Assembly (NCBI GenBank): GCA_044348705.1
Contig: JBIKSH010000005.1
Coordinates: 25,552-89,551 of the forward strand
Direction of reading: 5' to 3'
Length of the DNA: 64,000 nucleotides
Origin: Rhodoluna sp.
GTDB lineage: Bacteria > Actinomycetota > Actinomycetes > Actinomycetales > Microbacteriaceae
Shown: positions 1 to 64,000 of the stretch, piece after piece
How the letters are laid out: each line of letters starts with the position of its first letter
Numbering within the stretch: position 1 is the stretch's first letter
The notes under the pieces: model-generated
Seen by the model: the letters and a program-made list of their open reading frames with translations, nothing else
Databases searched by the model: none
What the model was told of the DNA's origin: nothing
Made by a program: the position numbers and the translations under genes

Positions 1-3000
1 ACATAGACCCTGTGAAGGTGAAACTGACCTCTGCAGCCGATGTGGTCGCGCCCCAGGGCTGGACGGTTACATTCTCAACTGACGGAACAACTTTCTCTGC
101 CACCCCGAGCAGCTGGGCGGCTGTCGTCAAGGTGAAAGCAACCGGTCCAGTCGACTCGGCAGGAGCGACCGCAGGTGGCCGACAACTGGTTTCAACTACC
201 GCATCCGCTTCTGGCACTGTCGCCACCACGAAGGGTGCAATCCGAAGCGGCGGAGACGGCTGGGACCTTGACTTCGACAGCCGCGGCTACGTCTACAACG
301 TCTACCACCGCAACCTAGTAAATGGCGCACTCGACTGTCGAAAAGTTAGCGACGGTTCTTTCTGCAGCCCAAACTGGCCATTCAGACTAAACAACCATGG
401 CTTTAATACGAACTTTGCACCTACCCAGTTTTTTGACGAAGTGAACCAACACATCTGGATTCCGACGGCCGACCGCCTAACCGGAACCGGATTCCTCTGT
501 GTTGACGTCTCGGTCGTCGAGACGCCGGGTCTCTGCGGAGGCTCAAAAGAGACCGCATGGAAGATGGTCAAAGCTCGAGCGAACGCAAACGAACTCAGCG
601 TTTACGACATCATTGCTGCAAACGGCAAAATATACGCCTGGGATGTTCTGAGCCCCGCTTTGCTCTGCTATGACTACCTAGCAAACAACGGTCTAGGCGC
701 TTCGTGCACCGGAGTGCCGACGTTCCCGAAGCTGGTTGCGGGAAGCGTTAACGGTGTGAACAACATCCCTGCCGGCCACACCAACTTGAAACTTGCCTTT
801 GGCAATCTATACGGTCAACTCAACGGTGTGATGGTTTGTTTCAACCCAACCACCTACGCGAAGTGTGCTGGCTGGGCTGACTATGACTTCAATATTCCAT
901 CGACCACCGGTGTCTCGGCTATGTATCTTCAGCCAAACAGCGCCGGCGCAATTGCCGGTGTTTGTGTTACGAATGACGCGAAGTGCTTCGCGGCAGATGG
1001 TACCCGTTTTGCGGCAAACACCACCATCCAGGCTGCTCTAACCAACTGGAACCTTGCCAAATGGAAGGGCGCAGTCGAGGCTATCGGCAGCAGATTGCTA
1101 TTCGTAAGCATCTGGGACAAGCCTTCATACCTCTTCTGCTACGACTTTGCACTCAATGGCCCTTGCGCAAACTGGACACCTTCATCTGCCTTTGGCGTTG
1201 CGGGCGTAGGTCAAATGCTCATGCAGCCACAAGGAGATAACTCATGGCGTGTGTACACGATCAAGAGTGACCCACGCGCAAGCGACTGCCTCTGGACAAA
1301 CGGTGACGCTCCGATTGCAACAATCGGGCAAGTAACCCTTTCAACCGCAACCTTCGGATGCAACATCCAAGTGGCGAACCCAACCTATGGGCAAAGTTCG
1401 TTTCAAACGCGACTCGGATGTTCGGCTGATGCCAACCTCGCGTACAAGCGTTTCACGATCGGCGGCCTTACCAAAGGCGTTGACTACTCGAGCGCGACCC
1501 TAACCATTACCAAGGCTTCTGGTGAAGTTCTTGTATCTGGCGGTACCAAGTGGGAGAACGTGGCCTTTGATAATGCCGGCTCCGTGAACGTGGCGTCCAT
1601 TTTGATGTCTGATCTGGGTACCGGTGCATCGTTTAAGGTGAACTACGCCAACCGCACCTCCACTGCTGCAACGACAGCGAAGATGACCTTAGAAACCGAC
1701 GCAGCCCAACTGTGTACTACAGTGACGGCAAACACCATTTGCCCAACCACTACCCAAGTGGGCACCCCCGTTGGTCAGTCGACCTTGTTCACAGCAACCG
1801 GTGCACAGATTGTTTCAGGTGTTCGCACCAACTACAGCTCGACTTCTGAGACTCTAGCCATTTCGGCTCCAAGCGCCGCCGCTTGCGGTTTTGCCATGAC
1901 TGGTCAGGTCGCTGAAGGTGAATTTGCTAAGTCATATCCGACAACCATTAAACCTATTTCTGGGGTCACTGCAACCTTGACCGACTCGGCAGGAAACGTG
2001 CTCAAAGACGCTGAGGGTCAAGACATCACTGCGGTCACTGATGCCAGTGGAAATTACACCTTTGGCTACCTAAAGGCAGGCACATACAAGGTGCGCTTCG
2101 CTGACTTCCCGCTGGTCAACGGAGTGGGCGCTGGCGATGTGGCCATGGTCTACATTTCACCGTTCAAGTACCAGGGCGGCAGCTATGTAATGACTGCACA
2201 AAACCCGATGAACTTCACCACCATTCAGTCGCCTTTGACCTCACTGGCGGTTACGGGTTCGGCCGGCGGTGGCGACATGGTTGTCAAGGCCACCTACACG
2301 ATGCGTGCGGTGGCAAATGCCGACACAGTCTCGATCAAGGCAGGCGCGGCTTCGACGATCGATGTGCTCGCTAACGATTCACCGACAACTGACGATAGCT
2401 TCACAACCACCAGCCTCAAGCTCTGTGCGGTCAACACAACTAGCTCTTGCACCCTTTCAACCGTCACCGTTTCGGGCGAAGGTACCTATACGGTTTCGTC
2501 CGGAAAGATTGTCTTTACCCCGGCTGTAGGGTTCACTGGCGCAGCAAAGCCAATCACTTATCAAGTGTCTGACAGCTACTCAAACACCCCTCAGACCGTT
2601 ACTGCATTGCTGTCGGTGACTGCCGTTCCGGCTCCGACCACCGCGGCAGACACCACCTCGGGTAACACGCTTGCTCCAATCACAGTGGATGTCACAGCCA
2701 ACGACTCACCTGCAACGGGCACCACGCTCGACAAGGCTTCGGTGAAACTCTGTGCGGTTGGAACCACCACTGGGTGTGCTCAAACTTCGGTTTACGTAAC
2801 TGGCAAGGGAACCTATGCGGTCAGCAACACCGGAGTGATCACATTCACTCCAGATGCTGGTTTTGTCGGCGCTGTCGCACCGCTCACCTACTCGATCAAT
2901 GACGCGGTTGGCAACACCTCTACAAACACCGTTGGCGTCACCGTGAACCCAACGCCGCCTCAGGTCACGACAGCTACGTTTGGCCCAGCTGCGCTCGGCG

Positions 3001-6000
3001 TAGCAGCCGAGCCGTTCACTCAGGCGAGTACTGCGGGCTCAGCGAGCATCCCAGCGGTTAGCGCTTGGAGCTTGGTTGCCGGTCAAGTTCCTCCTGGCAT
3101 GGCCTTTGACGTCAACACTGGAGCCATTACGGGCACCCCAACTACGGTCGGAAACTATACGTTCACAGTTCAGGTGACAGATGCAAATGGGCTCACCGCG
3201 ACAAAGGTTGAAACCATCGTGGTTGCCGTTCCACCGACGATTACCACCACTCCCCTGACCTACAAGGTTTATGCCGGTGCACTTTCGAACATCAGCAGCA
3301 CAGCCGATAAGGGAACAGTTGACCTAAAGCCAACAGCGGCTTGGAGCGCGACCGGACTACCTGCTGGGTTGTCAATCAACCCGAACACCGGTGCCATCAC
3401 AGGCACTCCGACTGCAACCGGGTCATTCACCGTTACGCAGAAGGTTGTCGACCTGAACGGTCTTGTCGATACTCAAGATTTGACCATCAACGTAGTCGCG
3501 AAGCCGACCATCGATACAGTGCTACCCCTCGCTTCAATCGTTGCTGGAAAGACAATCACGCCGATTGAGCAGTCCAAAACTGCAGGAACCGCTTTGATTC
3601 CAGCGACCGGCGCTTGGAGTATCGAGTCTGGGGCTCTTCCCTTCGGCTTGACACTCAATGCCGACACCGGAGCTATCTCGGGAACCACCGCTCTTACCGG
3701 CACATTCACGTTTACTCTCAAGTTGACCGACGCAGCGGGAGAAGTTGCAACCAAGGTTGAAACCATAACCGTGAACTCTGGGCCAACCATCACGACCACG
3801 CCGCTTACTCGCAAGGTTTACACAGGCACTGCGGCAACCGTGGCTAACACGGTTACCATCGGAACCGGCGCAATTCTGTCAACCGGTGGCTGGAGTGCAA
3901 CTGGATTGCCGGCTGGCTTGAGCCTGAACGCAAACACTGGTGTTATCTCGGGCACACCGACTGTCGCCGGCAGCTACAACGTTGTTGAACGTGTAGTCGA
4001 TGTGAACGGCTTGGCCGACGAGGAAACAATCGTGATCAAGGTGGTCACGAAGCCTACGATCACCACTGTGACGCCTCTAACCCCTGTGGTTTCAGGAGTT
4101 ACCATCACGCCAATCGCGCAAACGAAAACCAACGGAAGCGCGGCGGTTGCAGCAACGGGAGCTTGGTCTCTTGAGTCCGGTTCGCTACCAGCTGGCCTTG
4201 CTCTGAACCCAAACACCGGTGAAATCACTGGTAAGCCAACTGCCACCGGAACCTTCACCTTCACCGTGAAGTTGGTCGATGTTGATGGCGAAATCGCGAC
4301 AAAAGAAGAAACCCTCGTGGTGAATTCTGGTCCTACCATTACGACGACGCCGCTGGCTCGAACCCTGAACAATGGCGTCGCTGCGACTATCGCAAACTCG
4401 GTCACAATTGGTACCAGCGCAGTCGCCAATAATGGATGGACCGCAACCGGATTGCCGGCGGGCTTGTCTCTGAACCCGAGCACCGGAGCGATTACAGGTA
4501 CACCCACCACAAACGGAACCTTTACAGTTGCGCTGAAGGTAACCGACCTGAACGGTTTGTTCGATGAAGAGACTCTAACCATCACCATCGAAGCCCCACC
4601 GGTGGTCACCACCACCCCGGTCTCATATAAGTTCGGTGTAAACAACCCACTTAATTTGATTTTGGATGACTTCTTTGCCACTGGAACCAAGTTCGCGGCC
4701 TCTAGAGAGATCGTCAACACAGCAAACAAGGGCACTGCCAACATCGGCACCACAGGTGCGTGGAGTGCAATCGGTCTTCCACCTGGTCTAACCATCAACC
4801 CCGATACAGGAAAGATTGGCGGCTCAGCGACCACTGTCGGTGTTTACACGCCAACCATCACCGTCACTGACCTAGCTGGCCTCAGAGGCTCTAAGGTGCT
4901 CACAATCGAGATTGTGCAAGGCCCTAAAAACACGACTCCTAAGGTGTACAACTACGAAGTGGACATTCCGAAAAAGCTTGGAACCACACCTGTAACGATT
5001 ACTCAAACCTGGACTCTAGGCTCTGCCCAATTGAACTCGAATGGGCGACCAGTGCCTCATCTAGTTCAGGGCGAGAAACCCGCCGTCGTGACATCCGTGA
5101 GCATCGTAAATGGTGAAATTCAGGTTCTTCCTTCACTGGCCATGTCACTGGGTAAGGGTGTCGGAGCATATGAGCTGAAGACCGTCATAGTCGACGCAAA
5201 CGGCGCCTTCGATATTGCAACGTTCACCATCAACATCACCAATGGCGCGACCAATGTGACGACATTGATACTTCCAGAAACGATTGTCGATGGAATGTTG
5301 ATGACAAATGACCTATTCGCGCTATCTGGAACGAGCAGTAAGAAGCTGGCCCTGAGCTACACGACTAGCACTCCTAAGGTCTGTGTAATCGACACGGCTA
5401 CCAAAAAGCTCAAACTGCTAAATGAAGGCACGTGTACCGTCACCGCTGCCAGTGGCACCGGCGCTCTGCTCTCTAAAGACACCAAGAGCTTCAAGGTCAC
5501 CAAGCTGCCACAAACCACGACCATCATCGAGCCTGGCTCGGTGATTCCGGGTGGAATTGAAAAGGCACCTTTGGCAACCGATGATCCACTCGGATTCCAG
5601 CTTTACGCGTCGGTGACCTCGGGTCTGCCGCCGGTTTACGTCTCGCTAGATCCAAACGTGTGTTCAGTGGATGCTGGCGGCGTGGTTGTCTGGGACGCGG
5701 ACTTGACTGCAGTGCCTAAGGTGGCGTCTGACTTCAAGTGCCGCATCCAAGTGTCACACCCGGGCAACGTGGGCTATAAGGCGGCGGCGCCGAAGGTAAT
5801 CACGCTTACCGCGACGCACGTCGAACCGCTTCCGCCTGACGGTGGAGTGACCAAAGAGCCAGAGCAGCTTGCTGCACTGCCTGCTAGCGGCGGAACCACC
5901 GCTGAAAAGGGCGGCAACAAGTTCGTTGTAAAGGTCGATAAGGGCAAGAAGACCGTGACCGTTCAGCCGATCTCAAAGGGTCGCTGGATTGGACCGATCT

Positions 6001-6491
6001 ACGCCGACATCACCATCACATACACGCCTAAGGGTGCAACTGTTTCAAAGACTCAGGTCTGTAAGCGAAACTACTTTGGAATCGCGGTTATCGACCCGAA
6101 GACAAAGAAGATGGTCACACCTGAACTTGGCGGTAACCCGTTGGTGATTCCTGAAAAGACTAAGTACTCAACGCAGGTAACCGCCCTAATCAAGAAGTAC
6201 CAAGCTATGAAGGGCAAGTTCAGCACTACCAAGACGGTCAAGGGCAAAAAGGTTAAGTACCCTGGCTACCTTGACTACAAGTACTTCAACGGCCAAGCCA
6301 CCTGTGTGCTCGACTCTAGCGCTTACGCAGCTTGGAAGTCCGGAGTTCAGATCACAGCCAAGGCTACGGTTACGCGTGACAGGCGTTGGCCAACAACCTA
6401 CACGCGCTACAAGTCATACGACTGGAAGAAGAAGAGCAACAACGGCATCATCTATCCAACAGTTGTCGACTGGGTAATCAAGATCGGCTAA
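1..6491 (+). CDS. Giant secreted repeat / adhesin-like surface protein, 5'-partial (at least 2159 aa in window)
   Basis: The frame is open from the window edge (first full codon at nt 3, no in-frame stop before the GTG at 12) to TAA 6489-6491. Segments readable in translation: a Cys-paired periodic N-region; a Cna-B/SdrD-B-like segment (SGVTATLTDSAGNVLKD..GNYTFGYLKAGTYKVRF); two CshA-type-fibril-like repeats; seven putative-Ig (He_PIG / dystroglycan-cadherin-like) repeats; two Big-like segments (..TSTPKVCVID..GTCTVTA..); a Lys-rich tail. No LPXTG-type signal at the C-terminus. Confidence 0.85.
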   Translation, partial: IDPVKVKLTSAADVVAPQGWTVTFSTDGTTFSATPSSWAAVVKVKATGPVDSAGATAGGRQLVSTTASASGTVATTKGAIRSGGDGWDLDFDSRGYVYNVYHRNLVNGALDCRKVSDGSFCSPNWPFRLNNHGFNTNFAPTQFFDEVNQHIWIPTADRLTGTGFLCVDVSVVETPGLCGGSKETAWKMVKARANANELSVYDIIAANGKIYAWDVLSPALLCYDYLANNGLGASCTGVPTFPKLVAGSVNGVNNIPAGHTNLKLAFGNLYGQLNGVMVCFNPTTYAKCAGWADYDFNIPSTTGVSAMYLQPNSAGAIAGVCVTNDAKCFAADGTRFAANTTIQAALTNWNLAKWKGAVEAIGSRLLFVSIWDKPSYLFCYDFALNGPCANWTPSSAFGVAGVGQMLMQPQGDNSWRVYTIKSDPRASDCLWTNGDAPIATIGQVTLSTATFGCNIQVANPTYGQSSFQTRLGCSADANLAYKRFTIGGLTKGVDYSSATLTITKASGEVLVSGGTKWENVAFDNAGSVNVASILMSDLGTGASFKVNYANRTSTAATTAKMTLETDAAQLCTTVTANTICPTTTQVGTPVGQSTLFTATGAQIVSGVRTNYSSTSETLAISAPSAAACGFAMTGQVAEGEFAKSYPTTIKPISGVTATLTDSAGNVLKDAEGQDITAVTDASGNYTFGYLKAGTYKVRFADFPLVNGVGAGDVAMVYISPFKYQGGSYVMTAQNPMNFTTIQSPLTSLAVTGSAGGGDMVVKATYTMRAVANADTVSIKAGAASTIDVLANDSPTTDDSFTTTSLKLCAVNTTSSCTLSTVTVSGEGTYTVSSGKIVFTPAVGFTGAAKPITYQVSDSYSNTPQTVTALLSVTAVPAPTTAADTTSGNTLAPITVDVTANDSPATGTTLDKASVKLCAVGTTTGCAQTSVYVTGKGTYAVSNTGVITFTPDAGFVGAVAPLTYSINDAVGNTSTNTVGVTVNPTPPQVTTATFGPAALGVAAEPFTQASTAGSASIPAVSAWSLVAGQVPPGMAFDVNTGAITGTPTTVGNYTFTVQVTDANGLTATKVETIVVAVPPTITTTPLTYKVYAGALSNISSTADKGTVDLKPTAAWSATGLPAGLSINPNTGAITGTPTATGSFTVTQKVVDLNGLVDTQDLTINVVAKPTIDTVLPLASIVAGKTITPIEQSKTAGTALIPATGAWSIESGALPFGLTLNADTGAISGTTALTGTFTFTLKLTDAAGEVATKVETITVNSGPTITTTPLTRKVYTGTAATVANTVTIGTGAILSTGGWSATGLPAGLSLNANTGVISGTPTVAGSYNVVERVVDVNGLADEETIVIKVVTKPTITTVTPLTPVVSGVTITPIAQTKTNGSAAVAATGAWSLESGSLPAGLALNPNTGEITGKPTATGTFTFTVKLVDVDGEIATKEETLVVNSGPTITTTPLARTLNNGVAATIANSVTIGTSAVANNGWTATGLPAGLSLNPSTGAITGTPTTNGTFTVALKVTDLNGLFDEETLTITIEAPPVVTTTPVSYKFGVNNPLNLILDDFFATGTKFAASREIVNTANKGTANIGTTGAWSAIGLPPGLTINPDTGKIGGSATTVGVYTPTITVTDLAGLRGSKVLTIEIVQGPKNTTPKVYNYEVDIPKKLGTTPVTITQTWTLGSAQLNSNGRPVPHLVQGEKPAVVTSVSIVNGEIQVLPSLAMSLGKGVGAYELKTVIVDANGAFDIATFTINITNGATNVTTLILPETIVDGMLMTNDLFALSGTSSKKLALSYTTSTPKVCVIDTATKKLKLLNEGTCTVTAASGTGALLSKDTKSFKVTKLPQTTTIIEPGSVIPGGIEKAPLATDDPLGFQLYASVTSGLPPVYVSLDPNVCSVDAGGVVVWDADLTAVPKVASDFKCRIQVSHPGNVGYKAAAPKVITLTATHVEPLPPDGGVTKEPEQLAALPASGGTTAEKGGNKFVVKVDKGKKTVTVQPISKGRWIGPIYADITITYTPKGATVSKTQVCKRNYFGIAVIDPKTKKMVTPELGGNPLVIPEKTKYSTQVTALIKKYQAMKGKFSTTKTVKGKKVKYPGYLDYKYFNGQATCVLDSSAYAAWKSGVQITAKATVTRDRRWPTTYTRYKSYDWKKKSNNGIIYPTVVDWVIKIG
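2311..2950 (+). repeat. Two tandem CshA-type-fibril-like coding repeats (about 105 aa each) inside the giant ORF
   Basis: Paired segments ..SIKAGAASTIDVLANDSPTTDDSFTTTSLKLCAV..VTVSGEGTYTVSSGKIVFTPAVGFTGAAKPITYQVSD.. and ..TLAPITVDVTANDSPATGTTLDKASVKLCAV..VYVTGKGTYAVSNTGVITFTPDAGFVGAVAPLTYSIND.. share the motif pattern ANDS, KLCA, GKGTY, G-I-FTP, GF-G and Y. Confidence 0.6.
2955..4919 (+). repeat. Seven tandem putative-Ig (He_PIG-like) coding repeats, about 85-105 aa each
   Basis: Repeat starts are near 2955, 3231, 3501, 3780, 4050, 4329 and 4596. Each carries W-S/T-x-x-GLP-x-GL-x-(L/I)N-x-x-TG-x-I-(T/S)GTPT-x-x-G-x-(F/Y)T. R2/R4/R6 form one subtype and R3/R5 another. The DNA copies have diverged and are not near-identical. 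Confidence 0.75.
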
Positions 6492-6507
6492 GGCCGAGTT
6501 CAAGTGG

Positions 6508-6535
6508 ATGCGGGCTGCAGAAATGTGGCCCGCAT
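6508..6535. terminator. Hairpin between the convergent adhesin and DoxX-like genes (possible bidirectional terminator)
   Basis: ATGCGGGC (6508-6515), 12-nt loop, GCCCGCAT (6528-6535): a perfect 8-bp stem. It is followed by TCGCTGTTT on the plus strand. The T-run is weak on both strands. Confidence 0.45.
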
Positions 6536-6542
6536 TCGCTGT

Positions 6543-6956
6543 TTAACGGCTCGGGCGAAAGACTTGGCGCAACCAGGCAATCGAACCTGCGCTCCACAGC
6601 GCCCAAACGACCAGCAACGGCTGAAAGAACAGGCGGATTAGTCGTGCCTCATCGGTGTTGAGACCAAATGCATCGATGCCTTGAACATACTGATTGATGT
6701 TGCCGGCAAAGATTGCCACGAAGAACGTGGCAACCACGACACCTACTTGAGGCAGATACTTGGTCGCCGAAACGAGCGCTAGACCGAGCAGAATCTCTAC
6801 TGCACCAGAGGCCAAAACAACGAAGTCAACGTCGAGCGGCAGCCACACCGGAACCTGTGCGCGAAAATCCGCTCGCCCGAAGGTGAGGTGTGAAATGCCG
6901 GCGAATATGAGAAACGCTGCGAGCAGCATCCGCGCTAATGTTTTGGCGACTCTCAT
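6543..6956 (-). CDS. DoxX-like small integral membrane protein (about 137 aa, 4 predicted TM)
   Basis: The ORF is very hydrophobic, with the pattern ..LLAAFLIFAGISHL....VP.WLP....VVLASGAVEILLGLALV.. that I associate with DoxX/DoxX-like families. ATG at 6956-6954 (TTG one codon upstream at 6959) lies 6 nt after the heliorhodopsin stop codon. Confidence 0.5.
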   Translation of the reverse strand: MRVAKTLARMLLAAFLIFAGISHLTFGRADFRAQVPVWLPLDVDFVVLASGAVEILLGLALVSATKYLPQVGVVVATFFVAIFAGNINQYVQGIDAFGLNTDEARLIRLFFQPLLVVWALWSAGSIAWLRQVFRPSR

Positions 6957-6962
6957 CAAGGA

Positions 6963-7766
6963 TTAGAGAGTCAGTGCGGGAATGATTGCGCCAGAGAAAA
7001 CCTGCCAAGCGAGGATGCTCTTAGCCACGAGTGAGAGCGTGATGTAGGTGCGCTCCCCCTTGAGGTAGTTAGCCCACGAGCCGATCTGCTTGTACTGAAG
7101 AGCCTGGTTGATAGCGAAGGTGTTGAAGAAGATGAACAGTGAAACGATGATTCCGATTACGAAACCAGGAACCTCGGCTGCGCTCTCTGAGCCTGGCTGG
7201 AACGCTTGGACGGCGATTAGAACCCAAGGCACGATTCCGGTCATCGAACCGAAGATGAAAGGTAGGCCCTTGCCGTTGCCTGGGGTTTCGTACTTCTCTT
7301 GGAGAGCACCGAACATGATCATCGAGGCGTTGACCGCGAAGATTGCGACCAGAGCCGAGAAGTCTGAAATGCCCGTGAGCTGGGCGATTAGCCAAATCAT
7401 GACTGACGAGCTGATCGAATACTCAACCCATCTGAAGTAGTTGTGGTTGCGCTCGAGCCCAGCGGCATAGCGCTTGAAGAACATTGGCGACGAGATTAGA
7501 AAGTGAAAGAATGCCGAGAGGGCCAAGAACGCGACAACGCCCAGGCCTAAGTTGACTTCCCATAGAACCACTTTCTCGGTTGGAAAGCCTGCCCCCGGAG
7601 GGCCGGTCATGTAGTCGACGGTGGCATCAAAGGTGACTTGGTTTTCGATTCGCGACAAGAAGTAACCAAATGCAACGGCCTGAAGCAGGTGCATGAACCC
7701 GGCAACGATGTTGTAAGTTCTCAACCGAGTGATTTGTTCGGCTGGAGTGCGTGTGGTTTTGGCCAT
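6963..7766 (-). CDS. Heliorhodopsin (retinal-binding 7-TM protein, 267 aa)
   Basis: Near-colinear with my recollection of the prototype heliorhodopsin 48C12. Shared blocks: FMHLLQ (His26), SAFFHF(L)ISS (His88), NYFRWVEYSISSSVMIWLIAQ (Glu115 counterion position), FAVNASMIMFG, QEKY, GIVPW, VPGFVIGIIVSLFIFFN, LQYK, SNYLKGERTYITLSLVAKSILAWQ(V)FSG (Schiff-base Lys249; AAG at 7022-7020). SD-like AAGGGGA lies 6-7 nt before ATG 7766. Confidence 0.9.
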   Translation of the reverse strand: MAKTTRTPAEQITRLRTYNIVAGFMHLLQAVAFGYFLSRIENQVTFDATVDYMTGPPGAGFPTEKVVLWEVNLGLGVVAFLALSAFFHFLISSPMFFKRYAAGLERNHNYFRWVEYSISSSVMIWLIAQLTGISDFSALVAIFAVNASMIMFGALQEKYETPGNGKGLPFIFGSMTGIVPWVLIAVQAFQPGSESAAEVPGFVIGIIVSLFIFFNTFAINQALQYKQIGSWANYLKGERTYITLSLVAKSILAWQVFSGAIIPALTL

Positions 7767-7794
7767 TGTGAATCCCCTTTTGTTGGTTGGGGTC

Positions 7795-7800
7795 AGTCTA
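7795..7800 (-). promoter_or_regulatory. Candidate -10 hexamer TAGACT, 28 nt upstream of the heliorhodopsin ATG
   Basis: The minus strand reads TAA-caaaggca-TAGACT-gaccccaaccaacaaaaggggattcaca-ATG. It fits the actinobacterial TAnnnT -10 and the hexamer that recurs in this window. No convincing -35. Confidence 0.35.
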
Positions 7801-7808
7801 TGCCTTTG

Positions 7809-8306
7809 TTACTTCTGTTTTGGCGCTTGAGCTGACGATTTACCCTCGGAGCTGGGTTTTTTAGTGGCGTAGGCGAACAAGGCCAAACCTGCAACCAGCG
7901 CACCCGCGCCTACGCCGTAGGCAACGACGTCGGCTGCGCGGTTAGAGTCGACGAATACACCAACGAAGACCACTGCGATGATTGCCACGACAACGCCGAT
8001 GAGCTTTGACTTCAAATCATCGAGGTCGTTGATCTGAAGCCAGGTTGGTACCTCGATCCGGGTGTCCACAAAGAGTTCATAAAGACCAAAGCCAATGACC
8101 AACAGAACGGTGCCGAGCAAGATGGCGTCGACTGCGGTCAGAACATCCACGATTGTGACTTTGAGGTAGCTGCCCTTGAAGATTGAGTCAAAAACGACCA
8201 TCAGAATCTCAATGGAACCTTGGACCATCAGCAGAAGGGCCCCGATCATCGAAGCAATGGCTGGCACGACGACCGCATAGCGGGTCATTCCGAGGATTTT
8301 TCTCAT
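7809..8306 (-). CDS. YqhA / UPF0114-family-like membrane protein (165 aa)
   Basis: Multi-TM ORF. Its architecture and length resemble E. coli YqhA-type proteins (N-terminal TM, ..ILLGTVLLVIGFGLYELFV.., then ..KSKLIGVVVAIIAVVF..). It has a Lys/Ser-rich C-terminal tail. Same strand as the heliorhodopsin gene, 42 nt upstream of it. Confidence 0.55.
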   Translation of the reverse strand: MRKILGMTRYAVVVPAIASMIGALLLMVQGSIEILMVVFDSIFKGSYLKVTIVDVLTAVDAILLGTVLLVIGFGLYELFVDTRIEVPTWLQINDLDDLKSKLIGVVVAIIAVVFVGVFVDSNRAADVVAYGVGAGALVAGLALFAYATKKPSSEGKSSAQAPKQK

Positions 8307-8312
8307 GTCTGC

Positions 8313-8318
8313 ACTCTA
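8313..8318 (-). promoter_or_regulatory. Candidate -10 TAGAGT placed for a leaderless yqhA-like transcript
   Basis: The minus strand reads cGG-TAGAGT-gcagac-ATG. There are exactly 6 nt between the hexamer and the start codon and no SD is possible. This matches the geometry known for leaderless mRNAs in actinobacteria. Confidence 0.4.
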
Positions 8319-8387
8319 CCGAGCAAACTGCCTTAGTGAAAGAAACCCAGTCGGCGTTTGCAAGTGATTTTGGCTCTAGAAAGCAAG

Positions 8388-8460
8388 CGCCCTCGGTAGG
8401 AATCGAACCTACGACCAAGAGATTAGAAGGCTCTTGCTCTATCCACTGAGCTACGAGGGC
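8388..8460 (-). tRNA. tRNA-Arg (anticodon TCT)
   Basis: The reverse complement folds as GCCCTCG-TA-GCTC-AGTGGATA-GAGC-A-AGAGC-CTTCTAA-TCTCT-TGGTC-GTAGG-TTCGATT-CCTAC-CGAGGGC-G. 73 nt, one 31:39 C:T mismatch, CCA not encoded. Confidence 0.9.
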
Positions 8461-8568
8461 ATTGCGCTAAATAAACCTGGGCAGGAACAGTTTAATGCTC
8501 AGAGTTGTAGAAAACCGTGCCGATGAGAGATGCATTAGCTCTTTGGCGAGATTTGCTAGATTTTGTTT

Positions 8569-9117
8569 GTGCAAATCGAAACAGAACGCTTGATTCTGAG
8601 ACCCATGAAGCAGAGCGACGCGGCTGACTTGTTTGAGTATCAATCGAATGCGGAAATCGTCAGGTACATACCCTGGCCTGAAGGCACCGAAGAAACTGTT
8701 CAGAAACATATCGACCGGACTCTAGCCGAAAGCGTTACCGCCCCAAAAGAAGAAGGCGAGTACTTGGTTCTTGTCTGGCAGCTGAAATCTACCGGGAAAG
8801 TAATAGGCCAATCCAACCTGAACATCGAATCAATAGAACATAGCTGCGCCGAAATCGGCTGGGTGACACATCAAGATTTTCATCGGCAAGGCTATGCTCG
8901 CGAAGCATCCGTGGCGGTTCTTACGTATGCATTTGAGACGTTAGGAATTCACCGAGTCAAGGCGGTCATGGATACTCGTGCTCCAGGCTCTGCAGCCGTG
9001 GCAGCGAGTTTGGGCATGCGCAGAGAAGCCGAGTTCAAAGAGGTCGAATTCTTCAAGGGTGAGTGGTGTGACATGTGGAACTACGCGATTCTCAAATCAG
9101 AGTTTGAACGTCGGTAA
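8569..9117 (+). CDS. GNAT-family N-acetyltransferase (RimJ/RimL-like)
   Basis: N-terminus ..QIETERLILRPMKQSDAADLFEY.. and ..GWVTHQDFHRQGYAREA.. are typical of RimJ/RimL-type GNATs. The track starts at TTG 8563. I prefer GTG 8569 because TAGATT (8557-8562) sits exactly 6 nt upstream, which suggests a leaderless start. Confidence 0.8.
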   Translation: MQIETERLILRPMKQSDAADLFEYQSNAEIVRYIPWPEGTEETVQKHIDRTLAESVTAPKEEGEYLVLVWQLKSTGKVIGQSNLNIESIEHSCAEIGWVTHQDFHRQGYAREASVAVLTYAFETLGIHRVKAVMDTRAPGSAAVAASLGMRREAEFKEVEFFKGEWCDMWNYAILKSEFERR

Positions 9118-9141
9118 CCTGCCCCTGTTTAACACAGATCG

Positions 9142-10122
9142 TTACTTGTTCAGGTAGTCCCAGTGCTTGGCGATCGCATCGATGAACGCCTGCGGCTGCT
9201 CTTCTTGAGGCAAGTGAGCCGAGTTGGCGATAGTTTCGAGCTTGGAACCCTTTATCTTGCTGTTGAGCACTGGCGCATCTGAAGCGGCAACCACCGTGTC
9301 GTATTCACCAGTGATCACCAGAGTTGGCAAGTCGAGGTCGGCCAGGTTGTCACGCAACGGGTTCTCGTTCGGGGCAATCCTGAAGTTATAGAAAGCCTGC
9401 TCCCAGCCCTTGATCTTTAGCGGAAGCCGGTATCCGTCATAAACCGCCTGGGTCAGCTGGCTCTTGTCGTAGTAGCTCTCTTCGAGCAGTGCGTTGCCAG
9501 AGCTAGCAATTTCAGCCACCAAAATCGGCCCAAGTCGCTGCATCTGAGGCAAGTGGAAGAACCATTCGAATGGCCCAGAACCGCCACCAGAAGTCAAGAT
9601 GGCTGCGTCAAGAAGAACAAGCGACAGATTCGAGGATGCACGAGTGCGGGCATACTCACCAGCCAACGCTCCCCCGGCCGAGTGCCCCACGAGCACCACC
9701 TTGCGGTCGCTTGCGTACTTTGCAATCAAATCGTCGAGCAACAAAAAGTTGCCTTCGAGGCCGTAAGGGTTCTCGCCTTGCCACTCAGTTGGGCGCTCGG
9801 TGAGACCAAATGCAGGGCGGTCATAAGAAATAACGTCGCCGAAAGCGGCCAAAGGCTGCGAAACTTCACGCCAGCTGTATGTGCTCGCGCCAAAACCGTG
9901 CATCAGCACGATCAACGGTGGGGTGCAGCCGCAATCACCCGTGTATTCGGTTCGCGCGATGCGAACATCCAAGCCATTCAATTCAACAAACTCAGCGCCC
10001 GGCTCGGCCTGCGCCGGGGTCAATGAGCCAGATGACTCAAAGGGAATCAAAAAAGGAACGATTAGAAACGAGAGAACGCCTGCCAATAGCGCGCGCCACA
10101 TTATTTTGCGAAACGTCTTCAT
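9142..10122 (-). CDS. Membrane-anchored alpha/beta-fold hydrolase (326 aa)
   Basis: N-terminal hydrophobic anchor (ALLAGVLSFLIVPFLIPF), HGFGAS oxyanion region, GHSAGG nucleophile elbow, C-terminal ..NSAHLPQEE.. His motif. Confidence 0.8.
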   Translation of the reverse strand: MKTFRKIMWRALLAGVLSFLIVPFLIPFESSGSLTPAQAEPGAEFVELNGLDVRIARTEYTGDCGCTPPLIVLMHGFGASTYSWREVSQPLAAFGDVISYDRPAFGLTERPTEWQGENPYGLEGNFLLLDDLIAKYASDRKVVLVGHSAGGALAGEYARTRASSNLSLVLLDAAILTSGGGSGPFEWFFHLPQMQRLGPILVAEIASSGNALLEESYYDKSQLTQAVYDGYRLPLKIKGWEQAFYNFRIAPNENPLRDNLADLDLPTLVITGEYDTVVAASDAPVLNSKIKGSKLETIANSAHLPQEEQPQAFIDAIAKHWDYLNK

Positions 10123-10277
10123 GGATGCAGTGTAAACCTGCGCCGCGCGTTGATGCCCGATTACCGCCTGTGCAGTTCACATGAAACGTTCAGAAAGCTG
10201 CACTAACTTTGGCGGGTTGCGGAATAAAGGTGCCGAATCGGTGGCTTAAACACTGCGACTCATCTCGAAAGAAGCTC

Positions 10278-13200
10278 ATGCACAAACTTGCCAAACTAAG
10301 CCTCGCAAACCGCTCAGTGGTTGCCCTTGCAACCGCCATCATCGCGGTTTTCGGCTTGGTCTCACTCGGTTCACTCAAACAAGAGTTGATTCCGTCGTTC
10401 GAGACCCCTCAGGCTGCAATCGTTACCACCTACGTGGGCGCATCGCCTGAAATTATCGATAAGCAGGTTAGCCAGCCGATCGAAGAGGCAGTTCGCAAGC
10501 TTGACGGCTTGGTTTCATCGACCTCGACCTCGCAGAACAACATTTCTGTCGTTCGTGTCGAGTTTGACTACGGCACCAAGTCAGCCGCTGTCACCGAAGA
10601 CCTAAACGCTGCGCTCGCAACCCTCAAAGGCGTGCTTCCTGACGAAGCGGATGCGCAAATTCTGTCTGGCTCGTTCGACAGTGTGCCAATCATCGCCCTG
10701 GGTATCGCGTCTGACGACAACGAAGCGCTTGGCAAGATTTTGGCCGACGTGGCCACCCCAATTCTCTCTGGGGTTCCTGGAGTGCGTGAAGTTGCCGTGA
10801 GCGGCATCACCGAAAAGCGCGTGAACCTGGAGCTCAAGCAGAGCGTTCTGACTGCAAACGGACTAACTCAACAAAACATTGTGACCGCGTTGCAGTCGAA
10901 CGGCTTTGTGATTCCGGCCGGCACTCTAACCGACGGAAGCGGAAACATTTCTGTTGAAGTTGGCACCACCGTTGAATCGCTAAAGGCCTTCAAAGACCTG
11001 CCTCTGATTTCGAGTAGCACTGGCTCGCTGTCGGGTCTGTTTGGTGGCGGCACAACGACTACCCCGAGCATCCCGGGTATGCCTTCGATTCCTAGCGTTC
11101 CTGCAGCTCCGAAGCCGACCTTGACTGTCTCGGATGTCGCAGACGTAACTTATGAGAATGCGCCGGTTGCCAGCATTGCCCGCGTAAACGGAAGCGAAGT
11201 TCTGACTATCGCAATCACCAAGACCCAAGATGGCAACACCGTTGCCGTTTCACACGGAGTGCAAGACAAGATTGCTGAGCTGAAAGAGAAGTTGGGCGAT
11301 GTAACCATCACCACTATCTTCGACCAGGCTCCGTTTGTCGAGCAGTCACTTGAGAACCTAACCACCGAGGGCTTGCTGGGTCTAACCTTTGCGATTCTCA
11401 TCATTCTGGTCTTCTTGCTTTCGTTCAGGTCGACCGCCGTTACGGCAATTTCGATTCCGACTTCGGTGCTCATCACCTTTATCGGTCTCTACGCTCTCGA
11501 CTACTCACTCAACCTCTTCACACTGAGCGCTTTGACTATTGCGATTGGTCGTGTTGTGGATGACTCGATTGTGGTTATTGAGAACATCAACCGTCACCTC
11601 TCTTATGGTGAGCCGAAGAAGAAGGCCGTTCTAAACGCGGTAAAGGAAGTTTCTGGGGCAATCACCGCCGCAACAATCACCACTGTGGCCGTGTTCTTGC
11701 CAATCGCTTTGGTTGGCGGACTAGTTGGAGAGCTGTTCAGACCGTTCTCGTTCACCTTCGCCATCGCCCTATTGGCTTCGTTACTCGTATCGTTGACCAT
11801 CGTTCCTGTTCTCGCTTACTGGTTCATGAAGGCTCCAAAGGCCCTTGCCAACGAGACCGACCCTGTTAAGGCTGCAAAGATCGCCGAAGAACTGCGGGAA
11901 GTTGAAGAAGCCAAGGAGCGTCGCTCATGGCTGCAACGCGGTTACCTTCCGATTCTCAAGTCGACTCAAAAGCACCCGGTCATCACCGTGGTTTCATCGT
12001 TCATGATTTTGGTGTTCACCTTTGGGCTCGTACCACTGCTGAAGACCGACTTCATCGGCGGTTCAGGCTCTGCAGGCTTCGTGGTCAACCAAGAACTCAA
12101 GCCGGGTGCAACCCTCAAGCAAGAATCTGAGGCTGCATCAAAGCTTGAAGACATCGTGCTCAAGATTGACGGCGTTGATGTTGTTCAGACCACAATCGGC
12201 TCGAGCGGCGATGGCCGTGTTGCCTTCGGTGCTGCTGCAGGTGGAATCACCATGCAGATCATCGTCGAAGATGGCTTCGACGTAACCGAGGTTCAAAATG
12301 CCGTAACCAAGGCTTCGGCTGGCAAGGAAGAGCTCGGAACCCTGAAGTTCGGCACCGGTGGTGGCGGATTCTCTGGCTCTAGCACCATCGACATCAAGCT
12401 CACTGCTAAAGATGACAAGGCTCTCGAGGTCGGCATTGCCGAAATCGAGAAGAGTATGAAGGGCATCGCTGGAGTTAGCGAGATTACCAACTCGCTAGCT
12501 TCGAAGGAGCGCACCCTAAAGGTGAAGGTTGACCGCATGGCAGCCGCCCGCCTGGGTCTAACCGAGGTTGCCGTTGGTGGTCTTGTGTCTTCTCAGATGC
12601 GCCCATCGAGCATCGGCAACCTAAATGTTGACGGTAACTCGACCCCGATTTACGTTGTGAAGACGAACATCCCTGACACCGTTTCAGAGGTTCGTGCGAT
12701 TCGTATTCCAACCGCAAGCGGCACTGTGTCGCTTGACTCGATCGCCGACATTTACCTAACCAAGGTTCCGGTTTCGATCACCAGCGAAAAGGGCGACCGC
12801 ACCGCAAAGGTGTCGCTAACCCCAGACAGCGACAACCTGGGAGCACTCGCGGCCGAGGTTGACAAGCGTCTAGGCGAGGCCAAGTTGCCGCTCGGTGTGA
12901 CCGCATCTGTCGGTGGTGTAACCGCATCGCAGGCTGAATCTTTCGGTCAGTTGGGCCTAGCCCTTCTAGCTGCAATCGCGATCGTGTTCATCGTTATGGT
13001 GGCCACGTTCTCGAGCATCCGCCAGCCACTGGTTCTGCTGATCTCGATTCCGTTCGCTGCCACCGGTGCACTCGGCTTCTTGCTACTAACTGACACTCCA
13101 CTGGGCGTTTCGGCACTTATCGGTATGTTGTTGCTGGTCGGCATCGTGGTCACCAACGCGATTGTGTTGATCGACCTGATCAACCAGTACCGCAAGCAGG

Positions 13201-13520
13201 GTCGCCCGATTCAAGACGCAATCATGGATGGCGCGCGCCAACGCTTGCGTCCGATTCTGATGACCGCGCTAGCGACCATCTTCGCGCTGACTCCGATGGC
13301 ACTGGGTATTACCGGTGGTGGCGGATTCATCTCGCAGCCGCTAGCAATCGTGGTTATCGGTGGACTGTTCTCGTCGACCGTGCTGACCCTGGTTATTGTT
13401 CCAGTGCTCTACTGGCTCACCGAGGGTGGCAAAGAGCGCAAGGTTATCAAAACCGAGAAGCGTGCGGCTCGCAAGGCTGCAAAGGCCAGCAAAGCATCCG
13501 AGCAGGTGGCAACGGCCTAA
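10278..13520 (+). CDS. RND-superfamily efflux transporter permease (AcrB/SwrC-like, about 1080 aa)
   Basis: It has 12-TM RND architecture with two large extracytoplasmic loops. N-terminus MHKLAKLSLANRSVVALATAIIAVFG and motifs ..AIGRVVDDSIVVIENI.. and ..GIVVTNAIVLIDLINQYR... The track start at 10209 adds 23 non-hydrophobic residues, so ATG 10278 is preferred. No adjacent periplasmic adaptor or outer-membrane factor gene. Confidence 0.85.
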   Translation: MHKLAKLSLANRSVVALATAIIAVFGLVSLGSLKQELIPSFETPQAAIVTTYVGASPEIIDKQVSQPIEEAVRKLDGLVSSTSTSQNNISVVRVEFDYGTKSAAVTEDLNAALATLKGVLPDEADAQILSGSFDSVPIIALGIASDDNEALGKILADVATPILSGVPGVREVAVSGITEKRVNLELKQSVLTANGLTQQNIVTALQSNGFVIPAGTLTDGSGNISVEVGTTVESLKAFKDLPLISSSTGSLSGLFGGGTTTTPSIPGMPSIPSVPAAPKPTLTVSDVADVTYENAPVASIARVNGSEVLTIAITKTQDGNTVAVSHGVQDKIAELKEKLGDVTITTIFDQAPFVEQSLENLTTEGLLGLTFAILIILVFLLSFRSTAVTAISIPTSVLITFIGLYALDYSLNLFTLSALTIAIGRVVDDSIVVIENINRHLSYGEPKKKAVLNAVKEVSGAITAATITTVAVFLPIALVGGLVGELFRPFSFTFAIALLASLLVSLTIVPVLAYWFMKAPKALANETDPVKAAKIAEELREVEEAKERRSWLQRGYLPILKSTQKHPVITVVSSFMILVFTFGLVPLLKTDFIGGSGSAGFVVNQELKPGATLKQESEAASKLEDIVLKIDGVDVVQTTIGSSGDGRVAFGAAAGGITMQIIVEDGFDVTEVQNAVTKASAGKEELGTLKFGTGGGGFSGSSTIDIKLTAKDDKALEVGIAEIEKSMKGIAGVSEITNSLASKERTLKVKVDRMAAARLGLTEVAVGGLVSSQMRPSSIGNLNVDGNSTPIYVVKTNIPDTVSEVRAIRIPTASGTVSLDSIADIYLTKVPVSITSEKGDRTAKVSLTPDSDNLGALAAEVDKRLGEAKLPLGVTASVGGVTASQAESFGQLGLALLAAIAIVFIVMVATFSSIRQPLVLLISIPFAATGALGFLLLTDTPLGVSALIGMLLLVGIVVTNAIVLIDLINQYRKQGRPIQDAIMDGARQRLRPILMTALATIFALTPMALGITGGGGFISQPLAIVVIGGLFSSTVLTLVIVPVLYWLTEGGKERKVIKTEKRAARKAAKASKASEQVATA

Positions 13521-13554
13521 GGGTCTGAGCTGGCTCGCTGTTCGGGCTAAAATT

Positions 13555-13595
13555 GGGAGGTCTCCGATAAGTGTCGGAGGCCTCCCCTAGTTTTT
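13555..13595 (+). terminator. Rho-independent terminator after the RND gene
   Basis: GGGAGGTCTCCGA-taagtg-TCGGAGGCCTCCC forms a 13-bp stem (one G:T pair), followed by CTAGTTTTT. Confidence 0.7.
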
Positions 13596-13600
13596 GGTGT

Positions 13601-14215
13601 GTGATTTCTATTTCTGAAAACCTCGTCTGGATCGACTGCGAGATGACCGGCCTCGACGCCGATAAAGACTGCCTTGTCGAGATCGCCGTGGTCATCACCG
13701 ACTCCGAACTCAATGTGGTTGATGAGGGCATCGACCTCGTCATCAAGCCTCGCGAAGACTCGCTCGCTAACATGGGTGACTTCGTGCGAAACATGCACAC
13801 CGAGTCTGGGCTTATCAACGAGTTTGAGAATGGCCTAGAACTAGAAGACGCCGAGCGTATTGTGCTCGAATACATTCAGCGCTTTGTGCCTGAGGCAAAG
13901 AACACCCCACTGGCCGGCAACACAATCGGCACCGACCGGTTATTCATTGCCAAGTACATGCCAAAAGTGGATGCTCACCTGCACTACCGCTCAATCGACG
14001 TTTCTTCGATCAAAGAGTTGAGCCGTCGCTGGTATCCGCGTGTTTACTTTCAAATGCCAAAGAAAGACGGAGGGCACCGCGCCCTCGCTGACATTCTTGA
14101 TTCGATTCGTGAACTTCGCTACTACCGCGAGACAGTTTTTGTCGAAACGCCTGGGCCTTCATCGGCTGAAGCGCAGTTGGCAGCCGAAAAAGTCTCACAG
14201 GAGAAACCGAACTAA
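13601..14215 (+). CDS. orn: Oligoribonuclease
   Basis: ..[66 protein letters not shown] aligns with E. coli Orn. The track start at 13571 lies inside the terminator hairpin, so GTG 13601 is preferred. Confidence 0.9.
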
Positions 14216-14247
14216 CTGATAGACTCTAGAGGTTGCTTCGGCATCAT

Positions 14248-14324
14248 GGTGGGTATAGCTCAGCTGGTAGAGCGCCTGGTTGTGGTCCAGGAAGTCGCGG
14301 GTTCAAGTCCCGTTACTCACCCCA
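14248..14324 (+). tRNA. tRNA-His (anticodon GTG) with encoded G-1 and CCA
   Basis: G-GTGGGTA-TA-GCTC-AGCTGGTA-GAGC-G-CCTGG-TTGTGGT-CCAGG-AAGTC-GCGGG-TTCAAGT-CCCGT-TACTCAC-C-CCA. The extra 5' G pairs with C73, which is the His identity feature. Confidence 0.93.
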
Positions 14325-14330
14325 AGAATT

Positions 14331-14375
14331 GAAAAACCCCGCAGATCTTTTGGTCGGCGGGGTTTTCACTTTTTT
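14331..14375. terminator. Bidirectional rho-independent terminator (tRNA-His / gatB)
   Basis: AACCCCGC (14335-14342), 14-nt loop, GCGGGGTT (14357-14364). Flanked by a T-run on the plus strand (TTTTCACTTTTTT) and an A-run upstream, which reads as a T-run on the minus strand. Confidence 0.7.
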
Positions 14376-14380
14376 AGCGA

Positions 14381-15886
14381 CTATTGAGCGTTGGCTCGCT
14401 CGATGAGCAGTTCACGAACTCGGGCAGCGTCTGCCTGCCCCTTCATGGCCTTCATCACTGCACCGATAACTGCACCCGCGGCCTGCATACGGCCTTCGCG
14501 AATGGCATCGATTACGTCAGGCTGAGTGGCCAAGGCTTCATCGATTGCAGCCAGCAGGGCACCGTCATCCGAGACGACTTCAAGCCCCTTAGCAGAGACG
14601 ATCTCAGCTGGTGAACCTTCGCCGGCCAACACCGCGGCAAGAACCTCGCGACCGATACGGTCATTGATCTTGCCAGCCTCGACTAGCGATGCCAATTCGG
14701 CAATCTGAGTAGGCGTCACGTTTAGGTCAGCGACATCCTTCTCTTCGGAGTTGGCAACTCGAGCGACCTCACCGGTCCACCACTTGCGTGCAGCCTGAGG
14801 CTTCGCGCCCGCAGCCACGGTTTCTTCGATCTGGTCGAGAAGGCCGCTGTTCACAACATCCCTGAATTCAAGCTCGCTGAAGCCCCACTCCCCTGCCAAA
14901 CGCTTGCGGCGGTCGGCCGGGTTCTCTGGTAGCGAAGCGCGAATCGACTCGATGAGTTCGTGCGATGGCTGAACCGGCACCAGGTCTGGCTCAGGAAAGT
15001 AGCGGTAGTCATCGGCGTCAGACTTTGGGCGACCACTGCTGGTGATGCCGCGGTCTTCGTGCCAGTGACGGGTCTCTTGAGTGATTGACCCACCAGCGGC
15101 AAGAATGTGCGCCTGGCGCTGAATCTCGTAGCGTACAGCGCGCTCGATTGAGCGAAGCGAGTTCACGTTCTTTGTCTCGGTGCGCGTGCCCAGCTTTTCG
15201 GCTCCGTGGCGACGCAGCGAAACGTTTGCGTCACAGCGGACGTTACCGCGCTCCATGCGAGCGTCAGAAACGCCAAGCGCTTTCACAATTTCACGGATGC
15301 TGCGCACGTACGCTGCCGCCAACTCAGGTGCCTCTGCGCCCGCGCCAAGCACCGGCTTCGTGACGATTTCGACCAGAGGAACACCGGCACGGTTGTAGTC
15401 AACCAGCGAATACTCGGCACCGTGGATGCGACCGGTGTTTCCACCGACGTGAGTCAGCTTGCCAGCATCCTCTTCCATGTGAGCTCGCTCGATGGCAACT
15501 GTGAAGACATTGCCGCTTGGAACCTCGATGTCGATGGTTCCTTCGAACGCAATCGGCTCGTCGTACTGCGAGGTCTGAAAGTTCTTCGCAAGGTCAGGGT
15601 AGAAGTAGTTCTTGCGCGAGAAGCGGCCGTTAGGCGCAATCGAGCATCCGAGTGAAAGACCGATGGCAATCGATGATTCGACCGCACGTCGGTTCACCGC
15701 TGGCAACGAACCTGGAAGGCCGATGCAGATTGGGCAAACGTTGGTGTTTGGCTCGTCACCGAAGTCGTTGCGGCAACCGCAGAACATCTTGGTCTTGGTA
15801 TTCAACTCAACGTGAACCTCTAGACCGATGACAACTTCAAACTGCTCGAGCGCTTGCTCGTAGTTCATGAGTTCAGCTTTGGCCAC
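14381..15886 (-). CDS. gatB: Asp/Glu-tRNA(Asn/Gln) amidotransferase subunit B
   Basis: 501 aa. ..YE.VIGLEVHVELNT.TKMFCGC.. N-terminus and a GatB/YqeY C-terminal domain. Last gene in the gatC-gatA-gatB order. Confidence 0.95.
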   Translation of the reverse strand: MAKAELMNYEQALEQFEVVIGLEVHVELNTKTKMFCGCRNDFGDEPNTNVCPICIGLPGSLPAVNRRAVESSIAIGLSLGCSIAPNGRFSRKNYFYPDLAKNFQTSQYDEPIAFEGTIDIEVPSGNVFTVAIERAHMEEDAGKLTHVGGNTGRIHGAEYSLVDYNRAGVPLVEIVTKPVLGAGAEAPELAAAYVRSIREIVKALGVSDARMERGNVRCDANVSLRRHGAEKLGTRTETKNVNSLRSIERAVRYEIQRQAHILAAGGSITQETRHWHEDRGITSSGRPKSDADDYRYFPEPDLVPVQPSHELIESIRASLPENPADRRKRLAGEWGFSELEFRDVVNSGLLDQIEETVAAGAKPQAARKWWTGEVARVANSEEKDVADLNVTPTQIAELASLVEAGKINDRIGREVLAAVLAGEGSPAEIVSAKGLEVVSDDGALLAAIDEALATQPDVIDAIREGRMQAAGAVIGAVMKAMKGQADAARVRELLIERANAQ

Positions 15887-15888
15887 GG

Positions 15889-17394
15889 TTATGCACCAAC
15901 TTTCAACTCTGGAGCGAAATCAATCATTCGCTTGCCCCAAACCTCTTCGTGCCAAGCCTCGAGTGCTGCGCCAACTCGGTAGAGTCGGGCATCTTCGCGC
16001 GCCGGTGCAAGAATCTGCAGACCGCTCGGTAGGCCATCTTCGTCGGCTAGGCCGTTCGGAATCGACATGCCAGGAATGCCGGCCAGGTTGGCAGGGATGG
16101 TCGCGATGTCGTTTAGGTACATGGCCAGTGGGTCGTCGATCTTTTCGCCGAACTTGAACGCGGTGGTCGGAGCGGTTGGCGAAACCAACACGTCTGCCTT
16201 TGCGAAAGCAGTTGCTAGATCGCGCTGGATGAGCGTGCGAACCTTCTGCGCACTGCCGTAGTAAGCGTCGAAGTAACCGCTTGATAGGGCGTAGGTGCCC
16301 AGGATGATGCGTCGCTTTACCTCTGGGCCAAAGCCGGCCTCACGGGTAGCAGCCATCACACGTTCGATGGTTGGGTTGCCCTCGGGAGTGACGCGAAGAC
16401 CGAAACGAACGCTGTCGAACTTGGCCAGGTTGCTCGAAGCTTCGGCCGGCAAGATCAGGTAGTACGCGGCGATGGCGTATTCAAACGACGGGCAGTCAAC
16501 TTCAACGATTTCGGCACCATTCTTGGCCAGAAGCGCGAGGCTATCGTCGAATCGAGCCTTAACGCCGGGCTGAAAACCAGCTCCAGAGAGTTGCTTGATT
16601 ACACCGATGCGCATTCCGGCAACCGAGCGGTTAGCAGCAGCTTCGGCCATTGAGCCAAGCGACTCTGGTAGCGAAGTGCTGTCGTGTGGGTCGTGGCCAG
16701 CAATTACGTCTTGTAGCAAAGCCGCATCGAGCACGTTACGGCTAACCGGGCCGATCTGGTCGAGCGACGAGGCAAGAGCAATCAAGCCGTAGCGCGAAAC
16801 TGCGCCGTAGGTTGGCTTGGTGCCAACTGTTCCGGTAACTGCTCCAGGGAAGCGAATCGAACCACCGGTGTCGCTGCCGATGGCTAGCGGGGCGGTAAAA
16901 CCTGCAACTGCCGACGATGAGCCACCGCCAGAACCACCAGGAATGCGGTCGGTGTCCCACGGGTTGCGGCTTGGGCCGTATGCCGAGAACTCTGTCGAAG
17001 AACCCATAGCGAATTCGTCCAGGTTGGTCTTGCCCAGAATCGGCATGAGCTCGTTGCGAAGCTTGGTGACGACTGTTGCGTCGTACTGCGGCACCCAACC
17101 CTCGAGAATTTTCGAACCGGCGGTTGTAGGAGCGTCGGTGGTGGTGAGGTTGTCCTTGACCGCGATTGGCAAACCCGCCAACTTCGGTAGCGACTCACCA
17201 GTGGCACGGCGACGGTCCACGTTGGCGGCAACCTTCAGCGCAGCATCCGCTGTGACATGCAGGTAAGAGTTTAGGGTGCCGTTTACCGCAGCGATGCGGT
17301 CTAGGTGCGCCTGAGTTACTTCAACCGACGAAACCTCGCCAGAAGCCATGAGCGAAACGAGTTCGGCGGCATTCTTTTTGATTAGTTCAGACAT
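15889..17394 (-). CDS. gatA: Asp/Glu-tRNA(Asn/Gln) amidotransferase subunit A
   Basis: 501 aa. Amidase signature ..[22 protein letters not shown]. Its stop lies 2 nt before the gatB start. Confidence 0.95.
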
Positions 17395-17397
17395 GGC

Positions 17398-17694
17398 CTA
17401 CTCCTCGTCCAAAATGGCGGCGACGCGGAATCGGCCCTGATCGCTGTCGGCAGCGCCAGAAAGCGCCTGCTCTTGGGTAAGCGATGGCTCGACGATGTCT
17501 TCGCGAAACACGTTTGCCATTGGAATCGGGTGGCTAGTGGCCGGCACATCGCCCTGAACGGCCTTGTTTACCGTGGCGACCGAGTCGACAATCACGGCCA
17601 ACTGGGCCGCAAGGCGTTCGGCCTCTTCATCGGTGACTTGGATGCGCGCCAAACTGGCCAAGTGGCGCACCAGGTCGGGGGTAAGTTCAGACAT
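17398..17694 (-). CDS. gatC: Asp/Glu-tRNA(Asn/Gln) amidotransferase subunit C
   Basis: A 98-aa product from ATG 17694 (MSELTPDLVRHLASLARIQVTDEE..). The 57-aa N-terminal extension in the ORF track (to 17865) has no GatC counterpart. Confidence 0.9.
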   Translation of the reverse strand: MSELTPDLVRHLASLARIQVTDEEAERLAAQLAVIVDSVATVNKAVQGDVPATSHPIPMANVFREDIVEPSLTQEQALSGAADSDQGRFRVAAILDEE

Positions 17695-17732
17695 AAATGG
17701 CTTTCGAGTTGATGCGAGCGGGGCTTGTCTCA

Positions 17733-17738
17733 AGTCTA
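17733..17738 (-). promoter_or_regulatory. Candidate -10 (GG)TAGACT, 38 nt upstream of gatC
   Basis: The minus strand reads cGGTAGACTTGAg. It is the same decamer as upstream of the 564-aa gene at 32383-32388. Confidence 0.35.
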
Positions 17739-17887
17739 CCGAAGCCCGTTTGCCTGAAGGCGACATAAGCCTGTTCCAATGTTCTCTAATAGGTATAAAC
17801 TCGTAAGTCGGCAACAAACAGCCACTTAGGCTGTGGTTTTGGGTGTCTAAGCCCACGCAATTCAAGCCTGCTAGGAGTTTTAGAGCG

Positions 17888-18934
17888 ATGGATATTGAGG
17901 ACTTCTCAACAGAAATGCGCGGTTACAAAAAAGACGAGGTTGACCGCGTCTTGGGTGAACTGCGCGCTGAGCTTGAGCACGTTCGCGAATACAACTTCAA
18001 CGCCGCCTCAGAACTCGACACCCTTCGCGCCGAAGTTGCTGCGCTAAAGAAGAAGAAAGATTCAGCTCCGGGCTACGCCGAACTCGGTGCCCAGTTTGAG
18101 CAAACACTTCGACTAGCAGAAGAACAAGCCAAGAAAATGGCCACGGATGCTGCGCAAGATGCCATCCGCGTTCGAGAAACAGCCAAGGCCGAGACCGAAC
18201 AACTCGCCCGCAAGGCTCAGCAAAAAGCTGACTCAATCATTGCCGAAGCTGAAGCAAAACTTGCCGAGGCAAAGATTCAAGCCGAAAGCCTCAGTTCTGA
18301 AATTCTTCAAAATGCCAAGTCTAAAGAGTCAGAGGCCGGCGAGAAGATCGCCACAGCCGCTCGTGAGGCCTCAGCTATCAAGTCTGAAAGCGAGCGTTAC
18401 GCCGCCGAACTTCGCGCACAGGTTCACCGTGAGACCGAAGAAGCCCGTGCCCTCGCTACCGAACTTGCTCAGCGCACCGCCCAGGCACGTGTAGAGCTTG
18501 AAGCGGAGCTAAAAACCCGTCGCGACGAGACTGAGCAAGAAGCGCTGACTCTTTACCAGAGGGCCGTAGCCCAGGCCCAAGAGACCACCGACGAAGCACA
18601 GCGCAACTTTGCTGAAGCTTCAGCTCGAGCCACCGAGATTTTGAGCGAAGCCGACAGGCTCAACCGCGAAGCAAACCAAAACGCTGCAGCGATGTCTGAT
18701 GAGGCAACTCGAACCGCAACCAACACGATCAACCAGGCCCGCCGACGCGCAGAGGCTCTAACCAAAAAGGCTGAGTCGATCGCAAATCACGCCATCAAGG
18801 AATCTGAAGATCGCCTAGTGCGCATGCGTGCCGAGCGTATCGAAATCGATGAGTTCTTGAACCAGCTGCGCAACCTAATGTCTACCGAGGCCATGGTCGC
18901 CGACGCAGAAAACGCTGCTCAGACCGACGACTAG
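17888..18934 (+). CDS. DivIVA-domain / long coiled-coil protein (about 348 aa)
   Basis: N-terminal DivIVA-like motif F..EMRGYKKDEVDRVL, followed by about 300 aa of Ala/Glu/Arg-rich heptad-like sequence. I chose ATG 17888 (AGGAG 11 nt upstream) because it matches the N-terminal length of the paralog at 32414. The track start is GTG 17843. Confidence 0.75.
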   Translation: MDIEDFSTEMRGYKKDEVDRVLGELRAELEHVREYNFNAASELDTLRAEVAALKKKKDSAPGYAELGAQFEQTLRLAEEQAKKMATDAAQDAIRVRETAKAETEQLARKAQQKADSIIAEAEAKLAEAKIQAESLSSEILQNAKSKESEAGEKIATAAREASAIKSESERYAAELRAQVHRETEEARALATELAQRTAQARVELEAELKTRRDETEQEALTLYQRAVAQAQETTDEAQRNFAEASARATEILSEADRLNREANQNAAAMSDEATRTATNTINQARRRAEALTKKAESIANHAIKESEDRLVRMRAERIEIDEFLNQLRNLMSTEAMVADAENAAQTDD

Positions 18935-18946
18935 TCTTTGGGTTTA

Positions 18947-22170
<3,224 letters not shown>

Positions 22171-22179
22171 CCTTCAATC

Positions 22180-23370
22180 CTACGAAGTGGTGTAGCCAGC
22201 CTTGCGCGCTCCGGCATGTGCCGCCGGTAGCGCGTCTAGAAATTTTTGAACGTCTTCGACGGTGTTTGATGATCCAAGAGTCACGCGGATGCACCCAGAG
22301 GCCTCTGCCTCGTCGCGCCCCATGGTCAGCAGAACGTGCGATGCTGCCGTTACGCCAGCCTGACAGGCCGAACCGTTCGAGACACATACGCCCGCTTGGT
22401 CGAGCAAAAAGAGCAGCGAATCGCCCGAGCATCCGGGAAAAGTGAAGTGAGCGTTATCAGGAAGCCCTGGCGCTTCTCCCCTGCTGAACCGAGCATCTGG
22501 CACAAGTTGCATTACGCCACGGATGACCTGATCGCGAAGTTCGCTGGTGTGCGAGGCGTGCTGCTCAAGATTTGCCACGGCCATCGATACGGCCAGAGAA
22601 AAAGCCTTCGCGCCAGCAGCGTTCATGGTTCCCGAACGCATGGCGCGTTCTTGACCGCCACCGTGCACGAGCGAGGTGAGTTTGACCGAGCGGGCTACCA
22701 CCAGAGCGCCCACGCCGACCGGTCCGCCAACCTTGTGGGCGGTAACTGCCATGGCAGCCAAGCCGGAGTCAGCAAAACTGATCGGAATGTGCCCCAAGGC
22801 AGCAACAGCGTCTGAATGAACCGGAATGTCGAAACGCTTTGCTAGCTCTGTCACTTTGCTGATTGGTGTGATGACGCCGGTTTCGTTGTTTGCCCACATG
22901 AGGCTGATTAGCGCCACCTCGTCGGAACGCTCATCTAGAAACTCCTCGAGCCACCCGAGGTTGACTACACCGAACTCATCAACCGGAATCCAGATTGCCT
23001 CGGCACCCTGCTCGCGCTCGAGCCACTCGATTGGGTCAATAACCGCGTGGTGTTCGGTGTATGCGCTCAGAATGATGTTGCGGCGCGCATCCTTGCGGTT
23101 TTGCGCCCAAAAAAGACCTTTGATGGCGAGATTGTCAGCCTCGGTGCCTCCGGCCGTAAAAATGATTTCGTTGCGATTGCAATCGATAGCTTTGGCGATT
23201 TCTTCACGAGCCTCTTCGAGCGCCTTACGTGAAGTCTGACCTGCTGTGTGAACCGACGATGGATTGCCCAAAACGGTTAGGTAGTCGGTGTAGCGCTGCA
23301 ACACCTCTGGCCGAATCGGTGAGGTGGCTGCGTGGTCAAGGTAGACAACCATGGTCTTTAGCCTAGCCAT
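22180..23370 (-). CDS. Cysteine desulfurase (NifS/IscS-like, class V aminotransferase)
   Basis: ..YLDHAATSP.., PLP-lysine region ..VTAHKVGGPVGVGAL.., active-site ..SNGSAC... It lies upstream of mnmA, the usual actinobacterial pairing. An alternative start is ATG 23352. Confidence 0.9.
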   Translation of the reverse strand: MARLKTMVVYLDHAATSPIRPEVLQRYTDYLTVLGNPSSVHTAGQTSRKALEEAREEIAKAIDCNRNEIIFTAGGTEADNLAIKGLFWAQNRKDARRNIILSAYTEHHAVIDPIEWLEREQGAEAIWIPVDEFGVVNLGWLEEFLDERSDEVALISLMWANNETGVITPISKVTELAKRFDIPVHSDAVAALGHIPISFADSGLAAMAVTAHKVGGPVGVGALVVARSVKLTSLVHGGGQERAMRSGTMNAAGAKAFSLAVSMAVANLEQHASHTSELRDQVIRGVMQLVPDARFSRGEAPGLPDNAHFTFPGCSGDSLLFLLDQAGVCVSNGSACQAGVTAASHVLLTMGRDEAEASGCIRVTLGSSNTVEDVQKFLDALPAAHAGARKAGYTTS

Positions 23371-23441
23371 TACGCCTTTGCGCCGTTGGCCACAGGTAAA
23401 CTTTGAAAGTTATTTGCCGCACTTGAAAAATCAGGAATCAC

Positions 23442-25484
23442 ATGCCCGAAAGCAACACCAGCACTTCAACGCTCGGTGTGACCCTGCATGATGGCAAAGG
23501 AACCATTCGCGTTTATTCGGCCAGCGCGACATCTATCGAATTCTTAGTTTTGAACCCCGACGATTCGAGCGAGGTGCAGACCCGTCTGACCTTGAAAAGA
23601 ACCGAAGCGGATGTCTGGGAAGCAACCTCGCCCGCTATCGCACCTGGTGTTCACTACGCACTTCGAGCATCTGGCCCAGACGGCGCGCGCCACGGCTTCA
23701 ACAACAAGATCAACCTCATCGACCCTTACGCCCGCGGCGTGGTTCGGGAATCGGCCAGAGATTTTCACAATGTTGTGATCGACGGGTCTTTCGACTGGCA
23801 GGGTGTTGAAAAGCCGAACACTCCGATGTCGCAAACCATCATCTATGAGGCGCACGCCCGCGGCTTGACCCGTGGAAACACTGATTTGCCGGACGACATT
23901 CGCGGAACCTATGCTGCGCTCGCGCATCCGAGCACTATCGAACATCTAAAGCGAATCGGAATAACCGCCGTAGAGCTTTTGCCGGTGCAGATGTTTATTT
24001 CAGAACCTCGCCTGATGAACATGGGCCTCATCAACTACTGGGGCTACAACACCATCAACTTCTTCACCCCGCACCACCGCTATGCGTCGCCCGCCGCGAT
24101 CGAGGCAGGGCCTGAAGCGATCGTCACCGAGTTCAAGACCGCCGTTCGAGAGCTGCACCGAGCCGGCATCGAAGTGATTCTCGATGTGGTTTACAACCAC
24201 ACCGCCGAAGGTGGCGCGCGCGGCTTGACCTACTCGTTTAGAGGCCTAGATAACTCGTCTTATTACCGACAAGACGACGCGGGCAACTACCACGACACCA
24301 CCGGATGCGGAAACTCGATGGATTTCTCAAATCCACGCGTTGTCGAACTGGTGATGGATTCGCTGCGCTACTGGACCACCGAGATGCAGATCGACGGCTA
24401 CCGTTTCGACCTGGCGACCACACTTGCCCGCGATGGATCAAACCAGTACGACCCGAACCACCCGATGCTTGCCGCGATGGCAAACGAACCAGTTCTCAGC
24501 GAGACCAAACTAATCGTTGAGCCTTGGGACGTCGGCCTCGGTGGCTGGCAGACCGGCAACTTTCCAGACCGTTTCAACGAATGGAATGACAGCTACCGCG
24601 ACTCGGTGCGTCGTTTCTGGCTGGCCGACTTAGCCGCGAAGCAAAACTCGGGGCATTTCAACAGTGGCGTCGCCGATCTGGCCACCCGTCTGGCTGGCTC
24701 TCGAGACATTGTCGATGGAGCGAACGGGCCGCTCGGGTCAGTGAATTTTGTGACCGCTCACGACGGTTTCTGCCTTCACGACCTGGTTTCTTACAACGTG
24801 AAACACAACCAGGTAAACGGCGAAGGAAACCGCGACGGCAACAACAACAACTATTCATACAACCACGGAGCCGAGGGCGAGGTTTCTGACCTTGGCATCA
24901 ACGCGCTGCGACGCCGTTCGGTGCGAAATATGCTCGGAACCCTATTGTTTTCAGCCGGCGTGCCGATGTTTACTGCAGGCGACGAACGTGCCAAGACTCA
25001 ATCTGGAAACAACAACGCCTATTGCCAAGACACCGCTCTCTCTTGGGTCAACTGGAGTCTGACCGACGCCCAGAAGAACCTCGAAAACAACTTCGCCTAT
25101 CTCACCCAGCTGCGTCGTGAAAATGCCTCGCTTCGCCAAACGAACTTTGGCAACTTTGAAACCGCGACACCAGAGAGCGATTTGGTGCGGTGGTATTCAG
25201 AGCACGGCGAAATTCTCACCGAACAGCAATGGCACGACGCCCAGCAGCGAACACTCGTTCGCCAAGTGCGCCATGTCGACGAAAACGGTGCGAAGAACGA
25301 AACTCTGACTGTGCTGCACGGTAATGACGATGCGATTTCGCTCACCCTTCCCCCAACTCCTGGTCACTGGGAGTTGATTTGGGACAGCACCCACGAAACC
25401 CCGCCGGTGAAGTTCTCGAAGCACAAGTCGCACTCGAAACTGCTAGTTGGCCCCACATCCATGCTGGTCTTTAGGGCCGAATAG
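23442..25484 (+). CDS. glgX: Glycogen debranching enzyme
   Basis: GH13 motifs YWGYNT, DVVYNHT, GYRFDLA, EPWD, FVTAHDGF. 680 aa. Confidence 0.9.
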   Translation: MPESNTSTSTLGVTLHDGKGTIRVYSASATSIEFLVLNPDDSSEVQTRLTLKRTEADVWEATSPAIAPGVHYALRASGPDGARHGFNNKINLIDPYARGVVRESARDFHNVVIDGSFDWQGVEKPNTPMSQTIIYEAHARGLTRGNTDLPDDIRGTYAALAHPSTIEHLKRIGITAVELLPVQMFISEPRLMNMGLINYWGYNTINFFTPHHRYASPAAIEAGPEAIVTEFKTAVRELHRAGIEVILDVVYNHTAEGGARGLTYSFRGLDNSSYYRQDDAGNYHDTTGCGNSMDFSNPRVVELVMDSLRYWTTEMQIDGYRFDLATTLARDGSNQYDPNHPMLAAMANEPVLSETKLIVEPWDVGLGGWQTGNFPDRFNEWNDSYRDSVRRFWLADLAAKQNSGHFNSGVADLATRLAGSRDIVDGANGPLGSVNFVTAHDGFCLHDLVSYNVKHNQVNGEGNRDGNNNNYSYNHGAEGEVSDLGINALRRRSVRNMLGTLLFSAGVPMFTAGDERAKTQSGNNNAYCQDTALSWVNWSLTDAQKNLENNFAYLTQLRRENASLRQTNFGNFETATPESDLVRWYSEHGEILTEQQWHDAQQRTLVRQVRHVDENGAKNETLTVLHGNDDAISLTLPPTPGHWELIWDSTHETPPVKFSKHKSHSKLLVGPTSMLVFRAE

Positions 25485-25519
25485 GCGAATAGCCGCCGAA
25501 TAATCGCTAAGTTTGGTTT

Positions 25520-27547
25520 ATGACCAGCGAGATTTCTTATCGTCACAACAGCCCGATTGGCCGCTTGCCGATTTTGAAAGTCGAGCCAACCGTTGAAGCC
25601 GGTCGCTGGGCAGCCAAGGCCTTTGTTGGCGAAGTCATTCCATTTTCTGCCGTTTCATTTCGCGAGGGCCACGACGCCCTTGGAGTTGAACTGCTACTAA
25701 CTAACCCAAAAGGTGATCTTTCAATCACTCGGATGCACGCTGGAGCAGCCGGAACAGATAGTTGGCACACCGCCGTTCAACTCGAAGAACAGGGTGTTTG
25801 GAAGTTTCAGATTCGCTCATTCTCAGACGAGTACGAAACCTGGCACCACAACACCGAGGTAAAGCTAGCTGCCGGTGTCGATGAAGAGCTCATGATGCTC
25901 GAGGGTGTTGCCCTGTTCACCGGGGCCGCTGCCGAGAAAGATCGCAAAAAGGCCAACGCAAAAGAACTAGTTCAGGCAGCTGAAGTTTTGGCAGACCAGA
26001 GCCACAGCCCCTCGGCCCGTTTCGCTGCTGCGCTGAACGTGAAGCTGCTCAAGGCGATTGCAGAGCATCCGGTTAGATCACTCGAGACTCTGAGCGAAAC
26101 CTACGAAATCAACTGTGAGCGCACCCTCGCCGGCGCTGGTGCTTGGTATGAATTCTTTCCGCGCAGCGAAGGTGCAAAGTTCGACAGCAAGACCAAAACT
26201 TGGAAATCTGGCACTTTCAAAACCGCTACTAAGTCACTTTCTCGCGTCGCCGAAATGGGCTTCGACGTGCTCTATATGCCGCCGGTGCATCCGATTGGTG
26301 AAGCGTTCAGAAAAGGCCCGAACAATTCGCTAAACGCTGTTGGGCAAGACCCTGGCTCACCTTGGGCGATTGGTTCAACCGCTGGCGGTCACGACACCAT
26401 TCACCCAGACCTTGGCACCGAAAAAGACTTTGCGGCGTTCGTGAAGGCTGCAGGCGAGTTGGGTATTGAGGTCGCAATGGACCTGGCCGTTCAGGCCAGC
26501 CCCGACCATCCGTGGGTTCAAACCAACCCGGAGTGGTTCACCACTCGCGCCGATGGGTCGATTGCCTACGCCGAGAACCCACCGAAGAAGTATCAAGACA
26601 TTTATCCGGTGAACTTTGACAACGACCGCGAGGGCATCTACCTAGAGATTCTGCGAGTGGTCAAACACTGGATTTCGCTCGGTGTAAAGATTTTCAGAGT
26701 CGACAACCCGCACACCAAGCCGGTTAACTTTTGGGAATGGCTCATAGCCGAAGTCAACGCCGACCACCCAGACGTGATCTTCTTGGCCGAGGCGTTCACT
26801 CGCCCAGCGATGATGCACACGCTCGGCAAGGTTGGCTTTCAACAGAGCTACACCTATTTCACTTGGCGAAACACCCCGAGCGACCTGCGCGACTACTTGC
26901 TTGAGCTTTCGCGCGAAACGGCGGCCTTCTTCAGGCCGAATTTCTGGGTTAGCACTCCAGACATTCTTACCCAGTATCTGCAGTATGGTGGTCGCCCCGG
27001 CCACAAGATTCGTGCTGCGCTGGCAGCTACCGCTTCTCCTTCTTGGGGCCTCTATTCCGGGTATGAGCTTGTCGAGTCGGTTGCCCGCCCTGGGGCTGAA
27101 GAGCACATCGACTCTGAGAAGTACGAATACAAAGTGCGCGACTGGGATGCTGCAGAGCAAAGTGGCCGTTCAATCGCGTCTTACGTGGCCAAACTTAACC
27201 ACATTCGTCGAGACCACCCGAGCCTCGGGCAGCTTCGCAACATCGAGTTTCACCACAGCGACGACGGTGCATTCCTAGTTTTCTCGAAGCACATCAGCGC
27301 AGAGCACAGCTTCACGGGAGATTCCGACACCATCATCGTGGTCGTGAACACCGACCCTCATGCCGTGCGTGAAACTACCGTGCGTCTTGACCTAACCAAA
27401 CTTGGTTTGCCGGCCGAAGCCAACTTTGAGGTGCAAGATTTGATCACCGGAGAGCGATACCACTGGGGCTCAAATAATTTTGTTCGCCTCGACGCCTTTG
27501 ATGAACCCGCTCACATTCTTCATTTGGTCAGAACGAAGAAGAAGTAG
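25520..27547 (+). CDS. glgE: Alpha-1,4-glucan:maltose-1-phosphate maltosyltransferase
   Basis: N-terminus ..IGRLPILKVEPTVEAGRWAAKAFVGE..FREGHDA.. is typical of GlgE. GH13_3-like core (..FRVDNPHTKP..). 675 aa. Confidence 0.88.
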   Translation: MTSEISYRHNSPIGRLPILKVEPTVEAGRWAAKAFVGEVIPFSAVSFREGHDALGVELLLTNPKGDLSITRMHAGAAGTDSWHTAVQLEEQGVWKFQIRSFSDEYETWHHNTEVKLAAGVDEELMMLEGVALFTGAAAEKDRKKANAKELVQAAEVLADQSHSPSARFAAALNVKLLKAIAEHPVRSLETLSETYEINCERTLAGAGAWYEFFPRSEGAKFDSKTKTWKSGTFKTATKSLSRVAEMGFDVLYMPPVHPIGEAFRKGPNNSLNAVGQDPGSPWAIGSTAGGHDTIHPDLGTEKDFAAFVKAAGELGIEVAMDLAVQASPDHPWVQTNPEWFTTRADGSIAYAENPPKKYQDIYPVNFDNDREGIYLEILRVVKHWISLGVKIFRVDNPHTKPVNFWEWLIAEVNADHPDVIFLAEAFTRPAMMHTLGKVGFQQSYTYFTWRNTPSDLRDYLLELSRETAAFFRPNFWVSTPDILTQYLQYGGRPGHKIRAALAATASPSWGLYSGYELVESVARPGAEEHIDSEKYEYKVRDWDAAEQSGRSIASYVAKLNHIRRDHPSLGQLRNIEFHHSDDGAFLVFSKHISAEHSFTGDSDTIIVVVNTDPHAVRETTVRLDLTKLGLPAEANFEVQDLITGERYHWGSNNFVRLDAFDEPAHILHLVRTKKK

Positions 27548-29749
27548 ATGGCCAAGCGCACTCCCCTCCTACCGGCAATTAGTGAGTTCGAGCGCGACCG
27601 AGTCTCGAACGGCAGTCACCACGACCCGCATGCGACATTGGGAGCGCATCCGGTAGCAACCGGTGGTTGGGTGATTCGCGCGCTCCGCCCGATGGCCAAA
27701 TCGGTGAGCGTGGTTTTTAAAAACGGTAAAGAACTAGAACTTAATCACGTTTGGAACGGCATCTGGGATGGCTTCGTTGATGCGAAGTCAGCCCCCGACT
27801 ACCGAATCAAAACAACCTATGCTCAAGACGGCAAGACCACCGAGTGGCTAGCCGACGACCCATACCGCCACCTGCCAACCATCGGCGAGCTTGACCTGCA
27901 CCTAGTTGCCGAGGGGCGCCACGAAGAACTCTGGAACGCACTCGGCTCACACGTGCTCTCGATCAAGGGCGACATGGGAATCAGCCGTGGAACATCGTTC
28001 AAGGTCTGGGCTCCGAACGCCGAAGCCGTGCGAGTGGTGGGTGACTTCAACCACTGGAGTGGAGTTGCTCACTCAATGCGAGTTATGGGCGGCACGGGCG
28101 TGTGGGAGTTGTTCATTCCAGGCATCGAAGCCGGCAGCGCATACAAGTACGAAATTTTGACCAAGCAGGGTCACTGGATCAAGAAGATTGACCCGATGGC
28201 GAGAGCCACCGAGGTGCCGCCAGACACCGCATCGATTGTCACCGAGTCGACTCACAGTTGGAAAGACAAAACGTGGATGTTGGCGCGAACCAAGCGCGAC
28301 GCGTTGAGCTCACCGATGAGTATTTACGAACTGCACGCCGGTTCGTGGAAGCACGCGATGAACTACCGAGAACTTGCCGACGAACTGATTCCTTATGTGC
28401 AGAAACTTGGCTTTACCCACGTCGAATTCATGCCGCTCGCCGAACACCCTTATGGGCCATCCTGGGGCTACCAGGTGACCGGCTACTACGCCCCAACCTC
28501 GCGGTTCGGCAGCCCTGATGACCTTCGCTACCTGATCGACAAGCTTCACCAGGCCGGCATCGGCGTGATTCTCGACTGGGTACCAGCGCACTTTCCGAAA
28601 GATGACTGGGCCCTGGCGCGTTTCGACGGGCAAGCGCTCTATGAGCATGCCGACCCGAGACGCGGCGAACACCCTGACTGGGGAACCTACATTTTTGACT
28701 TCGGCCGAACCGAAGTTCGCAACTTCTTGGTTGCCAACGCGCTCTACTGGCTCGAAGAGTTCCACATCGACGGCCTGCGAGTCGACGCCGTGGCTTCGAT
28801 GCTCTACCTCGACTACTCGCGCGAAAACGGTGAATGGCTGCCGAACGAGTTCGGCGGGCGCGAAAACCTAGACGCCATTCGCTTCATGCAAGAAACCAAC
28901 GCAACTGCCTATCGTCGCAACCCCGGCATCATGATGATCGCCGAAGAATCGACCTCGTGGGGAGGTGTATCGGCACCAACCGACGGCGGTGGGCTCGGTT
29001 TCGGGTTCAAGTGGAACATGGGGTGGATGAACGACACCCTCAAGTACGTCGAGAGAGACCCGATGTACCGCAAGCACCACCACGGCGAGCTCACCTTCTC
29101 GATGCTCTACGCGTACAACGAGAAATTCGTTCTTCCAATCAGTCACGACGAGGTTGTGCACGGCAAGGGTTCACTTCTCGCCAAGATGCCGGGCGACCGC
29201 TGGCAGCAGCTTGCAAACGTTCGCGCCTACCTGGCCTACATGTGGGCGCATCCGGGTAAACAACTTTTGTTCATGGGAAGCGAATTCGGCCAGCCATCCG
29301 AGTGGAATCAAGAGCGCGGTTTGGACTGGTGGATTCTCGAGCAGCCAACCCACCAAGCTCTGCAGTCGATGGTTTCGACCCTGAACCGGGTTTACGTAGA
29401 CAATGCCGCCTTCTGGCAACTGGACCACGACCCAGCCGGTTTTGTCTGGATCGACGGCGGCAACGCCGACGCAAATTTGCTGAGCTTTTTGCGCGTCGAC
29501 AAGTCGGGTAACCAGATTGCCTGCGTGATCAACTTTGCCGGGCAGCCGCACCACAATTTCACCCTCGGGCTACCTCGATCGGGCAAGTGGAATGAGATTT
29601 TGAACACGGATGCCACGGAATATGGTGGCTCGGGCGTCGGAAACTTTGGGTCGGTTGAGGCATCAGGCCCCGGCTCACATGGTCAGCCATACTCAGCGAC
29701 CATCAGCGTGCCTCCCCTAGCCGCTGTTTGGTTCAAGCCGGCTCGCTAG
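27548..29749 (+). CDS. glgB: 1,4-alpha-glucan branching enzyme
   Basis: GH13 branching-enzyme motifs ..FKVWAPNA..DWVPAHFP..GLRVDAVASMLY..EESTSWGG... The ATG immediately follows the glgE TAG (TAGATG at 27545-27550). Confidence 0.93.
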   Translation: MAKRTPLLPAISEFERDRVSNGSHHDPHATLGAHPVATGGWVIRALRPMAKSVSVVFKNGKELELNHVWNGIWDGFVDAKSAPDYRIKTTYAQDGKTTEWLADDPYRHLPTIGELDLHLVAEGRHEELWNALGSHVLSIKGDMGISRGTSFKVWAPNAEAVRVVGDFNHWSGVAHSMRVMGGTGVWELFIPGIEAGSAYKYEILTKQGHWIKKIDPMARATEVPPDTASIVTESTHSWKDKTWMLARTKRDALSSPMSIYELHAGSWKHAMNYRELADELIPYVQKLGFTHVEFMPLAEHPYGPSWGYQVTGYYAPTSRFGSPDDLRYLIDKLHQAGIGVILDWVPAHFPKDDWALARFDGQALYEHADPRRGEHPDWGTYIFDFGRTEVRNFLVANALYWLEEFHIDGLRVDAVASMLYLDYSRENGEWLPNEFGGRENLDAIRFMQETNATAYRRNPGIMMIAEESTSWGGVSAPTDGGGLGFGFKWNMGWMNDTLKYVERDPMYRKHHHGELTFSMLYAYNEKFVLPISHDEVVHGKGSLLAKMPGDRWQQLANVRAYLAYMWAHPGKQLLFMGSEFGQPSEWNQERGLDWWILEQPTHQALQSMVSTLNRVYVDNAAFWQLDHDPAGFVWIDGGNADANLLSFLRVDKSGNQIACVINFAGQPHHNFTLGLPRSGKWNEILNTDATEYGGSGVGNFGSVEASGPGSHGQPYSATISVPPLAAVWFKPAR

Positions 29750-30642
29750 TAGAGCAGTGTAGCCAGTCGTCGCCTTGCGGCGGCAAGGTCTGCGTTGGCA
29801 GGGTCGATCACCGCAAACAATTCGACGATGTGCTTTCTGATCGTCTCTCGGTCGTCGAAGCGCTGCTCAAAAGCATCGAGCAAGGCATCGAAAGCAACCT
29901 TGACGCTCGATGTTGAAACTTGGATGTCGGCCCAAGCGAGCAATTCGTCGAGACCCGTTGGCGGCTGGTCTGAAACCTTTTCGAAATCTGCGTCGGCGGT
30001 GCGCTTTAGTAACTTCACCTGTGCCAAGCCAGCCATTGCTAGGTCGTCTCTCGGGTTTTCGCGAAGCGCCTGCTCATAAACGTCAATCGCACCGTCGTAA
30101 TCTTCGGTTTCGATAAGCTCGAACGCCTTCTGATGAAGAGGGGGCAACTGAACCTCGACTTCTTCGGCCGACACCTCGGCCTGACCGGTTACCCCGTTTT
30201 CACTTGCAACCTCAAGAACGCGAGCAAAGATTTGCTCGATAACCTCAGCAGACTGCTCACCTTCGAACAATGGAACAGGCTGACCCTTAACCACGGCCAC
30301 CACCGTGGGAGCTCCCTTGATACCGAAAGCCTGACCAACCCGTTGTTCGATTTGCGCATCGATTCGAGCGAGCACGAGTCGACCATCCAAGTTCTCGACG
30401 GCAGCGCGCAGACGATCACTGATTTCCATGGCGCGAACCGAGTCGGCGTGAAACTCGAGAATCACCGGCACCGATGCCGATAGGTCGAGAACGGCCTTTA
30501 GGGTTTGTTCGGTGCAGTTTTGCACGAGAGCCGCGACAGCGATGCGCGAGGTCGACTGGGCCGATGTCGCCGCTGGGGTTGCGCTTGCGTCAGGCCCCTT
30601 CTTGAGCGAAGAGAGATCGTATGCACCGCTGAGCGAAGACAT
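29746..30642 (-). CDS. Thioredoxin-fold plus TPR-like co-chaperone-type protein (YbbN/CnoX-like), no CxxC
   Basis: A thioredoxin-like segment ..VPVILEFHADS.. lacks redox cysteines. The C-terminal region is TPR-like (..YDGAIDVYEQALRENPRDDLAMAGLAQV..). The call rests on motif pattern only. Confidence 0.55.
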   Translation of the reverse strand: MSSLSGAYDLSSLKKGPDASATPAATSAQSTSRIAVAALVQNCTEQTLKAVLDLSASVPVILEFHADSVRAMEISDRLRAAVENLDGRLVLARIDAQIEQRVGQAFGIKGAPTVVAVVKGQPVPLFEGEQSAEVIEQIFARVLEVASENGVTGQAEVSAEEVEVQLPPLHQKAFELIETEDYDGAIDVYEQALRENPRDDLAMAGLAQVKLLKRTADADFEKVSDQPPTGLDELLAWADIQVSTSSVKVAFDALLDAFEQRFDDRETIRKHIVELFAVIDPANADLAAARRRLATLLY

Positions 30643-32336
30643 TAAAGACCCTTCACAGAGAGCAGACCCTGGGTAACACCGAGAAGCGTGGTTTTCTCAT
30701 CTGCAGACAGCGGTGGCACATAGAAAATCATCATGTTGCCGTAGGTGCTTCGAACACCCTTGACCGAACCAGCTGAACCGAGCAAGATTTTCTCGTTACC
30801 AGAGACCGTTACACCAGAGCCGACCTTGATCGGCTTGATCGTGTAATCGTCTTTCATGTAAACCGCGACGAGAGCACCGCCCGAAGCGGTAGAGAGTGAA
30901 AGAACCTTCGACGAGCCAAGATAGTGCCTGAACTTGATTTTGGCCTTGGTGAGCTTTTGAACTTGAGCCTTCTCTAGAGCCGAAACGTCGGCGTAGTACT
31001 TGTCGTTCTCTAGGTCGAAGAGCTCGTAAAACTCGCTGAGAGTTCCCTTGTCGATAACATCGCCGTAGGTTGGGGGCAGCTCACGAGGAACGACCTTAAG
31101 GTAGGCAGAGTCAGATGCCACCGGAATGGCTCCGGCGTCGGCTGCTGCTACCGGCGGCAGAGCGGCTCCTGGAACCAGCGAAATTACGAAACTCACCTTG
31201 TATTGCGATCTCGGCGAGCTTTGCGACATGATCAGCATCTGCGGCAGGTTGGTGTCTTCGGCGTCAGTGACAACCATGAGCGTTCTCGGCCAGATGGTCG
31301 AAGATGCCGGGAGTGACCAGGTGACACGCTCTTCGATGATCGGCAAGGCCTCATTCTTGGTCGATTTAGACATCAAGTAGTAGTAAGTCGTGCGCATTTG
31401 CTGGGCGGCACCCTCGAAGCGAGTCAGCAACATCGACTTGTCGGTTGCACCATCGGCTTTTTTAGCCCACATGGCTACGTTCGAGACGATTTTTTGAATC
31501 TGAGATTCGATCAACACGGGTGGATCAGCGATGACATCAGAGGATGACGACGGAGTCGGATCGCTCGGTGCAGCTGCGGGCGCGCATCCGCTTAGTAGAC
31601 CAAGCACTAGTAGTCCACTCGTGGCGACCGACACCTTTCGGGCAACGCGTCTACCACGGCGTGGAATTTCAAGGTTCGACTTGCGACCGCGGGTTTTTGG
31701 GCCCTGAGGCGCTTTTGGCACACGACGTTGCGGTCGGCGGCGCTTGCGCTCTTCTGACACTGAGAAAAGGTTTATGACCAGAGCGGCAGCCAACAAGACA
31801 CCCGCAACGATGAGGTTGATGTTTGAAGGTGTTAGGTCATAGGCGATTGGCCATGAAACCGTCACCTTGCCTGGAGATGCAGACAAACCGTCGGTTGCGA
31901 TCAAGACCGCTGCGTCGTGTTCGTTGGTGACCGCAAGTTCGGCTTGTTGCTTGCCATTGGCTTCATCACGCCAAAGGTCGCTTCCGCGTGGCGATAGCGC
32001 AAGGTCCAATCCGAAGTTCGAAACCGGTTCGAGCTCTAAGCTCTCGGCGTCTTTAACCTGGATGCTGGTGAACGAAGAGTCGGCGATCCAAGCGCGGATG
32101 TCTGACTCACGTGCACTCGAAACAAAAGTTTTTTCGTCGCCGAAGACGGTGACAGTTGGGTTGCCCGGATAAGTCGAGAGAGTCTCGTGGTCAATAATCG
32201 CAAAATGGTTCTCGGCGTCGTATTCGAGGCTCAAAACATTAGCCGGAGGCGGCGCCCAAATCGTGCGCTGCGCAACGCCCACTAGGGCAAGCGACAGAGA
32301 CAAGACAAAGAGTCCTATCGCTGCAAATAGTTTCAC
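30642..32336 (-). CDS. Envelope protein of unknown function, two extracytoplasmic domains, internal Tat-like lipoprotein signal (564 aa)
   Basis: Layout: N-terminal signal/anchor (AAIGLFVLSLSLALVGVA), a domain of about 150 aa, TM (INLIVAGVLLAAALVINLF), an Arg/Lys-rich linker (ERKRRRPQRRVPKAPQGPKTRGRKSNLEIPRRGRRVARK), a hydrophobic stretch ending in lipobox LLSGC, then a domain of about 300 aa. I recognise no family. Confidence 0.7.
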   Translation of the reverse strand: MKLFAAIGLFVLSLSLALVGVAQRTIWAPPPANVLSLEYDAENHFAIIDHETLSTYPGNPTVTVFGDEKTFVSSARESDIRAWIADSSFTSIQVKDAESLELEPVSNFGLDLALSPRGSDLWRDEANGKQQAELAVTNEHDAAVLIATDGLSASPGKVTVSWPIAYDLTPSNINLIVAGVLLAAALVINLFSVSEERKRRRPQRRVPKAPQGPKTRGRKSNLEIPRRGRRVARKVSVATSGLLVLGLLSGCAPAAAPSDPTPSSSSDVIADPPVLIESQIQKIVSNVAMWAKKADGATDKSMLLTRFEGAAQQMRTTYYYLMSKSTKNEALPIIEERVTWSLPASSTIWPRTLMVVTDAEDTNLPQMLIMSQSSPRSQYKVSFVISLVPGAALPPVAAADAGAIPVASDSAYLKVVPRELPPTYGDVIDKGTLSEFYELFDLENDKYYADVSALEKAQVQKLTKAKIKFRHYLGSSKVLSLSTASGGALVAVYMKDDYTIKPIKVGSGVTVSGNEKILLGSAGSVKGVRSTYGNMMIFYVPPLSADEKTTLLGVTQGLLSVKGL

Positions 32337-32352
32337 GCTTATCCAATCGGGC

Positions 32353-32358
32353 TAGACT
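32353..32358 (+). promoter_or_regulatory. Candidate -10 TAGACT, 55 nt upstream of the DivIVA-domain gene at 32414
   Basis: The plus strand reads gcTAGACTtggg. It forms an inverted repeat with the minus-strand TAGACT at 32383-32388. Confidence 0.3.
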
Positions 32359-32382
32359 TGGGCTTGACAACAAGCCCCTTCA

Positions 32383-32388
32383 AGTCTA
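32383..32388 (-). promoter_or_regulatory. Candidate -10 (GG)TAGACT, 46 nt upstream of the 564-aa gene
   Basis: The minus strand reads gGGTAGACTTGAAg. Confidence 0.35.
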
Positions 32389-32413
32389 CCCAAGGGGTCT
32401 AGGAGCGAGTATC

Positions 32414-33508
32414 TTGGCAGCTGAAGAAGCCGAATTTGCAACCGTGATGCGCGGCTACGACCGCGACGCGGTTGACGATGCGCTGCGTGACCTGCGACGC
32501 CAGTTGCTTCAGCTTTCTAACCAAAATGCTCAGCTTGCCACCGAACTTCGAACGGCTAATGAATCGTCGTCGCGTTTTGAACGCGAACTCAAAGAAACCG
32601 TTGCGCCAACCTACGCAACCGTCGGCGCCAGAGCTGCACTCATTTTGAGCACTGCCGAAGACCAGGCGAACCGAATTGTTGCCGAGGCAGAGACCGAACG
32701 CCGAAGGCTGCTCGAAGAGGTCGACAGCGAACTCGAAACGCTTCGTGCCGAAGCCCGCGAGTATTACGACTCGGTCGTTGCAGAGGCAAGCAGACGTGCT
32801 GAACGCCTCTCGGCCGCAGCCAAGGCAGACTACGATGCTCTGGTCGAACAGGCTAGAACCGAGTCGACGCGCCTGGTTGAAAACGCCATGCAAGAAGCCG
32901 GTGCCACTCGTGGAGCGATTGCCACAGAGGTGGCCAGGATGCGCGCCTCCGCGAAACGAGAAATCGAGGCAGCTCGAACCGCGTTTGACCGTGAACAGAG
33001 CGAGAAAAAGCTAATCGCTTCTAGAGCGCTCAACAAAAATTTGAACACCGAAAGCGCCTGGAGCTTGCTTTCAGAGCAGGCACGAGTTGACCTCGAGCTT
33101 GAAGTGACCGCGCGTCGAGCAGAGGCTGAGGCCGAGTACCTTCGCAAGCACCAAGACGCGGTTGCCGCAACTCAGCGTTACCTCGACGAAGCCAACGCGA
33201 TGCTCGCGCAGGCGAGAACCCGAGCCAACGCGGCGAAACTTGAATCAGAGACCCTTGAGACTGCAGCCAGGGCTCACACCAAGCGCACCACCAACGAGGC
33301 TCGTGAGAAGGCCGAGGCCATTCTTCTGGCCGCTGAAGCCGAAGCGCGCAGCATCCTCTCTGAAGCACAGTCGCACTCTGCAAAAGAGCTTCACAAGCTC
33401 AAGGGCAAGATTGCGAAGCTAAACGTTGAGCGTGACGCAGTGGCGCAATACCTTCACAACCTGCGCGCCGTAGTTGAAAACGCAGAGCAGAATTTAAGCA
33501 GAGACTAA
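32414..33508 (+). CDS. DivIVA-domain / long coiled-coil protein (364 aa), paralog-like to 17888..18934
   Basis: TTG start with AGGAG 8 nt upstream. N-terminus F..VMRGYDRDAVDDAL, then about 300 aa of Ala/Glu/Arg-rich coiled-coil-like sequence. Confidence 0.75.
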   Translation: MAAEEAEFATVMRGYDRDAVDDALRDLRRQLLQLSNQNAQLATELRTANESSSRFERELKETVAPTYATVGARAALILSTAEDQANRIVAEAETERRRLLEEVDSELETLRAEAREYYDSVVAEASRRAERLSAAAKADYDALVEQARTESTRLVENAMQEAGATRGAIATEVARMRASAKREIEAARTAFDREQSEKKLIASRALNKNLNTESAWSLLSEQARVDLELEVTARRAEAEAEYLRKHQDAVAATQRYLDEANAMLAQARTRANAAKLESETLETAARAHTKRTTNEAREKAEAILLAAEAEARSILSEAQSHSAKELHKLKGKIAKLNVERDAVAQYLHNLRAVVENAEQNLSRD

Positions 33509-33538
33509 AGCTCTCGCCCTAGGCCTAGGAGAACGAAA

Positions 33539-34597
33539 ATGGACAACAAGGGAACTCGAATCAGTAACGCCTTCCAGCTTGGGCTGCTTGGCGGTCTCGG
33601 TGTTCTGACTGCAATCGCTCTTGGTAATGCGTTCTTGACCTTGGCGAACATCATCACCTACGTTGCGCTAGCGCTGTTCATTTCTCTAGGTCTCGAACCA
33701 ATCGTCTCGTTGATCGAAGGCAAGCTCAAGTTCAAGCGCGGTTTGGCGATTCTGACGGTGGTCGGAACACTGCTAATCGTTTTGGGAACCCTGATCTGGT
33801 CGATTTTGCCTATGGTCATTGAGCAAGCTGGGGCTTTTATCGAGAGTGCCCCTGTTCTGCTCGGTTCGGTTCAGCAACTAGATCTTGTGGTCACCCTTGA
33901 CAAGCAATTCGACGGGTCGGTGAGCAAGGCCATTGCAGACGCGGCACTCTACCTAACCGACAGCAGCAACTGGCCTACTTTGGTTGGCGGAGTGGTGCAG
34001 GTTGGCCTGACCGTGTTCAACGGTTTCTTCGGCGCGCTGATTGTTCTCACGTTGAGCATCTACTTCATGTCGTCGCTTTCACGCCTAAAGAACTGGATCT
34101 ACTCGCTGGTTCCAGCTTCGAAGCGCGACACCTTCTCTAACCTCTCGGAACAAATCGCCGGTTCGGTTGGCCGCTACGTGATGGGGCAAGTCACGATTGC
34201 TCTGATCAACGCCACACTCGGATTCACGATGATGTCGATTTTGGGCATCGAATTCTCACTCGTGCTCGCCTGCATAACCTTTGGCCTAGCGTTGATTCCG
34301 CTGGTGGGTAGCATCTCGGGTGCCACCATCGTGGTTATCGTGGCTCTCACCACGAACCCTGGCGTTGCGATCATCGCTGCGATTTACTACCTGATCTACA
34401 TGCAGATCGAGGCTTATGTACTGTCTCCGCGAATCATGAACCAAGCCGTGGCTGTGCCGGGCGCGGTGGTAGTTGTGGCGGCGCTTGCCGGTGGCGCGCT
34501 ACTCGGTATTCTTGGCGCTTTGGTGGCAATTCCGGTGGCTGCGTCGATCATGCTGATCATTCGCCAGGTCTGGGTGCCTAGGCAGGCCGGACGTTAG
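33539..34597 (+). CDS. AI-2E (PerM/YhhT) family transporter
   Basis: 352 aa, about 8 TM. Conserved C-terminal half ..GF.MMSILGIEFSLVLA..FGLALIP.VGSI.GATIVV.. and ..IPVAASIMLI... AGGAG 6 nt upstream of the ATG. Confidence 0.8.
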   Translation: MDNKGTRISNAFQLGLLGGLGVLTAIALGNAFLTLANIITYVALALFISLGLEPIVSLIEGKLKFKRGLAILTVVGTLLIVLGTLIWSILPMVIEQAGAFIESAPVLLGSVQQLDLVVTLDKQFDGSVSKAIADAALYLTDSSNWPTLVGGVVQVGLTVFNGFFGALIVLTLSIYFMSSLSRLKNWIYSLVPASKRDTFSNLSEQIAGSVGRYVMGQVTIALINATLGFTMMSILGIEFSLVLACITFGLALIPLVGSISGATIVVIVALTTNPGVAIIAAIYYLIYMQIEAYVLSPRIMNQAVAVPGAVVVVAALAGGALLGILGALVAIPVAASIMLIIRQVWVPRQAGR

Positions 34598-34616
34598 TTT
34601 CACTGGAGTTCGCTAG

Positions 34617-35336
34617 CTAGCCGCGATAGTGCGTTGGCAGCGGATAGAACTCTGGAGCAACAACGCGCACAACCTCATCGATAACAGATTTTGTAGCGCC
34701 CTCACCGACCCAAAGATGCTTTGCGCCGTCGATTCCTACAATTTGAGCCCCTTGCAGAGGCTCGAAACGCTTCACGGCCGCCTCAGGCACAAGATAGTCA
34801 TCAAACTCGGGCACGATGGCTATAACAGGCTTGTTTGAACCGTTCCAGTTGCGTAGTTCGTCTTCGGATGTGCGATGCAACGGTGGCGAGAGTAAGATCG
34901 CTCCGCGGACGCTCTTGTCGAAGCCGTACTTCAGCGCCAATTCGGTGCCAAACGACCAACCCAGTAACCAGATGTTCGAGAGACCTCGCGACTCTAGAAA
35001 CTGCAGCGCAGCATCCACGTCGAATTTCTCGGCAACTCCCCCATCAAACTCGCCCTCGCTGGTTCCGCGAGGCGATGTGGTGCCGCGTGTGTTGAATCGG
35101 AGCACAGCAACGCCGGTAAGTGCCGGTAGTCGGTTGGCTAGCTTGCGCAATATGTGCGAATCCATGAAGCCGCCGTGGGTTGGCAGTGGGTGCAGTGTCA
35201 AAATGGTGGCGATAGGCGCTTTTCCGACCGGTGACGCGAGCTCGCCAACCAGGGTTAGACCATCGGCCGTGTGAAGAGTGATTTCTTCACGGATGCTCGG
35301 CAGTTCGACCCCCGAACGAATTTCAATTTCGCTCAC
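34617..35336 (-). CDS. Alpha/beta-fold hydrolase (about 239 aa)
   Basis: ..TLHPLPTHGG.. and nucleophile elbow GWSFG. I prefer GTG 35336-35334, which forms a GTGA overlap with the upstream stop. The track start ATG 35363 would overlap the upstream gene by 31 nt. Confidence 0.75.
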   Translation of the reverse strand: MSEIEIRSGVELPSIREEITLHTADGLTLVGELASPVGKAPIATILTLHPLPTHGGFMDSHILRKLANRLPALTGVAVLRFNTRGTTSPRGTSEGEFDGGVAEKFDVDAALQFLESRGLSNIWLLGWSFGTELALKYGFDKSVRGAILLSPPLHRTSEDELRNWNGSNKPVIAIVPEFDDYLVPEAAVKRFEPLQGAQIVGIDGAKHLWVGEGATKSVIDEVVRVVAPEFYPLPTHYRG

Positions 35337-35629
35337 AGGGTTCCTTGAAACTTTTTCCAACAATCGGTGTGAAAGTGGCGACGGCCATCTGAACCGCGAA
35401 GTTCATTCCAGGCGACGATGTGCCCGGTGCCTTGACCGATTCGAAGATTGCAGAACGGGCAGACCCAGGTTTTTGATTCTTCGGTGGCTGAGCCGGAGTG
35501 AGTCTGAACCGTGTACTCGACGCCGCGCTTTATTTCGATGCGACGCACGCCATAGAGAACGCCGCGGTTGATCTCGGGCTCTTCGGCCTTGCCCTGCTTG
35601 GAACGTTTTGGTCTGTTCGATCTAGGCAT
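35333..35629 (-). CDS. Small conserved-looking zinc-ribbon-like protein (98 aa)
   Basis: MPRSNRPKRSKQGK.. basic N-terminus, with C-x2-C (WVCPFCN) and H-x-D-C (RHFHTDCW) as candidate metal ligands. ATG 35629-35627 overlaps the upstream TAA by 1 nt (TAATG). The track extension to 35671 is not needed. Confidence 0.6.
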   Translation of the reverse strand: MPRSNRPKRSKQGKAEEPEINRGVLYGVRRIEIKRGVEYTVQTHSGSATEESKTWVCPFCNLRIGQGTGHIVAWNELRGSDGRRHFHTDCWKKFQGTL

Positions 35630-36294
35630 TAGTACCAGCCGAGTCGATCGGAATGAGCCAGAGCGCCACATGGGGTTGAATAACGGCCTTTGATGTAGCC
35701 GAGGCCCCAGCGAATCTGAGTCTCTGGGTTGGTTAGCCAGTCGCTGCCCTCGCTAGCCATCTTGATGCCCGGAAGCGACTGCGGAATGCCGTAAGCACCC
35801 GAACTCTTGTTCATGGCGGTGTGGCGCCAGTTAGACTCGCGCTCCCACAGCTTGACCAAGCACGAATACTGGTCGCGACCCCAACCTAGTTTGGTGACTT
35901 GTTCGTAGGCGTAGGCCTTGGCCGTTCCGGGGTCTGGCACGTCGGCAATTTCGACGAATAATTCGACTGCCGCTTGCCCTGTCACGACCTTGAACTTTCC
36001 ACGTGAGAAGGAGACGGTCTGGGTGCTCTTCCAGCCATAGATTTGCTCGTCGGTTTCACCGTTCTCGGCTGGGTAATACCAGTAAGCACTATTTGCCAGA
36101 GCGGCAGAATATGGGTCAACGATGCTCACGGCAACGATTGAGGTTGTGAAAAAGAAGCCCGCGTAGGCAAACGACTTCTTTCGGTTTTTGACTTTCAGCT
36201 CATCAAAATTGATGTGTTCTAACTTGAACCGCTTAACGATCGCTTTGCGAATCTTTGCTGAGAGTGTGTCAACATTGGCGGCATAGCGGCCCAT
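35629..36294 (-). CDS. Membrane-anchored lytic transglycosylase-like protein (221 aa)
   Basis: N-terminal anchor (FAYAGFFFTTSIVAVSIV). C-terminal ..WERESNWRHTAMNKSSGAYGIPQ....W..NP..QI.WGL.YI..RY resembles SLT-type/transglycosylase-like domains. Confidence 0.65.
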   Translation of the reverse strand: MGRYAANVDTLSAKIRKAIVKRFKLEHINFDELKVKNRKKSFAYAGFFFTTSIVAVSIVDPYSAALANSAYWYYPAENGETDEQIYGWKSTQTVSFSRGKFKVVTGQAAVELFVEIADVPDPGTAKAYAYEQVTKLGWGRDQYSCLVKLWERESNWRHTAMNKSSGAYGIPQSLPGIKMASEGSDWLTNPETQIRWGLGYIKGRYSTPCGALAHSDRLGWY

Positions 36295-36331
36295 GAAATC
36301 ACCTCGGCTTCGTTCGCAGACTCAAAATGCC

Positions 36332-36337
36332 AGTCTA
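36332..36337 (-). promoter_or_regulatory. Candidate -10 (TGG)TAGACT, 37 nt upstream of the transglycosylase-like gene
   Basis: The minus strand reads cTGGTAGACTGGCat. Confidence 0.3.
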
Positions 36338-36345
36338 CCAGCGGG

Positions 36346-37086
36346 CTATTTAGTGGGTAAAGAAGTGGTCGGGCACTTAGACAGAACCGAGCTCATCGCA
36401 GACTTCTCTGCAGACGTCACCCAAACGCCGTATTTCAGCTTCACAGCGACCTGACGGGCCACGTAAGCGCACCGATAAGACTTGTTAGGAGGCAACCAGG
36501 TTGCCGTGTCGCTGTCGCCCTTTGAGCCATTGGTTGGGCCATCAACTGCTAGTAGGTTCAACGGGTCGTTGTAGAAGTTGTAGCGCTTCGCGTAACTCCA
36601 CTTTTGAGCACCCTTTTGCCAGGCATCGCTAACCGCTACAACATGGTCAATCTGAACCTTGATCGAAGTTGAACGTCCGCGAAGAAAATTGATGGTTTTG
36701 CCGGTGTAAGGGTCGTTCAGAATGCCCGATTCGACAATGCAGGTCTCGCCCGCTCGCCAAGAAATTCTTTTCAAATCGCGAGCTAAAACGTAGTTTCTAG
36801 CATCGCAAGAGCCGACCTTGCCCCATCCGTCAGAGAACAGCTCTCGGTCGTAGCCGGTTTTTGGTGCGCGGCCCTTGACGACAAGCTTGGCAACGGCCTT
36901 AGCCGCATTTGTGGCGGTGACAACTACGGGTGCTTGTTCAACCTGGATTGTCGCGACGGCGTTAGTGGCGCCCGTTGCGGTGAAGCCCACCAACAACGAA
37001 AGTACAACTAGGGCTCTAGAGGACTTTTTCAATTTGGATGAGCTCGACGACTTTATCGATGAATAGATCGACCTGGCTTTCAACAT
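36346..37086 (-). CDS. Secreted HNH/DUF1524-type nuclease-like protein (about 246 aa)
   Basis: Signal-like N-terminus (MLKARSIYSS..SSRALVVLSLLVGFTATGATNAVA). C-terminal ..IDHVVAVSDAW....N..NLLAVDGPTNGSKGD....WLPPN.. matches the GmrSD-C/DUF1524 His-Me finger pattern. ATG 37086 has AAGGGG 6 nt upstream. The track start at 37164 is probably too long. Confidence 0.65.
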   Translation of the reverse strand: MLKARSIYSSIKSSSSSKLKKSSRALVVLSLLVGFTATGATNAVATIQVEQAPVVVTATNAAKAVAKLVVKGRAPKTGYDRELFSDGWGKVGSCDARNYVLARDLKRISWRAGETCIVESGILNDPYTGKTINFLRGRSTSIKVQIDHVVAVSDAWQKGAQKWSYAKRYNFYNDPLNLLAVDGPTNGSKGDSDTATWLPPNKSYRCAYVARQVAVKLKYGVWVTSAEKSAMSSVLSKCPTTSLPTK

Positions 37087-37561
37087 AACCGCCCCTTTTT
37101 GGTGTGAATAACACTTTTCTAACGGCATCAACCGACATTTTGTCGCCACCATCGAGGTGAGCATTTACCTGGCCGATGAAAACGTCTACCTCTTTGCGGC
37201 TGTATCCGCGAAAAATGTAACCAGTTGTTGAAAAACGTTTTCGCGCTGGGCGTTCAACGCGTCCGACCAAGAGAACCTTGAGGTCGTTCAACCTGTCGAG
37301 CAGGTCATCGAGTTGCCCCGCGTCGAGAACCCGCTGCAGCCTGCGCGCGGCGAAGGTGTCTTCGAGTTTGTCCAGCGCAGCATCCACCGCGCTAACCGAA
37401 TAGCCACCCTTTTCTAGCCTGAACTCTTTTTCGCGAATGTCGGGAATCGCGTCGATCTGGTTTGAGTTGAAAACCGCTCGAGACTCGGCGATGAATTCGT
37501 CAACGTCTGATGGCTTGTAACCGAGCTTGTTCGGCTTAGCGTGTGGAAAAGGAAACGACAT
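37016..37561 (-). CDS. DivIVA-domain protein (181 aa) with several GY-x4-VD-x-F/A-like motifs
   Basis: LGYKPSDVDEFI, GGYSVSAVDAAL, RGYSRKEVDVFI, RGGYVESQVDLFI. It lies immediately downstream of cdsA. Confidence 0.75.
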   Translation of the reverse strand: MSFPFPHAKPNKLGYKPSDVDEFIAESRAVFNSNQIDAIPDIREKEFRLEKGGYSVSAVDAALDKLEDTFAARRLQRVLDAGQLDDLLDRLNDLKVLLVGRVERPARKRFSTTGYIFRGYSRKEVDVFIGQVNAHLDGGDKMSVDAVRKVLFTPKRGGYVESQVDLFIDKVVELIQIEKVL

Positions 37562-37572
37562 GGATGCTGCGC

Positions 37573-38433
37573 CTAACTAATCGGAAAGAGAAGTGTCGCG
37601 AACAAATACATAACGAGGCCGGCGGGCAGCATCGAATCGAGGCGATCCATCATGCCTCCATGACCCGGTAACCAGGTCGACATGTCTTTCACGCCCAGAT
37701 CGCGCTTGATTAGAGACTCGGCGAGGTCACCGAAAACGGCTGCAAGCAAAATGACTGCTGCGCTCAGCAGGCCCCAGTACCAATCGTGCTTGAGAACGAA
37801 AACCATGAGCAAAACCGATGATGTCACTCCCGCGATGATGCTGGCGACCAGGCCCTCGAGCGACTTTTTAGGGCTCACGCCCGGCGCAATGCGCGTCTTG
37901 CCGAGCTTGCGGCCGACCAAATAACCGAAAGTGTCGATGAGCGCGGTTGGCACCACAAACTGAATCACCCAAGCAGCGCCGTCTTCACGGGCCAGCAGCA
38001 AGATTGTGAAAGATGCCGTTAGCGGCAAGTAAATAACCACGAAAGCCGAAGCGCTAAAGTCTCTGATCGACTTGGTGAAAGACTGCGTGATCGATTCGCG
38101 TCTCTCCCAGAGCAGATGAACCGTGCGCCAAAGAACCAAAAAGAAAATCATGGCAGCCGTGATACCCCATTGCCAGATCGCACCGCCAAAGAACGTTGCC
38201 GGCATGATTGCCAAGGTGCCGAAAACTACAGGAACCCTAGGCACGTACCAGCCAGCTTTACGAAGCGCTGTTGACAGTTCCCATGCGCCAGCCGCAACTG
38301 TCGCGGCAAGCAGCACGAACAGCAAAGCTTTGACAAAGAGAATCGAACCCAGAAACGCCAAACCGAGCAAAAGTCCGTAGAAAATCGACTTTGAGAGGCT
38401 GCGCTCCCCCGGTGCACTCTGAGTTTGCGACAT
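37573..38433 (-). CDS. cdsA: Phosphatidate cytidylyltransferase
   Basis: 286 aa, multi-TM. C-terminal signature ..S..KRD.GVKD.S..LPGHGG..DR.DS... The ATG overlaps the frr TAA by 1 nt. Confidence 0.9.
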   Translation of the reverse strand: MSQTQSAPGERSLSKSIFYGLLLGLAFLGSILFVKALLFVLLAATVAAGAWELSTALRKAGWYVPRVPVVFGTLAIMPATFFGGAIWQWGITAAMIFFLVLWRTVHLLWERRESITQSFTKSIRDFSASAFVVIYLPLTASFTILLLAREDGAAWVIQFVVPTALIDTFGYLVGRKLGKTRIAPGVSPKKSLEGLVASIIAGVTSSVLLMVFVLKHDWYWGLLSAAVILLAAVFGDLAESLIKRDLGVKDMSTWLPGHGGMMDRLDSMLPAGLVMYLFATLLFPIS

Positions 38434-38993
38434 TAGACCTCGAGCAACTCGGCTTCTTTGTGCTTTAGGGCGTTGTCGATTGAGTCGACGAAGGTTTTGG
38501 TAAGGGTGTCGAGTTCTTTTTCTGCGCGAGCGATTTCGTCTTCTCCAGCAGCGCCATCTTTCTTCAAGGCGGCTAGATCGTCGTTGCCCTTGCGGCGAAT
38601 GTTGCGCACCGAAACGCGGTGGTCTTCGGCCTTGGCCTTAGCAAGCTTTACGTATTCTTTGCGACGGTCTTCGGTTAGGTCTGGAAGGGTCACGCGAATC
38701 ACGGTGCCGTCGTTGTTTGGCTGTGCACCTAGGTTCGGAACATCCCTGATGGCCTTCTCAATGTTCATAAGAGCGCCCTTGTCATAAGGGGTGATGGCTA
38801 GGCTACGGGCTTCAAGAACTTGGATGCTCGCCAAGTTGCCCAGCGGAGTGCCGGTGCCGTAGTAGTCGACCACGATCTTCTGGAACATGGCTGGGTTTGC
38901 ACGACCGGTGCGAATGGTACCGAAGTCGTCTTTGGCGGCTTCGACAGCCTTTTCCATCTTCTCGGTGGCCTCGGCCAAAACAGCTTGAATCAT
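38433..38993 (-). CDS. frr: Ribosome recycling factor
   Basis: [34 protein letters not shown]... 186 aa from ATG 38993 (GGAG 5-6 nt upstream). The track TTG 39005 adds 4 aa. Confidence 0.95.
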
Positions 38994-39018
38994 TTTTATC
39001 TCCAATTCCTATTCGAAC

Positions 39019-39726
39019 CTATGCGGTTACGAAAGTTCCAATCTTTTTACCCTTGATCGCGTCGGTGATGTTGCCCGATCCCTGCATTCCGAAGACACGC
39101 ATTGGCATTTTGTTGTCCATGCAGAGGCTGAACGCGGTTGCGTCGACCACTTTGAGCCCTCGAACGAGGGCATCTTGGTAGGTGATTTCTTTGAGCAGCT
39201 TTGCGCTCGAATCTTTCTTTGGGTCTGCCGAGTAAACGCCATCGACACCGTTTTTAGCAACCAGCACCTCAACGGCGTGAATCTCGAGGGCACGCTGGGC
39301 CGCGACGGTGTCGGTCGAGAAGTAAGGCAATCCAGCGCCAGCACCGAAAATCACAACGCGGCCTTTTTCAAGGTGGCGGATGGCGCGCAAAGGAATGTAT
39401 GGCTCGGTGACCTGCGACATGGTGATTGCCGACTGCACACGGGTGTCGACGCCGGCCTGAATCAAGAAGTCCTGAAGAGCCAGGGCGTTCATGACGGTGC
39501 CCAACATACCCATGTAATCGGCGCGTGATCTGTCCATGCCACTTTGTGAAAGTTCAGCACCTCTGAAGAAGTTGCCTCCACCGACCACAATAGCGATTTC
39601 GGTTGTCTTCGCGGCTTCGGCGATCTCTTTCGCGATTTCAGAAACGACCACTGGATTCACACCTAGACTGCCGCCTCCGAAAGCCTCACCCGATAGCTTC
39701 AAAAGCACTCTGCGCTTAGTTGGCAT
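39019..39726 (-). CDS. pyrH: UMP kinase
   Basis: ..[24 protein letters not shown].. 235 aa from ATG 39726 (GGAGG 5 nt upstream). The track start at 39759 is over-extended. Confidence 0.95.
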
Positions 39727-39760
39727 TTGATCCTCCATTCCGTTCTCTATCCTAGGCAAA

Positions 39761-39792
39761 ATAAGGAAAAAGGCTCGGTCATCGACCGAGCC
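39761..39792 (-). terminator. Rho-independent terminator after tsf
   Basis: The minus strand reads GGCTCGGTC-gat-GACCGAGCC (9-bp stem) followed by TTTTTCCTTATTTT. Confidence 0.75.
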
Positions 39793-39813
39793 TCATCCGT
39801 GATTTTTCGCTGG

Positions 39814-40641
39814 TTATGCACCGACGCGGAAGCGTACGAAGGCCGAAACCGTCACACCTGCCGACTCGAGAACCTTGCCAACGCTTTGCTTGTTGTCTTT
39901 TGCGAAGTCCTGCTCAAGAAGAACGTTCTCTTTGAAGTAACCGGTAACACGGCCTTCAACGATCTTGGTTAGAGCAGCCTCTGGCTTACCTTCGTTGCGA
40001 GCGGTTTCTTCGGCAATGCGACGCTCGGTCTCAACGGTTTCGGCAGGCACATCTTCACGACGAAGAACGCTCGGTGAGAACGCTGCGATGTGAACTGCAA
40101 CATCGTGAGCGGTCTCGGCGCTTGCGCCTGAGTAAGCAACTAGAACGCCAACCTGTGGAGGTAGGTCTTTGCTAGTGCGGTGCAGGTAGGCATCGATGGC
40201 AGCGTCTTCTAGAGCGGCAACGCGACGTAGTTCAACTTTTTCACCCATGATGGCGGCTTCGTCGTTGATTACATCGGCTACGGTGCTCGACTCTAGCGGC
40301 GCAGCCAGTGCAGCCTCTAGTGAACGAGCGTCAGCAGCAACGATTGCGTCTGCGATGCGGTCTGCAAGTGCAACAAACTTCTCTGCCTTAGCAACGAAGT
40401 CGGTCTCACAAGCAAGTTCGGTTAGATAACCCACTCCGCCAGAGACGCGGGCAACAACCAAACCATTGCTGGTGGTGCGACCTTCACGCTTGGTGACGCC
40501 CTTTAGACCCTTGAGGCGAAGAACTTCCATGGCCTTGTCGACGTTGCCATCGGCTTCGTCTAGAGCACCCTTGCAGTCCATCATGCCAGCGCCTGAGCGC
40601 TCGCGAAGAGCCTTTACGTCGGCTGCGGTGTAGTTTGCCAT
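39814..40641 (-). CDS. tsf: Elongation factor Ts
   Basis: [27 protein letters not shown].. 275 aa. The ATG overlaps the rpsB TAA by 1 nt. Confidence 0.96.
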
Positions 40642-41471
40642 TACTCTGCTTCCTTCTCTGCCTGGGCAGGTGCTGCAGCTTCGGCGACTGGTGCCTCGAC
40701 GGTCTCTGCGGCAGCGGTGCTCTGCTCTAGCAGTTCACGCTCCCACTCGGCTAGAGGCTCGGCGGCCTCTTCGTTCTTGGTGGTGCGGGCGATTAGACCC
40801 TCGGCAACTGCGTCAGCGATCACGCGGGTTAGCAGTGCAACCGAGCGAATAGCGTCGTCGTTTCCTGGAATACCGATGGTGACCTCGTCTGGGTCACAGT
40901 TGGTGTCTAGGATGCCGATTACCGGAATGCCAAGCTTCTTGGCCTCGGTGATGGCTAGGTGCTCTTTGTTGGTGTCGACAACCCAGATTGCGCTTGGGGT
41001 CTTGTTGACGTTGCGGATACCACCGAGTGACTTCTCTAGCTTGTCTTTTTCGCGACGAAGAATGAGAAGTTCCTTCTTGGTGAGGCCACTCTTGCTCGAG
41101 TCGTTGAAGTCCATGACTTCAAGTTCCTTGAGGCGGGCAAGACGCTTCTGAACGGTCTGGAAGTTGGTCAAAAGACCACCCAACCAACGCTGGTTGATGT
41201 AAGGCATGCCTACGCGCTTTGCCTGTTCAGCAATGGCTTCTTGGGCTTGCTTCTTGGTTCCTACGAACAAGATGCTGCCACCGTTTGCAACGGTGTCTTT
41301 GACGAACGAGTAAGCGCTGTCGATGTGAGCAAGCGACTTCTGTAGGTCGATGATGTAGATACCCGAGCGGTCGGTCAAAATGAAGCGACGCATCTTTGGG
41401 TTCCAACGACGGGTCTGGTGCCCGAAGTGAACGCCGCTGTCGAGCAGCTGGCGAACGGTTACTACTGCCAT
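40641..41471 (-). CDS. rpsB: 30S ribosomal protein S2
   Basis: [27 protein letters not shown].. from ATG 41471 (AAAAGGAG upstream). Acidic Ala/Glu-rich C-terminal tail. The track start at 41537 is over-extended. Confidence 0.96.
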
Positions 41472-41666
41472 GGCAGTACTCCTTTTCGGCGCGGTGAAGC
41501 GCCACTCAGTTAAACGCGAAGAGAGGATTCTCTTCACACCTGGTGCCGCATAAGAATCAGCTAACTTTCGTTAGACCGAGTTGATCTTGATGTTGATCGG
41601 CACGCGAAGTCGGCGTGCTTTTAGAGGCTCATTTTCATGGGACTTTAGCGACATGCCGCTGAAAGA

Positions 41667-41672
41667 AGTCTA
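41667..41672 (-). promoter_or_regulatory. Candidate -10 TAGACT, 195 nt upstream of rpsB (implies a long structured leader)
   Basis: The minus strand reads cgcactgtTAGACTtctttcagcgg. A second TAnnnT (TAAAGT, 41647-41642) lies 20 nt downstream. Only TSS mapping can decide between them. Confidence 0.25.
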
Positions 41673-41769
41673 ACAGTGCGACTCCCCCGAAATCTAGCCA
41701 TTCTCGTGACTTTTGCACAGATTCTGATCGACCTGTTTGCTGGGTGTTTTCTTGGGCGATTATCAGTGG

Positions 41770-42342
41770 ATGTTCGACTCGAAGCGCCGCCTACTACTGG
41801 GTATTTTCGCCCTAACTGCCGTTTTTGGGGTTTTCGTCACCGAAAACCGAGCAGCCGTGGCCGACTACGATCTGCGAGCGCCATTTTGGAAGCACTCGGT
41901 AAGTCGAGAGGCTCTCTGGCTGCCCGTTCTTTCAAGCGACTTAGACCCCCATCGCAAGTTTCGACAGCCCGAAACGGCTTGGGGCGCTGGCCATCGAGGT
42001 GTTGACTACCAAGTCGGCGACACCGAGAAGTTGGTGAGCCCCACCGCCAGCGTTGTTCAATTCGCCGGGTTAGTTTTTGGCCGCCCGGTGATAGTGCTTC
42101 GACATACAGACGGCCTATCGAGCGAGGTTGAACCTGCTTGCCTAGCCAAAGACGTTACGGTAGGTCAGAGCCTGCAAGCCGGGCAGGAGTTCGGGCAAGT
42201 CTGTTTTGGGGCGAAAGGTGGGCACTGCGAGGGTGTCTGCCTGCACTGGGGAGTTCGAACGGCTACCCGAGGCTATCTCTCACCCGAGCGGTTCACCGGC
42301 GAACTTTCGCCTAGCAGACTTGATGCCCAAGGAATGGTCTAA
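41770..42342 (+). CDS. M23-family metallopeptidase (LytM-like)
   Basis: ..GHRGVDY.. and ..CLHWGVR.. (HxxxD and HxH-type region), with N-terminal anchor LLLGIFALTAVFGVFV. ATG 41770 is preferred over the track's TTG 41737. Confidence 0.75.
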   Translation: MFDSKRRLLLGIFALTAVFGVFVTENRAAVADYDLRAPFWKHSVSREALWLPVLSSDLDPHRKFRQPETAWGAGHRGVDYQVGDTEKLVSPTASVVQFAGLVFGRPVIVLRHTDGLSSEVEPACLAKDVTVGQSLQAGQEFGQVCFGAKGGHCEGVCLHWGVRTATRGYLSPERFTGELSPSRLDAQGMV

Positions 42343-43298
42343 GCCCTCGGATGCGCGTTCTGATAGCCAGACTTGAGCCGCTCTATGCTCACGTGTGTGT
42401 AAATCTGGGTAGTTCCGAGGCTGGCATGGCCGAGTAGTTCTTGAACCGCGCGAAGGTCGGCTCCCCCATCGAGCAAGTGCGTGGCTGCACTGTGCCTCAA
42501 CGAGTGCGGGCCTGCCGAGCCTCCGGGAGTCGCAGCGAGCAGATCGGCAACCACCGAGTAAATCTGGCGAACACCAACTCGTGAACCCTTGGAGTTCAAA
42601 AACAGGTCACCGCGCGACTTCTCGTTTAGCAATTGAGGTCGACCAAGCGACATCCACTGCTCTAGAGCGTCGGCAGCGGGCAGCCCATACGGCACCATTC
42701 GTTGCTTTGAACCCTTACCCATGACACGCAACAACTGACGACTCGAGTCGATGTCGTCTATCGACAGAGATGCAATCTCGCTCACTCGAGCACCAGTGGC
42801 ATAGAGCAGCTCGACTATGGCTTTGTCCCTAAGCCCAATTGGGTTGTCGGCAACCGCCTTAGCACTGAGCAGGTCGAAAATGGTGGACAGGGACTCGTGC
42901 GAAACAACCTTGGGTAAAGATCTGCCAACCTTTGGTGTTCGGAGTCTTAAACCTGGGTCTGTCTCTGCCTTTCCGGTGGCGAATTGCCACGCGGTGAAAG
43001 ACCTGATCGATGCACTTTTGCGTGCCATTGAGCTTTTGGCTAGCCCTTTTTGAGTTAGCTCAAAGAGCCAGTCACGCAGGTCATCGAGCGTGATTGCTTG
43101 GATGGAACCGTCGCGCTTGGACAAGAAGTCTGAAAACTCGCGGATGTCGGATACATAACCCTTGACCGTGTTCGCCGAGTAGCCCCGACCCGAGGCAAGC
43201 TGCTGCTCAAACTCGGCGATGGTCTTCTCAATGTTCACACTCTTGAGCGTAGTTTCACTTCGACTCAACGAACCCGATTTCTTGGTCGTTTCAAACAA
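42339..43298 (-). CDS. xerC: Tyrosine recombinase XerC
   Basis: ..ARVSE......D......L.V.GKGSKQR.VP......HSLRHSAATHLL..GADLR.VQELLGH....TTQIYTHV.. Its position next to dprA matches XerC in actinobacteria. Confidence 0.88.
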   Translation of the reverse strand: MFETTKKSGSLSRSETTLKSVNIEKTIAEFEQQLASGRGYSANTVKGYVSDIREFSDFLSKRDGSIQAITLDDLRDWLFELTQKGLAKSSMARKSASIRSFTAWQFATGKAETDPGLRLRTPKVGRSLPKVVSHESLSTIFDLLSAKAVADNPIGLRDKAIVELLYATGARVSEIASLSIDDIDSSRQLLRVMGKGSKQRMVPYGLPAADALEQWMSLGRPQLLNEKSRGDLFLNSKGSRVGVRQIYSVVADLLAATPGGSAGPHSLRHSAATHLLDGGADLRAVQELLGHASLGTTQIYTHVSIERLKSGYQNAHPRA

Positions 43299-43301
43299 GA
43301 A

Positions 43302-44504
43302 TCAGGTGGAGTTGGTTCGCGCCCAACCTCTCTGGCTGCTAATGGCCAACTGCGACAGGCTCAACTGTGTGAAGGCAACGTTGGCTTCGATAATGGTTAG
43401 ACCCGCCCTCTGCGCAACTTGGGCAGGATCGATCGGCCTCGTGGGCAAGGCGTCTAACAGCCTGATCTCGAATGGTCCCAGATTGTCGGCCGAGGCATCT
43501 TCGAACTGCGAAAGCCGAGAGTGAAGCCCTAGAAGGTTCAGCAGGTCATCGTCATCTTGAATTAGCTCGGCTTGGCCAGATTGAATGAGTCGGTTGCAGC
43601 CGAGCGAACTTGAGGCCGTGATTGGCCCGGGAATCGCACCCACCGGCCGACCAAGCTCGGTGGCGTGGTTCGCGGTGCTGATTGACCCCGAGCGTTTGCC
43701 GGCTTCGACGACGAGAGTTGCGTCTGTGATGGCGGCTATTAGCCTGTTGCGCTGCAAAAACCGCCACTTCGTTGGGCTCGCGCCAGGGGGCAACTCTGAG
43801 ACAACGGCTCCGGTTGCGATGATGGCTTCGAAGAGCTCGTGGTTGCCAGACGGGTATAGGCGATCGACTCCCCCGGCTAGAACTGCAACAGTTTTCAGAC
43901 CGGCCGCGAGCGCTGCGCGGTGGGCAGCTGCATCGATTCCATAGGCCCCTCCCGAGACAATCGAGATGTTGAAAGGGCGCAGCCCCGCGATCAACTCGCC
44001 CGTCACCCAAGAACCGTAGTTGGTGGCACCACGTGAACCCACTACCGAAAGCGACTGGCCGGTCGCGGCCAAGGCCATGGGTGAGCCCCTTCCCCAAAGC
44101 ACAGCAGGAGCCGCCCATCCGAGGTGATCAAGGTTTTCTGGCCAGAGTTCAGACTCGGGTGTTATCAGCCACGACTTTGAACGCTTCAACCAGTCGTGGC
44201 TCTGAGCCAAGGCGTTCGGCGTGAAGCGCGGCATCCAGCGAGCAAGTGCTTCACCGGCAACTCTCTCGAGATCACCAAAACGCGCAGTGCCATTGTCTTG
44301 AGCATTCACGCTGATGAGTTCTCGAACCAATTCGGCCGCGCTGCCTGCTTTGACAAGCTTCAGAGCCGCCGAGACCCCAAGCGAATGCCTGATGTAGCCG
44401 GCAAACTCGTCGCCGGGCTCACATAGGATGCTGAACCAGATGCCAGCCAGCTGCTCGGGGTGAGGTTGGGTGTCGGCCGTTATCACGTGCTGTTCTTCGG
44501 TCAC
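43302..44504 (-). CDS. dprA: DNA-processing protein DprA
   Basis: ..VVGSRGATNYG......ISIVSGGAYGIDAAAHRAAL..GLKTVAVLAGGVD..YP..N..LF.. Rossmann-like DprA core. 400 aa. Confidence 0.9.
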   Translation of the reverse strand: MTEEQHVITADTQPHPEQLAGIWFSILCEPGDEFAGYIRHSLGVSAALKLVKAGSAAELVRELISVNAQDNGTARFGDLERVAGEALARWMPRFTPNALAQSHDWLKRSKSWLITPESELWPENLDHLGWAAPAVLWGRGSPMALAATGQSLSVVGSRGATNYGSWVTGELIAGLRPFNISIVSGGAYGIDAAAHRAALAAGLKTVAVLAGGVDRLYPSGNHELFEAIIATGAVVSELPPGASPTKWRFLQRNRLIAAITDATLVVEAGKRSGSISTANHATELGRPVGAIPGPITASSSLGCNRLIQSGQAELIQDDDDLLNLLGLHSRLSQFEDASADNLGPFEIRLLDALPTRPIDPAQVAQRAGLTIIEANVAFTQLSLSQLAISSQRGWARTNST

Positions 44505-44514
44505 CGGCGATGCC

Positions 44515-46065
44515 TCAACCCCGACTCAGCGTGAGTTGACTAGCAACCCCCCTAAGCCAAAGCGCCTTTGCGACATCGCTCGCGTTCGGTTCGTTGCGAC
44601 CGGCTAGATCGGCGTTGGTCCAGGCGAGCCTCAAGCACTTGTCATAGCCGCGCATGCTTATTCGACCGCGCTGAAGCGCATCATCGAGAGTTTTGGTGCT
44701 ACCCGCGTCTATGCGCAGGTCTTTTCTCAGCACCGAACCAGACACTTGGCCGTTCAGGCTGAGCCCAAACGCACCTAAACGAGCCGCGGCTCTGCGCCTG
44801 GCCTCGGCGACCTTGGCACGCAGTTCAACTGACGCCTCAACTGCTTCCGAATCACTCGTTAGCACCGCAGCAGACACCGGCCTCACGGCTAGTTGGATGT
44901 CGAGTCGATCGAGTATCGGACCTGAGATTTTGGCGAGATAGCGCGCTTTGAGCCGCTCGGCACATTGGCAGGCCTCGGCTTTGAGTTGACCTTTGGCGCA
45001 GGGGCAAGGGTTTGCCGCCAAAACCAACTGAAACTTGGCTGGATATTGCACCGATGCCGTTGCCCGCGAAAGGGTAATGTCACCAGATTCGAGAGGCTGG
45101 CGCAAGGCATCAATGGTGACCGCGGAGAACTCTGGAGCTTCATCAAGAAATAAGACTCCGTGGCTGGCTAGCGATGCGAGCCCTGGCTTGGGAACCCCCG
45201 AACCCCCACCGATCACTGAAACCATCGAGGCGCTGTGGTGCGGCGCTTCGATAGGAGCCGCGTAATCGAGGGTGTCAAAACCTTGCCGGTTCACCAGTGA
45301 GCGCATTGCAGCAAGTTCGATCGCTTCGTCTTGGCTGAGCTCGGGCAATAGCGTGTGCATTCGCTGGGCAATCATGGTTTTTCCTGAACCTGGGGTTCCG
45401 ACCATGATCATGTGGTGGCCTCCAGCTGCCGCAACAACGGCTGCATCAACGGCCTCTGCTTGCCCCCGCACCTCAGACATGCATAGGTTTTGGGTTTCGC
45501 GAGTGGCCATTGACGGCGCGTTGACGATTTCGGTGCTTCTCAAAGCCTTGGTGGCAACACCAAACCCATTCAGCACTTCGCCGAGATGGCTGACTGCGAT
45601 AACTTTTATGCCTTCCACGCAGCTCGCCTCGGCGAGATTAGCGGTGGGCACATAGACAATCTCAAAGCCAGCCCGCGCCGCGGCAAGAACCATGGCTAAA
45701 ACACCACTCACCCGTCGAATCGAACCATCGAGTGCCAACTCACCGATGAAAACACTAGATCTGGTGTGTTGAATCGAAAACTGGCCCGCGGCACAGAGAA
45801 CCGCAACGGCGATGCTTAAGTCGAACGCCGAACCGTGCTTGGGCACTGTTGCTGGCGATAGATTCACTGTGATTCGACGCGCAGGCAGGCTAAACCCAGT
45901 GTTGCTGCAAGCCGACCTGACCCTTGACGAGGCCTCACTCAACGAGGCATCCGGCAGGCCAACCAGATTGAAAGCCGGAAGATTCGAAGAAATGTCTGCT
46001 TCAACCAAAATCGGAATACCCTTTAGCCCGAGTAGCGCCATGGCATATGCGCTGGCAAGAGCCAT
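44515..46065 (-). CDS. comM: YifB/ComM-family Mg-chelatase-like AAA+ ATPase
   Basis: Lon-like N-domain, Walker A GTPGSGKT, ..GVLFLDEAPEF.., C-terminal ChlI-like region. 516 aa. Confidence 0.9.
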   Translation of the reverse strand: MALASAYAMALLGLKGIPILVEADISSNLPAFNLVGLPDASLSEASSRVRSACSNTGFSLPARRITVNLSPATVPKHGSAFDLSIAVAVLCAAGQFSIQHTRSSVFIGELALDGSIRRVSGVLAMVLAAARAGFEIVYVPTANLAEASCVEGIKVIAVSHLGEVLNGFGVATKALRSTEIVNAPSMATRETQNLCMSEVRGQAEAVDAAVVAAAGGHHMIMVGTPGSGKTMIAQRMHTLLPELSQDEAIELAAMRSLVNRQGFDTLDYAAPIEAPHHSASMVSVIGGGSGVPKPGLASLASHGVLFLDEAPEFSAVTIDALRQPLESGDITLSRATASVQYPAKFQLVLAANPCPCAKGQLKAEACQCAERLKARYLAKISGPILDRLDIQLAVRPVSAAVLTSDSEAVEASVELRAKVAEARRRAAARLGAFGLSLNGQVSGSVLRKDLRIDAGSTKTLDDALQRGRISMRGYDKCLRLAWTNADLAGRNEPNASDVAKALWLRGVASQLTLSRG

Positions 46066-46424
46066 TAGGCCACCTGCTTCAGATGTTCGATGTGAACGCG
46101 ACCTTGCGATACCAGCACAGAGACTGCATCAAGCCGGAGTTTCAGCGCATGAACCTGCCGGTCGGCTCGCCACTGCGCAATGGTTTTGCGCATTTTTGCG
46201 AGCTTTAGCTCGGTGATTGCTTCAAACGGGTCACCGAAGCCTTTGGAAGAGCGAGTTTTGACCTCGACAAACACCCAGGCGTCTTTGTCGCGGGCGATTA
46301 GGTCTATTTCACCCGCTCGACAGGCAAAGTTTCGCTCAACTATTTCGTAGCCGAGAGCAGTTAGGTAATTGGCCGCAGCCTCTTCGCCATAGCGGCCGAG
46401 AATGTGACGTCGGTTGTTTGACAT
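46065..46424 (-). CDS. yraN: YraN-family (UPF0102) endonuclease-like protein
   Basis: ..G..GE..A..YL...GY.I..RN......GEIDLIA.D....VFVEVK.R.. 119 aa. Its TAA overlaps the comM ATG by 1 nt. Confidence 0.88.
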
Positions 46425-46490
46425 GGCATGAACGATTGCATGCGGCGAGCATCCGAGGGGTTGTATTTCAAAAAGTGTGAATAACTCGGG

Positions 46491-46814
46491 CTATTCGCCG
46501 ACTGTGAATGCCTTTGGCAGTTCGAAAGCCTTGCCCGAAAGTTCTTCGACGTTGACGTCTTTGAACGAAAGAACGCGAACCGTCTTCACAAAACGGTCGG
46601 TTCGGTAGATGTCCCAAACCCAAACATCGCGCATCTCTAGCTCGAAGTAAAAATCGGTCGGGGTGTCGACTCGCTTCAGGTCAATTTCGTTTGCAAGGTA
46701 AAAACGGCGCTCGGTTTCAACCACATATTTGAACGTTCCGACCAGGTCGCGGTATTCGCGGTATAGCGCAAGTTCAGCGTTGCGGTCGTAGTCTTCGAAT
46801 TCGTTTTCGTCCAT
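46491..46814 (-). CDS. DUF2469-family protein
   Basis: MDENEFEDYDRNAELALYREYRDLVG.FKYVVETERRFYLAN.. It has the conserved actinobacterial position between rnhB and yraN. Confidence 0.85.
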   Translation of the reverse strand: MDENEFEDYDRNAELALYREYRDLVGTFKYVVETERRFYLANEIDLKRVDTPTDFYFELEMRDVWVWDIYRTDRFVKTVRVLSFKDVNVEELSGKAFELPKAFTVGE

Positions 46815-46821
46815 TGGAATG

Positions 46822-47505
46822 TCAGTTTACCCCTGCGCTCAGAATTTTCGTTAGCCAAGTTTTTCGATGCACAGCGCTCGGCCCAAGCGTTCGAATGGCG
46901 TGGATGTGCAGCTCAGATGCGTAGCCTTTGTGGCCTTCAAAACCATAGCCCGGATGCTCACCAGCAAGCTCGACCATCAGATGGTCTCGGGCAACCTTCG
47001 CCAACACCGAAGCCGCTGCAACCGACGCGCAATCGCGGTCGGCTTTCGCTCTCACGGTAACCGGCAATCCGCCCGTGTGACCCTCGAGCCAGTTGTGCGT
47101 TCCGTCGAGCAAAATCACTGCGCCGTCTCGCGCTATCGCCCCGGCAACACCGGCTTGCTCAAGCAGGCTCGTTAGGCCTCGACTGGCCGACAGTGCAAGC
47201 GAGTGCACGATGCCCTTTTCGTCGATTGCGCTGGCGTCTACCATTCCGACGCTGCCCGCGTACATCCAAGTTGCAATGAGTGGTTGAAGTGCTTCGCGTT
47301 GCCGCTCTGACAACAACTTTGAGTCGCGCAAACCGTCAGGAATCTCGGCAAAGTTTGCAGCTTGGGTGTCGATCAGCGCGACACCAACTGCCACCGGCCC
47401 AGCAACTGCGCCACGGCCAACCTCATCGATGCCGATTACGAAGCGAGCGCCGCTTTGGGTGAGCGAGCGCTCAAACTCAATTGTTGGGGACGTTTTTGAA
47501 GACAT
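46822..47505 (-). CDS. rnhB: Ribonuclease HII
   Basis: ..IGIDEVGRGA.AGPV....DSK.LS...RE......A.ASV.AKV.RD......YGF..HKGY.. 227 aa. The 5' end overlaps the lepB 3' end by 29 nt. Confidence 0.92.
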   Translation of the reverse strand: MSSKTSPTIEFERSLTQSGARFVIGIDEVGRGAVAGPVAVGVALIDTQAANFAEIPDGLRDSKLLSERQREALQPLIATWMYAGSVGMVDASAIDEKGIVHSLALSASRGLTSLLEQAGVAGAIARDGAVILLDGTHNWLEGHTGGLPVTVRAKADRDCASVAAASVLAKVARDHLMVELAGEHPGYGFEGHKGYASELHIHAIRTLGPSAVHRKTWLTKILSAGVN

Positions 47506-48244
47506 CGGGATAGTTATCTAGCCAAGCCCAACGCTCGAATGGCCATGACAGCACGAACGCGCGCCCGACCACGGAGTCTTTAGGCACAAAACCCTTGCTT
47601 GGCAAATCGCCGTGGAAGCGTGAATCTTCTGAATTGCTGCGGTTGTCGCCCATTACCCAAAACATGTTCTCGGGAACCGTCACGTCGAACTCTTTGTCGC
47701 TGGGGTTTACGCCTTCAAGAATGTAAGGCTCGGTGATTGGTTCGCCATTGATGGTGAGTTTGCCTTCGGCGTCGCAGCAGATCACGCGGTCGCCACCGAC
47801 ACCGATCACCCGCTTCACGAGGTGTTGCGACGAGTCTGCAGCGCTGAGACCGAATGCCTCCATGAACCAGTCGCCAAGGCCGACCAAGCCGCGAGATTCG
47901 ACCTTCTCAGGTTCGGTGTAGAGCCAACCGCCAGGGTCTTTGAAAACGACAACATCGCCGCGGTTCACGCCGATGAGGTCAGGCACCAGCTCGTTCACAA
48001 TGATTCGGTCGTCAATTTGCAGGGTGTCCATCATTGAGCCAGACGGAATGAAAAACGAGCGGATCAAAAAGGTTTTGATGAGCAGCGAAAGCACCAGCGC
48101 GGAAACCACAATAACCAAAACATCAACAAGAAACGCTGCAATCGGGTTGCGTCTGATTTTCTTGATGATCTTGGCCATCACGCCATTGCTCTCAGGCCTC
48201 TCTCGCCGGCTACGACGAAGTGGGGCTTGCGGCAAATCACTCAT
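47477..48244 (-). CDS. lepB: Signal peptidase I
   Basis: TM anchor, then ..IPSGSM..TL...D.I.V.. (catalytic Ser box), ..GD.VVFK.P.., ..KRVIG..GD.., ..V..GH.FVMGDNR..S.DSR.. Confidence 0.92.
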   Translation of the reverse strand: MSDLPQAPLRRSRRERPESNGVMAKIIKKIRRNPIAAFLVDVLVIVVSALVLSLLIKTFLIRSFFIPSGSMMDTLQIDDRIIVNELVPDLIGVNRGDVVVFKDPGGWLYTEPEKVESRGLVGLGDWFMEAFGLSAADSSQHLVKRVIGVGGDRVICCDAEGKLTINGEPITEPYILEGVNPSDKEFDVTVPENMFWVMGDNRSNSEDSRFHGDLPSKGFVPKDSVVGRAFVLSWPFERWAWLDNYPDVFKNVPNN

Positions 48245-48279
48245 GTTTTGAGCGTATCGCTAGCGAGGTGATGAACGAC

Positions 48280-48630
48280 TTAGGCGTTGTCGCGCTTTTC
48301 GCGAATCTTGGCCTTCTTGCCACGAAGCTCGCGTAGGTAGTAAAGCTTGGCACGACGCACGTCACCGCGGCTCACTAGCTCGATCTTCTCGATAACTGGT
48401 GAGTGCACTGGGAAGGTACGCTCAACGCCTACCTGGAATGAAATCTTGCGAACGGTGAAGGTTTCGCGAACGCTCTCGCCCGAGCGACGAATAACTACGC
48501 CCTGGAAGACCTGAACACGGCTTCGGTTACCTTCGATGATGTTTACGTGAACCTTCACGTTGTCGCCAACGCGAAACGCTGGGATGTCGCTCTTGAGGCT
48601 CTTGGCATCTACTGAGTCGAGGATGTGCAT
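48280..48630 (-). CDS. rplS: 50S ribosomal protein L19
   Basis: [41 protein letters not shown].. 116 aa. Confidence 0.96.
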
Positions 48631-48741
48631 TTTGATATCACAATCTGTTTTCGCGCGCAGGTCAAAAACATTGTTTTCGTTCGTCTTGAATTCCCGGTGG
48701 CTCCCCTGCGGCAGAGCACTCTTTATCCGAGCAACCTCTTT

Positions 48742-48771
48742 AGTCTGCCAGAAGAACTAGTCTTCGAGCAA
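48742..48771 (-). promoter_or_regulatory. Candidate rplS promoter: TTGCTC-18 nt-CAGACT, with TGG immediately 5' of the -10
   Basis: The minus strand reads cTTGCTcgaagaCTAGTTCTTCTGGCAGACTaaagagGTTGC. A 17-nt core (48760-48744) is identical to the one at 51035-51019 upstream of rpsP. The -35 lies inside the last codons of trmD. Confidence 0.45.
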
Positions 48772-49443
48772 GTCTGGGCGCACTTTTTTCGTGCGTTCGA
48801 CCTGTTGTTCTTTGCGCCATTTGGCAATGAGAGCGTGATTTCCGCTCAATAGAACCTCCGGCACATCGAAACCACGCCAGTTTGATGGCTTGGTGTATGA
48901 CGGGTACTCGAGCAGTCCATCCGAGTGTGACTCTTCAACCAGCGACTCGGCATTGCCGATAACGCCTGGAATGAGACGTGCAACGGCTTCGATCATGGCG
49001 ATGGCGGCGACCTCTCCCCCGTTGAGCACATAATCGCCGAGGCTGATCATTCGAACCTTTGCCTTGGTTTCAGCATAGTCGACCACACGTTGGTCGATGC
49101 CCTCGTAGCGCCCGCAGGCAAAAACGATGTGCTTGGCTTTCGCCAGTTCGGCTGCGGTGACCTGCTTGAAAAGCTCACCGGCCGGAGAAGTGAAGATTAC
49201 GATCGACTCGCCGTCAGCATCCAAGATGTCATCAAAAGCCTCACCCCAGGGCTCTGGCTTCATGAGCATGCCCGCACCGCCACCGTAAGGGCTGTCGTCT
49301 ACCGTCTTGTGCTTGTCGTGGGTATAGTCACGAAGGTCGTGGATGCGCACCTCGAGCAACTCTTTTTCGCGAGCCTTGCCGAGCAACGAAAGCTCGAGAG
49401 CGTTGAAGTAGTCGGGAAAGATTGTGATGGCATCGATGCGCAT
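48757..49443 (-). CDS. trmD: tRNA (guanine37-N1)-methyltransferase
   Basis: [12 protein letters not shown]......S..GKA........H.LR........H..VDD.PYGGG.GM.. 228 aa. Confidence 0.95.
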
Positions 49444-49449
49444 GGATGC

Positions 49450-50019
49450 TTAGCCTTCGACCTGCGTGACTGGCTCTTTATCGGCGCTGACCTCTTCGGG
49501 CTCGTCATCGGCGATTTCTTCGAACAGCCCGGCCGGAGGGGTAACTGTGACGGTCTGCGCCTCGATGTCGACGGCTGGCACAATCGCCTTGACGAATGGA
49601 ACCAATACCTCGCCGGTTTCGGTCTTGACGGCCAAAAGGTCGTGTGCCGGAAAGTGTTCAACTCGAACAACCTTGCCGACCACTGCGCCGTCGCGAACCA
49701 CTTTGAGGCCGACGAGCTGGTGGTCATACCAAGCGTCTTCTTCGGGTGGCAGGGCGGCCGCATCGGTGTCGATGAGGAGGATGGCTTTGATTAGGCTTTC
49801 GGCTGCGTTACGGTCGTCGACGCCTTCAAGAAAAATCACCGGGGCTAGGTTGTACCAGCGAAGTTCGGTGACGGTGACGGTCTTACCGAACCATGGTGAG
49901 GTTTCGGGAACCTGAAGTTTGAGAACCGCGCCAGGAACGAAACGTTCGTTTGGGCTGTCGGTGTATAGCTCTAGTTTGATAGCACCTTTTAGGCCATGAG
50001 CCTTTAGCAGACGGCCCAC
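49450..50019 (-). CDS. rimM: 16S rRNA processing protein RimM
   Basis: VGRLLKAHGLKGAIKLELYTD.P..RF.. GTG start, PRC-barrel C-terminus plus an acidic tail. 189 aa. Confidence 0.9.
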   Translation of the reverse strand: MGRLLKAHGLKGAIKLELYTDSPNERFVPGAVLKLQVPETSPWFGKTVTVTELRWYNLAPVIFLEGVDDRNAAESLIKAILLIDTDAAALPPEEDAWYDHQLVGLKVVRDGAVVGKVVRVEHFPAHDLLAVKTETGEVLVPFVKAIVPAVDIEAQTVTVTPPAGLFEEIADDEPEEVSADKEPVTQVEG

Positions 50020-50035
50020 ACGGAGCTCGGTCTGC

Positions 50036-50272
50036 TTAGAAATCGGTCTCTACCAGTTCAACACGCACGCGCTTGCCATCGGCAAGGGCATTGACCAGGG
50101 TGCGCAGGGCCTTAGCGGTGCGGCCGTTGCGCCCGATCACTCGACCCAGATCTTCTGGGTGAACGTGAACCTCGAGCAGATCTCCACGAGAGGTTGAGCG
50201 TTCGGTAACGGTAGCGTCTTCCGGGTGGTCGACGATGCCTTTAACCAAGTGTTCGAGCGCAGCGGCTAGCAC
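50036..50272 (-). CDS. KH-domain RNA-binding protein (YlqC/UPF0109-like)
   Basis: ..V..IVD.PE.......E....L.L.V.P.D.G.VIGR.GRTA.ALR.... 78 aa. It has the conserved position between rpsP and rimM. Confidence 0.88.
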   Translation of the reverse strand: MLAAALEHLVKGIVDHPEDATVTERSTSRGDLLEVHVHPEDLGRVIGRNGRTAKALRTLVNALADGKRVRVELVETDF

Positions 50273-50277
50273 GACTA

Positions 50278-50892
50278 CTAAGCCTCTTCTGCTGGTGCTT
50301 CTGCTTCTGCAGCAGGAGCTTCTTCAGCGGCAGGTGCCTCTTCGGCTGCAGGTGCTTCTTCAGCAACTGCCTCTGCCTCGGCAGCAGGAGCCTCTTCGAC
50401 TACTGCTTCTGCCTCTGCAGCTGGAGCTTCTTCGGCTACAACCTCGGCCGGAGCCTCGACTGCTGCCTCTTCGGCTACAGGTGCATCTACAACTTCTTCA
50501 ACGGCTGCCTCTTCGACAACTGCTGCGACTACTGGGGCCTTCTTCTCTTCCTTCGGACGAAGAACGGCCTTCTTAGCAGAGTCAACTACGAACTCTGGCT
50601 TTGGCTCTTTGACCTGAACCTTGTTCACGGCCTTTTCGCCCTTCGAAGCCTGGAAGTCACCAGTTAGCTTCAGAAGTGCCATTACCTGCTCGGTTGGCTG
50701 AGCGCCAACGCCTAGCCAGTACTGAGCGCGCTCAGAGTTGACTTCAATGAAAGATGGGTTTTCGGTCGGAATGTAACGACCAATTTCTTCGATCACGCGA
50801 CCGTCACGCTTAGTGCGTGAGTCGGCAACGACGATGCGGTAGTGCGGCGCACGGATTTTTCCGAGACGCTTTAGGCGGATTTTGACGGCCAC
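50278..50892 (-). CDS. rpsP: 30S ribosomal protein S16 with a long Ala/Glu-rich C-terminal extension (204 aa)
   Basis: GTG 50892 (AGGAG 6 nt upstream), then [38 protein letters not shown]... The track start at 50946 is over-extended. Confidence 0.93.
50281..50560 (-). repeat. Nested in-frame tandem repeats encoding the S16 tail (EEAPAA x3; (V/A)[14 protein letters not shown] x2)
   Basis: Three consecutive 18-nt units on the plus strand starting near 50311 (gcagcaggagcttcttca / gcggcaggtgcctcttcg / gctgcaggtgcttcttca) and two units of about 39 nt immediately after. Confidence 0.7.
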
Positions 50893-51016
50893 AATGCTCC
50901 TGTTAACTGTTGTATTGGGCGAGTTCCACCGTGAGCGTGGGGGCACACTCGGTAGAGAAGCTCTAGGGGTTGCCGGCAGTGTTTGGTTAGAGGGTCAAAC
51001 ACAAGGCAACCGCTCT

Positions 51017-51046
51017 ATTCTGCCAGAAGAACTAGGTAGATGGCAA
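51017..51046 (-). promoter_or_regulatory. Candidate rpsP-operon promoter: TTGCCA-18 nt-CAGAAT, with TGG immediately 5' of the -10
   Basis: The minus strand reads gTTGCCatctacCTAGTTCTTCTGGCAGAATagagcGGTTGC. It lies 30 nt downstream of the ffh stop and about 125 nt upstream of the rpsP GTG. Confidence 0.5.
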
Positions 51047-51074
51047 CCAAACTCGCAATATCGGGGCGATTCGG

Positions 51075-52574
51075 TTAGATTCCGAACGCCGATCCGCTTG
51101 CGCCCGGTTCAACATCCTTGGATGCACGGCGGGCAGCCTCTTCGGCCGCGCGCTTGGCCGGGTTGCCAGACTTGGAACCCTTCTTACCCTTGTCGTTTTT
51201 CTTAGACTTTCCGCCACCGATGAAGCCGCCACCCATGCCCGGCATGTTTGGCATGCCAGGAATCTGAGGCATTCCGCCCTTGGCAACGGTTTTCATCATC
51301 TTGGCGGCCTGCTCGAAGCGGTTCACCAGAGAGTTCACCTCGGTGACCGTCACACCCGAACCCTTGGCGATGCGCAGGCGGCGTGAGCCGTTTAGCACCT
51401 TCGGTTCGTGACGCTCACGCGGGGTCATCGAGCGAATGATCGCTTCGGTTCGGTCGATTTCGCGCTCGTCAAAGTTTTCGAGCTGCTCACGCATCTGTCC
51501 AGCACCCGGCATCATGGCGAGCAGGCTCTTCATGTTGCCCATTTTGCGAAGCTGCTGCATCTGCTCAAGAAAGTCTTCGAGGGTGAAGGTTTCAGAGAGC
51601 ATCTTCTCTGAAAGGCGCTTGGCCTCATCTTCGTCGAAAGCCTTCTGAGTCTTTTCGATTAGCGAAAGAACGTCACCCATGTCGAGAATGCGGCTCGCCA
51701 TGCGGTCTGGGTAGAACGGTTCGAAAGCGTCTAGACCTTCACCGGTTGACGAAAAGAGGATGGGCTTGCCGGTGACAGACGAAACCGAGAGCGCCGCACC
51801 ACCGCGCGCATCGCCATCGAGCTTGGTAAGCACGACACCGGTAATTCCAACGCCATCTTGAAACGCCTTTGCGACGTTTACGGCGTCTTGACCGATCATC
51901 GCGTCGATGACGAACAAAACCTCGTCTGGGTCGGTTGCCTTGGCGATGTCGCGGGCCTGCTTCATCAACTCTTCGTCAATGCCGAGGCGACCCGCGGTGT
52001 CAACGATTACAACGCTGTACTGCTTCTTGGTGGCGTGCTTGATCGCGTCTTTTGCGACTGTTACTGGGTTACCTACCCCGTTACCCGGCTCTGGAGCGAA
52101 AACGTCTACGCCGGCGCGCTCACCAACAACCTGCAGCTGGTTTACGGCATTCGGGCGCTGAAGGTCGGCGGCAACTAGAAGCGGAGTCTGGCCTTGGTCT
52201 TTCAACCACTTCGAAAGCTTTCCGGCGAGGGTGGTCTTACCGCTACCCTGCAAACCGGCCAGCATGATCACGGTCGGTGGGTTCTTGGCAAACGAAATCT
52301 TGCGCGCTTCGCCACCAAGAATGGCGACCAGCTCTTCATTCACAATCTGAACGACCTGCTGAGCCGGGTTCAGGGCCTTGCTGACCTCGTCACCAAGGGC
52401 GCGGTCACGAACCGCATTTACAAAGTTCTTGACAACTTCGAGCGCAACGTCAGCCTCGAGCAGGGCTCTGCGAATCTCGCGAAGCGTGGCATCGATGTCG
52501 GCGGGAGTTAGCTTGCCTTTGGTGCGCAGGTTTCTAAACGTCTCGACAAGACGATCTGACAGGTTACCGAACAC
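51075..52574 (-). CDS. ffh: Signal recognition particle protein
   Basis: MFGNLSDRL...F..LRGKG.L...D.......IR.ALLEADV.., GLQGSGKTT, DTAGR, M-domain, basic Gly/Lys-rich tail. 499 aa. Confidence 0.96.
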   Translation of the reverse strand: MFGNLSDRLVETFRNLRTKGKLTPADIDATLREIRRALLEADVALEVVKNFVNAVRDRALGDEVSKALNPAQQVVQIVNEELVAILGGEARKISFAKNPPTVIMLAGLQGSGKTTLAGKLSKWLKDQGQTPLLVAADLQRPNAVNQLQVVGERAGVDVFAPEPGNGVGNPVTVAKDAIKHATKKQYSVVIVDTAGRLGIDEELMKQARDIAKATDPDEVLFVIDAMIGQDAVNVAKAFQDGVGITGVVLTKLDGDARGGAALSVSSVTGKPILFSSTGEGLDAFEPFYPDRMASRILDMGDVLSLIEKTQKAFDEDEAKRLSEKMLSETFTLEDFLEQMQQLRKMGNMKSLLAMMPGAGQMREQLENFDEREIDRTEAIIRSMTPRERHEPKVLNGSRRLRIAKGSGVTVTEVNSLVNRFEQAAKMMKTVAKGGMPQIPGMPNMPGMGGGFIGGGKSKKNDKGKKGSKSGNPAKRAAEEAARRASKDVEPGASGSAFGI

Positions 52575-52596
52575 AAAACTCCTTGGTTGCTTGAAT

Positions 52597-53793
52597 CTAG
52601 TTAACTAGACCCTTTGCGAATTCACGTGCGTCAAAGAACGCAAAATCTGAAATACCTTCACCGACTCCGACCAACTTCACCGGAATGCCCAGTTCGGTCT
52701 GAATCGAATAAACAATGCCACCCTTGGCCGTGCCGTCTAGTTTGGTGAGCGCTACACCGGTCACCTTGGCAACCTCGGCAAAAGCCTTGGCCTGAACCAT
52801 GCCGTTTTGCCCTGTCGTCGCATCAATCACCAACAGAACTTCTGCGATGACGGCCTGCTTTTCGACAACGCGGCGAATCTTGTCGAGCTCGTTCATGAGG
52901 TCGATCTTGTTCTGAAGGCGACCGGCGGTGTCGATAATCAAAATGTCGGCTTGGTCACGAACCGCGATTTCGGTGGCTTCAAATGCCACGGATGCTGGGT
53001 CTTGCCCTTCGGTTTTTGGTCGAATAAGGGTCGCACCCGCGCGATCTGCCCAAGTTGCAATCTGGTCGACAGCCGCTGCACGGAATGTGTCGGCAGCTGC
53101 GATTACGACATCCCAGTCTCCTTCTTTGAGCCACTTGGCAAGCTTGCCGATGGTGGTGGTCTTGCCTACGCCGTTCACGCCGACGACCAAAATCACGTAA
53201 GGGAGTTTTTGGCTGCTGAGGTTCAGGGCCTTGTCGTCACGCTCGAGGTTTTCGGCGATGATGTCTTGCAAAATCTGCTTGAGCTCAGCTTCGCTCTTAG
53301 CGCCTTGCTTCTTGGCTCGGCTCTTGACGCCCTCGACGATGCGCTCGGCAGCGGCCACGCCAAAGTCGGCCTGAATCAGAACGTCTTCGAGCTCATCGAG
53401 GTTCTCAGGGTCGAACTTGATACGAGTGAACAGGCTCTTGATGCCCTTGATGAACGAACGCTTCGGTAGCTCGACGGCCTCTAGGGCTGGCTCAGGCGCG
53501 CGTTCTGGTTCGGGAGTCGGTTCAGGGGTCGGCTCTGGCTCGGGTGCAACCTCTGGCGCGACTTCAACGACTGGCTCCGGCTCGGGTTCCGGTTCCGGTT
53601 CCGGCGCAACCTCAACAACTGGTTCCGGTACAACCTCGACAACGGCCTCAACAACTGGTGCTTCGACAATCTCGACGGGCGCTTCGACGACAGGCTCGGG
53701 CTGCGCTGCAACCGCGGGCGCTTCGACTGCTTCGACCGGCTGCTCCTGCGGAGCATCCTTGTCTTTCTTTTTGCGCCAGAAAAGGAAACCCAT
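52597..53793 (-). CDS. ftsY: SRP receptor FtsY with a Pro/Glu/Val/Ala-rich acidic N-terminal domain
   Basis: C-terminal NG domain (VGVNGVGKTTT, DTAGR, TKLDGTAKGG). N-terminal region of about 100 aa with PEPEPEPEPEP and PEPTPEPTPEP repeats. The ATG overlaps the smc TAA by 1 nt. Confidence 0.95.
   Translation of the reverse strand: MGFLFWRKKKDKDAPQEQPVEAVEAPAVAAQPEPVVEAPVEIVEAPVVEAVVEVVPEPVVEVAPEPEPEPEPEPVVEVAPEVAPEPEPTPEPTPEPERAPEPALEAVELPKRSFIKGIKSLFTRIKFDPENLDELEDVLIQADFGVAAAERIVEGVKSRAKKQGAKSEAELKQILQDIIAENLERDDKALNLSSQKLPYVILVVGVNGVGKTTTIGKLAKWLKEGDWDVVIAAADTFRAAAVDQIATWADRAGATLIRPKTEGQDPASVAFEATEIAVRDQADILIIDTAGRLQNKIDLMNELDKIRRVVEKQAVIAEVLLVIDATTGQNGMVQAKAFAEVAKVTGVALTKLDGTAKGGIVYSIQTELGIPVKLVGVGEGISDFAFFDAREFAKGLVN
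53480..53760 (-). repeat. Low-complexity coding repeats (PE / PEPT / VEAP units) in the ftsY 5' region
   Basis: For example, the plus strand has ggttcc x3 at about 53586-53603 within ggctccggctcgggttccggttccggttccggc. The repeats stay in-frame. Confidence 0.6.
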
Positions 53794-56700
53794 TAGACCT
53801 TCTCTTTTTCAAATCGTTGGCCGACGACTGCAGAAACACCGTCTTGACGCATTGAGACTCCGTAGAGTGCGTCGGCGATCTCCATGGTGCGCTTTTGGTG
53901 CGTAACGATGATGAGCTGCGAGCTTTCGCGCAAATCTTTGAAAATTTCGAGAAGGCGACCGAGGTTTGAATCGTCGAGTGCGGCTTCGACTTCGTCCATG
54001 ACATAGAAGGGCGAAGGGCGAGCCTTGAATATGGCAATCAATAGCGCAACGGCAGCTAGCGAACGCTCACCACCCGAGAGTAGTGAGAGGCGCTCGATAC
54101 GCTTTCCAACCGGCTTGACGGTGACTTCGATACCGGTGGTTAGCAGGTTCTCTGGGTCGGTCAAGAAAATCGAGCCGGTACCGCCTGGGAACAGAACCGG
54201 GAAAACCTGTTCGAAGGCTTTTCTGGTGTCGTTGAAGGCGTCTTCGAAGATGTGCTTCATCTTCTCGTCGAGGTCGTCAATGATCTGAAGCAAGTCTTTT
54301 CGGGTCTGAGTCAGGTCTTCGAGTTGCTCGGTCAAGAACTTGTGGCGCTGCTCAAGGGCGGCAAATTCTTCGAGCGCGAGCGGGTTCACGCGACCAAGAC
54401 GCTCGAGCACGCGCTCGGCGTCGCGGAGGCGCTTGACCTGTTCGTCACGCGCGTACGAACTGGCCGGCTCGCCATCGATGTCTGAAGGAACCATTTGGTC
54501 TGGGCCATACTCGGCAAGCAAAACGGACTGATCGAGACCGAGTTCATCGTGGGCCTTACCAACTAGATTTGCGAGATTTAAGCGCTTCTCGTGGTTGGCA
54601 AGTTCGATGTCGTGAACGCTCTCGGTAAGAGTGCTCAACTTCATTTGCGTCTCGGCGACATCGCCGCGAAGGCGAACTAACTCGCTGAATTGGTTTTGGC
54701 GAGCTGAGTCGAGGTTGGTGAGTTTTACCTTGGCTTCGGCAGATTTTGCGGCAACTGCATCCATGACCGCTGGCAGCACATCTAGAACCTTGCGCGAGTT
54801 TTCTAGGGCCTTGGCCTGGGCTGCAGCGGCAGCCTGAGCCCGCTCAATGGCTGCGGTGGCTTCGCCAACCTGTGCCTTTAGTGTTTCGGCGCGCTCTAGC
54901 TCAACTCGAAGTCGCTCAACCGCTGCGCCGAGATCGACACGAACATCCAGTTCTTTCTGGCGTTCATTTTCGAGGGCTTCGACAAGGCTTTGACGGTCAG
55001 AAACATCTACGGTAGGGCGCTCGCTGGTAGCGAAGGTGTCGTGAGCGGCCTTGGCTTGGCTGAGCGCCAACTCAGCCGCCTCGATGCCCTGCTCTGCTGC
55101 AGTGGCAACCGTCGCAAGACGGTCTACTTCACCCTGGCGAGCCTCAACCTGAACGCGCAGGCGACCTAGCTTTTCGGCGTTCGAGGCAAGGGTTGCGTCG
55201 TGTTCGTTGAGTGATGCGAGAGCCGTTTTTGCGGAAGCCTTCGCGGCCTCTTCGGTCGAACGTGCCTGTGCCAGCTCACCGCGAGCCGTTTCGATTTGCT
55301 CGTTGACCTCAGCCAACCGCGCCTCGGCTGCATCGCGTTCAGAAACAAGTTGAAGTTTCGAAGGCTTGCTCTGGCTACCACCGCGAATAACGCTGGCCGT
55401 GAGAACGTCCCCTTCGAGGGTGATCAGAGTCTGCTTGACACTGCTCGAGTCTTTTGCATACAGCGCACGTGCCGCGTCAATGTCATCGACAATCAAAATG
55501 TCGGCCAGAAGGGCAAGAATGCCGGTCGGGGCCTGCACGACGTCGGTAGCAGCTCGAACGCCAGTTACGCCAGCACTCTTGGCGGCGGCGACCTTGGCGT
55601 CGACATCGGCAATAATCAGTTCGACCCGGCCACCGTCGTTGTTCTTTAGGTGCTCGATTGCGGCAAGGCCGTCTTCACGCGTGTCGGCAACCACAGCATC
55701 CGCTAGTGAGCCAAGCGCAGCTGCAACTGCGGCTTCAAAGCCGGCGGTTACCTTCATGTGCGAAGCGACCAGCCCGCGAATGCCTCGCAGCGACGAAGAG
55801 GTGACCGAAGAAGCGCCATCTTTCTGGTCGAGCGTGAGGTTCAGGGCCGAGCGCTTAGCCGAGAGTGAATCGCGTTCACGCTCGGCCTGGTGAATAACTT
55901 CGCGAAGTTGCTCAATCTTTGCAGCCGCGTCGGCAACGGCCTTCTGCGCTGTCTCGTAGCTCTGCTCGAGATTGCTATCGCCCTTGCCACCCTCGGCCTG
56001 AAGCTGGGCTTCTAGGGTCGAATATTCGGCGGCGCTGGCATCGAGGCGGCTTTGCGCCTCAACGAGTGCGGCCTGGTGACGGGCCAATTCTTCACGGATG
56101 CTCGCCAAGCGGCTCTCGGCCACAGTCGACTCATTCGCCAAACGTGACTTCTCGAGGTCGAACTGTGAGATCAATGCGGTTTGCTCAGCGGCCTGGTTGT
56201 CGAACTTCTCGAGTACGTCTCTGGCAATGTTGCGAGTCTTCTCGGCTTCGGCGAGCGCTCCCTTGAGAGCCTCTACCGCTGCGGCCAGGCGCACAGCTTC
56301 GGCGGCGGCGTTCTCGGCATCACGGGCGATCTGAGATGGGTCAACCTGGGCGGCGGCGTTCTCTGACTGTGCGCTCAGCAAGGCGACGCGCTGATTAGCC
56401 ATCGAGAGCAGTGAGCGAAGTCGTTCGGTTACCGAGTCGTATTCGAACACCAGTTGGCGCGCTTCATCGAGTTCGGGTGAAACCTGAGCTGCCTCAAGCG
56501 AGTGAAGGCGCGCGGTGTTCTCGGCTAGAAGCTCTTGCAAAATGTTGCGCTCGGCCTTGCGGTCGGCTTCGCTCTTGGCAGTTACTTCAAGTGCGTTGTG
56601 CAGTGCTGCAATGTCGTCTGCCAGCAAACGGGCTTTGGCGTCGCGAACCACCGAGGCGATTCCGGCTGCCTGACGGGCAACCTCGGCCTGCTGGCCAAGT

Positions 56701-57311
56701 GGCTTGAGTTGGCGACGCACTTCACCGGCAAGGTCGTTTAGGCGGGTTAGGTTGGCCTGCATTGCCTCTAGCTTGCGCTGAGTTTTTTCTTTGCGGCGGC
56801 GGTGCTTGAGAATACCGGCGGCTTCTTCGATGAATCCGCGACGTTCTTCGGGTGAAGCCTTCAAAATGCCGTCTAGCTGGCCCTGACCCACGATTACGTG
56901 CATCTCGCGACCCAAACCTGAGTCGCTCAACAGTTCTTGTACGTCTAACAGGCGACAAGCATCCCCGTTGATTGCGTATTCACTGCCACCGTTGCGAAAC
57001 AGTGTGCGGCTGATGGTGACTTCGCTGTAGTCGATTGGCAGCGCGCCATCTGAGTTATCAATGGTCAAAAGCACTTCGGCACGGCCCAGTGGCCCTTTGG
57101 TGCTGGTACCGGCGAAGATGACGTCTTCCATCTTGCCGCCGCGAAGAGTCTTTGCACCCTGCTCACCCATTACCCAGGCGAGGGCGTCAACAACGTTGGA
57201 TTTTCCCGAACCGTTCGGGCCAACAACGGCGGTCACGCCAGGCTCGAAGTTGAAGGTAGTCGACTGCGCGAACGACTTAAAGCCCTTGAGGGTCAGGCTC
57301 TTGAGATACAA
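53793..57311 (-). CDS. smc: Chromosome segregation protein SMC
   Basis: MYLKSLTLKGFKSFA..T.......VTAVVGPNGSGKSN Walker A, long coiled coils, a hinge, and C-terminal LSGGE.. and ..PFYVMDEVEAALD... 1172 aa. Confidence 0.96.
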   Translation of the reverse strand: MYLKSLTLKGFKSFAQSTTFNFEPGVTAVVGPNGSGKSNVVDALAWVMGEQGAKTLRGGKMEDVIFAGTSTKGPLGRAEVLLTIDNSDGALPIDYSEVTISRTLFRNGGSEYAINGDACRLLDVQELLSDSGLGREMHVIVGQGQLDGILKASPEERRGFIEEAAGILKHRRRKEKTQRKLEAMQANLTRLNDLAGEVRRQLKPLGQQAEVARQAAGIASVVRDAKARLLADDIAALHNALEVTAKSEADRKAERNILQELLAENTARLHSLEAAQVSPELDEARQLVFEYDSVTERLRSLLSMANQRVALLSAQSENAAAQVDPSQIARDAENAAAEAVRLAAAVEALKGALAEAEKTRNIARDVLEKFDNQAAEQTALISQFDLEKSRLANESTVAESRLASIREELARHQAALVEAQSRLDASAAEYSTLEAQLQAEGGKGDSNLEQSYETAQKAVADAAAKIEQLREVIHQAERERDSLSAKRSALNLTLDQKDGASSVTSSSLRGIRGLVASHMKVTAGFEAAVAAALGSLADAVVADTREDGLAAIEHLKNNDGGRVELIIADVDAKVAAAKSAGVTGVRAATDVVQAPTGILALLADILIVDDIDAARALYAKDSSSVKQTLITLEGDVLTASVIRGGSQSKPSKLQLVSERDAAEARLAEVNEQIETARGELAQARSTEEAAKASAKTALASLNEHDATLASNAEKLGRLRVQVEARQGEVDRLATVATAAEQGIEAAELALSQAKAAHDTFATSERPTVDVSDRQSLVEALENERQKELDVRVDLGAAVERLRVELERAETLKAQVGEATAAIERAQAAAAAQAKALENSRKVLDVLPAVMDAVAAKSAEAKVKLTNLDSARQNQFSELVRLRGDVAETQMKLSTLTESVHDIELANHEKRLNLANLVGKAHDELGLDQSVLLAEYGPDQMVPSDIDGEPASSYARDEQVKRLRDAERVLERLGRVNPLALEEFAALEQRHKFLTEQLEDLTQTRKDLLQIIDDLDEKMKHIFEDAFNDTRKAFEQVFPVLFPGGTGSIFLTDPENLLTTGIEVTVKPVGKRIERLSLLSGGERSLAAVALLIAIFKARPSPFYVMDEVEAALDDSNLGRLLEIFKDLRESSQLIIVTHQKRTMEIADALYGVSMRQDGVSAVVGQRFEKEKV

Positions 57312-57373
57312 GCTTCACGCACCTATGCAACGTTTAAAAGAACGGCGAATGCCGTCACACAAAATTACCCCAT

Positions 57374-58306
57374 TTAGCGGGTGAGTTTTTGACACTTTGG
57401 GCAGAAATGCGAACCGCGGTTCATCCACGAGTCGCGCCTAATTGGCGTGCCACAGCGGTTGCACGGTTTATCGGTTTGCCCATACGCGTTCAGTGACACC
57501 TCGAAATAGCCCGATTCGCCGTTCACGTTTTTGTACTGCTCATCAAAACTGGTTCCGCCGGCCTCAACTGCTCGAGCTAGGATGCCCTGCACCTCAGTCA
57601 TCAGAATGCCAAGTTTTGCGGCCGAAATGTCTTTGGCTGGGCGGTCGTAGTGCAGTTTTGCAGCCCAAAGCGCTTCATCGGCATAGATGTTGCCAATGCC
57701 GCTGACCACACCCTGGTCGAGCAGCACGCGCTTGATGCCGGAGTTTTTGCCGCGCATCCGCTTGATCACCGCGGCGAGGTTGAATTCTGGGTCAAGCGGG
57801 TCTCGCGAAATGTGGGCAGCGGATCGAGGAATCTTGTGTTGCCACTCCCCTACCCGAAGTGCGCTGTCGCTGAACCCGCCCATGCCGCCGTCTGCGGTCG
57901 AAATGAGCTCATCGATTTGCAGCGAACCGAAGATGCGCTGGTCGACGAATCGAAACTCAATTGGTGAACCATCTTTCGCCTCGAGGTGAATAACGATTCT
58001 GGTGAGTTTGTCTGGCCCTGCTCCGGCATCGCGAATAAGCATTTGCCCACTCATGCCGAGGTGCCCAACGAGAGCGAAGTTCACGTCGGTCGAGCCATTG
58101 AGTTCGAGCGGTAGCCATAAAAACTTGCCGCGACGAACAACGGCTAGCACCTTTGCGCCCTCGAGTGCCGTTACGAAATCTCGCGGTCCGGGGAGGTGTC
58201 GTTTGAGGCTGCGTTCGTCCAAGACTTCAATGGCACGGATGCTCGCACCGATAACGTGTTGCGAAAGACCAAGTCGAACGGTTTCGACTTCTGGTAACTC
58301 GGGCAC
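57374..58306 (-). CDS. mutM: Formamidopyrimidine-DNA glycosylase
   Basis: GTG start, then PELPEVETV.. (N-terminal Pro nucleophile after Met removal). C-terminal zinc finger C.RCG......R....CP.CQ. 310 aa. Confidence 0.93.
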   Translation of the reverse strand: MPELPEVETVRLGLSQHVIGASIRAIEVLDERSLKRHLPGPRDFVTALEGAKVLAVVRRGKFLWLPLELNGSTDVNFALVGHLGMSGQMLIRDAGAGPDKLTRIVIHLEAKDGSPIEFRFVDQRIFGSLQIDELISTADGGMGGFSDSALRVGEWQHKIPRSAAHISRDPLDPEFNLAAVIKRMRGKNSGIKRVLLDQGVVSGIGNIYADEALWAAKLHYDRPAKDISAAKLGILMTEVQGILARAVEAGGTSFDEQYKNVNGESGYFEVSLNAYGQTDKPCNRCGTPIRRDSWMNRGSHFCPKCQKLTR

Positions 58307-58986
58307 TAGTTGCCTCCGAGCGCCTTGATCGCCGCGATGGCCGCCTCAGACTCGGCACCTTTGCGGCTTCTGGCTTCGCCCGCGGACACCACTTCGCCCA
58401 CCGTTACAGTCGCGCTGAAAATTCGATCGTGATCTGGGCCGGTGTGAGTGGTTTCATAAGCCGGCGCTGCGAGACCTCGTTCTTGAGCGATTTCTTGAAG
58501 CTTGGTTTTTGGCTCGCTGTTGAGCAATAGGTCGATGTGGTTATCGAGCAGCGGAAAAATGAACCGCTCAACCAATTCACTCGCGCGAGTCAGGCCGTGT
58601 TCGACATAGATTGCACCGAGAATCGCCTCGAATGCATCGGCAAGAAGGTTTCCTTTGTCGCGACCACCGGTTTTCTCTTCACCCTTGCCGAGAAGCAAAA
58701 ACGAACCGATGTCGATTCCAGCGGCAACCTCGGCGAGAGCCTTTGCAGAGACAACCGAGTTTTTCAGGCTAGAAAGTTCGCCCTCTTGAAGCTCTCCGAA
58801 CCTCTTGTAAAGCTCCGCGGTAACAACAAAACCCAACACCGAGTCGCCTAGAAACTCCAGGCGTTCGTTGTTGGGTTGCTTGCCGTTCTCATACGAGTGA
58901 GAACGATGAGTAAGTGCTTGGGTCAGTAGGTCTTGGCTTATCGAAACGCCGAGACGCTCGATTAAGACTTCAAGCCCGTGACTCAA
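58306..58986 (-). CDS. rnc: Ribonuclease III
   Basis: ..ALTHRS........NERLEFLGDSVL.......LY......EG.L......V.. plus a dsRBD at the C-terminus. 226 aa. Its TAG overlaps the mutM GTG by 1 nt. Confidence 0.94.
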   Translation of the reverse strand: MSHGLEVLIERLGVSISQDLLTQALTHRSHSYENGKQPNNERLEFLGDSVLGFVVTAELYKRFGELQEGELSSLKNSVVSAKALAEVAAGIDIGSFLLLGKGEEKTGGRDKGNLLADAFEAILGAIYVEHGLTRASELVERFIFPLLDNHIDLLLNSEPKTKLQEIAQERGLAAPAYETTHTGPDHDRIFSATVTVGEVVSAGEARSRKGAESEAAIAAIKALGGN

Positions 58987-58992
58987 AAGTCT

Positions 58993-59196
58993 TTAGGCGT
59001 CTGCTACCTTGCGGCCCTTGTACTCAAGGAACAGGGCGTTACCTGTTGAGTCCTCGACTACCTTGGCGCGGTGAGGCATGCTGTAGACGGTCTTACCGTT
59101 GACAACGGTCTTGACCAGGGTGACCTCGGCGGCCTTCCACTGCGAACGGCGTGAGTGAGTACGGCTGCGGGAGAGGCGTCTTTTAGGTACTGGCAT
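58993..59196 (-). CDS. rpmF: 50S ribosomal protein L32 (67 aa, no CxxC zinc-knuckle cysteines)
   Basis: [22 protein letters not shown].. from ATG 59196. The track start at 59232 adds 12 unrelated residues. It lies directly downstream of the yceD-like gene, as in most bacteria. Confidence 0.92.
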
Positions 59197-59198
59197 CT

Positions 59199-59705
59199 CT
59201 AATCTTCCTTCAAGTTTGTTAGCGCATTCCACCTCGGGTCAACCGGGGCTTCGTGAGCGTGTTGCGGGTCTTCATTCAACTTCGCACCACACGTTACGCA
59301 CAGACCTTTACAGCCTGCACTACAAACGGGTTGGAACGGAAGAGACAAAACTACCGCGTCTCTGATGACCTGATCTAAATCGATTGACTCGTTTTCGACC
59401 ACGAAGTCATCTTCGCTTGTTCCAGAATAGGCGAAAAGCTCCTGAAATTCCACCTCAACCGCCGAATCAATCGGGTCGAGACATCTGCTGCATTCACCGG
59501 ATGCTGTCGCAAAAGCATCTCCGGTAACCAAAACGCCCTCGTGCACCGACTCAAAACGGGCGTCGATCTCGATGGTTGAGCCCGCCGGAATGCCGATTGC
59601 GAAGTTTGCCATTGGCTCATCGATCACAACATCCAGTTGCTTTTCACGCATGGTGCCTGGCTTGTTGATCAGATCGTGAACGGGTATTAAAAGTGCGTCA
59701 CTCAT
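59199..59705 (-). CDS. YceD-family (DUF177) protein
   Basis: ..C.RCL.P.........F.E.F........ and C-terminal ..C...CKGLC..CG..LN... 168 aa. Confidence 0.88.
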
Positions 59706-60193
59706 TAGTTTTTGAATTTCTTTTCGATAAGTTTCTGAACCGGCTTGGCGACGTATTTGCGCACGTCTCCCCCGTTTTGGGCGAGCTGGCGAACCAGACT
59801 CGAAGAAATGTGGGAAAGCTCAGGCGCTGAGATCAAAATTGCGGTTTCGATGCCACTCAATTCGCGGTTAATCTGCGCCATCGGAAACTCGAAGTCGACA
59901 TCGGTGGCAGAACGCGCGCCCTTAACGATCACATCGGCACCAACATCCGTGCACAAATCAACCAGCAGCCCAGATTCGAGAGCAACCACGCGGATGCCCG
60001 ACAAACCGGCCTCGGAAAGGGTCTGTTCTACCAACTCAACCCGGTCGACCAACGAAAACATCGGTGCCTTGTTTGGGTTGTGAACCACCGCGATGACGAG
60101 TTCGTCGAAAAGTTCACTGGCGCGCTCGGCGATGTCGAGGTGCCCAATGGTGAACGGGTCGAACGACCCTGGATAAACAGCGATTTTTGGCAT
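59705..60193 (-). CDS. coaD: Pantetheine-phosphate adenylyltransferase
   Basis: MPKIAVYPGSFDPFT.GHLDI..RA..LFDE..... and ..ISSS.VR... 162 aa. Confidence 0.95.
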   Translation of the reverse strand: MPKIAVYPGSFDPFTIGHLDIAERASELFDELVIAVVHNPNKAPMFSLVDRVELVEQTLSEAGLSGIRVVALESGLLVDLCTDVGADVIVKGARSATDVDFEFPMAQINRELSGIETAILISAPELSHISSSLVRQLAQNGGDVRKYVAKPVQKLIEKKFKN

Positions 60194-60239
60194 GCCTCTA
60201 GGTTACCTGTGACGGGGTGTCGGTTGCGATGGGGCTGTT

Positions 60240-62429
60240 CTAAGTTTTGGCTAGGTTTTCTTGAGCCTGCTGGTCGATTCGCTCGAGGGCTTCGGCGAGC
60301 GCTGGGTGCTTCTCGAGGGTTGGATCACTTTCGAAAACTTTCGCAACCATGCCACGAACTTCGCCGATAAGAGCTGCGTCTTGAACCACTCTGAGCAGTT
60401 TCAGTGACGAGCGACCGCCCGACTGCGACTTACCGAGCACGTCGCCCTCGCGACGAAGTTCGAGGTCGATTTCGCTGAGTTTGAAGCCATCGGTGGTTGA
60501 GGCGACCGCCGTTAGGCGTTCGAGTGAAACGCTACCGGGCTCGGCAGTGGTGAGCAGTAGACACAAGCCAGGCAAGCCGCCACGGCCAACTCGGCCGCGC
60601 AACTGGTGTAACTGCGAGATTCCGAAGCGGTCGGCATCGAGCACGACCATGACAGTTGCGTTTGGCACGTCGACACCCACCTCGATCACGGTGGTGCTCA
60701 CCAGAACGTCGATTTCTTTTGCCACAAAGCGGGCCATCACCTCAGCCTTTTGCTCTGAGCTCATTCGACCGTGCAAGACGTCGATGTTGACACCGGCAAG
60801 AGTTGGGTTGAGCTTCAACCCCTCGGCAACGCTCAACGCTGCGGCGAGCGGCGCCTTAGGTTCGGTCGCGGCGGCCATTTCGACGAGGTCTTCGGCCGAA
60901 ACATCCTCTTCGTCAACAAACCCTTCGGCTAACTCTGGCTCGGCATCTGCCTCATCGATTCGCGGGCAAACCACGAAGGCCTGACGCCCAGCTGCAACCT
61001 CTTCGGCAACACGCGCCCAAACCCTGGAGACTAGACCACCCTGATTGATTTGCACCACGTGACTGGTGATTTCTTTGCGGCCAGCCGGCAACTCGGTGAG
61101 GGTCGAGACATCTAGGTCGCCAAACACGGTCACCGCTAGTGTGCGCGGAATCGGCGTTGCCGTCATGGTTAACACGTGCGGAGGCAACTTGCCCTTGAGG
61201 CGCAGGGCCTCGCGCTGCTCAACCCCGAAGCGGTGCTGCTCGTCAACCACAATCAAGCCGAGGTCAAGAAACTCAACCTTGTCTGCAATCAGTGCGTGCG
61301 TGCCGACCACCAACTGCGCCTTGCCACTAACAATCTGCAGCAGCGCGCGCTTGCGATCGGCAACAGACTGCTGACCGGTGAGCAGTGTGAGACCGACCTT
61401 TTTGGCCAGTTCGCTACCCAAAGTGCGCTCGATCGAGGCAAAGTGCTGTGACGCCAGCACCTCGGTTGGTGCAATCAGCGCAGACTGACCGCCCGAGTCG
61501 GCAACGGCAAGCATGGCGCGAACCGCAACCAAGGTCTTTCCCGAACCAACTTCACCCTGCAAAAGGCGATTCATCGGATGCTCGGCACTCAGGTCTTCGA
61601 GAATCTGTTGCCCGATCTCAACCTGACCGCGAGTCAACTCAAAGGGCAGTGCGGCGTCGAAGGTCTCTAGAGCACCGCCCGCGGCAGGAACTCGCGGCGT
61701 GGTCTTGGTGTGCGAATTATCGGCTCGACGCTTGAGCAGCGTGGCTTGAAGCAAGAACGCCTCGTGAAAACGCAGGGTGTCTCGCGCCGCTTGCCAATCG
61801 GTGGCCACGGCAGGTCGGTGAATTTTCGCAATCGCGTCAGAAAGCCCAAGCAAACCCTCGGCCTTCGCAATTTCAGTCGGCACTTCGTCTTCGATCGGGG
61901 CGAGAGTGTCTAGCACAACGCCCATGGCTCGGGCGATCATCCACGTGGTCACCGCCGAAGCGGCCGGGTAAATCGGAATCGGCAGGTCTGCCCAGGCTTT
62001 TGCCGCGCTCTGGTCTACCTCTTCGGCGAACAACTCGTAATCGGGGTGGGTCAGCTGCAGTTTGCCCTGATACGCGCCGATCTTGCCGGCGAAAAGCCCA
62101 CGAACCCCCGGCTTGAGCGTCTGAGCTCGCCAGGCCTGGTTGAAAAACGTGAGCGAAAGCACGCCGTTGCCATCGGTGATGCGCACCTCGAGAATGCTGC
62201 CCTTGCGACCCGTCATGCGGCGCTCGCGCACATCGACAATCTCGGCAACGATCGAAACCGACTCGCCAATTGGCAGGTCGGCGATGGGTGTTAGTTCACC
62301 ACGCGAAGAATAACGACGCGGATAGTGGGTTAGCAGGTCGGCAACGGTTTTTAGCCCCAGATGGCGCGCGAAAGACTTGGCGGTTCGGTCACCCAAAACG
62401 CGGTCTAGCGGCTCAAGAGGTAAAAGCAT
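60240..62429 (-). CDS. recG: ATP-dependent DNA helicase RecG
   Basis: N-terminal ..DLL.HYPRRY.., a wedge domain, helicase motifs GEVGSGKT, DEQHRFGV, MTATPIPRT, and ..LHG.M....K..VM..F... 729 aa. Confidence 0.95.
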   Translation of the reverse strand: MLLPLEPLDRVLGDRTAKSFARHLGLKTVADLLTHYPRRYSSRGELTPIADLPIGESVSIVAEIVDVRERRMTGRKGSILEVRITDGNGVLSLTFFNQAWRAQTLKPGVRGLFAGKIGAYQGKLQLTHPDYELFAEEVDQSAAKAWADLPIPIYPAASAVTTWMIARAMGVVLDTLAPIEDEVPTEIAKAEGLLGLSDAIAKIHRPAVATDWQAARDTLRFHEAFLLQATLLKRRADNSHTKTTPRVPAAGGALETFDAALPFELTRGQVEIGQQILEDLSAEHPMNRLLQGEVGSGKTLVAVRAMLAVADSGGQSALIAPTEVLASQHFASIERTLGSELAKKVGLTLLTGQQSVADRKRALLQIVSGKAQLVVGTHALIADKVEFLDLGLIVVDEQHRFGVEQREALRLKGKLPPHVLTMTATPIPRTLAVTVFGDLDVSTLTELPAGRKEITSHVVQINQGGLVSRVWARVAEEVAAGRQAFVVCPRIDEADAEPELAEGFVDEEDVSAEDLVEMAAATEPKAPLAAALSVAEGLKLNPTLAGVNIDVLHGRMSSEQKAEVMARFVAKEIDVLVSTTVIEVGVDVPNATVMVVLDADRFGISQLHQLRGRVGRGGLPGLCLLLTTAEPGSVSLERLTAVASTTDGFKLSEIDLELRREGDVLGKSQSGGRSSLKLLRVVQDAALIGEVRGMVAKVFESDPTLEKHPALAEALERIDQQAQENLAKT

Positions 62430-62435
62430 GGTTCA

Positions 62436-62441
62436 ATGCTA
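62436..62441 (-). promoter_or_regulatory. Candidate -10 TAGCAT placed for a leaderless recG transcript
   Basis: The minus strand reads TAGCAT-tgaacc-ATG, with 6 nt between hexamer and start codon. The hexamer is the reverse complement of the ATGCTA that the ORF track uses as the rsmD start. Confidence 0.35.
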
Positions 62442-62444
62442 GAC

Positions 62445-63014
62445 ATGACAAGAATTATCGGAGGCATCGCGGGCTCGAGAAAACTCGTTTCGCCGGCCAA
62501 AACCACCAGACCAACCTCCGACCGAATTCGCGAAAGCCTGTTTTCAAAGCTTGAAGCCCGCGATTTGCTCGAGTCGAGCCACGTTCTCGACCTTTATGCC
62601 GGCACCGGCGCTCTAGCTCTAGAGGCCGTCAGCCGCGGCGCAAGCGTCGCCTGGATGGTTGAGCGTGACGGCAAGGCAGCGGCTGTATGCGTGGCAAATG
62701 CCCGCCTGGTGCAGAAGGCCCTGCAAGACGAAGAACTCGAGGCCGAAACCAAGGTTGTGAACAAGTCGGTCGCTGCGATGCTAGCAGGCGAAGCATCCAC
62801 TCGCTTTGACATTGTCTTCATCGACCCGCCATACGAGGTCACAAACGATGAGGTCACTGCCAACTTGACGGCGTTAGAGGCGCATTTGAACGCGGATGCT
62901 GTGGTGGTTGTCGAGCGATCAAGCCGCTCTGGCGCGGTGAGTGCGCCGAAATACCTGAAGCTTGATGAAGAAAAAAGTTACGGCGATACCGTGCTGTATT
63001 TCTATTCGACCTAA
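62445..63014 (+). CDS. rsmD: 16S rRNA (guanine966-N2)-methyltransferase RsmD
   Basis: MTRIIGG.....L..P....TRPTSDR.RE.LF..L.........VLDLYAGTGALALEA.SRGA......E.. and DPPY motif (FIDPPYE). ATG 62445 gives the usual MTRIIGG N-terminus. ATG 62436 (track) is also possible. Confidence 0.88.
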   Translation: MTRIIGGIAGSRKLVSPAKTTRPTSDRIRESLFSKLEARDLLESSHVLDLYAGTGALALEAVSRGASVAWMVERDGKAAAVCVANARLVQKALQDEELEAETKVVNKSVAAMLAGEASTRFDIVFIDPPYEVTNDEVTANLTALEAHLNADAVVVVERSSRSGAVSAPKYLKLDEEKSYGDTVLYFYST

Positions 63015-63029
63015 ACCAGTCTCGAGCGA

Positions 63030-64000
<971 letters not shown>

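Follow-up and report, generated by a model that had tools for sequence, protein, structure and literature searches.

A recurrent heliorhodopsin and DoxX-like gene pair in Rhodoluna sp., other Microbacteriaceae and acI-type contigs: a candidate bicistronic operon

Known heliorhodopsin partners

Such roles as have been established for heliorhodopsins (HeR) are few, and each was found by studying an adjacent gene. The closest described systems are AbHeR with glutamine synthetase (PMC9529153), TfHeR with photolyase (PMC9769723) and OcHeR with the ABC transporter OmrDE (PMC11109279), in each of which, as in the locus described here, the HeR gene has a second gene as its close neighbour on the same strand. 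The HeR regulates the operon-encoded partner in all three (PMC9529153, PMC9769723, PMC11109279), the pairing recurs across taxa, as it does here, and HeR is thought to modulate its neighbour by direct binding; in two of the systems, experiments showed that the neighbour binds HeR directly (PMC9529153, PMC11109279). Unlike these partners, the protein encoded next to HeR in the present locus, known from its sequence and a structural model, is a four-helix integral membrane protein of 137 aa, and Cho et al. 2024 do not have its family (hereafter DoxX-like) among their ten groups of HeR neighbours. A rhodopsin gene likewise adjoins the gene of a membrane partner in the sensory rhodopsin II-HtrII system, where the two are co-transcribed and the partner would take up the light signal inside the bilayer. 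HtrII, however, combines two transmembrane helices with HAMP and methyl-accepting domains, whereas the four-helix DoxX-like protein is devoid of any cytoplasmic signalling domain; it is almost wholly membrane-embedded, and no HAMP or MCP domain was found in it, which sets it apart from partners of the Htr type.

The JGI name of the DoxX-like proteins is 'uncharacterized membrane protein', which is presumably also the name of COG4270. COG4270 proteins are predicted membrane proteins of ~120 aa (PMC3637587), and 'COG4270' is listed among the same-strand, <10-bp HeR neighbours in the Fig. 3 legend of Bulzu et al. 2021 (mSphere, PMC8612252). It may be the same family as the one described here, which weakens the novelty of what the original prediction named as a candidate for an undescribed module; the screen (same strand, <10 bp) would capture the tandem junction of 3-7 nt reported below. 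The divergent arrangement of acI falls outside its same-strand criterion and is not taken up in the text of that survey. A glutaredoxin fusion, which Bulzu et al. mention, was found neither among the long members (>=170 aa) examined of the best 150 representatives (10 by Pfam, ~20 by eye) nor in 80 metagenome DoxX-like loci. No paper naming both 'heliorhodopsin' and 'DoxX' was found in the literature searched.

Gene order and the junction between the two genes

The features of the locus within the window (the whole stretch of 64,000 nucleotides that was analysed) are summarized in Table 1. Direct reading of the sequence bore out the predicted gene order, strand and spacings: the UPF0114/YqhA-like gene (88.5 bits against PF03350, cutoff 23.1) lies on the same strand as HeR, 42 nt separate its TAA (7811-7809) from the HeR ATG, and the DoxX-like gene starts 6 nt past the HeR TAA. 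A tRNA-Arg(TCT) gene 80 nt upstream of the UPF0114 gene forms the boundary of the locus.

Table 1. Features of the heliorhodopsin locus (positions in the window)
Feature	Position	Strand	Remarks
tRNA-Arg(TCT)	8387-8460	minus	ARAGORN; Rfam tRNA 68.3 bits
UPF0114/YqhA-like membrane protein gene	8306-7809	minus	165 aa; Pfam PF03350 E=5e-25
HeR promoter/leader (candidate)	7808-7767	minus	-10-like TAGACT 7800-7795; Shine-Dalgarno AAGGGGA ~7779-7773
Heliorhodopsin (HeR) gene	7766-6963	minus	267 aa; Pfam PF18761, NCBIfam NF038020
HeR stop and spacer before DoxX-like ATG	6965-6957	minus	TAA 6965-6963, TCCTTG 6962-6957, then ATG at 6956; probable translational-coupling junction
DoxX/MauE-clan small membrane protein gene	6956-6543	minus	137 aa; recurrent HeR neighbour
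G+C-rich hairpin, convergent spacer 3' of DoxX-like gene	~6507-6537	no strand	RNA fold

The HeR matched its Pfam profile over the full length (PF18761, 311.2 bits, cutoff 26.7, E=5.7e-93) and the NCBIfam HeR equivalog NF038020 with 331.6 bits (cutoff 100). The phmmer comparison with the structure of the heliorhodopsin 48C12 (6su3) yielded E=1.1e-86, and about two-thirds of the residues were identical as counted from the alignment. The retinal Schiff-base lysine of TM7, K249 (SLVAKS; pattern SxxxK), and the single counterion glutamate of TM3, E115 (FRWVEYS), which we take to be the counterparts of K241 and E107 in 48C12, are conserved in the alignment to 6su3.

Regarding promoters, both of the -10-like hexamers named in the original prediction could be read in the sequence: TAGACT is placed 28 nt before the HeR ATG and is followed by a good Shine-Dalgarno sequence (AAGGGGA), and TAGAGT (8318-8313) is placed 6 nt before the UPF0114 ATG, i.e. 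in a leaderless geometry. Their candidate status was not strengthened by a sigma-70 consensus scan of positions 6300-8700, a method uninformative for Actinobacteria, which returned no promoter. The leader block CATAGACTGACCCCAACCAACAAA(A)GGGGATTCACA-ATG (~40 nt) is nearly identical in two related loci (L002 and L003) despite a different upstream gene on the opposite strand, which indicates that the promoter-like leader belongs to HeR and not to UPF0114.

This observation bears directly on the original proposal of a three-gene module of membrane proteins (YqhA-like, HeR and DoxX-like). The shared strand and the 42-nt spacing recur in the species-level relatives of the window organism (L001 and L081), and in L133 (acI) and L137 a distance of 2.3-3.5 kb separates the DoxX-like gene from UPF0114 copies 70-77% identical to that of the window, which hints at a loose regional association. 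UPF0114 is, however, inverted in L004, has been replaced by another gene in L002 and L003 while the HeR leader is unchanged, and is not adjacent to HeR in 77 of the 78 other species loci; it also has a leaderless-type -10 element of its own. The comparative check suggested for the YqhA-like neighbour thus showed no conservation next to HeR beyond the closest relatives, and the three-gene module, now highly improbable, was rejected.

The short junction between HeR and the DoxX-like gene was also found as predicted. No Shine-Dalgarno-like purine run is present in the 6-nt gap before the DoxX-like ATG; an in-frame TTG occurs at 6959, yet the homologues begin at the ATG. In all eight tandem Microbacteriaceae loci, which represent two clearly separate HeR clades, the distance from the HeR stop to the DoxX-like ATG is 3-7 nt, with a DoxX-like identity of only 60-85% among these loci; between the two clades the HeR proteins are ~73% and the DoxX-like proteins 60-67% identical. 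The same-strand position and the gap of <10 bp by which Bulzu et al. 2021 defined operons are therefore found recurrently, with 6 nt here and 3-7 nt in the relatives. Conservation across clades of a junction this short and devoid of a Shine-Dalgarno sequence suggests selection for coupled synthesis, and for a gene that lacks a ribosome-binding site and starts 6 nt past the helR stop, termination-reinitiation coupling is the most likely mode of translation. As originally predicted, HeR and the DoxX-like gene have the appearance of a single transcription and translation unit, judging from the junction kept in both clades.

The hairpin predicted 3' of the DoxX-like gene was recovered by RNA folding of the minus strand of positions 6485-6560, with -24.6 kcal/mol and z=-2.38 (6 of 200 shuffled sequences were equally stable). 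It is contained in a convergent spacer of 51 nt and is likely a bidirectional terminator; because the minus-strand RNA has no U-tract at the hairpin, we infer this role rather than read it from the sequence. The Rfam scan of the window detected two tRNAs only, and no riboswitch or leader RNA near the helR-doxX-like pair.

The best explanation, to which a probability of roughly 45% is assigned, is a bicistronic helR-doxX-like operon, not a three-gene cluster, that encodes a membrane partner or effector linked to light and oxidative stress. The -10-like promoter and the Shine-Dalgarno leader just upstream of helR would drive a two-gene transcript, the doxX-like gene would be translated by reinitiation after the helR stop, and the transcript would probably end at the hairpin. 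HeR could then regulate the DoxX-like membrane protein, or form a complex with it, in a light-dependent manner, by analogy with the reported effects of other HeRs on glutamine synthetase, photolyase and the ABC transporter, and the DoxX-like protein may supply a membrane thiol/quinone-type redox function or an envelope function in oxidative stress.

Recurrence of the gene pair

For the DoxX-like neighbour the same comparative check gave the opposite result, namely conservation next to HeR: the pair is in tandem in two Microbacteriaceae clades and divergent in Pontimonas (loci L057 and L058) and in contigs of the Ca. Nanopelagicus type (acI), where 46-70 nt separate the start codons. The latter are freshwater contigs with a GC content of 40% and were assigned to Ca. 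Nanopelagicus. The pair is real and recurrent: no fewer than three architectures occur, spread over a minimum of three or four lineages. Starting from the DoxX-like gene, HeR was found in all ten acI-type loci with an upstream flank of at least 800 nt; starting from HeR, the DoxX-like gene was found in all five acI loci whose upstream flank was long enough. Across 80 DoxX-like loci sampled broadly from metagenomes, which together span 462 kb, 11 HeR genes were counted, which is far above chance for a single-copy gene (by a rough estimate, the chance is below ~1% per independent lineage). The genes upstream of the pair vary by lineage (UPF0114, fumarase or an unrelated opposite-strand gene of 208-252 aa from the unannotated cluster c91), and so do the genes downstream. 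With such differing flanks and an HeR leader that is conserved whatever the upstream gene, the two genes appear to move as a unit.

The association is nevertheless facultative. Of 71 Microbacteriaceae species loci whose flanks were sufficient, only ~8 have the two genes adjacent, ~88% of the Microbacteriaceae HeR loci are without a DoxX-like gene, and the HeR gene context as a whole is extremely fluid. One locus (L179) carries the pair, whereas its relatives L190-192, which are 93% identical at the nucleotide level, do not; L179 was down-weighted as an additional independent lineage for this reason. This scatter, together with the possibility that the acI loci share a single ancestral event, would be expected if the adjacency were meaningless, i.e. 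the product of inherited synteny or of hitch-hiking of two small membrane-protein genes. The variety of architectures, lineages and flanks, the retention of the pair in every informative acI locus despite the turnover of the flanks, and the frequency of HeR genes around DoxX-like genes in the metagenome sample argue against this reading, which is distinctly improbable as an explanation.

Insertions of 0.7-4 kb between HeR and the DoxX-like gene, consisting of a VapBC-like cassette or an ABC-transporter operon, are tolerated. Regarding the DoxX-like family outside these lineages, the retrieved flanks of the DoxX-like genes contained no HeR in ~45 high-GC soil-type organisms, in T9SS-type contigs (probably Bacteroidota) or in contigs from an NrfA-bearing organism, and members of the family are also present in Rhodococcus genomes. 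In a single contig (L097) HeR is located 2.9 kb from the DoxX-like gene, which is weak evidence by itself.

The insertions and the coexistence of tandem and divergent layouts fit co-regulation or a shared regulon better than an obligatory stoichiometric co-translation, and in many taxa members of the DoxX-like family appear to function without HeR. The two proteins of the pair could accordingly be co-regulated from a shared or overlapping promoter in a response to light or photo-oxidative stress and never interact; the enrichment of redox genes around HeR, described below, agrees with such a regulon. Conservation across clades of the 3-7 nt junction without Shine-Dalgarno sequence is less readily explained by common regulation, and the HeR operon neighbours studied so far are direct binding partners (PMC9529153, PMC11109279). 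Co-regulation of this kind is considered possible, if somewhat unlikely.

Family, fold and possible function of the DoxX-like protein

The window protein scored below the Pfam cutoffs for DoxX (PF07681, 17.9 bits, cutoff 23.6, E=0.0048), MauE (17.7 bits, cutoff 27, E=0.0047) and DoxX_2 (14.1 bits, cutoff 26.3). Among 40 members of the family, matches were obtained to MauE (31), DoxX (17), DoxX_2 (9) and DoxX_3 (6), the best clan-model E-values were 1e-5 to 4e-6, and models of the DoxX clan were consistently the only ones matched. One member (P0144) reached DoxX at 32 bits, and for the Rhodococcus homologues NCBI and UniRef use the name 'DoxX family (membrane) protein'. The original label 'DoxX-like' therefore holds at the level of the clan, whereas the window protein itself misses the Pfam gathering score for DoxX; as judged from these profiles, the protein probably belongs to a DoxX/MauE-clan subfamily that has no model of its own.

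The AlphaFold2 model (pLDDT 97.4, pTM 0.89) was computed from a diverse alignment of 40 sequences; an earlier shallow alignment of close homologues had given a pLDDT of 55 and was discarded. The modelled protein is a small four-helix membrane bundle (helices 2-24, 43-63, 65-92 and 102-122 plus short ones), in agreement with the hydropathy and charge pattern. According to the positive-inside rule, the N and C termini are proposed to be cytoplasmic and the two most conserved loops to face outward. The motifs of these loops are F-x-AQVP-x-W-x-P and (P/A)GN-I-x-Q-Y...DAFGL-x-TD-x-x-R-x-x-RLFFQP, and the transmembrane helices contain a His that is invariant and a Glu that is nearly so.

The search of the PDB with DoxX-like sequence profiles yielded only matches at chance level. 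The best fold match of the model in the PDB was NACHO/TMEM35A, which we take to be classified in the DoxX family, in its structure with a GABA-A receptor subunit (9h9e_B, probability 0.99, TM 0.54-0.56, ~134 aligned columns), although the identity was 15% and the Foldseek E-value only 0.18. NACHO is likewise a small membrane protein with four helices; it binds a multi-pass membrane protein at the transmembrane region of the latter (9h9e, PMC11565801) and shields transmembrane interfaces of its client (PMC11565801). [quoted passage not shown] By this resemblance, the DoxX-like protein might be an intramembrane assembly or stabilising factor (chaperone or structural subunit) for HeR and not an effector, and translational coupling would let the two proteins enter the membrane at one site. 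Such a factor is improbable given the weak match, the many HeR loci without the gene and the commonness of the family where no HeR was found nearby. When expressed alone in E. coli, heliorhodopsins such as 48C12 fold, bind retinal and are functional, which argues further against an assembly factor and means that HeR is not strictly dependent on the DoxX-like protein.

The two conserved residues within the helices could also point to handling of the chromophore, e.g. to the formation of retinal by an as yet unassigned activity, as has been proposed for blh-less Actinobacteria. In PMC12817590, Nanopelagicus is described as having rhodopsins yet no blh, and an unknown equivalent of blh is proposed for Aurantimicrobium (citing Nakajima 2020). 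The Aurantimicrobium HeR loci L035, L038, L042 and L050 are, however, without a nearby DoxX-like gene, the family is present where no rhodopsin gene is nearby (including the T9SS-type contigs and the Rhodococcus genomes), and the protein resembles neither Blh nor carotenoid oxygenases, so that a role in chromophore supply is exceedingly improbable.

Regarding the redox side of the preferred reading, in which the DoxX-like protein is the membrane partner or effector of HeR, the nearest comparison is the DoxX-SseA-SodA complex of Mycobacterium tuberculosis (Nambi et al. 2015, as summarised in PMC7907618), which also contains a small actinobacterial membrane protein of the DoxX clan. A role in thiol and oxidative-stress homeostasis has been proposed for it, and published links of DoxX to thiol and HOCl stress are collected in the same source. 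Two differences are that the similarity of the window protein to Pfam DoxX is sub-threshold and that its partner would be a photoreceptor. Neither a rhodanese (SseA) nor a superoxide dismutase (SodA) gene was present among the scanned ORFs of the window or the annotated neighbours of the related loci. The acI loci contain, within 3 kb, a DCC1-like thiol-disulfide oxidoreductase gene and a second DoxX/DUF417-like gene, and a fusion of a DoxX-like protein with glutathione peroxidase (GSHPx) was found, followed by a gene for a MarR regulator. The fusion with its MarR gene and the DCC1-like gene of acI may be taken as indirect hints of a redox function. KatG is encoded upstream of HeR in some Aquiluna loci, and HeR neighbourhoods are in general enriched in redox genes, a tendency that Bulzu et al. 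also report (PMC8612252).

A bolder form of this reading would make the DoxX-fold protein a dedicated intramembrane partner of HeR, with a light-induced change passed on within the bilayer and switching a thiol/quinone redox or envelope-protection activity, and the pair a conserved photoreceptor-effector module of acI/Nanopelagicales and Luna-type Microbacteriaceae; it is regarded as rather doubtful. Both groups are among the most abundant freshwater bacteria, and acI is the dominant lineage of freshwater bacterioplankton and is sensitive to oxidative stress, so a light-gated module of this kind would bear on how acI copes with sunlight. It would also be the first small membrane-embedded partner of any HeR and would give a role to an uncharacterised DoxX subfamily. 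Being small and membrane-embedded, the pair could serve as a tractable two-protein system for 'inverted' rhodopsin signalling, and the DoxX/MauE-clan protein is a specific and comparatively well-supported next candidate for an HeR partner. Even otherwise, the three-gene idea has been corrected and the genomic context of HeR revealed as highly fluid.

Inspection of the N-terminally extended matches of the family identified them as artefacts of gene calling or frameshifts, save for the GSHPx fusion and a fusion of the DoxX-like protein with a lipocalin, which is also real.

Gene content and signals of the heliorhodopsin locus

The middle of the three adjoining membrane-protein genes encodes a bona fide heliorhodopsin (HeR): the product scored 331.6 bits against the NCBIfam HeR equivalog (cutoff 100), matched the crystallised heliorhodopsin 48C12 with E=1e-86, and its counterion glutamate E115 and Schiff-base lysine K249 align with those of 48C12. 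Among the window ORFs that were scanned, none was found for carotenoid or retinal biosynthesis. The DoxX-like gene starts 6 nt behind the HeR stop codon (TAA-TCCTTG-ATG), with no Shine-Dalgarno-like sequence ahead of its ATG; an in-frame TTG at 6959 was rejected as start codon, homologues beginning at the ATG instead. The spacer between the UPF0114 (YqhA-like) gene and HeR measures 42 nt, and a good Shine-Dalgarno sequence (AAGGGGA) is situated between TAGACT and the HeR ATG. The original prediction was thus accurate regarding the common strand of the three genes, the close DoxX-like start, the spacer, both -10-like elements and the hairpin; a simple sigma-70 scan yielded no consensus promoter. 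In the proposed arrangement helR and the DoxX-like gene would form a bicistronic operon, with the second gene translated by coupling to helR and the transcript ending at the downstream hairpin.

Features of the heliorhodopsin locus and of other regions of the window
Feature	Position	Strand	Remarks
UPF0114/YqhA-like	8306-7809	minus	165 aa; PF03350 E=5e-25
Heliorhodopsin	7766-6963	minus	267 aa; PF18761 E=6e-93
DoxX-like	6956-6543	minus	137 aa; sub-threshold Pfam matches
-10-like TAGACT	7800-7795	minus	28 nt ahead of HeR ATG
TAGAGT	6 nt ahead of UPF0114 ATG	minus	sequence reading
Hairpin	~6507-6537		in 51-nt convergent spacer; -24.6 kcal/mol, z=-2.4
Repeat-rich ORF	12-6491	plus	2159 aa
Alpha/beta-hydrolase	9142-10122	minus	about 1.4 kb upstream of HeR
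DivIVA-domain protein	17843-18934	plus
DivIVA-domain protein	32414-33508	plus
GmrSD_C-type restriction endonuclease domain protein	36346-37164	minus

All three genes had been proposed to form one cluster, a claim that did not survive comparison with other loci. UPF0114 adjoins HeR on the same strand only in the comparison loci L001 and L081 (species-level relatives), is inverted in L004 and was not found beside HeR in the remaining loci. Loci L002 and L003 carry a nearly identical HeR leader of ~40 nt (CATAGACTGACCCCAACCAACAAAGGGGATTCACA-ATG) behind a different upstream gene on the opposite strand. Since the leader is kept there without UPF0114, it is assigned, together with the -10-like element, to helR; the unit would comprise two genes, with the YqhA-like gene as an uninvolved neighbour. 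L133 (6756-7256, minus strand; a contig of acI, a freshwater Actinobacteria lineage) and L137 (6483-6779, minus strand; a GC-54% contig) also carry UPF0114 genes, which share 70-77% identity with that of the window and lie 2.3-3.5 kb from the DoxX-like gene, a proximity which may reflect loose regional association or chance.

The DoxX-like protein family

The window DoxX-like protein matched the Pfam models DoxX (17.9 bits) and MauE (17.7 bits), each below its cutoff; membership of Pfam DoxX proper was rejected, the curated threshold not being reached. When 1.84 billion cluster representatives were searched with a profile of the family, 969 relatives reached E<=1e-3, and 521 of these E<=1e-10. 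Individual scans of 40 diverse members gave matches to MauE (31), DoxX (17), DoxX_2 (9) and DoxX_3 (6), and essentially none to other models. NCBI and UniRef give members from Rhodococcus genomes the name 'DoxX family (membrane) protein'; JGI uses 'uncharacterized membrane protein' for the family. Because of the clan-model matches and the Rhodococcus names, the family is placed in the DoxX/MauE clan as a subfamily that has no model of its own.

Three motifs, in the order F-x-AQVP-x-W-x-P, VFPGN(I/V)-x-Q and DAFGLDTD-x-x-R-x-x-RLFFQP, make up the sharp signature of the family. Across 40 aligned sequences (window numbering) H23, P36, R105 and R108 are invariant and E54, N86, Q89 and Q112 nearly so. 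The window clade has AGN (residues 79-85 VAIFAGN, codons at window 6700-6720) in place of the family's nearly invariant PGN, with Ala instead of Pro at residue 84.

The AlphaFold2 model built on a 40-sequence alignment is very confident (pLDDT 97.4, pTM 0.89) and contains four long helices and several short ones, and the charge distribution suggests cytoplasmic N and C termini with the two conserved loops facing outward. No solved structure related by sequence was detectable in the PDB search. The top fold match was 9h9e_B, NACHO/TMEM35A bound to a GABA-A receptor subunit, at prob 0.99 and TM 0.54-0.56, yet with an E-value of 0.18 and a sequence identity of 15%. NACHO/TMEM35A is an ER assembly factor (PMC11565801), and the match suggests that the DoxX-like protein might act as a NACHO-like chaperone for HeR, a reading weakened by the lack of the gene at most HeR loci and by the wide occurrence of the family without HeR nearby.

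Occurrence of the HeR/DoxX-like pair

From the HeR side, 80 loci from bacterial genomes were compared, one per species (L001-L080, HeR at about 5001-5800 in each); all belong to Microbacteriaceae, and their HeR is 68-98% identical to the window copy. Across these species the gene context of HeR is extremely variable. The Rhodoluna-type group has alpha-amylase-family genes 5-11 nt upstream and an MMPL gene in convergent orientation; in some Aquiluna loci KatG is the immediate upstream neighbour; in most loci of Pontimonas type HeR is followed after 2-6 nt by DUF1684 and DUF3145; and another group has flanking PGPGW, DUF4870 and cytochrome-b5/DUF2231 genes. The DoxX-like gene comes straight after HeR, in tandem, in the window clade (L001-L003 and the metagenome loci L081-L084) and in another HeR clade well apart from it (L037, L041, L044, L046). 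The proteins of this other clade share about 73% (HeR) and 60-67% (DoxX-like) identity with the window copies, and all tandem loci of the two clades have a gap of 3-7 nt. In Pontimonas L057 and L058 the DoxX-like gene lies directly upstream of HeR in divergent orientation, and in L004 3.8 kb away. The pair is adjacent in about 8 of the 71 loci with adequate flanks, and the genes around it vary from group to group. The window alpha/beta-hydrolase gene has a counterpart immediately downstream of HeR, convergent, in the sister clade L004/L005 (about 5805-6790); 'Alpha/beta hydrolase' is listed by Cho et al. 2024 as one of ten frequent HeR-neighbour groups.

From the DoxX-like side, metagenome contigs were scanned with a diverse family alignment, the first sequence of which comes from a rare lineage; because the scan pattern demanded PGN, the window clade was left out. 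Among the 80 loci obtained (GC 32% to 74%), HeR was present in 11, ten of which have a GC of 0.40-0.41 and are Ca. Nanopelagicus-type acI Actinobacteria (name taken from the family cluster member P0350). Among acI DoxX-like loci whose upstream flank reaches 800 nt or more, HeR was found in 10/10, and in the reverse direction DoxX-like in 5/5 acI HeR loci with enough upstream flank. The two genes are divergent, with 46-70 nt between start codons, in L102, L115, L133, L147 and L117 (spacing of the last read from HMM coordinates); other acI loci have a VapBC-like cassette or an ABC-transporter operon between them. The cassette (L163 1163-1722; L180-L183 and L187; a 115-aa gene plus a PIN-domain gene) sits exactly between the divergent genes, and L138 holds a four-gene ABC transporter operon at that place.

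HeR-linked members fall within one large sub-branch of the family tree. HeR was found near DoxX-like in the retrieved flanks of 0 of about 45 high-GC soil-type loci, nor did it turn up in those of the contigs from an NrfA-bearing organism and from a T9SS-bearing, probably Bacteroidota, one. Two weak cases are L097, a single contig with HeR 2.9 kb from DoxX-like, and L179, which has the pair while 93%-identical relatives lack the DoxX-like gene. In L085-L092 (about 5001-5795 in L085), from an abundant lineage with cytochrome c nitrite reductase, DoxX-like is followed after 3-9 nt by a DUF1304 small membrane-protein gene; no HeR occurs in the fetched 2.4-5 kb flanks.

The HeR/DoxX-like association is real and recurrent, with at least three architectures in two actinobacterial orders, and facultative from both sides. 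The original interpretation is thus partly supported: of the two neighbours, the DoxX-like gene recurs beside HeR in several lineages, in tandem or divergent layouts, and the YqhA-like gene adjoins HeR only in the closest relatives.

Functional interpretation and previous reports

As a candidate for a functional module the pair is well founded. In the best-supported functional model, HeR would bind and modulate a membrane-embedded DoxX-clan partner encoded in its own operon; as precedents, heliorhodopsins bind and modulate an operon-encoded glutamine synthetase (PMC9529153), a photolyase (PMC9769723) and the ABC transporter OmrDE (PMC11109279). The main alternative, co-regulation of the two proteins without contact, is somewhat favoured by the divergent layouts and the tolerated insertions.

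Indirect hints point to a role of the family in thiol or oxidative-stress chemistry. A natural DoxX-like::glutathione peroxidase fusion (P0129; L093 5001-6346) has a MarR-family regulator gene behind it, and T9SS (Por_Secre_tail) proteins are encoded on the same contig. Within 3 kb, acI loci hold both a DCC1-like thiol-disulfide oxidoreductase gene and a further DoxX/DUF417-like one. Published work summarised in PMC7907618 ties DoxX proteins to mycothiol homeostasis and the HOCl response. A photo-oxidative-stress mechanism for the pair, as originally suggested, would be plausible. In P0163 the DoxX-like domain is fused to a lipocalin domain. The acI HeR island (L147 3989-8949; L133 2530-6304; L115 3859-9724) has a redox flavour, with glucose/sorbosone dehydrogenase downstream of HeR and DoxX-like divergent from it; the next gene after DoxX-like in L147 and L133 is a DUF305 gene, with the DCC1-like and second DoxX/DUF417-like genes coming behind it within about 3 kb.

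In the literature searched, no paper combined 'heliorhodopsin' with 'DoxX', and the family is not among the ten frequent groups of Cho et al. 2024. Bulzu et al. 2021 (PMC8612252) describe a screen for same-strand HeR neighbours with a gap <10 bp, and the legend of their Fig. 3 names 'COG4270' and a glutaredoxin fusion in many genomes. The tandem pair may plausibly be part of that catalogue already, under COG4270, since this group comprises predicted membrane proteins of about 120 aa (PMC3637587), in line with the JGI family name and the <10 bp screen. Their text stresses glucose/sorbosone dehydrogenase after HeR in acI, as also seen in the present acI loci; the divergent DoxX-like gene, which fails the same-strand criterion, goes unmentioned there. 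The pair is best seen as a further case of a heliorhodopsin with an operon partner, either new or not pursued before; the paradigm is established, the kind of system is known, and a published figure may already show the pair. Experiments on what heliorhodopsin does in the most abundant freshwater bacteria gain from it a definite and inexpensive starting point.

The 2159-aa ORF converging on the DoxX-like gene encodes a giant surface or adhesin-type protein, given the CshA_repeat, Big_9 and He_PIG Ig-like domains of its L081 homologue. Besides the GmrSD_C-type protein and the two separate DivIVA-domain proteins, the remaining window consists of housekeeping genes (gatCAB, ligA, glgE/glgB, rpsB-tsf-pyrH-frr, xerC, dprA, ffh, ftsY, smc, mutM and recG).

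Follow-up and report, generated by a model that had tools for sequence, protein, structure and literature searches.

Heliorhodopsins (HeRs) are set apart as a family by their inverted membrane topology. For the characterised members, a sensor function with regulation of a partner has been described (PMC9529153, PMC9769723, PMC11109279). Glutamine synthetase is bound and regulated by AbHeR, the HeR of Actinobacteria bacterium IMCC26103, whose proposed mode of action is light-dependent binding to a partner from its own operon (PMC9529153). TfHeR assists a photolyase (PMC9769723). The target of OcHeR is an ABC transporter, OmrDE, which it modulates, and this shows that a membrane protein can be an HeR partner (PMC11109279). 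[quoted passage not shown] HeRs have also been proposed to be tied to oxidative-stress mitigation by Bulzu et al. 2021, who reported neighbourhoods with glutaredoxin, glutathione peroxidase (GSHPx), glyoxalase, catalase and COG4270, the last described only as a predicted membrane protein of ~121 aa (PMC8612252). The Luna-1 subcluster was surveyed in 2025: 60% of Rhodoluna genomes carry HeR and only 4% carry blh, and the authors concluded that Luna-1 bacteria rely on exogenous retinal (PMC12422013).

We analysed an HeR gene and its surroundings in a 64-kb stretch of chromosome (the window) from a Rhodoluna-like bacterium. A preliminary description had assigned a 267-aa ORF at 6963-7766 as colinear with the prototype heliorhodopsin, with no strand given; the gene lies on the minus strand, and the plus-strand frame across the same positions is riddled with stops. 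The features of the locus are as follows.

6543..6956, minus strand: gene for a DoxX/MauE-clan-like membrane protein with four TM helices, 137 aa (ATG at 6956, alternative start TTG at 6959)
6957..8386, minus strand: strain-variable slot, from the tRNA-Arg to the start codon of the DoxX-like gene, here holding the UPF0114 and HeR genes only
6963..7766, minus strand: HeR CDS, 267 aa plus TAA stop, ATG start
7020-7022: HeR codon Lys249 (retinal Schiff base)
7422-7424: HeR codon Glu115 (counterion)
7503-7505: HeR codon His88
7689-7691: HeR codon His26
7773..7779, minus strand: Shine-Dalgarno-like AAGGGGA, 6 nt 5' of the HeR ATG, read from the sequence and of putative function
7809..8306, minus strand: gene for a UPF0114/YqhA-like membrane protein, 165 aa (PF03350, 88.5 bits)
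8387..8460, minus strand: tRNA-Arg(TCT) (ARAGORN; Rfam 68 bits)

The product of 6963-7766 is almost certainly a heliorhodopsin, and no result speaks against this. The ORF matches Pfam PF18761 (Heliorhodopsin) over profile positions 1-241 of 242 with 311.2 bits (E = 5.7e-93, cut-off 26.7 bits) and the NCBIfam equivalog NF038020, 'heliorhodopsin HeR', over positions 1-244 of 244 with 331.6 bits (E = 2.8e-99, cut-off 100 bits). Its best relative of solved structure is the prototype 48C12 (PDB, E = 1e-86, residues 9-265 to 6-257), followed by the Thermoplasmatales HeR, and these E-values place the identity of the protein far beyond chance. The type-1 profile Bac_rhodopsin (PF01036, cut-off 24.6 bits) gave a sub-threshold 12.3 bits on the HeR ORF and no other match among the scanned ORFs of the window. 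The HMM search suggested in the preliminary description thus assigns the protein to the heliorhodopsins, with the type-1 family below its cut-off.

Global alignment of the HeR with 48C12 (PDB 6SU3, 6SU4, 6UH3, 9LJJ), which likewise comes from freshwater actinobacteria, showed that the two proteins are colinear, in line with the preliminary description, and 58% identical. The HeR has four extra residues at the end of helix A and one extra residue in the AB loop. The motifs that had been read from the translation, FMHLLQ with His26, FFHF with His88, FRWVEYS with Glu115 and LSLVAKS with Lys249, are all found at those positions, and the four residues correspond to H23, H80, E107 and K241 of 48C12, so that Lys249 and Glu115 do align with the functional lysine and glutamate. 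The two proteins thus have in common the Schiff-base lysine, the counterion glutamate and both histidines. Of the 31 positions of 48C12 that were mapped, 27 carry the same residue in the HeR; besides those four, these include S76, N101, N138, M141, E149, L202, F206, N207, Q213, E230, I234, S237 and A240; the serines near the Schiff base as well as E149, Q213 and E230 are therefore shared. The remaining four differ: V83 is Ile91 in the HeR, the dimer-interface Tyr179 is Gln187, and A168 and G175 are Thr176 and Leu183, two pairs that were placed by offset alone. Lys249, Glu115, His26 and His88 are invariant among 37 aligned homologues. Judged from these alignments, all catalytic and retinal-pocket residues of the prototype are conserved in the HeR.

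An AlphaFold2 model of the HeR was built on 37 homologues, all at least 70% identical, and because this alignment is shallow and of low diversity the model is only moderately confident (mean pLDDT 79, pTM 0.79). It displays helices A-G and, in the AB loop, a beta-hairpin whose strands span 45-52 and 64-72. When the model was compared with the PDB by Foldseek, the top ten hits were without exception heliorhodopsins, with TM-scores of 0.75-0.85; the scores are 0.78-0.85 to 48C12 (0.81-0.84 to 6su3) and 0.75-0.82 to TaHeR, against ~0.5-0.6 at 9-16% identity for type-1 rhodopsins. When the loops were delimited by the helices of the model and their charges counted, 10 Lys and Arg were found on the side of the N-terminus and the BC, DE and FG loops and 1 on the side of the AB, CD and EF loops and the C-terminus, which by the positive-inside rule places the N-terminus in the cytoplasm. 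The HeR is thus predicted to have the inverted, N-terminus-in topology, and the structure prediction called for in the preliminary description agrees with its assignment. A plain Kyte-Doolittle TM prediction was discarded since it missed the polar helix C and made the charge count meaningless. Actinorhodopsin (RlActR, PDB 9HFK), the type-1 proton pump of the same bacteria, is also a retinal-binding 7-TM protein and occurs in Luna-1 bacteria, but it shares 12% identity with the HeR and a TM-score of ~0.56 with the model, its topology is opposite to that predicted here, and the window holds no actinorhodopsin gene.

On the HeR strand, 42 nt separate the UPF0114 gene from the HeR gene and 6 nt separate the latter from the start of the DoxX-like gene, and this spacing is constant across the HeR-bearing sister strains. 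By the strict rule for co-transcription that Bulzu et al. 2021 applied (same strand, <10 bp; PMC8612252), the 6-nt junction qualifies, and from the spacing we infer that UPF0114, HeR and the DoxX-like gene may be co-transcribed. A scan for promoters and terminators over 6300-8700 returned nothing beyond shuffled expectation, Rfam returned two tRNAs alone, with no riboswitch and no leader, and no meaningful repeats were found around the locus in the window. From the left, a gene for a giant CshA-repeat adhesin (giant ORF 12-6491) converges on the locus.

Comparison with sister strains revealed that the HeR occupies a variable position. In blastn alignments of the HeR-less strains L097 and L099 with the HeR-bearing strain L098 and the window, homology breaks exactly at the 3' end of the tRNA-Arg and resumes at the start codon of the DoxX-like gene. 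Strains L096, L097 and L099 are devoid of both UPF0114 and HeR and keep the DoxX-like-DUF4190-SDR-GSHPx block, and their slot is taken up by YjdM or by a membrane ORF of 128 aa instead. Elsewhere the slot contains extra acetyltransferases (in L082 and in L084, in one case inserted between UPF0114 and HeR) or unrelated genes; UPF0114 and HeR are jointly present or absent in most sister strains. A duplicated 3' fragment of the tRNA was found in L001 (51 nt) and L087 (38 nt), and such a fragment is the scar expected of integrative elements. The slot borders, the alternative fillings and the tRNA fragments mark the HeR, in most cases along with UPF0114, as cargo of the flexible genome at a tRNA-Arg hotspot, next to a resident DoxX-like block. 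Since the DoxX-like gene retains its place and its downstream block in L096, L097 and L099, it does not depend on the HeR. The preliminary description had expected a new genomic context to be informative, and this is borne out in part, through the slot at the tRNA-Arg and the neighbouring DoxX-like gene.

Two further readings of the slot were considered and rejected. Base composition gives no sign of a foreign island, the GC content being 53-55% at the HeR, 56% in the window and 48-60% in the profiled flanks. A recent transfer of the cassette had been suggested by its dS, which is lower than that of the DoxX-like gene, but the flanking alpha/beta hydrolase and RND genes are 85.6% identical to L001 at the nucleotide level and the cassette 87-88%; because these other flanking genes are about as similar to L001 as the cassette, the DoxX-like gene is simply fast-evolving.

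We also searched the window for the partners of described HeRs, by a Pfam scan of 58 ORFs that tile it with gaps of at most ~270 nt (the giant ORF 12-6491 by NCBIfam only). None of the experimentally shown partner types, glutamine synthetase, photolyase and ABC transporter, was found in the window, and no NAD synthetase, MerR or TerC gene lies next to the HeR in it. Unlike AbHeR, which is likewise actinobacterial, the HeR has no glutamine synthetase or NAD synthetase gene nearby and is flanked by UPF0114 and DoxX-like genes; it belongs to the same family as TfHeR and OcHeR and falls under the same concept of a regulatory rhodopsin, but neither a photolyase nor an ABC multidrug transporter gene is adjacent to it. 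Among the ten published neighbour groups (PMC11109279), alpha/beta hydrolase alone is present in the window, 1.4 kb upstream of the HeR and not adjacent, with the tRNA and an oppositely oriented, strain-variable GNAT gene in between. No member of these groups adjoins the HeR directly and SDR is found only in the sister strains; the groups include both alpha/beta hydrolase and SDR but neither DoxX-like nor UPF0114 proteins. The supplement text of that study makes no mention of DoxX, YqhA or UPF0114 (PMC11109279), and in the literature searched heliorhodopsin was not mentioned together with DoxX, YqhA, UPF0114 or MauE.

The assignment of the 137-aa neighbour as DoxX-like comes from its family, which comprises 920 representative clusters. 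The window protein itself gives sub-threshold Pfam matches to MauE (17.8 bits, cut-off 27), DoxX (17.9, cut-off 23.6) and DoxX_2 (12.9, cut-off 26.3), which all cover one and the same N-terminal region, and it was called DoxX-like because family member P0266 passes the DoxX cut-off with 32 bits; on MauE, P0266 reaches 27 bits, a value equal to the cut-off as printed. Among the family, the close member P0246 carries a fused GSHPx domain (122 bits) and P0289 a fused lipocalin. A glutaredoxin fusion like that in the COG4270 of Bulzu et al. was not seen, the N-terminal extensions of the DoxX-like family members being free of Pfam domains and the fusions being to GSHPx and lipocalin instead.

Across 80 species-level HeR loci, none but the nearest relatives keep the gene order of the window, and no gene accompanies the HeR everywhere. 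Most often the HeR has an alpha-glucosidase (21 loci) or an MMPL transporter (20) as neighbour, followed by PGPGW, DUF1684, DUF3145, DoxX-like, DUF4870, fumarase and KatG. A DoxX-like gene lies within 6 kb of the HeR in only 11 of the 80 loci. Direct adjacency of HeR and DoxX-like genes was nevertheless found in three contexts that have no other gene in common: the present locus, a fumarase-HeR-DoxX-like arrangement in the MWH-Ta3/Aurantimicrobium-like group and, in Pontimonas, a pair of divergent DoxX-like and HeR genes next to DUF1684-DUF3145-fabF-acpP, the latter two without a tRNA. In HeR-bearing sister strains, reached through DoxX-like homologues, the DoxX-like gene is followed on its 3' side either by the giant adhesin or by DUF4190, an SDR encoded on the other strand, glutathione peroxidase and the permease of an ABC system. 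In relatives, GSHPx is located ~1.4-2.2 kb from the HeR in two different arrangements, and KatG is found within four genes of the HeR in 5 other loci of Microbacteriaceae, directly upstream in 3. These loci thus resemble the neighbourhoods of Bulzu et al. (PMC8612252) in having GSHPx or KatG near the HeR, whereas the present window lacks GSHPx, SDR and DUF4190.

Placement of the HeR by DoxX-like and peroxide-detoxifying genes fits the oxidative-stress proposal of Bulzu et al. and is a weak lead. The recurrence of the DoxX-like neighbour makes it a concrete candidate partner, and to that extent supports their photo-oxidative-stress hypothesis; alpha-glucosidase and MMPL are commoner neighbours than DoxX-like, which speaks against it, and we regard it as unlikely on balance that the DoxX-like protein is the partner of the HeR. 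DoxX is part of a membrane thiol-oxidoreductase complex in mycobacteria, and this fits a redox reading. It is conceivable, though quite unlikely, that the HeR and the DoxX-like protein, possibly with the UPF0114/YqhA-like protein, would form an undescribed light-regulated membrane module that tunes thiol/peroxide defence (GSHPx, KatG). The strain-to-strain constancy of the 6-nt junction, the three otherwise different contexts of the adjacency, the fusion of a DoxX-like protein to GSHPx and the lack of joint mentions in the literature searched are all consistent with such a module.

The partner could also be encoded elsewhere, in which case the HeR would regulate a soluble enzyme, such as glutamine synthetase as in AbHeR or photolyase as in TfHeR, and its neighbours would be irrelevant passengers of the slot. 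The rapid turnover of HeR neighbourhoods, none of them universal, and the position of the HeR as slot cargo beside a tRNA are consistent with such an arrangement, as are the published partners, cytoplasmic enzymes bound by cytoplasmic loops (PMC9529153, PMC9769723), since the corresponding loops are likewise rich in Lys and Arg here. However, the 64-kb window contains no glnA, NAD synthetase or photolyase gene, the published partner genes adjoined their HeR, and the adjacency of HeR and DoxX-like genes recurs in three unrelated contexts; we consider a distant soluble partner possible, if doubtful.

By analogy with the characterised members, the HeR probably works as a non-transporting light sensor, a reading that we prefer by a modest degree. 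From published heliorhodopsin biochemistry, that of Pushkarev et al. 2018 included, the protein would bind all-trans retinal at Lys249. The retinal would probably be imported from outside the cell because most Rhodoluna are without blh, and absorption of green light near 550 nm would be expected because almost every mapped residue of the pocket is the same as in 48C12. Upon isomerisation of the retinal, the Schiff-base proton would pass to the group of Glu115, His26 and His88 without release or transport, and a signalling state of about one second may then modulate a partner via the positively charged cytoplasmic loops. Our best guess for the output would be light-dependent tuning of a membrane thiol/peroxide-stress function involving the DoxX-like protein.

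A different use of the chromophore has been put forward in a preprint (10.1101/2025.11.27.691015), in which HeRs are mainly light-harvesting, carotenoid-binding proteins whose inverted topology captures exogenous xanthophyll antennae via a lateral fenestration. Fenestrations were reported there in 91% of HeRs, and the present protein conserves the proposed site in helix F, where F214, N215 and A218 correspond to F206, N207 and A210 of 48C12 and, with offsets anchored by residue equivalences, to F254, N255 and P258 of Cv06. The residues of the helix-E site were mapped by offset alone and are unreliable, however, and the proposal rests on docking and names no process that the harvested energy could power in a protein that does not transport. 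An antenna as the main role therefore appears improbable for this HeR.

As a whole, the data are best explained by a functional heliorhodopsin gene on the chromosome of a freshwater Luna-1-type (Rhodoluna-like) member of the Microbacteriaceae, and we hold this to be very likely. Outside this locus, the window is made up of core chromosome of an ordinary actinobacterial kind, with gatCAB, ligA, mnmA, glgE/glgB, rpsB-tsf-pyrH-frr, ffh, ftsY, smc, recG and others. In comparisons with sister strains, the HeR gene has a dN/dS of 0.015-0.05 at a dS of 0.4-0.8 and is thus under strong purifying selection; the values are 0.03-0.04 for the UPF0114 gene and 0.07-0.17 for the DoxX-like gene. More than 5,500 proteins match the HeR at E <= 1e-20, and the named relatives are from Rhodoluna, Leucobacter, Cryobacterium and other Microbacteriaceae, several being already labelled 'heliorhodopsin HeR'. 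Among species-level genomes, a Micrococcales MAG has the nearest HeR (98%) and a Rhodoluna MAG the next (95%), followed by Aquiluna, Aurantimicrobium and Pontimonas at 68-82%, and an identical protein is found on 13 public metagenome contigs, the longest of 91 kb. The gene itself is of an already-known kind and ordinary for Rhodoluna-like bacteria, since the clade is abundant, is named automatically by the NCBI annotation pipeline and has been surveyed in Luna-1 (PMC12422013).

Among the scanned ORFs of the 64-kb window, no carotenoid- or retinal-synthesis families (crt, blh) were detected, so the profile scan agrees with the preliminary description, which had seen neither in the window; this is expected given that most Rhodoluna are without blh and use exogenous retinal (PMC12422013). 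The same lack, together with the presence of blh in 4% of Rhodoluna (PMC12422013) and the absence of HeR from some sister strains, would be consistent with a decaying, functionless remnant in a host unable to make retinal, but the reading frame is unbroken and preceded by a good ribosome-binding site, its selection values are those given above, the 13 contigs with the identical protein are independent and exogenous retinal use is documented for the group (PMC12422013), which makes decay highly implausible. Misidentification of a type-1 rhodopsin, or of some other 7-TM protein, as a heliorhodopsin is refuted, with next to no probability left, by heliorhodopsin HMM scores far above their cut-offs, the 48C12 alignment, the opposite charge pattern and top structural matches that are all heliorhodopsins, the weak Bac_rhodopsin score of 12.3 bits and the type-1 TM-scores of ~0.5-0.6 being as expected for all heliorhodopsins.

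The HeR gene therefore adds little by itself to what is known of the family, and it is the slot and the DoxX-like context that bear on the open question of the role of heliorhodopsins. Here the HeR comes and goes between strains and yet is strongly selected where it is present, which fits a conditionally useful sensor and not a core function. The presence/absence slot at the tRNA-Arg and the recurrent DoxX-like neighbour are modest leads; if the module outlined above were true, the DoxX-like protein would be a new class of heliorhodopsin partner, and the defence would be tuned ahead of photo-oxidative stress.

The region from the tRNA-Arg(TCT) gene to the start codon of the DoxX-like gene (within window positions 6957-8460) was found to differ by strain when the window was compared with the related strains L001, L087 and L096-L099. 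In the window this slot holds the UPF0114/YqhA-like membrane protein gene together with the heliorhodopsin gene (HeR); in some other strains it contains additional acetyltransferases or unrelated genes, and the HeR-less strains have nothing there but YjdM or a membrane ORF of 128 aa. The 3' fragment of tRNA-Arg is duplicated over 51 nt in L001 and 38 nt in L087, and these duplications are an att-like scar.

The HeR locus is also flanked by the following genes:

12-6491, + strand: giant gene for a surface protein of 2159 aa or more that carries CshA-type fibril and tandem-95 repeats
8563-9117, + strand: RimJ/RimL-type GNAT acetyltransferase gene, with the alpha/beta hydrolase gene on one side and tRNA-Arg on the other

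Because the frame of the giant surface-protein gene stays open as far as the window's left boundary, its start may lie beyond it, and in some sister strains DUF4190-SDR-GSHPx (GSHPx, glutathione peroxidase) is found in its place. The GNAT gene is present in L081, L083, L085 and L086 and missing from L001-L003 and L093, and the GC content around it, 48-51%, is slightly under the window mean of 56%.

Comparison of the window with L001, L087, L090 and L093 identified the DoxX-like gene as the fast-evolving outlier of the HeR locus, because its protein identity between strains is only 80-87%, whereas that of the adjacent HeR is 98-99%, and its synonymous divergence is approximately 1.3-2.4 times that of HeR. 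This DoxX/MauE-like membrane protein of 137 aa (6543-6956, - strand; HeR itself at 6963-7766) adjoins HeR in three contexts that have no other gene in common (loci L037, L041, L044, L046, L057 and L058), and two close members of its family are fusions, P0246 with a glutathione peroxidase and P0289 with a Blc-type lipocalin. A KatG catalase-peroxidase gene lies at most four genes from HeR in five Microbacteriaceae loci (L020, L056 and three others), three of which have it immediately upstream of HeR in the same orientation, resembling the catalase neighbours of HeR noted by Bulzu et al. (PMC8612252).

Elsewhere in the window, three separate DivIVA-domain ORFs, each assigned by domain match, lie within one 20-kb stretch:

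17843-18934, + strand: DivIVA-domain ORF
32414-33508, + strand: DivIVA-domain ORF
37016-37561, - strand: DivIVA-domain ORF

No Pfam family was found, even at E ≤ 10, for a 564-aa ORF (30642-32336, - strand) that adjoins a thioredoxin-TPR protein gene.

In the prototype heliorhodopsin 48C12, Tyr179 forms an extracellular dimer hydrogen bond to Asp127'. The window HeR keeps the aspartate as Asp135, but has Gln187 (codon 7206-7208) in place of Tyr179, so its dimer interface may differ from that of 48C12.
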